A model generated the notes under the pieces. It was not told the origin of the DNA. It did not search any database and was given only the letters and a program-made list of their open reading frames with translations. A stretch of DNA of 20,000 nt from Euglena gracilis (lineage: Eukaryota), in contig CP154954.1 in NCBI GenBank assembly GCA_039621445.1, positions 26,787,963 to 26,807,962 of the forward strand. Direction: 5' to 3'. The position numbers and the translations under genes are program-made. Of this stretch, positions 1-20,000 are shown piece after piece (positions within the stretch are counted from its first letter, which is position 1; each line of letters opens with the position of its first letter).

Positions 1-94
1 TGGAAACCAGGCAAGGGCACAACAACTGGGCAAACCACGTTTTGCTATGTCAAGGACTCTGTCCAGACCAAGGGTCAGGAGGAGTGGTTGGGAC

Positions 95-310
95 CATAGA
101 GACACTTGGTGACCCCCCCTTGGATGGGACCCAAACCCACCCACCCACTTTTTGAAAACCAAAACCACCAAAAAAAAAACCACCCACCCACAACTCCGGG
201 GGGGGGGTCAACACCACCCACCCACCCAGCCACCCAAAACCCAGCCAACGTCGACCGAAAATGCTGGAAAAAAATTTTCCGGCCTGGCCTTTGGCCGGCA
301 AAAACCTGAC
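95..310 (+). repeat. Dispersed repeat family M, copy 1 (ends approximate)
   Basis: Aligns by eye with 12113-12300 (CACTT(G/A)GTGACC...CACCCAAAA(C/T)CCAGCCAA...CCGAAAATGCTGGAAA). No TIR/TSD pair resolved. Confidence 0.6.
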
Positions 311-2187
311 CCGTGGCGCACCCCACTCGGGTTTTCCGCAGAGTGAAATCCGGGGGGCTTCTAATTGGGGGTTAAGTCAACAAGAGGCAACCGGTGCCAA
401 ACAATGCATGCAATGCCCAATGGTGCCCAATGGTGGATTTATTGACTTCTTTACATCAGAGAAATGCATCCATGATGTGGAATGTAGCATTTTTGATCAG
501 AATTTTTTAAGCAAATGTACACAGATCAGGAAGGATATGGATGGAGACTTTAAACAATCACTGTTGCGAAATTGCGACATTTTGCAGAATAATTTTCGGA
601 AATTTGCGGAAATAGTAAAAAAAAAAACAAACAAAGTTGATGCCAAGGTCCAGAACAAGCATATGATGGTTACTGCAGATTCGAGCGTGAGGCCAAAACC
701 CCAGGAGGTGAGTAATCCGGATCTGGTTGACTTTTGGACCCCCCCCCCGGTCTCCCCCCTAGAACCTGACCGACCTGAACTTGACTGTTGACTTCCCAGG
801 ATGTGCACCGGCTGGGGGACAAGTGGGAGCTACAGAGCGGTATGAAATAGACAGGGGACGACTGCCCAAAAGCGAGAACGGCCAGGGGCAGAGGGCAGCC
901 AGAACCAAAACACTTCCGGCCCCTGAATTGACCCTGGAGTCATTGCGGAAGAATTGACATCCCGATCCATGCAAACGTGTGATTTTGACTTCAAGAATTG
1001 TTGCACTTTGAGCAGTTTTCCGCCTGAGGAAGAAGATTTTTGAATTATGGGCCGATAAATGGGCATTGTGGCATCAGACATTTCCCCCCCAAAAACCAAG
1101 TTCTGGATCAACCACTACGGCCGCTGGTTGACCCCAACTAGCTTGTTTTTTAGAGTTTTTTTTTTGTTGAATTTATACTTTTTTCTAAAGAAATGAAGTG
1201 TTGAGGCCCAAAATTTCCTTAAGCTCAAGTGACAATTCGATATTACCCTGCCTGAATATGTATATAGCCGCCACAAGAAATGAACAAATGATGTTAGAAA
1301 AAAGAGAAATATCTGCCAACTGCCCTCCTGCCCCTGCTGGGACTACACTACAGGAGCACAGGCAGCACACTCCAATATTTCCAGTTCAGCCAAAAGCGTG
1401 CCTGCCAATGTCCCTGACAGCACCGCCATTGCGCAATGGCACAAGCCTTGGCAGCCAGATGGACCCATAATCTTCCCCTGGGAATCCAAACTCTGTTGAA
1501 CGTTCACTGGGATCCCAGTGGACAGTCTACACCCGTGTGAAGGTATTGGAATTTTCAATCCCTGCCAGGATGAAAGAGAGTGCCATTAGGCCTTCAAAAA
1601 TCACAATCATTTCTGGTATTTGATCACCCCCCCCAAGTTGGAACATGGGGCCTGCCAGAAATGCTCAGGCACTTCGGCAATGTGCCACCCCCAGGGATGC
1701 AATGCAAACTGTCCGTTTGATGAAGCAAAGCTGCCCCCCCTTTCCCCTGACCAGGCAGAAATCCAAGGACACCCCCAGCAGGGGATGCCTCCTGGACAGG
1801 TGCTTGACAGCAGATCTAAGGGGGGGGTTCTGACTTGTCTGGGTGGAGGTGCTGGTCTCAAAGCAGCCACAGAAGGCTTGCCAAGGGGGTGATGGGGGTG
1901 GGTGGAACGGTGCTGTACAGATGAATGGCGGTCCAAACTTCTGTTAGAATGGATCAGGCACAATGGAAAAGAACACAGGACAATTTGAGGGTGTGCAAGG
2001 GTGTGTAAGAGAATGTGGGGGGGGGGGCAATGGTTGACAGTGATAACTGAATGCTTGGGAAAACCAAAAATTTAGGGCGACAATTTTCAATTATTTCTCA
2101 CTAGCAGCTCTCAAATTTCACCTCCTGTGAGGGCTGTAAACCCCCCCCACCCCCACCCTCAGGGTTTTGGGATTTCTGTAAATTCCC

Positions 2188-2493
2188 CATGGCGCTCCTT
2201 GAGGTAAAAAAAAAAATCCTGTCTCAACACATTCAATGAAAAAAACAAAATGGTTTGGAAAATAATCATATTTTGGCAAAAAAAATGTGTCGATTTCGGG
2301 GGAAAAGGCTATTCCTTGCATCTTCACACATCGTCCATCCACCCAAAATATAAAACTGCACTTTTCGACTTCTTAATTTTTGACCCCGTTCGATCCCTGG
2401 ATCGGCCGTTGGCCGTCCCTGGGGCCTGAAGATCCCTTTGGGGTGGACTTTGAAAATAAAAACCAACCTTCCCGTCCCTTATTGGCCGCCTTG
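2188..2493 (+). mobile_element. Degenerate MITE, family J
   Basis: Internal sequence matches 14523-14839 (CCATCCACCCAAA...TTTTCGACTT.TTAATTTTTG). Decayed termini CATGGCGCTCCTT / GGCCGCCTTG; flanks AAATTCCC / ACATCCCC (6/8). Confidence 0.6.
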
Positions 2494-2975
2494 ACATCCC
2501 CTGCCCTTGCCCCTGTCTCAGAACATGGTGCCTACCTTAATGGCCACATGTAAGGGAAGTCCCTCTTGACCTTTCTTTCAAAATGGAGGGGCATCCACCC
2601 TTGGCAATGCCCTTTTGAACTTTTCATGGGTCATGTGGATTGGAACTGCAACACCGCCCCACAGTTTGCTTACTGAACCACGTCCCATTGTGGCAGTCTT
2701 TCAGGGGGGATCATTTGGGGGGTCCACAATGTTCATTTGTCCAAAGGTCATCAAAGTGGGGTGTGAACTCGGCGAAAGAAATCAATTTTGTGGGATGCCC
2801 AGAGAAAACAGAATTTTAGGCAGCAAGAGGGTATACAAAGCAATATGAGTTTGAATACAGGAAGCGGATGCTGCCACGCCACCTGGAATGGAAATTTCAC
2901 TTTTGACAATTCATCTGGGTGATTGTCAAATTGGATTGTCAAATTTCATCAATGTACATGTGTCCCCTCTGCCTG

Positions 2976-3260
2976 GGAAACTGTCACCTGACAGGTCGGC
3001 CAGTGCTGAGGACCCTGACAGCTTCCTATCATGACAGGTTGGCCAGCACCCAAGACCCTGACAGTTTCCAAGGAGGGGGGCCTTGACAGTTTCCTGGGGA
3101 GGGCATTTTAAGGGAAAATCAATGGAAAAAAAAAGACCCTGACAGGTTGGTCAGCACCAGGGACCCTGACAACTTCCTAAACTGACAGGTTGGCCGGTGA
3201 CGGGGACCCTGACAGTTTCACGAGCAGGACCCTGACAGGTTCTCAGGCATGACAGTTTCC
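2976..3260. repeat. TGACAG-motif array bounded by 11-bp inverted repeats
   Basis: 11 direct copies of TGACA(G) in alternating TGACAGGT / GACCCTGACAGTTTC contexts; GGAAACTGTCA (2976-2986) is the reverse complement of TGACAGTTTCC (3250-3260). Confidence 0.75.
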
Positions 3261-3408
3261 AATGGGAGGGAGGGAGGTATGTGTGCAATAGGTACGCACG
3301 TCCACACCTGCTCCCCCCCAATCTAACAAACGTCCTGGTCCCTGTTCGGATCACAACTTTTGTCACCTGGAATTTCATATTATGCATGAATATCTGTGCA
3401 CATATCTG

Positions 3409-3796
3409 CAGGGGGGGGGGAATGCGCTCGCCCGGCCTCGGAAAAAATGCGCAAAAATGCGCAAAAAAATGCGCAAAAAAAATGCGCAAAAATCACGAAA
3501 ATGCAAAAATTACCCAAAACCATGCAAAAATGGCACCAAATTTGAAGAAATTATGTAGAATAATGAGGAAAATGTAAGTTTTAAAAAAAGTCGAAAATTT
3601 CAAATTTTTGCAAAAAAAATTGCAAAAATGGTCAAAAAATGCGAAAATTTTGGAAAATCACGAAAAAATGTGCCAAAAAGCAAAAAAATGCGCTGAAAAA
3701 AAAATGAAAGAATGCGCAAAAAATGCGAAAAAAATGCGCATTTTGGAAAATTTGAAAAAATGCGCAAAAACTGCGAAAAAATGCGAAATGCCCCTG
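3409..3796 (+). mobile_element. MITE family K with internal AAAAATGCGC reiterations
   Basis: Starts CAGGGGG, ends CCCCTG; TATCTGCA (3403-3410, overlapping the left end) vs TATCTGTA (3797-3804); many AAAAATGCG(C) motifs; 5' part recurs at 14866. Confidence 0.7.
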
Positions 3797-3844
3797 TATC
3801 TGTATACATTGAAAATAACACATTCTTGGTCTATGCATTGTTGC

Positions 3845-4479
3845 CAGGCTATTGCTTAAGGTCCCCAGGAGGGTCACTGGTTAGCCATTTCACTAGACAC
3901 TGGAAAAAAGGAGCTAGACCAGCCACCCCCCCCCAGGAAAAATTTTTTCTCCAGGAAAGAAATGAAGTTTTTAATACATTTTTTGGCTGATTTTGCAAAA
4001 ATCCCAAAAATGGCCAAAAATGGGCCTGTTTGGCAGGTTTTGGGAGTCCTCCAAAAAATTGCGGCACTTCGCGCCGGTCACTGTAAAAATTGCTAGCGGA
4101 CCCCCTCCAGGGAGGTCATTGGGATTTCGCTCGCCAAATTTGGCCTACTGTGAACCAGGCTTCTTTTTAAGTCCCCCGGGGGGGGGGAGGGGGGGGGGTC
4201 CCCCCCACCCACCCAGGGTGGCGCGGGCCCCCCTCCAAGGGGGGGGGGGTCCGGGGACCCCCCCAAAATCGGGCCCGTTAAAGGCAATTTTCAAAAATTT
4301 TCGGCACTTCGCGCCGAAAAGGTATACCCAGCGCCTCCGGCGCGGGACCCCCCCCCCCCCCTGGGGGGGGGGGGGTCCGGCCCGGACCCACCCACCCACC
4401 CCCCCTCCCCCCCCGGGGGGGGGGGGGGGGGCGGGGGACTTAAAAAGAAGCCTGCTGTGAACCCTTAAGCAATGGACTG
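3845..4479 (+). mobile_element. hAT-type MITE family E (hosts nested family D copy)
   Basis: TIRs CAGGCTATTGCTTAAGG / CCTTAAGCAATGGACTG; perfect 8-bp TSD ATTGTTGC at 3837-3844 and 4480-4487. Confidence 0.9.
4156..4454. mobile_element. hAT-type MITE family D, nested in E
   Basis: Perfect 23-bp TIR CAGGCTTCTTTTTAAGTCCCCCG; perfect TSD CTGTGAAC at 4148-4155 and 4455-4462. Confidence 0.95.
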
Positions 4480-5939
4480 ATTGTTGCAAGAAAACTGTTG
4501 CACATCAAATTTCGAGAATTTGATGCAACCCTTCATTGATATGGTAATTTTTTGAAATGATTGTTGCTTCTGTGGCATATTGAAGGTTTTCAACAGCAAG
4601 CCTTGTCTGCAATTCTTCAAAAGAATTATGCAGCCTTGGGGCATCAACAGCCATAAATATATCTGGCCTCTGGGTGAGGAACCAACTTTGAAGGAGGCCA
4701 AGTTTCCACATGATCGTTAAAAAGGAATATGAGGCTAAACTGTGAGGGAAGATAACAGCCCTGGGTTTGAGAAAACTGAATGTTGGGCTCATTACAGACG
4801 GCAGAGAGGGGAGTGGTCAGCGTTCGGCGGGAACGCTGTAAAAAGGACCCAACGGGTGCCGCTCTACAACAGAAGGCGCAAAATACTTTAAAAAATGCGG
4901 GAGCACCCTTTGTCCGACTCTTCAAAATGGCACACTGACATGTGAACACCCAGGGCTCATGTACCCCCCCCTTTGCCCACCGACCGGGTTCCTATGACCC
5001 CTGACCGGGGGGGGGGGTCATACACGCCACCCAACCCACCACCCCCGACCAGGGGGTGGTCGGACGGCTGAGTACAAAAACAAAAAAACAACCCAGTTTT
5101 CAAAGCCACCTACAACCCCGGCCAGGGTGGTCGTATGTACCCCCGAAACTGTATCCCCCAACTGGGGGGTGGTCGTTGTTCATGGGTGGTTAGCGGGCAA
5201 AGGAAGGAGGTATGGGGGCTGTGGTGAGTTGGGTGGGATGACATTGGAACCTTCAAGAAAATTATGGATGACTGCAGAAAAGCTCATACTGAGAACACAT
5301 TTCCACTGAAGAGGAAAAAATCACCTCAGGCTCAAAGTGCCAATTTTTTCCAAGTTGAAAAAAAATTCCCAGCAGAACTGGGGGGGAGGGGCAAACTTGG
5401 CACGAAGGGTCCCCTTGGGAACAAAAAAAATCATAGGGGAGCTGAGGGAAAAGTTTGGCGTAGAAATCGGCACCCCCCAGAAAAATGGAAAGGCCTGGTG
5501 GGGGGCCAGGGATGGATGGGAAGCCTTGAGGGTCGGACCCCCCCCCCTCCTACTCGAAACTGAGGGAGGGCCGAAAATTTTTCGATTTCATGGACGGGCA
5601 AAGGGCCGGAAATCTGTTTGAAATCGGTCAAAAATCCCTGATTTTTCTTTGAAAATCAATCCAAAAATGCTCATTTTTGAAATTTTTTGAACATTTTTTT
5701 GGGGGGGGGGAACACCAACACGTCAAAAAGTGGGCAATATGTCCAAAAGTCAGCAAAAGGGGGGGTTTTGCTCATTTTCCGGCGCTGTGCGCCGGAAGAA
5801 AATTTTCTGCTATTTTTGGCACCTGTTAAGGAGGGGTGGTCCGCCCCCCCTACCACCTTATCCCCCCAGGGGGGGTGGGGACCCCCCCCCTACCACCTAC
5901 CTCAATACCGGTTGGCTCCCTGGGGGGGGGTCCCCACCC

Positions 5940-6257
5940 CACAGCGGTCCTTTACAAAATTTAAAAAAAAAACTCCGCTGTTCCAGCACAGTCAATGGAA
6001 AAAAAACCAGGGAAGTGGGCAAGAAAAATTGGTATTTTCCGGCAAGAAGAGGTCGAAACCAGGAAAAAAATAATCCCTGGCATCCTTGGACTATCGCCCA
6101 TCCACCCAAATCATCAAAAAATGTGCATTTCGGCTTTTGAGTTTTTGACCCCGTTCAAGTCCCAGTCCAGCCCTTGGTCGGCAGAAAGGGGGGGGGCAGT
6201 CCTTAAGAAAACGAAAAAAAACTTTCCTGACCCTTCCGGTTTCAAAGGACCGCCCTG
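5940..6257 (+). mobile_element. MITE family J
   Basis: Colinear with 14523-14839; right TIR AAGGACCGCCCTG intact, left CACAGCGGTCCTT decayed; TSD weak (C-rich). Confidence 0.8.
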
Positions 6258-7044
6258 ACCCCCCCCCACACACAGTTCTGTACAGCCCCTGGCAAATTCC
6301 GCCAAAAATCAAAAAATACACAAATGCAGAAAAGGCGCTTGTGCCCTCCCCTGCCTTGAGACCCATTTGACGAATTATCAGAACGCATTGCGTCATCCAT
6401 TGGGTGGATCTCAAGGAATCATTATTATTATTTTTTATTAAATTATTTTTCACGGCGGGAGGGGTCCCAGCTCAGCCCACCCCACGATGGATGGGGGTCC
6501 CTCTTTTTTTTCAGTGCGAAGAACTAACATTTTTGGGACAAAATTGACCCCCAAATCCCCTGTCCCACCCCAGGGGCTGGTTTGGTGCCGACCCCCCCCC
6601 CGGGTCCTTAAAAAAAATCTCACACACCTCATCCATTTGATATTATGCATTTGAACCAATTTCTTTAAAAAAGGGTCGGACCAAAATGAGTTCCATCTGT
6701 TTCGACGAAAACCAAATTAAAAAAAAGTGCTGGGGGGATCGCTGGGGGAGGACCTGAACCAAAACCTCACAGAATAAAAAACCACCAAAATGAGAAGATG
6801 CCTTGTTCAAAAAAAAAAGAAACCCAACATTACACCGCTTCGCAGACGCTCAATCCACCTCCATCATTTGCAGCAAAAGGATGAAATGTGAAATGGGGAT
6901 TCCAATGTACATCAAAAGGACTGGTGTGCTGACCTCCGCTCAGGATATCACCTGACGGCATCCCACATACCAACCCCCAAGGGAAACACATCTCTGGATT
7001 GCCAATTCTCAGGTAGCAGTCCACCCCTCTCGACCTGTTGACTT

Positions 7045-7444
7045 CATAGTGGGCATTTTTTTAAAAAAAACAATGTGTTTCTTGAAGAAGAAAAAACACC
7101 AAAAAAAACCATTAAAAAGACAAAAGGGAAATTTCTTTGAAAAAACTCGTTATGAAACACCCAAACCATACTCTTTAAGATAAGATACTTTGAATCCTAC
7201 TAAGTTCAAAAACTGCCAAAACATGGGTCAAAATGCAGAAAAATGCAATTTTATGACGTTTTTCATGTTTGTGGAAATGAGTTTTTGGCAGAAAATACCC
7301 AGAGGTTGCCAAAATGATTGAAAATAAACATATAAAATTTTTTTGTGCAAAACCTCATGGGCGTTTTTTTGTTTTTTTAATATTGTCAAATTTTAAAAAA
7401 GCAAACAAAAAAACAACCTCAATAAAAACAGGCTGCCCACAATG
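7045..7444 (-). mobile_element. AT-rich MITE family F (inverted relative to 18598-18996)
   Basis: TIRs CATAGTGGGCA / TGCCCACAATG; TSD GTTGACTT / ATTAACTT (6/8); body is the reverse complement of the 18598 copy. Confidence 0.85.
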
Positions 7445-8281
7445 ATTAACTTGTCAAATTTGAACTCCGTTTGATAACGAACGTGTTGTGAGGATTTCAT
7501 AAATAATCAGAGCTGGAAGCGGAAGCCACCTTGGGGTGAACACCAGATGACCCTCATCCAGATAACCCTCATTGCAGGAGGAGGACTCGCAACGGGCATC
7601 CAACCTTGAAAAGGATGGTGGTGACCCATTTTGCAGGGAAGCCTTTTTACCCTTCATTTTCCAGGGAAGCCTTGAGAAAAATTGCAGGAAAACTGCGGGA
7701 AAAGAAAGAGGAAAAATGTGTGGGGGAAAACAGAGGGAAAATTGTGGGAATTGCAGCTATTTTTGTCAAATTGGTGATTGCTTTGAGATGTTATTGACAC
7801 TTTTTCCAACAAAAAACCCAGACAAAGGATTTTGTACTTTCTGGAACACACTGATTTCAGAAATAATTATAAATAATTTGTAAAAATTGGCAAACTTTGG
7901 CAAATTGGCAACAAAATATCAAAAAAATGCACCAGGGTTCCCTCATGAAACGCTCAAGGCATGGCCGGAACTCACTTCGCCATCCGTTTCAGGTTCATGC
8001 GGAAAAATTGTGGAAAAGCTTCAAAAATGGTGGACAACTGCAGAAATTGCGGGAAAATTGTGGTTATCAATTCCCCACCCCTGCATTTGAACCAACTGAA
8101 TGTGACCCGAGAGAACCGAAACCCAAAGCCAAAATCGCAGCTTCGCTCACTCCACTCATTCATTCCACTCATTCCACTCCACTCATTCCCTGCCCAAGCA
8201 CCCAAGAGTCAAAAAATTCCTCAAAAGGGCCTCATCATGGCGTTGATTTTTTCCCAAGAAATTCCGGGAGTCACCCTGGCG

Positions 8282-8408
8282 GAAGATACCTCGGGCCAAG
8301 CCAGGGCTTTCAAACCCAAACATTGGCACTTGGGTCTGCCTGGGCGCGGCAGGGGCATACGCCGCGTGGGAGAGAGGGCTCGAGTTAGGCCAGATGCCCA
8401 TCTGTGGT
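8282..8408 (-). CDS. Putative downstream exon of the CCCH zinc-finger gene (PQMGIWPNSSPLSHAAYAPAAPRQTQVPMFGFESPGLARGIF)
   Basis: Non-repetitive island, preceded on the minus strand by CCCTG-TCGCA| and followed by |CGC-CAGGG. Joins in frame (phase 2) to exon 9697-9803 via a shared GCAACC repeat. The next exon was not found. Confidence 0.45.
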
Positions 8409-8562
8409 TGCGACAGGGTGCAAATCTGCTGTTGGCTCACCAAAAAAAAGGAATGCTGAGTTCAAGCCATTTTTTCTGTGCGAGCTGAGGGGTTGAAAAA
8501 AGGTGCTGGTGCAACCCGGGGGGGGGGGGGGGTGCAGGATCCCACCGGCTGCCAGGGTGGAC

Positions 8563-8775
8563 CAGGGTTCGATACAACGGCAGGTGGGGGGTCGATGAGG
8601 TGACCGAAAATATTCACCTCCCAAAATCTGCAGAATGCTATTTTGGAGACTTTTGGGGGAAAAAAACTGTCAAAAATGCGAAAAATTTTCGGTGGAAAGC
8701 ACCAGAAGGGGGAAAAAACCGGAAGGAAAAGACCTTTTGGGGTGGGTCCCGGGCAGGGGTTTTTCAAGACAGGGG
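8563..8775 (+). mobile_element. Family C-like MITE relic, interrupted by a family A copy (right end unresolved)
   Basis: Starts CAGGGTTCGATA like 11467; internal sequence resembles 11585-11725. Confidence 0.6.
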
Positions 8776-8783
8776 GTGTCCGC

Positions 8784-9103
8784 CATGCTTGTGCTTACCA
8801 ACCGGGGGGGGGGAGGGGGGGGTGGGGGCTATAGGGTGCCTGCCCCTAGCAGGCACACCCCCCCCGGGGGGGGGGATAGGGGTCCGGGCCGGACCCAGAA
8901 AATTTTCATTGAAAATGGCCTTTTCCGGGCCCCCGGCGCCTTCGGCGCCGGGGTCGGAGGGGGGTGCCTGCTAGGGGCAGGCACCCCCCAAAACCCTACC
9001 CCCCCCCGGGGGGGGGGGGGTCGGATCGGGTGCTATGGGGTGCCTGCCCCTAGCACCCGCCCCCCCCCCCCGTGGGGTAGGCACCCGACTAAGCACAAGC
9101 CTG
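8784..9103 (+). mobile_element. hAT-type MITE family A
   Basis: TIRs CATGCTTGTGCTTA / TAAGCACAAGCCTG; perfect TSD GTGTCCGC at 8776-8783 and 9104-9111. Confidence 0.95.
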
Positions 9104-9696
9104 GTGTCCGCCCTCTCACCTGGTCCAGGAGGAGGGCACCCCTCCACCGAAACCCCTCACACCCTCCTTGCACCCTTACACCCTACACCCCACTTTTTAC
9201 ACCCTCCTCTAGGGGTTTCCTACTCTAAACAGTGTCAAAAGGCGCAATAGACGACCAGAGACCGTGGAAAAAATAAAAATTCCACGACACACTCTTCTGA
9301 TACCTGATTTGGTGGGCACCTCATACAGAAGGTGTTGGAACTTACAGCCAGAATTGATTTTTCTTCACATTTTCGGATTTTTTTTTGGAAAAAGCATTTT
9401 CTTTTGGCCCAGTCCAGTTGGGTTGGAACTTTTTTGAGTCAAAAACCCAGGTCAAATCCAAAAATACCTCAAACAGCCAAAAATAATAATTTTAGGCCAT
9501 TTTTTGCCCCTTTTGAAAGAAAAAAACAAATGGCGATCCGTGTTATTTTTTTTTAGGTCCAGAAAGTCCTGTGCTCTTTCTTTCATTGAATCTTTCATTG
9601 AATAAATAAATAAAAGTTTCCATCAACTGAGGACAAAAAGAAGCCAAGGACGGACCCTTTTTGAAACGACATTACAAGTTTGCCCCCCATTGAGGT

Positions 9697-9803
9697 TGCC
9701 TGTCTGGCATCTGTTTTGCTGGAGGAAGCCGGGCTGCTGTTCGCTGGCGAGAAAGGTGGTCGGCCAGCTTGGTTAACGACATGACAGCCGCTTCATTGTC
9801 CTC
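9697..9803 (-). CDS. Exon of the CCCH zinc-finger gene (EDNEAAVMSLTKLADHLSRQRTAARLPPAKQMPDR); alternatively reads through to the stop at 9672
   Basis: Starts exactly 5 nt after CCTG on the minus strand and continues the zinc-finger exon in frame (...KEMRCR|EDNEAAV...). Confidence 0.75.
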
Positions 9804-10478
9804 CCAGCCAGGCTTCTCTTCTCTGACCCCAGGTGGTCCTTGCCCAAAGCACCACCCCCAGGGAGATGCGCAAAACCCCCCTTCTCTGTTTTTTTTGGTG
9901 GTGGCACGTTTTCGGCGATCCACAGAGACGATGCTTTGCAGCCCGAATATCACAAAAAACACACACACAAAATTGAAAAGGGGGCTGATTGGCAGTTCCT
10001 GGTCTGAGAGTCCGTGCAGGGGAAAGCAAAAATCTCAGAAACCTCTTTCATGGGTTTTTACCAGTTTGAAAAACGAAAATTAGGGGCCGGTGTTTTTTTG
10101 TCTAAGGGCGAAGCGGGACAAAAAAACATGGACACCTTCGTTGCTGTGTCCATTTGTTTGAGATTGAGCATTGTCCAGGCTTCTGCTTAAGGGTTCAGCA
10201 CCCCCTGGAGGGGGGGGGGCTCAACTGCAGCTTGTCCAAATTTGGCCAGTTGGAATTCTGTTACAAAAAAAAACCAGCCCCAACCGAAAACACGAAACAA
10301 AGGCGAGAATTGCAGCAGAAAAGAATATCTCTTTGTTTGCCTGACCTGAACATTGATGGTGCCTGGCCTGAACATTGATGGTGCTTTGACACTCCCCATC
10401 CCAAAAACCGACCCCCTCCCAGAAGAGGGGAAACTTTGAAAATGCCAGTGGCGGGGTCACATTCAAAAAAGCCTGCTC
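9804..10478 (-). other. Nonconventional intron = decayed MITE (9809-10475) plus one TSD length
   Basis: Minus strand: AGG|GAG-CAGGCTTTTTT ... AAGAGAAGCCTG-GCTGG|GAG. CAG at +4..+6, CTG at -8..-6, no GT donor; 7/8 TSD CTCCCAGC (9801-9808) / CTCCCTGC (10476-10483); removal is in frame. Confidence 0.8.
10176..10260 (-). mobile_element. Inverted terminal fragment of a family E-like MITE inside the intron
   Basis: CAGGCTTCTGCTTAAGGG...TGCAG...GTCCAAATTTGGC is the reverse complement of the 11140-11222 end. Confidence 0.65.
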
Positions 10479-10652
10479 CCTGCAGCGCATTTCCTTAGCC
10501 CCATGGGCATAGACACAGGTGTCCCCGTAAGGGCACTTCCCAGTCTCCTTCCAATTGCGACACAGGCGCGTCTTGTACTTGTTGTGGTCCACTGAGTGAT
10601 CATCGTGATGGGTGCCCGAAACCTTGGCGGCCTTTGCATTCCTCTTGGCCTT
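10479..10652 (-). CDS. CCCH-type (C-x8-C-x5-C-x3-H) zinc-finger exon, TIS11/ZC3H-like RNA-binding protein
   Basis: 174 nt = 58 codons containing [27 protein letters not shown] with the canonical KYKT lead-in; bounded by CCCTG-AGACC| and |GAG-CAGG. Confidence 0.9.
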
Positions 10653-11352
10653 GGTCTCAGGGTTGGATACGCCCAACCCAGAAGAAACCAGGATTCTTTC
10701 CTTGGAAAAAAAAGAGGGTCAAAAATAGGGGGAAATGGCATTTTCTCCGCAAAATTTTGGCTTAACAATCTCAACCCAGCTGGATTGGAATTTTTTCCGC
10801 CAACTTTTCAGAAGCTGGTTGGACTCCCTGGCTAGCCAATCGGCTAGACACTGGAAAAAAATGGACCAGCTAGACCCTCTCCTCCCCCGGGGGGAAGGGG
10901 GGCACCCCCAACTGGAAAAAAATTTCCTCCGGCGCTGTGCGCTGAGGTGGAAATGAGGTTTTTAATAGGTTTTTGGCTGATTTTGATCCAAAAATTCCCA
11001 AATGGCCAAAAGCAGGCATTTTTGGCCATTTTTGGGGGTCCCAACAAAAATTCAGTGCTTCGCGCCGGTCACTGGAAAAATTTTTTCCACTGGCTAGCCC
11101 TGCTAGCAGACCCCCCCCCGGGGGGGTCTGCTAGAAATCCCACTAGCCAAATTTGGACTATCTGCAGTCCAGCCCCCCCCCGGGGGGGGGGGGGGTACTA
11201 CAATCCCTTCAGCAAAAGCCTGGTCAGCCCCTTCTGGTGGCTGCACCACTGCACTGTGATTGGCAGGCAGGTGACTGTCAGAGGAAATACATCCTTTTTT
11301 CTCTAGACTTCGTACCCAGTTTTTGGTTCCAAGGAAGGGGAATTCCCTGGTT
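10653..11352 (-). other. Putative nonconventional intron upstream of the zinc-finger exon (3' end well supported, 5' end tentative)
   Basis: Minus strand |AAC-CAGGG ... CCCTG-AGACC|; the 5' CAGGGAATTCCCCTTCCTTGG can also pair with 10689-10706; TSD only 4/8. Confidence 0.4.
10820..11222 (+). mobile_element. Family E-like MITE (left end decayed)
   Basis: Body colinear with 3875-4145 (TAGCCA...CTAGACACTGGAAAAAA...TTTTTGGCTGATTTTG...CTTCGCGCCGGTCACTG); right TIR CTTCAGCAAAAGCCTG. Confidence 0.75.
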
Positions 11353-11358
11353 TGGCAT
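11353..11358 (-). CDS. Tentative first coding exon (ATG CCA), giving MP|KAKRNAK...
   Basis: ATG CCA directly abuts NNN-CAGGG and is in frame with the zinc-finger exon; an in-frame TAA lies just upstream. Confidence 0.3.
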
Positions 11359-11400
11359 GCGCCTCTGATGGTGGTGTTCTTACGACTCGGGGGTCTGGAT

Positions 11401-12104
11401 CATGCTGTTTTTACCAACCCCAGGGGGGGGGGGGGTCCGGAGTGCCTGCCCAGGCAGGCACTACCCCAGGGTTCGATATAAGGACAGGTGGGGGGGTGGT
11501 CCGGACCCCCCCCCCGGGGGGCCAGGAGGGGGGGGGGGGTTGGGGGGCACACCCCCCCCCACCTAAACAGGTGCGCGGTCTGGGTTACCGAAAAATTTTG
11601 ACACCCCAAAACGACCAAAAGTGCCATTTTGGGCACTTTTTGGGCAAAAAATGTGCCAAAAATGCAAAAAATTTTCGGCGCAAAGCGCCGGAGGAAAAAA
11701 TCGACCCTTTTTGGGGGGGTCCCGGGAATCCCCCCGAGGGTCGGTCCGGACCCCCCTGGCAGGTGGGGGGGAGTGGTCCGGACCCCCCCCCTCCGGGCCA
11801 GGAGGGGTGGGTGGGGGGGACACCCCCCCCACCTAAACCATGTACGCCCTCCTTATATCAAACCCTGCACTACCCCCCCGGGGGGTCGGATTTCGGCCAG
11901 TGCCCAGGCACATTCCTTTGAAAATAGGCCATTTTTGGCTCCCCGGCGCCTTTGGCGCCGGGGTTGTGCCAGGGCACTTTTGGCAGTTTGCCCTACCCCC
12001 CCCCCCCGGGGGTGTGTCGCCTTTGGGGTACCTAGGAATGCCTCCCCAGGCCGGTACCCCCCCCACGTGGTTGGGTCGGCACCCGACTAAAAAAAAACAG
12101 CCTG
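11401..12104 (+). mobile_element. hAT-type MITE family B (hosts nested family C copy)
   Basis: TIRs CATGCTGTTTTT / AAAAACAGCCTG; TSD GTCTGGAT / GTCTGGAC (7/8); body matches 17066-17384. Confidence 0.9.
11467..11867 (+). mobile_element. hAT-type MITE family C, nested in B
   Basis: TIRs CAGGGTTCGATATAAGGA / TCCTTATATCAAACCCTG (17/18); perfect TSD CACTACCC at 11459-11466 and 11868-11875. Confidence 0.95.
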
Positions 12105-12112
12105 GTCTGGAC

Positions 12113-12300
12113 AAACATTCACTTAGTGACCTGGGGGAGCATTCTTCCCAGGCCCCAAACCCCCCCCCCCCCTTTTTTTTTTAAAAACCACCACCCCCCC
12201 ACAATCACCGTGGGTCAACCACTCACCCACCCACCCAAAATCCAGCCAAAATTGGCCGAAAATGCTGGAAAGAATTCTCTGACCCTCTGGGCTCCTGGAT
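12113..12300 (+). repeat. Dispersed repeat family M, copy 2 (ends approximate)
   Basis: Similar to 95-310. Confidence 0.6.
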
Positions 12301-13499
12301 CTGGCCTGGGGGGAGGGGGGACAGTGGGCCGACCCCAGGTTGGCCCACTACGACCCTAGGGTCGCTGGGGTCGACCCCCCAGGCTGTGTAGTGGGGGGGG
12401 GGGTTCGGTCGGCGGTGCTTGCGCACCTGGGGCGCCAGCTGGGCTCCCTAGGGGTCACCTGGGAATTGCCCGCGTCCCAGTCCCCGTTAGGTGGGCGGCC
12501 CCTGTGCAGCTCTGCCATGGGCTCCCTCAGGTGGCCGCTGTGGTTGCAGCCAGGACCCGAGAGTGACCCGCCTCTTCCGCGGTGGTGCCTGCGACGACAC
12601 GGTGGATGAAGGGGCGCCGAATTGCCGGCGCCGCGGGCGAGGTGGCCCCAGCTGAACTCGTTGTCATTTCGGCTGGGCGCACGGGAGGAGCCGTCCTCCT
12701 GTGTTTCAGGGCTGGCTCCCCGGCAGCTGCCCCTGTGCAAGAGCATCTGAACTCGATGTAGCTCCGGCGGACGGCAGCGCTGGTGCGGCCTGTGATGCTG
12801 GACACACAAGGGACAAAAAGTAGGCTTTCCATCGTCCCGAAAAATGGCTGAACCACGTTTCCGACATACCGCCGGAGGTGATGACTTTCACAGGCCAACG
12901 CACCTGATGGGAAGGTCGGAGACCTGGGTGGAGAGGGCACTGCATGTCTTTCGGGACGAACCAGGTCTGCAGCTCGGAGTCTTGCTCTGCTGTGGTTTTC
13001 AGCCGCCGCGAAAAGCCTGCCAACAAGGAAGAGGATCTATCCCCAGCGTCGCTGGGGAAGGCGCAGCCATGGTCAACCTCCCACAAGAGGAGAAGGGCCA
13101 TCCCGGACTCGCCCTCCTCGGGTGCCACCGGCTTCAGAAACCGGTGGCACCGCAGCCAGGCGGCCAGGGTGGCGTTTGCTGCAGCTTTTGCGCGCCTGCA
13201 GTGCTGGTACCAGCTGTTGGCTGGAGGCACCTCCCCTGCCTTGGGAACTCGGGACAGCAGAGGGGACAACGAGGGCGGGGGGTGCAGACACAGGAGGCCC
13301 AACACGCAGCCAATGGAGCCGTCACGTTGCTGCACATTCACCCCTGGGGTTGGAAGGACTCACCGGTGCTGCGTTCGAAGAGAGCCAGCAAGACCTCTAC
13401 TGAAGACCCAGCAGCTGATGGGCAGGTCTCCGTCTCCTCCTGTAAAAGGACCAGGCGCTCCCGCAGCCACTTCAGGCGAACGGGGCCACACGATGGGAC

Positions 13500-13779
13500 C
13501 ATGCTTGTGCTTACCGACCGGGGGGGGGGGAGGGGGGGGGTGCTATAGGGTGCCTGCCCTAGCAGGCACACCCGGGGGGGACCCAGAAAATTTTCATTGA
13601 AAATGGCCTTTTCCAGGCCCCAGCGCCGAAGGCGCCGGGGTCGGAGGGGGGTGCCTGCTAGGGGCAGGCACCCCCCAAAACCCTACCCCCCCCCCGGGGG
13701 GGTCGGATCGGGTGCTATGGGGTGTCTGCCCCTAGCACCCCCCCCCCGTGGGGTAGGCACGCGACTAAGCACAAGCCTT
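13500..13779 (+). mobile_element. hAT-type MITE family A
   Basis: TIRs CATGCTTGTGCTTA / TAAGCACAAGCCTT; TSD GATGGGAC / GATGGAAC (7/8); removal rejoins PSSQVP|SCGPVRLKW in frame. Confidence 0.92.
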
Positions 13780-14522
13780 GATGGAACCTGGGATGATGGC
13801 AAAGGAGGTGGGGAGACCGCATGAAAAAAGACATTGCGCACATGCGCAACAGTTTTACATTGCGCATACGCGCAATGGATAACTGTTGTGCGGGCGCAAC
13901 ATTTACCAACAGCAATGTGTAATGGAAGCCCCTGAGCTTGTGACAATCCCTGTGATGTGTTACAGGTTGCAGTGTGTCGGGGGGCCCTCTCTCCCCAGAT
14001 GGTGCTACACGGGCCAGGTGAATTTTGGCCCTTTTGTTGCTTTTTTAGGCTCTGAATATTTCCGTGTTGCCGACGGAGGTGTCCAGAGGTATGTAAACCC
14101 CCCAAATAATACCCCCCCCATTGGGATCCGACTTCAGCCGCCAAAATAATACCCCCCCCCGGTTTCGGGCCAAAACCGGGCGGGCAGGCACCCTCTGCCT
14201 GTCACAACTCCGTCACCGTGAGGCGGCGCTCCGGTGGCAGGTGCGAAGGCTGGCGTTGTCCCAGCACCCATTCCTGGGGTACCAGGCCCAGACCGTCCGG
14301 GACACGTTGTGGGGCGGCGGCAATCAGCTCGCAGCGGCGACTCATCCACTTGGCCAGGCGTTCTGCGAGCAGGCAATGCAAACGAGCGAGGAAGCGCTGG
14401 GCATCCGATGGGGACAAGGGGCAGGCAGGTGGGACTCCGGCAACAGTGCAGCTGCGAGGGGATTGTGGAAGGACGCCACCCAGTCCTCCGGCGGCAAAGG
14501 CAGGGAAGGCGGCATTGCTCAC

Positions 14523-14839
14523 CAGGGCGGTCCTTAAGCAAATAAAAAAAAAAACTCCGCTGTCCCAGCACACTCAGTGAAAAATTTACCGGAAAATGGG
14601 CAAATAAATTTTGGCATTTTTCAGCGAGAACAGGTCGACATCAGGAAAAAAAATTGATTCCTGGCACCCTTGGACCATCATCCATCCACCCAAATCATCA
14701 AAAACTGTGTTTTTCGACTTTTTAATTTTTGCCTTTTCCAAGTCCTAGTCCAGCCCTTGGTTGGCCCTTTGGCCGAAAGGGGGGCGGTCCTTAAGGAAAT
14801 ATAAAAAAAAAACTTTCCTGTCCCCTAAGGACCGCCCTG
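14523..14839 (+). mobile_element. hAT-type MITE family J
   Basis: TIRs CAGGGCGGTCCTTA / TAAGGACCGCCCTG; perfect TSD TTGCTCAC at 14515-14522 and 14840-14847. Confidence 0.95.
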
Positions 14840-14865
14840 TTGCTCACCTGCAGTGGACCAGTGGA

Positions 14866-14945
14866 CAGGGGGGGGGGAATGCGCTGGACGGCCCTCGGAA
14901 AAAATGCGCAAAAATGCGCAAAAAAATGCGCAAAAAATGCGCTGA
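14866..14945 (+). mobile_element. 5' fragment of family K
   Basis: CAGGGGGGGGGGAATGCGCT...CCTCGGAAAAAATGCGCAAAAATGCGC is near-identical to 3409-3490. Confidence 0.75.
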
Positions 14946-15420
14946 GTTTGTACATTCCTAAGGGAAAAAAGACTGAGAAAAATTTCCAACAATAAGCCCA
15001 AAATCAAACCAAAATTACCAAAAACAGCTGAAATGAAGGCATTTTTGGTTAAAAAAAAAATGCACAAGCAAGGCGTCACCCTCTGTTCACCATAACCGAC
15101 AATGTCAGCCATGGTGCCCCTCACTTGTGACCAGGGGAGTAGAATTCGATGTGGGGTCTCTGAAAACCCTAGTGTCCTCATCATCATTGGATGAGTACCC
15201 ACTCATCACCCAAGGGTTTTTTCTTGAGGCAGGTCCCTTGGGTGGTAAAAAAAGTGCGGAAATGGGTTCGTTGGTTATACAAATGGGTTAGTTGAACGTG
15301 GGCAAAATTCGGTGAGCATGTGGTTTGGTTGGTGTTGAAGAACGGTGTTGAAGAACACCAATGTCGAGTTTGTTTTTGACATACGGACAATGTGGACAAC
15401 ATGGACAATAGGGGAAAAAA

Positions 15421-15585
15421 TGGGATATACTTTTCAGCGCCGCAGGCGCCAAAAAAATGCTATTTTTAGCACTTTTCGCGATTTTGTGGGTCCCCCGGGA
15501 CCCCCCCCCCCCGGCGGGGACCCCCCAGGGGGTGGGTGGGTGGGGGGGGACCCCCCCTCCCCCCCTGTTTTAAAAAAAGCCCCTG
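15421..15585 (+). mobile_element. 5'-truncated family L MITE
   Basis: Matches 19821-19995; ends AAAAAAAGCCCCTG followed by ATGATGAC. Confidence 0.8.
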
Positions 15586-16279
15586 ATGATGACCATGAAT
15601 TGACCCCAAAAATTCCAAAAATGCTAAAAATTATTGCAAAAAAAAACCTGAAATGGCAGAAAACCAGCCAAAAATGCAAAATATTTGGGGTTTTGATGCA
15701 AGCTGCCCACATATGCAGTGCTTTTCTTTGCCAAAAATCATCACACTACATCACATCGCTATGTCTCTCCTTTCTAACATTGAGCGCGACAAACACTCAA
15801 TGCGCTTCTTTGATCAGTGCATTTGTGATGGTCAAGATTTTTCCCAACCGTGAATGAATGCGCAAACTCCAAAACCAGAAATTGGTATTTGGAAATGTCC
15901 AAGAACTCCTGTCTTTGATTTTTCTCTATACCACATGTTGGCGTTGGAGTTGTATTGTCCATTTACAACGATTTGTATTCGAAAAACGGCTCAAAACGGC
16001 TTGAAACGAACCAATGTAACTCATTTGTCAAAGGTTGGAATGAAGTGGGACAAATTCTGAGGTCAATGCGCTTTTGCAGCAATGACATTTCCATTTCAAA
16101 CCATTCATTTCCGCTTTCTGAACCATTTTGGTCGGTTTTGGGGGGTTCCAACAAAATCATTATTCATGACGCAGCATTTTGGACGGAGACTGCGTTTTAA
16201 GACACAGGCCTCATGCCTGAAGTCCGGCGGCGTAGACGCACACCCTGTCCTGAGTCCCTGCACCTAAGACGCGGACTTT

Positions 16280-16577
16280 AAGGGCAAAAGTGCAAAACAC
16301 CCGATCCGTGTGCAAAAAATTTCGGAACGTAGGCAAATATTTTGAGATAAAATGCCAAACATTTTTGAGACAAAATGTGAACAAATTTTTAACATGTGCA
16401 AACATTTTTGAGATAAAGTGCAAAATATTGACCGGAAGTGCAAAAAAATACGGTGTGGAGTGCGGAAAAATCGGGATGTGCGGCATTGAAAATCGATTAA
16501 TCGATCACCGGACGAACGAACGATGATTGGGGGGGTCTTGACCGATTGATCGACTTTCGATTAATCGAACAACCCTG
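16280..16577. mobile_element. Transposon end with CGATTAATCG subterminal motifs (left end unresolved)
   Basis: Ends CGATTAATCGAACAACCCTG; palindromic CGATTAATCG at 16494 and 16558; interrupts the retroelement. Confidence 0.55.
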
Positions 16578-16923
16578 CCGGGAAACGGCGATTGGGGTGG
16601 ATGCCGGGAAAACAAAATGAGGAGGCGTAATGATGAGCGCTTCTCCCAGGAGACCAGGCACCTGAGCCACCAGGCCCAGGCGAACGCTGCGGGGAGGTCG
16701 TAGATCGTCAACCCTGAGGCGTCTTGCAGGAGCAAGGGATCGTCAAAGCATGGGGGGGGGGAGGAGACCACGTTGATGCGGCCCGGCCAAGGGCAGCCTC
16801 CTTGGCCCAGAAATCGGCGGAGTCGTTCCCCACTGCCTTGGGATGACCGGTCTCAATGGCGGCCGTGTCATGCGCCCGCACCTTCTCCAGGAGTGGCGCC
16901 GTTGAGAGGGAGGAGGCTGCGGC

Positions 16924-17466
16924 CAGGCTTGTGCTTACCGACCGGGGGGGGGGGAGGGGGGTGGGTGGGTGCTATGGGGTGCCTGCCCCAAGAAGGCACA
17001 CCCCCGGGGGGGGGGGGGTCCGGGGGGACCCAGAAAATTCTCATTGAAAAAGGCCTTTTCCGGGCCAGGCTGTTTTTTTACCAACCCCGGGGGGGAGGGG
17101 GGGGTCCGGAGTGCTTTTGAGTGCCTGACCAGGCAGGCACTGGGGGGGGGGGTCGGATTTTGGCCTGTGCCCAGGCACATTCCTTTGAAAATAGGCCATT
17201 TTTGGCTCCCCGCGCCTTTGGCGCCGGGTCTGTGCTAGGGCACTTGTGCTAGGCACTTGAGGTAGGGCCGTGTGCCCTACCCCCCCCCCCCGGGGGGGAC
17301 GGGTCGGGAGTGCCTTGAAGTGCCTGCCCAGGCAGGCCCCCCCCCCCCTGGGGTGGGGTCGGCACCTGACTAAAATACAGCCTGTTCCGGGCCCCCGGCG
17401 CCTTTGGCACCTTTAGCCTTTAGCATCCCCTCCCGTGGGGTAGGCACCCGACTAAGCACAAGCCTG
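16924..17466 (+). mobile_element. hAT-type MITE family A (hosts nested family B copy)
   Basis: Perfect TIRs CAGGCTTGTGCTTA / TAAGCACAAGCCTG; perfect TSD GCTGCGGC; removal restores VVRQIIAAASSLSTAPLLEKVRAH. Confidence 0.95.
17066..17384 (+). mobile_element. hAT-type MITE family B, nested in A
   Basis: TIRs CAGGCTGTTTTTT / TAAAATACAGCCTG; perfect TSD TTCCGGGC at 17058-17065 and 17385-17392. Confidence 0.95.
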
Positions 17467-17492
17467 GCTGCGGCGATGATCTGGCGCACTAC

Positions 17493-17826
17493 GGGGGGGG
17501 GGGGGGATTTCGTGCCAGAGAAATTTTGCGGCGACAAATTTCGCGGATGACAAATTTCGTGGGATTCCTTAAAAATGCCCGAAAATATTTTGCGGGATTT
17601 TTTTTCTGTGAAGCAAAAAAGGGAAGCCTTGAGCACCTGAAAGGAAATACACAGACAAAAATTTCGCGGGATTCCTTAAAAATGTCTGGAAATATTTCGC
17701 GGGATTTGCTTCCGCGAAAATTGTCTGGCAAATTTTCTCTAGAGCAAAATTTTTGCCCCCCCCCCCCCGGGGGGGGCCTGAGGGGGGACTGGAGGACCCA
17801 CGGAAGGGGGAAAAGAATCCCCCCTG
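17493..17826. mobile_element. MITE-like insertion with AAATTTCGCG reiterations (family H)
   Basis: Interrupts the RNase H region; ends GAATCCCCCCTG; ~50-bp internal direct repeat (17552-17600 / 17658-17707); left end and TSD not resolved. Confidence 0.6.
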
Positions 17827-18199
17827 CCAGCGTTTGGGAGGAGGTCAGTAAGTCTGTCAAGATGTGCGGGGGGGGGGGAGGCCTCCGCCGCCGTGCGTAG
17901 GGCCACCAACTCGCAGAGGGTGGAGCTCAAGGGACCTGGAACAGAACAGGTGAGGGCAGACTCGGTGTCTGGGGCCCAGACCGCGGCTCCCCCGGAGGAC
18001 GCTAAGGAGTCATCTGTGAAGACGGCACCCGGAGGGAGGAAGTCATTAACCGGCGTGAGGACAATCTGTCCTGGGTAGGCCTGCTCGGGGCAGAGGCGCG
18101 GCCAGGCTGCAGACCGGACGAGCGCAAGCCTGGTTGCGCACCACACGCCATCCCACTGCGAGGGCAGAGCGCAGAGCGGAGGATGTTTCTGCCCAGGTT

Positions 18200-18298
18200 T
18201 AGGATAATGACATTCGTGAAAAGTGGTCGGAAAGAAAAGGAAAAAAATCGTGAAATTTCGTGAAATTTCAGGGGCCGGAAATTTCAGTCACCACCCTG
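18200..18298. mobile_element. 99-bp hAT-type MITE (family G)
   Basis: Termini TAGGATAATGAC / GTCACCACCCTG; perfect TSD CCCAGGTT; removal restores ACPGPTWAETSSALRSAL. Confidence 0.88.
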
Positions 18299-18597
18299 CC
18301 CAGGTTGGGCCCGGGCAGGCGATTGCCCGGTGGACGAAGCCTGAGATGGCAAAGGTGTTGCCCAGGGTCTGGAGCCATACCAATTGCAGAAACCGCATGG
18401 GCGACCGGGTGTGCCACAGCAGATTCTCCCAACGGGCCCCCCACTGCCGCAGCGGGGAGCGCCAGGTGTTCAAGCGCAGGGGCTTGTGACCCATGGCCGC
18501 CACCCCGGCGGACATGAGCCGCTGGGGGGCCATCGGCTTGAGATCCCGGATCTGGTACACACCTGTGGGAGGACAGTGGCGCGCCACAGGAGGGAGC

Positions 18598-18996
18598 CAT
18601 AGTGGGCACGCCTGTTTTTTTTGACGTTGTTTTTTTGTTTTTTTATTTCTAACAATGTTTTTTTTAAAAAAAACAAAAAACACGCCCACTAGGTTTTGCA
18701 GAGAAAATTTTTTGAATGTGTATTTTCGGTCATTTTTGGCAACTTTTGGGTCAGTTTTACCAAAAACTACCTCCTGTAAAAAATGGAAAAAGTCATAAAA
18801 TTGCATTTTTTTGCTTTTTTGGATGTTTTCGACCATTTTTGGCACTTTTGAACTGAGTAGGATTCAAAATATGGTTTGGGAGTTTCATAATGAGTTTTCT
18901 GAATGAAATCTCCCTTTTGCTTTTTGATGTTTTTTTAGTGGTTTTTTTTTAAAAAAAACACATTGTTTTGTTTTTTTTAAAAAAATGCCCACTATG
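18598..18996 (+). mobile_element. AT-rich MITE family F
   Basis: Perfect TIR CATAGTGGGCA / TGCCCACTATG; perfect TSD GAGGGAGC at 18590-18597 and 18997-19004. Confidence 0.95.
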
Positions 18997-19375
18997 GAGG
19001 GAGCACAGGGAGGACGGCAGGGGGAGCCTTCAGCCGGCGCAGGGTCTCCAAGGCCTTGCCCAGGCGAGGGGCGAAGTGCACCTCCGAGGCCTGGGGCTCT
19101 GGCAAGCCCAGCTCCACACCGACAAAGCGAAAACCTGAAGAGGAAACAATGTCCAGGTCGCCCAGCTGGAGGCATGCTCGGATGAGGGCCGTCATTTCTG
19201 TGGCCGAGGCGGCAATCAAGGCCACATCGTCCGCGAAGCTGATGGAGGGCAGTCGGATACCCGCCACCGGCACGCCCATATCGCTGGCAGCCGCCCAGCG
19301 GTGGAAGGTCTCCAATAGAATATTGAGGAGATCCGGGCTGTGTTGTGCGCAGACCCTGGGGTCGGCCCACCACAC
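18997..19375 (-). pseudogene. Reverse transcriptase core fragment (non-LTR type)
   Basis: HSPDLLNILLE...GVPVAGIRLPSISFADDVALIA matches the QG..SP.L and (Y/F)ADD motifs; frameshift at the QG motif and an apparent deletion after FADD. Confidence 0.9.
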
Positions 19376-19714
19376 GACCTCACCCCCCCCCCAAAAACAC
19401 ACTGGAATTTTCTTGTGTGTTCAATCCACGCCACTCAAAGAACGAACATTTTGGGGAGGGGGGCAAATCCAGGGTCGGTGAACACCCTATTTTCTAAAGC
19501 CAACTGGGAGGCCTTGTGCAAGCAGCCAAAATGGCCAAAATGGATGGACACAGTTCAAAAAAGGTCAGAAAAATGACATAAAAAGGCCCAGCATTTCCTA
19601 ATCTTTTTAAAAATATTTGAAAACATCCCAAAAAAATGATTGACGATCTGCCAGAAATTTGCCCAAAATGAAGCCTCAATGGATTGAACACGACATCAAA
19701 AAATCCATGATGAC

Positions 19715-19995
19715 CAGGGGTTTTTTTAGTCGTGGACCCCCGGGGGGGGGGAGGGGGGGTGCAGGGTGGGTGGGTCCGGCTGAGCCCCCCCCGGGGGGGG
19801 GGGGTCCCCTTGGAGGGGGGTGGGATATACTTTTCGGCGCCGCAGGCACCAAAAAAAAATCTATTTTTAGCACTTTTCGCGATTTTCGGCCATTTTTTGT
19901 GGGTCCCCCGGGACCCCCCCCCCCCCCCCGGGGGCCCCCCCAAGGGGGGGGAGGGTGGGGGGGGACCCCCCCCTGTTTTTAAAAAAAAACCCCTG
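19715..19995 (+). mobile_element. hAT-type MITE family L
   Basis: TIRs CAGGGGTTTTTTT / AAAAAAACCCCTG; TSD ATGATGAC on the left, ATGAT (cut by the window edge) on the right. Confidence 0.92.
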
Positions 19996-20000
19996 ATGAT

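What the first reader, a model, noticed from the sequence alone, without database searches (positions are those of the whole stretch)
3837..20000. About ten MITE families share CAG...CTG ends and 8-bp TSDs: a reservoir of potential introns
Seen: 14 insertions with readable TSDs (3845, 4156, 7045, 8784, 9809, 11401, 11467, 13500, 14523, 16924, 17066, 18200, 18598, 19715). Bodies are mostly unrelated, but termini are CAGG/CATG/CATA/TAGG ... CCTG/ATG (one copy ends CCTT). Inference: if the host excises such units from RNA, insertions cost little, which would explain the very high density and nesting, and would make this a multi-family introner system that does not use GT-AG signals.
Basis: partly seen in the sequence, partly recalled or inferred. 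Interest (0 to 1): 0.85.

Follow-up and report, generated by a model that had tools for sequence, protein, structure and literature searches.

The report
Euglena MITEs that double as introns
This stretch of Euglena gracilis DNA is packed with small hairpin-ended jumping elements whose ends and 8-base footprints match the alga's known non-GT-AG introns, and one of them is cut cleanly out of a zinc-finger gene's messenger RNA, which supports the old idea that those introns come from such elements.

Summary
All 14 insertions exist. The 8-bp TSD is perfect in 9, 7/8 in 3 and 6/8 in 1; one is cut by the window end. Both ends are CAG...CTG in 8 of 14.

An exon matches 'eukprot:EG_transcript_18911' at 100%, so I take the organism to be Euglena gracilis.

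RNA reads from three runs show a minus-strand CCCH zinc-finger gene with three non-GT-AG introns. One intron skips 675 nt, which is exactly MITE 9809-10475 (667 nt) plus one 8-bp TSD. No joined form appears in the DNA run.

A MITE origin for it has been proposed since 2014. I did not find in print named multi-copy MITE families, or the point that 3 + 5 spacer bases equal one 8-bp TSD.

The other 13 insertions lie inside larger introns, so their density needs no RNA excision. Splicing of the high-copy families was not shown. The transposase superfamily is untested; hAT-like is the best guess.

The parts
9809..10475 (-). MITE (family H, 667 nt) that is itself a nonconventional intron of the CCCH gene. 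TSD is CTCCCAGC (9801-9808) / CTCCCTGC (10476-10483).
   Evidence: RNA joint 9800->10476 skips 675 = 667 + 8, with 5 ambiguous bases. Reads: 215 in X21, 213 in X22, 48 in X24, 0 in DNA run X1. Register k=3 (intron 9804-10478) gives +4..+6 CAG, -8..-6 CTG and exon start G. No register gives GT/GC-AG. The protein junction MRCR|EDNE matches P0003. The MFE fold pairs the two ends.
10476..10652 (-). Exon with the CCCH zinc finger (P0003 residues 132-189).
   Evidence: 100% identity to P0003. Pfam zf-CCCH, E 4.2e-13. Loose end behind 10652 in 229/174/69 reads.
9690..9800 (-). Exon (P0003 residues 190-226).
   Evidence: tblastn; bounded by RNA joints.
8408..9689 (-). Nonconventional intron, 1282 nt, containing MITE 8784-9103. 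Ends are TIR-like (CAGGGTGCAAA vs TGGGGGGCAAA).
   Evidence: RNA joint 8407->9690 in 155/178/60 reads, 0 in DNA. No GT-AG in the 4 allowed registers; k=1 gives CTG-N5|A at the 3' end only. TIR matches 11 of 22.
8281..8407 (-). Last coding exon (P0003 residues 227-269).
   Evidence: tblastn at 93% identity; RNA joints.
7574..8280 (-). Nonconventional intron, 707 nt. The stop codon is formed at its junction (CAA TGA).
   Evidence: RNA joint 7573->8281 in 144/166/78 reads, 0 in DNA. Ends are GC..GC or CG..TG. N3-CAG at the 5' end in register k=1; the 3' end is off-code.
7532..7573 (-). Short exon of about 42 nt after the stop codon (boundary inferred).
   Evidence: The longest 'side' of joint 7573->8281 is 42 in all three RNA runs. 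The left boundary is inferred from that.
10653..10662 (-). 3' end of the upstream intron (>9.3 kb, runs beyond 20000): ...CCCTG AGACC | exon, that is CTG-N5|A.
   Evidence: Loose end at 10652. Sequence printed. P0003 residues 1-131 are absent from the window. The terminus CAGGGTTGGATAC resembles the family G TIR.
3845..4479 (.). MITE family E, TSD ATTGTTGC 8/8.
   Evidence: Partial relative at 10950-11082.
4156..4454 (.). MITE family F nested in 3845-4479. TSD CTGTGAAC 8/8; TIR 22/22.
7045..7444 (.). MITE family D (CAT...ATG ends), TSD 6/8.
   Evidence: 74% identical, inverted, to 18598-18999.
8784..9103 (.). MITE family A, TSD GTGTCCGC 8/8, inside intron 8408-9689.
   Evidence: 84% identical to 13499-13778.
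11401..12104 (.). MITE family B, TSD 7/8, host of the nested 11467-11867.
   Evidence: 78% identical to 17147-17390.
11467..11867 (.). MITE family G nested in 11401-12104. TSD CACTACCC 8/8.
13500..13779 (.). MITE family A, TSD 7/8, right end mutated to CCTT.
14523..14839 (.). MITE family C, TSD TTGCTCAC 8/8. Further copies at 5940-6257 (TSD 6/8) and about 2184-2391.
16924..17466 (.). MITE family A, TSD GCTGCGGC 8/8, host of the nested 17066-17384.
   Evidence: Fold z = -5.14 with the ends paired.
17066..17384 (.). MITE family B nested in 16924-17466. TSD TTCCGGGC 8/8.
18200..18298 (.). 99-nt element (TAG...CTG), TSD CCCAGGTT 8/8. Weakest case.
   Evidence: TIR 9/22; the direct repeat is really 11 bp.
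18598..18996 (.). MITE family D, TSD GAGGGAGC 8/8, interrupting an RT-like ORF.
   Evidence: The ORF is open for 138 + 103 aa across the site once element + 8 is removed.
19715..19995 (.). MITE family F, left TSD ATGATGAC; the right TSD is cut by the window end.
   Evidence: 81% identical to 15421-15590.

Best explanation
The window is nuclear DNA of Euglena gracilis. It carries about nine families of short non-autonomous DNA transposons (MITEs, 99-704 bp). They have terminal inverted repeats, mostly beginning CAG and ending CTG, and they integrate with an 8-bp target-site duplication.

This geometry is that of euglenid nonconventional introns. In pre-mRNA the inverted ends pair. The nonconventional splicing activity cuts 3 nt upstream of the 5' CAG and 5 nt downstream of the 3' CTG. 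That removes the element plus exactly 8 nt, one TSD copy, and restores the pre-insertion message in either orientation.

Shown here:
- the elements, their TSDs and their nesting;
- one copy (9809-10475) inside conserved coding sequence of a CCCH zinc-finger gene, removed from mRNA as element + 8 without GT-AG ends.

Inferred:
- the exact -3/+5 cut (it lies within a 0-5 nt ambiguity);
- that the high-copy families behave the same way when they land in exons;
- that such MITEs are the main source of Euglena's nonconventional introns;
- that the transposase is hAT-like.
For: Elements and TSDs:
- 8 clean elements with exact TSDs, against 0 hits in 19 and 2 in 1 of 20 shuffles.
- All 14 verified. 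Families come from self-BLAST.

Organism and gene:
- Exon 10479-10652 is 100% identical to 'eukprot:EG_transcript_18911'.
- Three exons map by tblastn.

Splicing (three RNA runs from two studies):
- The joint 9800->10476 skips 675 = 667 + 8, in 215/213/48 reads.
- DNA run X1 shows 0 such reads. Its contigs span both element borders (records 4 and 5).
- X24 first mates lie almost only on +, which fits a minus-strand RNA.

Register:
- None of the 6 allowed registers gives GT/GC-AG.
- Register k=3 gives N3-CAG...CTG-N5|G.
- The TSD mismatch shows that the mRNA keeps the upstream copy's base, so the 5' spacer is at most 5 nt.

Other support:
- Bin depths of 47.9 and 72.9 are fully accounted for by the two exons at about 286x (position 10593). 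Almost nothing is left for the intron (my arithmetic).
- The junction lies in a block conserved in two relatives of 61-66% identity.
- The ends pair in the MFE fold.

Literature:
- The code N3-CDG...CH'G-N5-6|R was defined by knock-ins, with the 5' spacer fixed at 3 (PMC12501133).
- A newly gained E. agilis gapC intron has 8-nt direct repeats (PMC4770533).
- The MITE hypothesis is in PMC3935182 and PMC11282704.
Against: - Only 1 of the 14 insertions is itself an intron. The other 13 sit inside larger introns.
- The spliced copy belongs to a low-copy family. X1 depth is roughly 10-15x single copy by my rough arithmetic, and the tool warns that depth is not copy number.
- The other two RNA-verified introns fit the code at one end only. 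Their extra length is 6 and 3 nt, not 8.
- 6 of 14 elements lack CAG or CTG at one or both ends.
- The cut register is not resolved within 0-5 nt.
- 1494 further joints were not shown, so splicing of other copies could not be examined.
- No transposase was found and no genome is held.
- Mobility rests on TSDs and nesting alone. I saw no empty-site polymorphism.
Confidence: 0.8

Rival explanations
1. The elements are ordinary MITEs that pile up in introns because insertions there are neutral. Nonconventional splicing needs only a CAG/CTG stem, so an occasional MITE is spliced by coincidence. MITEs would then not be the main source of nonconventional introns.
For: 13 of 14 insertions lie within larger introns or in an unexpressed RT-like remnant. 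The two other verified introns are not element + 8. Only a low-copy family was seen spliced.
Against: The coincidence would have to be threefold: the same terminal trinucleotides, a TSD length equal to the sum of the two experimentally fixed spacers (3 + 5), and precise removal of the one coding-sequence copy (PMC12501133). 84.4% of E. agilis introns carry flanking direct repeats.
Confidence: 0.12
2. The flanking 8-nt direct repeats come from double-strand-break repair, not from transposase integration. This was proposed for the E. agilis gapC intron in PMC4770533.
For: The authors' reading of an 8-nt repeat at a newly gained intron.
Against: In this window, several copies of the same families each carry a different 8-bp repeat of constant length at identical termini. 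That includes nested insertions in other MITEs and in non-expressed DNA. This is the signature of staggered-cut integration.
Confidence: 0.03
3. The elements spread as RNA. Excised circular nonconventional introns reverse-splice into transcripts and are copied back into DNA.
For: Nonconventional introns are released as circles (cited in PMC11282704 and PMC12621601).
Against: Reverse splicing would carry the old N3/N5 bases along and would not duplicate 8 bp of the new target. Here 9 of 14 copies have perfect target duplications with different sequences. Copies also sit in poorly expressed DNA.
Confidence: 0.03
4. The 675-nt 'joint' is not splicing but an allele or strain without the insertion, because an empty site and the spliced product are identical in sequence.
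For: Exact TSD-based excision cannot be told apart from an empty site by sequence alone. The RNA runs carry variants absent from X1 contigs (8301, 8310, 10593).
Against: The DNA run shows 0 joined form, and its contigs span both borders. 14 DNA runs hold about 0.7 of the words. Two neighbouring introns without exact repeats are removed from the same reads. The TSD copies differ at one base, and the mRNA shows a defined choice.
Confidence: 0.02

Closest known systems
Euglenid nonconventional introns (E. agilis / E. gracilis code 5'-N3CDG...CH'GN5-6|R; PMC12501133)
   Same: Non-GT-AG borders. CAG at +4..+6 and CTG at -8..-6. A terminal stem. A purine at the downstream exon start. Efficient removal from mRNA. 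Intron 9804-10478 meets all of these.
   Different: The intron here is a bounded MITE with an 8-bp TSD, and it sits among multi-copy families with the same termini. The papers I read call the origin 'unclear' and do not relate 3 + 5 to a TSD. Two neighbouring introns fit the code at one end only.
Introners of Micromonas and Aureococcus (MITE-like, spliceosomal; recalled, and summarised in PMC11282704)
   Same: Non-autonomous TIR elements with TSDs. Their insertion creates an intron whose removal restores the message.
   Different: Those elements supply one GT or AG site and use the TSD for the other, and they are removed by the spliceosome. Here no GT-AG is used, and the cut is set by distance from a CAG/CTG stem.
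hAT MITEs, and Ds acting as a de novo intron in maize (Giroux 1994, seen only as a citation in PMC3935182)
   Same: 8-bp TSD and termini beginning CAG or TAG. The hAT terminal motif is recalled, not tested.
   Different: No hAT transposase or matching autonomous element was available to test. Ds is spliced by the ordinary spliceosome at cryptic sites, not precisely.
Merlin elements of E. gracilis (PMC8101967)
   Same: Present in this species, and they make 8-bp TSDs.
   Different: All Merlin TIRs begin with GG. These begin with CAG, CAT or TAG, and the CA/TG pair is part of the inverted repeat, not of the duplication.
Non-canonical, MITE-derived introns of Fritillaria borealis and of dinoflagellates (as summarised in PMC11282704)
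   Same: Transposon-derived introns with non-canonical ends, TIRs and TSDs.
   Different: Those are thought to be removed by an adapted spliceosome. Euglenid nonconventional introns are released as circles and appear to be spliceosome-independent (cited).

Membership tests
Euglenid nonconventional intron | Borders are not GT/GC-AG. | tested here: met
   No allowed register of the three RNA joints gives GT/GC-AG.
Euglenid nonconventional intron | Signature N3-CDG ... CH'G-N5-6 | purine. | tested here: met
   Met by intron 9804-10478 in register k=3 of 0-5. Met at one end only by the introns at 8408-9689 and 7574-8280. The 3' end of the upstream intron is CTG-N5|A.
Euglenid nonconventional intron | The ends are brought together by base pairing. 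| tested here: met
   The MFE and centroid folds pair the 5' 13 nt with the 3' end. Whole-intron z is only -2.08 on 20 shuffles.
Euglenid nonconventional intron | Removed from mature mRNA. | tested here: met
   215/213/48 junction reads in three RNA runs and 0 in DNA. The transcript-derived protein P0003 reads across the junction.
Euglenid nonconventional intron | Released as circular RNA, independently of the spliceosome. | not tested
   Back-splice joints were not among the 15 joints shown.
MITE (non-autonomous TIR DNA transposon) | Terminal inverted repeats and a TSD of constant length. | tested here: met
   TIR matches 12-22 of 22 in 13 elements and 9 of 22 in one. The TSD is 8 bp in all 14.
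MITE (non-autonomous TIR DNA transposon) | Multiple dispersed copies with different flanks. | tested here: met
   Within the window: family A x3, B x2, C x3, D x2, F x3. DNA-run word depth over these bins is 10^3-10^4 times that of single-copy pieces; this is qualitative only.
MITE (non-autonomous TIR DNA transposon) | Evidence of mobility (empty sites or polymorphism). | tested here: inconclusive
   Three nested insertions. DNA contigs from other family B copies skip about 407-412 nt at the family G insertion, where 409 is expected, but not exactly.
hAT superfamily | 8-bp TSD. | tested here: met
hAT superfamily | Terminal motif YARNG and target consensus nTnnnnAn (both recalled, from no call). 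| tested here: inconclusive
   CAGGG or TAGGA in families C, G, F and I; CAGGC in A, B, E and H; CATAG in D. In the TSDs, T at position 2 in 9 of 14 and A at position 7 in 5 of 14 (my count).
hAT superfamily | An autonomous partner encoding a hAT transposase with matching TIRs. | not testable with these tools
   No genome is held. There is no such ORF in the window.
Merlin superfamily | TIRs begin with 5'-GG (PMC8101967). | tested here: not met
   The termini are CAG, CAT or TAG; the rule is stated.
Introner in the spliceosomal sense | The element plus TSD creates GT...AG sites used by the spliceosome. | tested here: not met
   No GT-AG register exists for the spliced copy.

The most novel reading that the evidence does not exclude
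The Euglena nonconventional splicing code is calibrated to one transposon superfamily. It reads the CAG/CTG inverted ends of 8-bp-TSD MITEs and removes exactly element + 8 (3 + 5). Any new insertion, in either orientation, is then silent in mRNA. On this reading, MITE families like those in this window generated most of the roughly 70% nonconventional introns of Euglena genomes. A bolder and much less likely extension is that the excising activity itself derives from the transposition machinery.
Probability: 0.55. Interest if true: 0.8.

Novelty: new member of a known kind. Interest (0 to 1): 0.62.

Why it matters
The origin of euglenid nonconventional introns has been open since the 1990s. 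They make up 71.8% of E. agilis introns (PMC12501133). A MITE origin was proposed in 2014, when no transposable elements were known in euglenids, and it was still called unclear in 2025.

This window shows concrete multi-copy MITE families with the right termini. It shows a fixed 8-bp duplication that equals the sum of the two experimentally fixed spacers. It also shows one copy in conserved coding sequence that is removed precisely.

The hypothesis therefore becomes directly testable. Family consensuses can be intersected with splice junctions genome-wide. Native MITE copies can also be put through the existing EgGSL2 knock-in assay.

If the link is general, it would explain how a genome can tolerate massive transposon invasion of its genes.

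Tried and rejected
- Whole genome: none is held. Family copy counts and a transposase search were therefore impossible.
- Run index: no RNA holder was listed. RNA raw-read runs carrying the same species label were laid instead.
- Read laying: only 15 of 1509 joints were printed and the cap is 1. Joints at other copies, back-splice (circle) joints and the 3'-UTR introns could not be seen.
- Metagenome scan with a 14-nt family A terminus: 118 or more stretches, 80 fetched, each with a single match and none with both ends. I took these as chance matches and did not use them.
- Loose TIR/TSD scan: not better than shuffles (35 against 4-12); hits were mostly G/C runs.
- Pfam on 9 ORF pieces from 12.3-19.4 kb: nothing above threshold, and one sub-threshold AP_endonuc_2 hit that I ignored. 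The Atlas gave a reverse-transcriptase lead only.
- Earlier findings of this scan: nothing.
- Conventional splicing of the three introns: rejected.
- Merlin: rejected on the GG-terminus rule.
- Literature: searches found no paper that names Euglena MITE families as nonconventional introns or that relates 3 + 5 to an 8-bp TSD. Subscription journals, figures and supplements were not visible. These include Nomura Datasets S7-S8 and Fig. 1B, and Milanowski 2016 Table S3, and they may bear on this.

Full report
**1. The observation**

I read the whole window. A strict scan asked for an exact 8-bp direct repeat flanking 12-nt inverted ends with at most 2 mismatches. It returned 61 raw hits. Eight are clean non-homopolymer elements and the rest lie in G/C runs. 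Twenty mononucleotide shuffles gave 0 hits in 19 and 2 in one.

Printing the ends of all 14 listed insertions confirmed each one. I corrected four right ends: 7444, 10475, 12104/13779 and 18298.
- The TSD is 8/8 in 9 elements, 7/8 in 3 and 6/8 in 1. Element 19715 runs into the window end, with 5 of 5 visible bases matching.
- Both ends read CAG...CTG in 8 of 14.
- Three insertions are nested: 4156 in 3845, 11467 in 11401, and 17066 in 16924.
- Self-BLAST groups the 14 into about nine families.
- A looser scan was no better than shuffles.
- Element 18200-18298 is the weakest case, with a TIR match of 9/22.

**2. Organism and host gene**

No genome is held for this window. The translated minus-strand stretch 10479-10652 is 100% identical to three database proteins. 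One of them is labelled 'eukprot:EG_transcript_18911' (270 aa, CCCH zinc finger). I read that label as Euglena gracilis. The label comes from the source; the species reading is my recall of that transcriptome's naming.

Local tblastn places the protein on the window as follows:
- residues 132-189 at 10652-10479;
- residues 190-226 at 9800-9690;
- residues 227-269 at 8407-8281;
- residues 1-131 are absent.

The intron upstream of 10652 is therefore longer than 9.3 kb. It contains everything from 10653 to 20000, which is 9 of the 14 insertions.

**3. RNA evidence**

The run index listed DNA holders only, plus RNA raw-read runs with the same species label. I laid three RNA runs (two studies) and one DNA run on the whole window. 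Three joints stand out:

| Joint | Skips (nt) | Ambiguous bases | Reads X21 / X22 / X24 | Reads in DNA run X1 |
|---|---|---|---|---|
| 7573->8281 | 707 | 1 | 144 / 166 / 78 | 0 |
| 8407->9690 | 1282 | 3 | 155 / 178 / 60 | 0 |
| 9800->10476 | 675 | 5 | 215 / 213 / 48 | 0 |

- DNA contigs from X1 cross both borders of element 9809-10475.
- In the stranded run X24 the first mates lie almost only on +, which fits a minus-strand RNA.
- The 675-nt skip equals the 667-nt element plus 8.

Enumerating the allowed registers gives these results:
- No register of any of the three joints is GT/GC-AG.
- For the 675-nt intron, register k=3 (9804-10478) gives CAG at +4..+6, CTG at -8..-6 and G as the first exon base.
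- The single mismatch between the TSD copies shows that the mRNA keeps the upstream copy's base. That limits the 5' spacer to at most 5 nt.

Further points on this intron:
- The protein reads MRCR|EDNE across the junction.
- That block is conserved in two relatives of 61-66% identity.
- Bin depths are fully explained by the exons at about 286x, so retention of the intron is very low. This is my arithmetic.
- The predicted fold pairs the two ends. A family A copy folds with z = -5.14 and paired ends.

The other intron ends fit the code less well:
- Intron 8408-9689 has CTG-N5|A at its 3' end only. Its extra length beyond the TIR-like ends is 6 nt.
- Intron 7574-8280 has N3-CAG at its 5' end only. 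Its extra length is 3 nt.
- The 3' end of the large upstream intron reads CCCTG-AGACC|A, again CTG-N5|purine. Its terminus resembles the family G TIR.

**4. What is known**

- PMC12501133 (abstract, introduction and sections 5, 8 and 11 read) defines the Euglena nonconventional-intron code 5'-N3CDG...CH'GN5-6|R by knock-ins. The 5' spacer is strictly 3 nt and the 3' spacer is 5 nt, with 6 tolerated. It reports that 71.8% of E. agilis introns are nonconventional and that 84.4% of all introns carry flanking direct repeats. Its Discussion calls the origin unclear and mentions MITE-like elements.
- PMC3935182 (passages) proposed the MITE origin in 2014. It stated that no transposable elements had yet been identified in euglenids.
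- PMC4770533 (passages) found 8-nt direct repeats at a newly gained E. agilis gapC intron. The authors read them as double-strand-break repair.
- PMC11282704 (passages) reviews these introns as probably MITE-derived, with TIRs and TSD-like repeats.
- PMC8101967 (passages) reports Merlin elements with 8-bp TSDs in E. gracilis, but all Merlin TIRs begin with GG. These elements do not.
- The E. gracilis draft-genome paper contains no word beginning 'transpos'.
- Eight searches found no paper that names Euglena MITE families as these introns or that links 3 + 5 to an 8-bp TSD. I could not see figures, supplements or subscription journals.

**5. Reading**

The elements are MITEs that integrate with an 8-bp staggered cut. 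Their CAG/CTG inverted ends plus one TSD copy make exactly the unit that the nonconventional splicing activity removes. The one copy in coding sequence is removed precisely, which is direct support for the MITE-origin hypothesis.

Three points go against a stronger claim:
- 13 of 14 copies lie in larger introns, or in an unexpressed reverse-transcriptase-like remnant. Their density needs no RNA excision.
- Only a low-copy family was seen spliced.
- The transposase superfamily is untested. hAT-like is the best guess from the 8-bp TSD and the CAG/TAG termini; the hAT motifs are recalled, not tested.

**6. Verdict**

I class this as a new member of a known kind. Interest is 0.62. The window turns a long-standing hypothesis into a concrete genome-wide test, but by itself it shows one spliced copy.

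Noticed in passing
4173-4431, 8858-9020, 10884-11195, 11506-12012, 13686-13702, 17001-17298, 17756-17776, 19737-19934: Runs of at least 5 C next to at least 5 G (or the reverse) occur 17 times, against 0-1 in 20 shuffles. A central GCGCC-loop-GGCGC hairpin occurs 9 times, against 1-5 in shuffles, and 6 of the 9 lie inside MITEs. Several families therefore share a modular, hairpin-rich build, so their bodies are not wholly unrelated.
   Followed up: partly
12300-19420, minus strand: ORF-rich, almost unexpressed stretch with an FADD motif near 19250. The Atlas points to reverse transcriptase (score 0.93, lead only), and Pfam finds nothing on the pieces. After in-silico removal of MITE 18598-18996 plus 8 bp, the frame is open for 138 + 103 aa across the site. 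Probably a decayed retroelement inside the large intron.
   Followed up: partly
7532-7573 and 821-7531, minus strand: The stop codon of the CCCH gene is assembled at the 8281|7573 junction. The next exon seems to be only about 42 nt long. Expressed blocks continue to 821, where 136 reads run on to sequence outside the window. This suggests a long, multi-intron 3' UTR or a downstream cistron. The joints there were not shown.
   Followed up: no
15586-15593 and 19707-19714: Two family F copies only 81% alike are flanked by the same 8 bases, ATGATGAC. This could be an old segmental duplication, a target preference or chance.
   Followed up: no
3409-3790 and 14866-14942: Tandem-like AAAAATGCGC-type repeats occur at two places. 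Stretch 3409-3487 is 92% identical to 14866-14942, and word depth in the DNA run is very high there.
   Followed up: no
8301, 8310, 10593: About 20-30% of RNA reads carry another base (C>G, T>C, T>G) that is absent from the DNA run's contigs. P0003 also differs from the window at two residues of the last coding exon. Alleles, paralogues or strain differences are all possible.
   Followed up: no
10221-10718, minus strand: Two database proteins from assembled public runs (P0001, P0002) read from the zinc-finger exon straight into the MITE, with sequence variants. They look like ORFs called on unspliced genomic contigs.
   Followed up: no
TSDs of the 14 elements: The base just before the element (TSD position 8) is C in 11 of 14, while position 1 is G in only 6 of 14. 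This would be an asymmetric target preference or a splicing-related bias (my count).
   Followed up: no

Follow-up and report, generated by a model that had tools for sequence, protein, structure and literature searches.

The window, that is, the whole stretch of 20,000 nucleotides of Euglena gracilis DNA that was analysed, carries on its minus strand a gene whose upstream exon encodes a C-x8-C-x5-C-x3-H zinc finger (Pfam zf-CCCH, E 4.2e-13). Between this exon and the next coding exon lies a segment that is bounded by short inverted repeats, is flanked by direct repeats and is missing from the transcript. Read directly from the sequence, the order on the plus strand is CTCCCAGC, CAGGCTT (from 9809), AAGCCTG (to 10475) and CTCCCTGC; the coordinates of these and other features are collected in Table 1. 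On the upstream side, the loose end of the zinc-finger exon at 10652 is found in 229 reads, and the next exon upstream falls outside the window. As for the downstream exon, the initial annotation had it running to a stop codon at 9672; it ends instead at 9690, where another nonconventional intron begins.

Table 1. Positions of the features discussed, numbered from the first nucleotide of the window; TSD, target-site duplication; TIR, terminal inverted repeat
Feature	Position	Strand	Remarks
Upstream coding exon with CCCH zinc finger	10479-10652	minus	Contig pieces, 100% identity to P0003
Downstream coding exon, EDNEAAVMSLTKLADHL...	9690-9803	minus	Contig pieces 9690-9800; joined frame equals P0003 across the junction
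Nonconventional intron, 675 nt	9804-10478	minus	Placed by the published N3-CAG...CTG-N5 code with R at the start of the next exon (PMC12501133)
Transposon-like element	9809-10475	.	667 bp between inverted repeats, CAGGCTT...AAGCCTG
TSD copy CTCCCAGC	9801-9808	.	Downstream side in gene orientation
TSD copy CTCCCTGC	10476-10483	.	Upstream side in gene orientation
5' arm of terminal RNA helix, CAGGCUUUUUU	10465-10475	minus	11-bp helix
3' arm of terminal RNA helix, AGAGAAGCCUG	9809-9819	minus	Pairs with the 10465-10475 arm
Solo MITE-terminus-like segment CAGGCTTCTGCTTAAGGG...	10172-10259	.	Inside the element; inverted match to 11133-11226, 74% over 94 nt
22-bp tandem duplication	10338-10384	.	Within the intron; 2.1 copies, 96% matches
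Elements with perfect 8-bp TSD	3845-4479, 4156-4454, 8784-9103, 11467-11867, 14523-14839, 16924-17466, 17066-17384, 18598-18996		Strict scan
Comparison MITE, 299 bp	4156-4454	.	23-nt perfect TIR starting CAGGCTT, perfect TSD CTGTGAAC, nested in 3845-4479
Host MITE of 4156-4454	3845-4479		TSD ATTGTTGC
Comparison MITE, 543 bp	16924-17466	.	Termini CAGGCTTGTGCTTA, perfect TSD GCTGCGGC
MITE nested in 16924-17466	17066-17384		TSD TTCCGGGC
Pair with 7/8 flanking repeat	11401-12104		Contains 11467-11867
Element with flanks GATGGGAC/GATGGAAC, 7/8	13500-13779		Placed by eye from the flank read-out; absent from the scan pairs

The two flanking octamers, CTCCCAGC and CTCCCTGC, agree at seven of eight positions, the sole mismatch being at position 6 (A at 9806, T at 10481), so that the direct repeat reported around the segment is borne out by the sequence. 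The first 7 nucleotides of the element's terminal inverted repeat (TIR) are identical and 9 of its 14 terminal bases match, compared with 11 to 14 of 14 in the other copies of the window. With seven perfect TIR bases and a 7/8 repeat abutting them, the element has the terminal structure of a MITE. The same 7-nt terminus is present in the elements at 4156-4454 and 16924-17466 and at one end of that at 8784-9103; in all, five CAGGCTT termini in the window other than its own delimit elements with 8-bp TSDs or homologues of such elements. Within the window no second copy of the element's interior was found, except for the 88-bp segment 10172-10259: this segment and the 7-nt terminus are all that recurs, and the depth of DNA at the junctions is that of single-copy sequence. 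The presence of a solo terminus within the element may point to a composite history. No partner ends with a matching 8-bp flank were found for the solo termini at 10176 and 11222, and joining the two into a single element, which would enclose the CCCH exon, was rejected because their flanks mismatch.

The window contains CAGGCTT 12 times, where 3.77 occurrences would be expected, and none of 200 shuffles reached this count. A strict TIR scan (CA...TG ends, at least 11 of 14 terminal bases matching, 80-2500 bp apart) returned 306 pairs, of which 8 are flanked by perfect 8-bp repeats and 2 by repeats of 7/8. In two controls, in which the flanks were shifted by 8 and by 16 nt, none of the 306 pairs reached 7/8, and none rose above 6/8. 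Flanking-repeat lengths from 5 to 11 were tried, and perfect repeats appeared at length 8 alone. A looser scan of 456 pairs gave 6 perfect repeats and 2 of 7/8; the latter include the 9809-10475 element, which fails the strict scan with its TIR of 9/14 and is present in the looser one alone. Of the two 7/8 pairs of the strict scan, 4108-6257 was not counted as an element, its flanks being low-complexity runs of C. Three elements in the window are nested within others. Each element has a different 8-mer at its flanks, which indicates that these repeats originate in the target sequence and do not belong to the element. MITEs that end in CAG and make 8-bp duplications are thus real in this window, and since such elements with exact duplications abound in it, the reading of CTCCCAGC/CTCCCTGC as a TSD is well founded. 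Outside the window, a metagenome scan with a 14-nt MITE terminus returned 118 loci with one match each; a blastn comparison of these loci, 701,055 nt in total, with 8 elements of the window produced no match, and they were dropped as chance 14-mers.

To which superfamily these elements belong is less firmly established. The element had been described as hAT-type, and the part of this description that stands is the combination of an 8-bp TSD and a short TIR, which the window elements share with hAT elements (8-bp TSD, TIRs of 5-27 bp; PMC3517528). Mar, a hAT MITE of Drosophila (PMC3517528), resembles the 9809-10475 element in having an 8-bp TSD, a short TIR starting with CAG, a small size and no coding capacity, and the first bases of its TIR, CAG(G/A)GG, recall the window termini CAGGCTT, CAGGGTT and CAGGGCG. 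Mar differs in that a full-length relative has been identified and in its Buster-type target, nnnTAnnn (PMC3517528), whereas the window elements have TA at TSD positions 4-5 in only 1 of 11 cases and no known autonomous partner, and the 9809-10475 element is excised as RNA.

What speaks less well for a hAT assignment is the coding content of the window and the target preference. A transposase domain was found in none of the 10 large open reading frames (ORFs) of the window, the sole match of any ORF being a sub-threshold one to AP_endonuc_2 (E 0.002, 18.3 bits against a cut-off of 31.1). Among the TSDs of 11 elements, 7 have T at position 2, 3 have A at position 7 and 10 have a purine there. 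Targets of Ac-type hAT elements carry T at the second and A at the seventh TSD position, towards which the T at position 2 (7/11) and the purine at position 7 (10/11) lean. Position 8 is C in 10 of the 11 left-flank copies, with no mirror G at position 1, an asymmetry that is unexpected for a symmetric target of hAT type. Five related elements in the window share one orientation.

It is unlikely, though the idea carries some weight, that the intron derives from a MITE of a different superfamily with 8-bp duplications, for example P-like or Merlin. P elements make 8-bp TSDs (PMC3698922), and two Merlin families with 8-bp TSDs have been described in E. gracilis itself (PMC8101967). Moreover, three related copies in the window have a CATG left terminus, and both the asymmetric target preference and the failure to find a hAT transposase in the 10 window ORFs would suit such an origin. 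However, Merlin termini begin with GG (PMC8101967) and those of the window elements with CA, the TSD, TIR length and Mar-like terminus all resemble hAT (PMC3517528), and the composition of TSD positions 2 and 7 leans the same way. We consider 'hAT-like' the best label for the element, the superfamily itself being as yet unproven.

An intron without any transposon in its past is a poorer explanation still, and we regard it as improbable: its CAG and CTG ends would have been selected by the splicing code, and the 7/8 repeat would be due to chance or be the scar of a double-strand-break repair. There is a precedent, as Milanowski et al. (2016, PMC4770533) described eight-nucleotide direct repeats at a recently gained intron, gapC intron 4 of E. 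agilis ACOI 323, and attributed them to break repair; in the accessible part of that paper the repeat is read as a possible repair fingerprint and is tied to no transposon family or TSD length. The single-copy interior of the 9809-10475 element and its poor TIR past 7 nt are also compatible with such a scar. Yet none of 612 displaced-flank comparisons reached 7/8, and several elements with perfect 8-bp TSDs at non-exonic sites, nested insertions included, end in precisely the 7-mer found at both termini of the 9809-10475 element. Furthermore, the restriction of perfect repeats to length 8, among the lengths tried, is the signature of a fixed staggered cut.

Evidence that the segment is removed as RNA comes from four public runs that were compared with the whole window: two assemblies from different studies, guessed to be RNA (X15 and X17), a raw-read RNA-seq run of which about 5% was read (X21), and a DNA assembly (X2). 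An RNA joint, 9800>10476, with a skip of 675 nt and a slide of 5, is present in one contig of X15 (depth 677.7), in one contig of X17 (depth 1151.7) and in 215 raw reads of X21 (91 + 124) with 103 start places. The same joint occurs in 0 contigs of X2, though contigs of this DNA run cross both junctions (9103-9928 at depth 150, and 10217-10855 at depth 141, which is single-copy depth). The removed length equals the 667 nt from inverted repeat to inverted repeat plus 8, as expected from the initial annotation, which had proposed the loss of the TIR-to-TIR span together with one TSD length. Across the junction the mRNA reads ...CGC TGC AGG GAG GAC AAT..., which is exactly the sequence predicted.

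Since the two TSD copies share their first 5 bases, the position of the cut is ambiguous over 5 nt, which gives six equivalent placements of the intron, from 9801-10475 through 9806-10480. Nucleotides 9806-9808 (AGC) are removed with the intron in every placement, and 10481-10483 (TGC) are kept in the mRNA in every placement. The ends at the six placements are CA..AG, GC..GA, AG..GG, GA..GG, GG..TG and GG..CT; none of the six placements compatible with the mRNA has GT-AG, GC-AG or AT-AC ends, so the proposal of a non-GT-AG intron holds. Likewise, GT/GC-AG splice sites of the introner type, supplied by the element or by its TSD, are absent at these placements.

The gene has nine introns in the window, three in the coding sequence and six past the stop codon, and all nine are nonconventional. 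For one of them, the joint 2872>4807 reads GC..AG on the plus strand; conventional splicing on that strand was rejected, as the transcript and the ORF are on the minus strand. All nine joints lie within one RNA contig and none of them occurs in X2. That no splicing takes place, and that the joined transcripts stem from another genomic copy (allele, paralogue or retrocopy) devoid of the segment, is scarcely credible: contigs cannot prove absence and Euglena is reported to be repeat-rich and heterozygous, but the X2 contigs carry none of the nine joints while covering the locus at single-copy depth, 14 DNA runs contain 0.96-0.97 of the stretch's words, the nine joints come together on one RNA contig, and the ends obey a functionally validated splicing code. 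Two soil metatranscriptome runs, X19 and X20, contain 0.22 and 0.17 of these words, respectively.

The protein encoded across the junction is known from databases. A query of 59 aa from the zinc-finger exon was 100% identical to three database proteins. One protein, P0003, is a transcript-derived sequence of 270 aa with the source name eukprot:EG_transcript_18911, in which we take the EG_ prefix to stand for the Euglena gracilis transcriptome. P0003 runs straight over the junction, with ...KEMRCREDNEAAV... and ...KEMRCREDNEAAVMSL..., and has a C-terminal ...GIFQ, and the joined exons give the same protein bar two residues. The homologues P0004 (66% identity) and P0005 (61%) align through the junction without a gap, which means that the excision is scarless relative to these relatives. 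Two other sequences, P0001 and P0002, from Logan contigs, continue from the exon into the intron; over the exon they are identical, and over the intron they differ by an indel and several substitutions. Diverged forms of this intron are therefore carried by other alleles or strains, and the insertion would not be very recent, which is in keeping with the flanking repeat of 7/8 and with the wear of the terminal repeat.

The removed segment can be set against the splicing code of these organisms. A signature, 5'-N3CDG-/-CH'GN5-6 followed by R across the junction, was defined by knock-in in E. gracilis (Nomura et al., PMC12501133); its 5' spacer of 3 nt is obligatory, and its 3' spacer measures 5 nt, although 6 are tolerated. 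In the earlier consensus (PMC3935182, PMC4770533), whose positions were fixed by Milanowski et al. in 2016 (PMC4770533), CAG stands at +4..+6 and CTG at -8..-6. In E. agilis, 71.8% of introns are nonconventional, and 61.2% of the nonconventional ones are covered by the published signature (PMC12501133). At our locus, only the placement shifted by 3, 9804-10478, has CAG at +4..+6, CTG at -8..-6 and a next exon starting with G: the intron then reads GAG-CAG...CTG-GCTGG, followed by the G, a purine, of the next exon. The initial annotation was thus right that the ends fit the euglenid code, here as N3-CAG and CTG-N5 with R. Given the slide of 5 nt, this placement is code-compatible rather than independently determined. 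The same applies to the claim that the exons end 3 nt before and start 5 nt after the inverted repeats: the removal of the element plus 8 is seen in RNA, and the division into 3 + 5 corresponds to one of six equivalent placements that the locus cannot resolve, so it is from the published code that we infer the exact cut positions.

The ends of the 675-nt intron can form a terminal helix of 11 bp (9 Watson-Crick and 2 G-U pairs) with an overhang sum of 8, and both ends are paired in the minimum-free-energy fold of the whole intron (z-score -2.08). Removal from the mRNA, the lack of GT/GC-AG borders, the code triplets with their spacers, the purine and the terminal pairing make this intron an ordinary member of the known nonconventional class of euglenids, whose introns a review (PMC11282704) describes as excised in the form of circular RNA, independently of the spliceosome. 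It has in common with the other nonconventional introns of Euglena the non-GT-AG borders, the coded CAG and CTG, the paired ends, the purine and short repeats along which the cut can slide. Its splicing is no different from theirs; what it adds is that MITEs with exact 8-bp TSDs in the same window share both its termini and that its 8-nt repeat lies in the register removed under the code.

How far this geometry extends to the other introns of the gene is variable. Two of the nine fit the strict CAG/CTG code. Measured on the best terminal helix, three introns (9801-10475, 4899-6886 and 1410-1854) have an overhang sum of 8, and the remaining six have best-helix sums of 5, 7, 11, 17, 18 and 18, some of them ambiguous. 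Intron 4899-6886 has no slide and has CAT and GTG at +4 and -8. At the predicted register, the 8-mers match at 7/8 positions for 9801-10475, 1/8 for 4899-6886 and 5/8 for 1410-1854. An overhang sum of 8 is hence common and not universal, as expected if old insertions decay.

Our preferred reading, which we consider likely, is that 9804-10478 is a nonconventional intron of euglenid type in a CCCH zinc-finger gene and derives from a non-autonomous CAG...CTG DNA transposon with an 8-bp duplication. From the termini and the flanking repeat we infer the following history. A non-autonomous DNA transposon with CAG...CTG inverted termini would have inserted into an exon and duplicated 8 bp of its target, the duplication length of hAT elements. 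Within the pre-mRNA, its termini would pair with each other, and the noncanonical splicing machinery of Euglena would make its cuts 3 nt ahead of CAG and 5 nt past CTG. As these spacers add up to 8 (3 + 5), the element would leave together with exactly one duplication's worth of bases, and the reading frame that existed before the insertion would be restored.

A broader version of this proposal, which we advance tentatively, is that the asymmetric spacers of the code (3 and 5) could be the RNA image of an 8-bp TSD. Nonconventional splicing could then amount to a precise excision, at the RNA level, of CAG-ended hAT-like MITEs; most nonconventional introns could be such insertions in the course of decay, and the excised circle could carry one reconstituted target site. 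We also speculate that, as the stagger of 3 and 5 gives the paired ends a 3' overhang of 2 nt, a nuclease that measures duplexes rather than a spliceosome might do the cutting.

Part of this is already published, namely the intron class, the idea of a MITE origin and the TSD-like repeats. The initial annotation was right that a transposon origin had been suggested before: the MITE hypothesis has been in print since Milanowski et al. (2013, PMC3935182), who proposed it solely from the inverted-repeat ends of the introns at a time when no euglenid transposon was known. A 2024 review (PMC11282704) refers to the paired ends as TIRs and to the repeats at the junctions as 'TSD-like'; its accessible part names neither a superfamily nor a length, and the term 'hAT' is absent from it. 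Similarly, the accessible part of a 2025 paper (PMC12501133) presents MITEs as a possible source only and makes no mention of target-site duplications. Full-text searches, which did not reach supplements and subscription journals, found neither a statement that the 3 + 5 spacers equal the 8-bp duplication of an identified transposon family nor a link of the nonconventional introns of Euglena to hAT or to an 8-bp TSD.

Comparable systems exist in other eukaryotes. Introner elements, MITE-like transposons that turn into spliceosomal introns, are found in Micromonas, dinoflagellates and others (PMC11282704); in them, as proposed here, the intron is a TIR element plus part of its TSD, and excision restores the message. 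Introners differ in being removed by the spliceosome at GT/GC-AG sites that come from the element or from a 3-nt TSD (PMC11282704), whereas the 675-nt intron has no GT/GC-AG, its cut is measured from the paired termini and its TSD is 8 bp. The MITE-derived internally eliminated sequences of ciliates (PMC9942856) are alike in that the host precisely removes transposon-derived inserts from genes, making the insertions tolerable; in ciliates, however, the removal is from DNA during development, and in the Euglena intron it is from RNA.

Side by side within 20 kb, the window thus holds a coding intron that is verified in RNA and obeys the code, MITEs with CAG ends and exact 8-bp duplications, and the arithmetic of 3 + 5. 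The value of the locus is that of an exhibit, which links the asymmetric spacers of the code to CAG-ended MITEs that duplicate 8 bp, and through which an old hypothesis becomes directly testable on a genome-wide scale. If the spacers are read as a TSD, the asymmetry of the splicing code would be explained. The removal of the element plus 8 fits the idea that the unusual introns of this alga began as transposons, and it suggests that the splicing machinery may have evolved to make transposon insertions into exons harmless.

The window contains a swarm of 10 inverted-repeat elements with CA...TG ends, ranging in size from 280 to 704 bp, each flanked by an 8-bp target-site duplication (eight perfect, two matching at 7/8). 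Three of them are nested within other elements, and at least four terminal types are represented, namely CAGGCTT, CAGGCTG, CAGGGTT/CAGGGCG and CATAGTGGGCA. Contigs of the X2 assembly, a public DNA run, piled up over the element bins far above the unique bins, a pile-up that does not equate to copy number.

Inverted-repeat elements of the window and nonconventional introns in the 3' untranslated region (UTR) of the CCCH zinc-finger gene
Feature	Position	Strand
Inverted-repeat element	3845-4479	
Inverted-repeat element	4156-4454	
Inverted-repeat element	8784-9103	
Inverted-repeat element	11401-12104	
Inverted-repeat element	11467-11867	
Inverted-repeat element	13500-13779	
Inverted-repeat element	14523-14839	
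Inverted-repeat element	16924-17466	
Inverted-repeat element	17066-17384	
Inverted-repeat element	18598-18996	
3' UTR intron	6922-7531	minus
3' UTR intron	4899-6886	minus
3' UTR intron	2873-4806	minus
3' UTR intron	1927-2818	minus
3' UTR intron	1410-1854	minus
3' UTR intron	880-1338	minus

The stop codon of the CCCH gene lies in the minus-strand exon 7532-7573 (gene part 821-7573), and the encoded C terminus, ...GIFQ, is identical to that of the database protein EG_transcript_18911 (P0003, 270 amino acids). Six more nonconventional introns follow in the 3' untranslated region, and GT-AG borders were found in none of the nine introns of this gene within the window. Intron 2873-4806 reads GC..AG on the plus strand, opposite to the gene, and a motif-guided aligner could call it on the wrong strand. 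The transcript extends past both sides of its mapped part: 229 reads run on upstream of 10652 into sequence absent from the window, and 136 run on past 821. The intron 5' of the zinc-finger exon (10479-10652) is therefore either longer than about 9.3 kb or extends out of the window.

The predicted proteins P0001 and P0002, which come from other public contigs, continue from this exon into the intron that follows it, at 9804-10478 (compared over window positions 10221-10718); their exon part is identical to the window, whereas the intron part carries several substitutions and an indel. Judged from these sequences, diverged versions of this intron are present in other alleles or strains. Within the window copy, at 10169-10184, a second CAGGCTTCT terminus at 10176 is immediately adjoined by CATTGTC; at 9794-9817 this 7-mer also precedes the 8-bp duplication at the true end of the element. 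This repetition could be a trace of partial duplication or of a composite history, or may be due to chance; none of the best-supported joints listed showed splicing at the internal end.

Among 11 elements compared, the final plus-strand base of the 8-bp duplication is C in 10 of the 11 left-flank copies, and their 8-bp flanks displayed no mirror preference for G at position 1. Orientation is the same in all five related elements with a left end ...ACC... and a right end ...AGTCGGGTGCC. As all these elements lie inside or adjoin a single minus-strand transcription unit, their shared direction could stem from a preference for inserting in one orientation or from selection acting on orientation.
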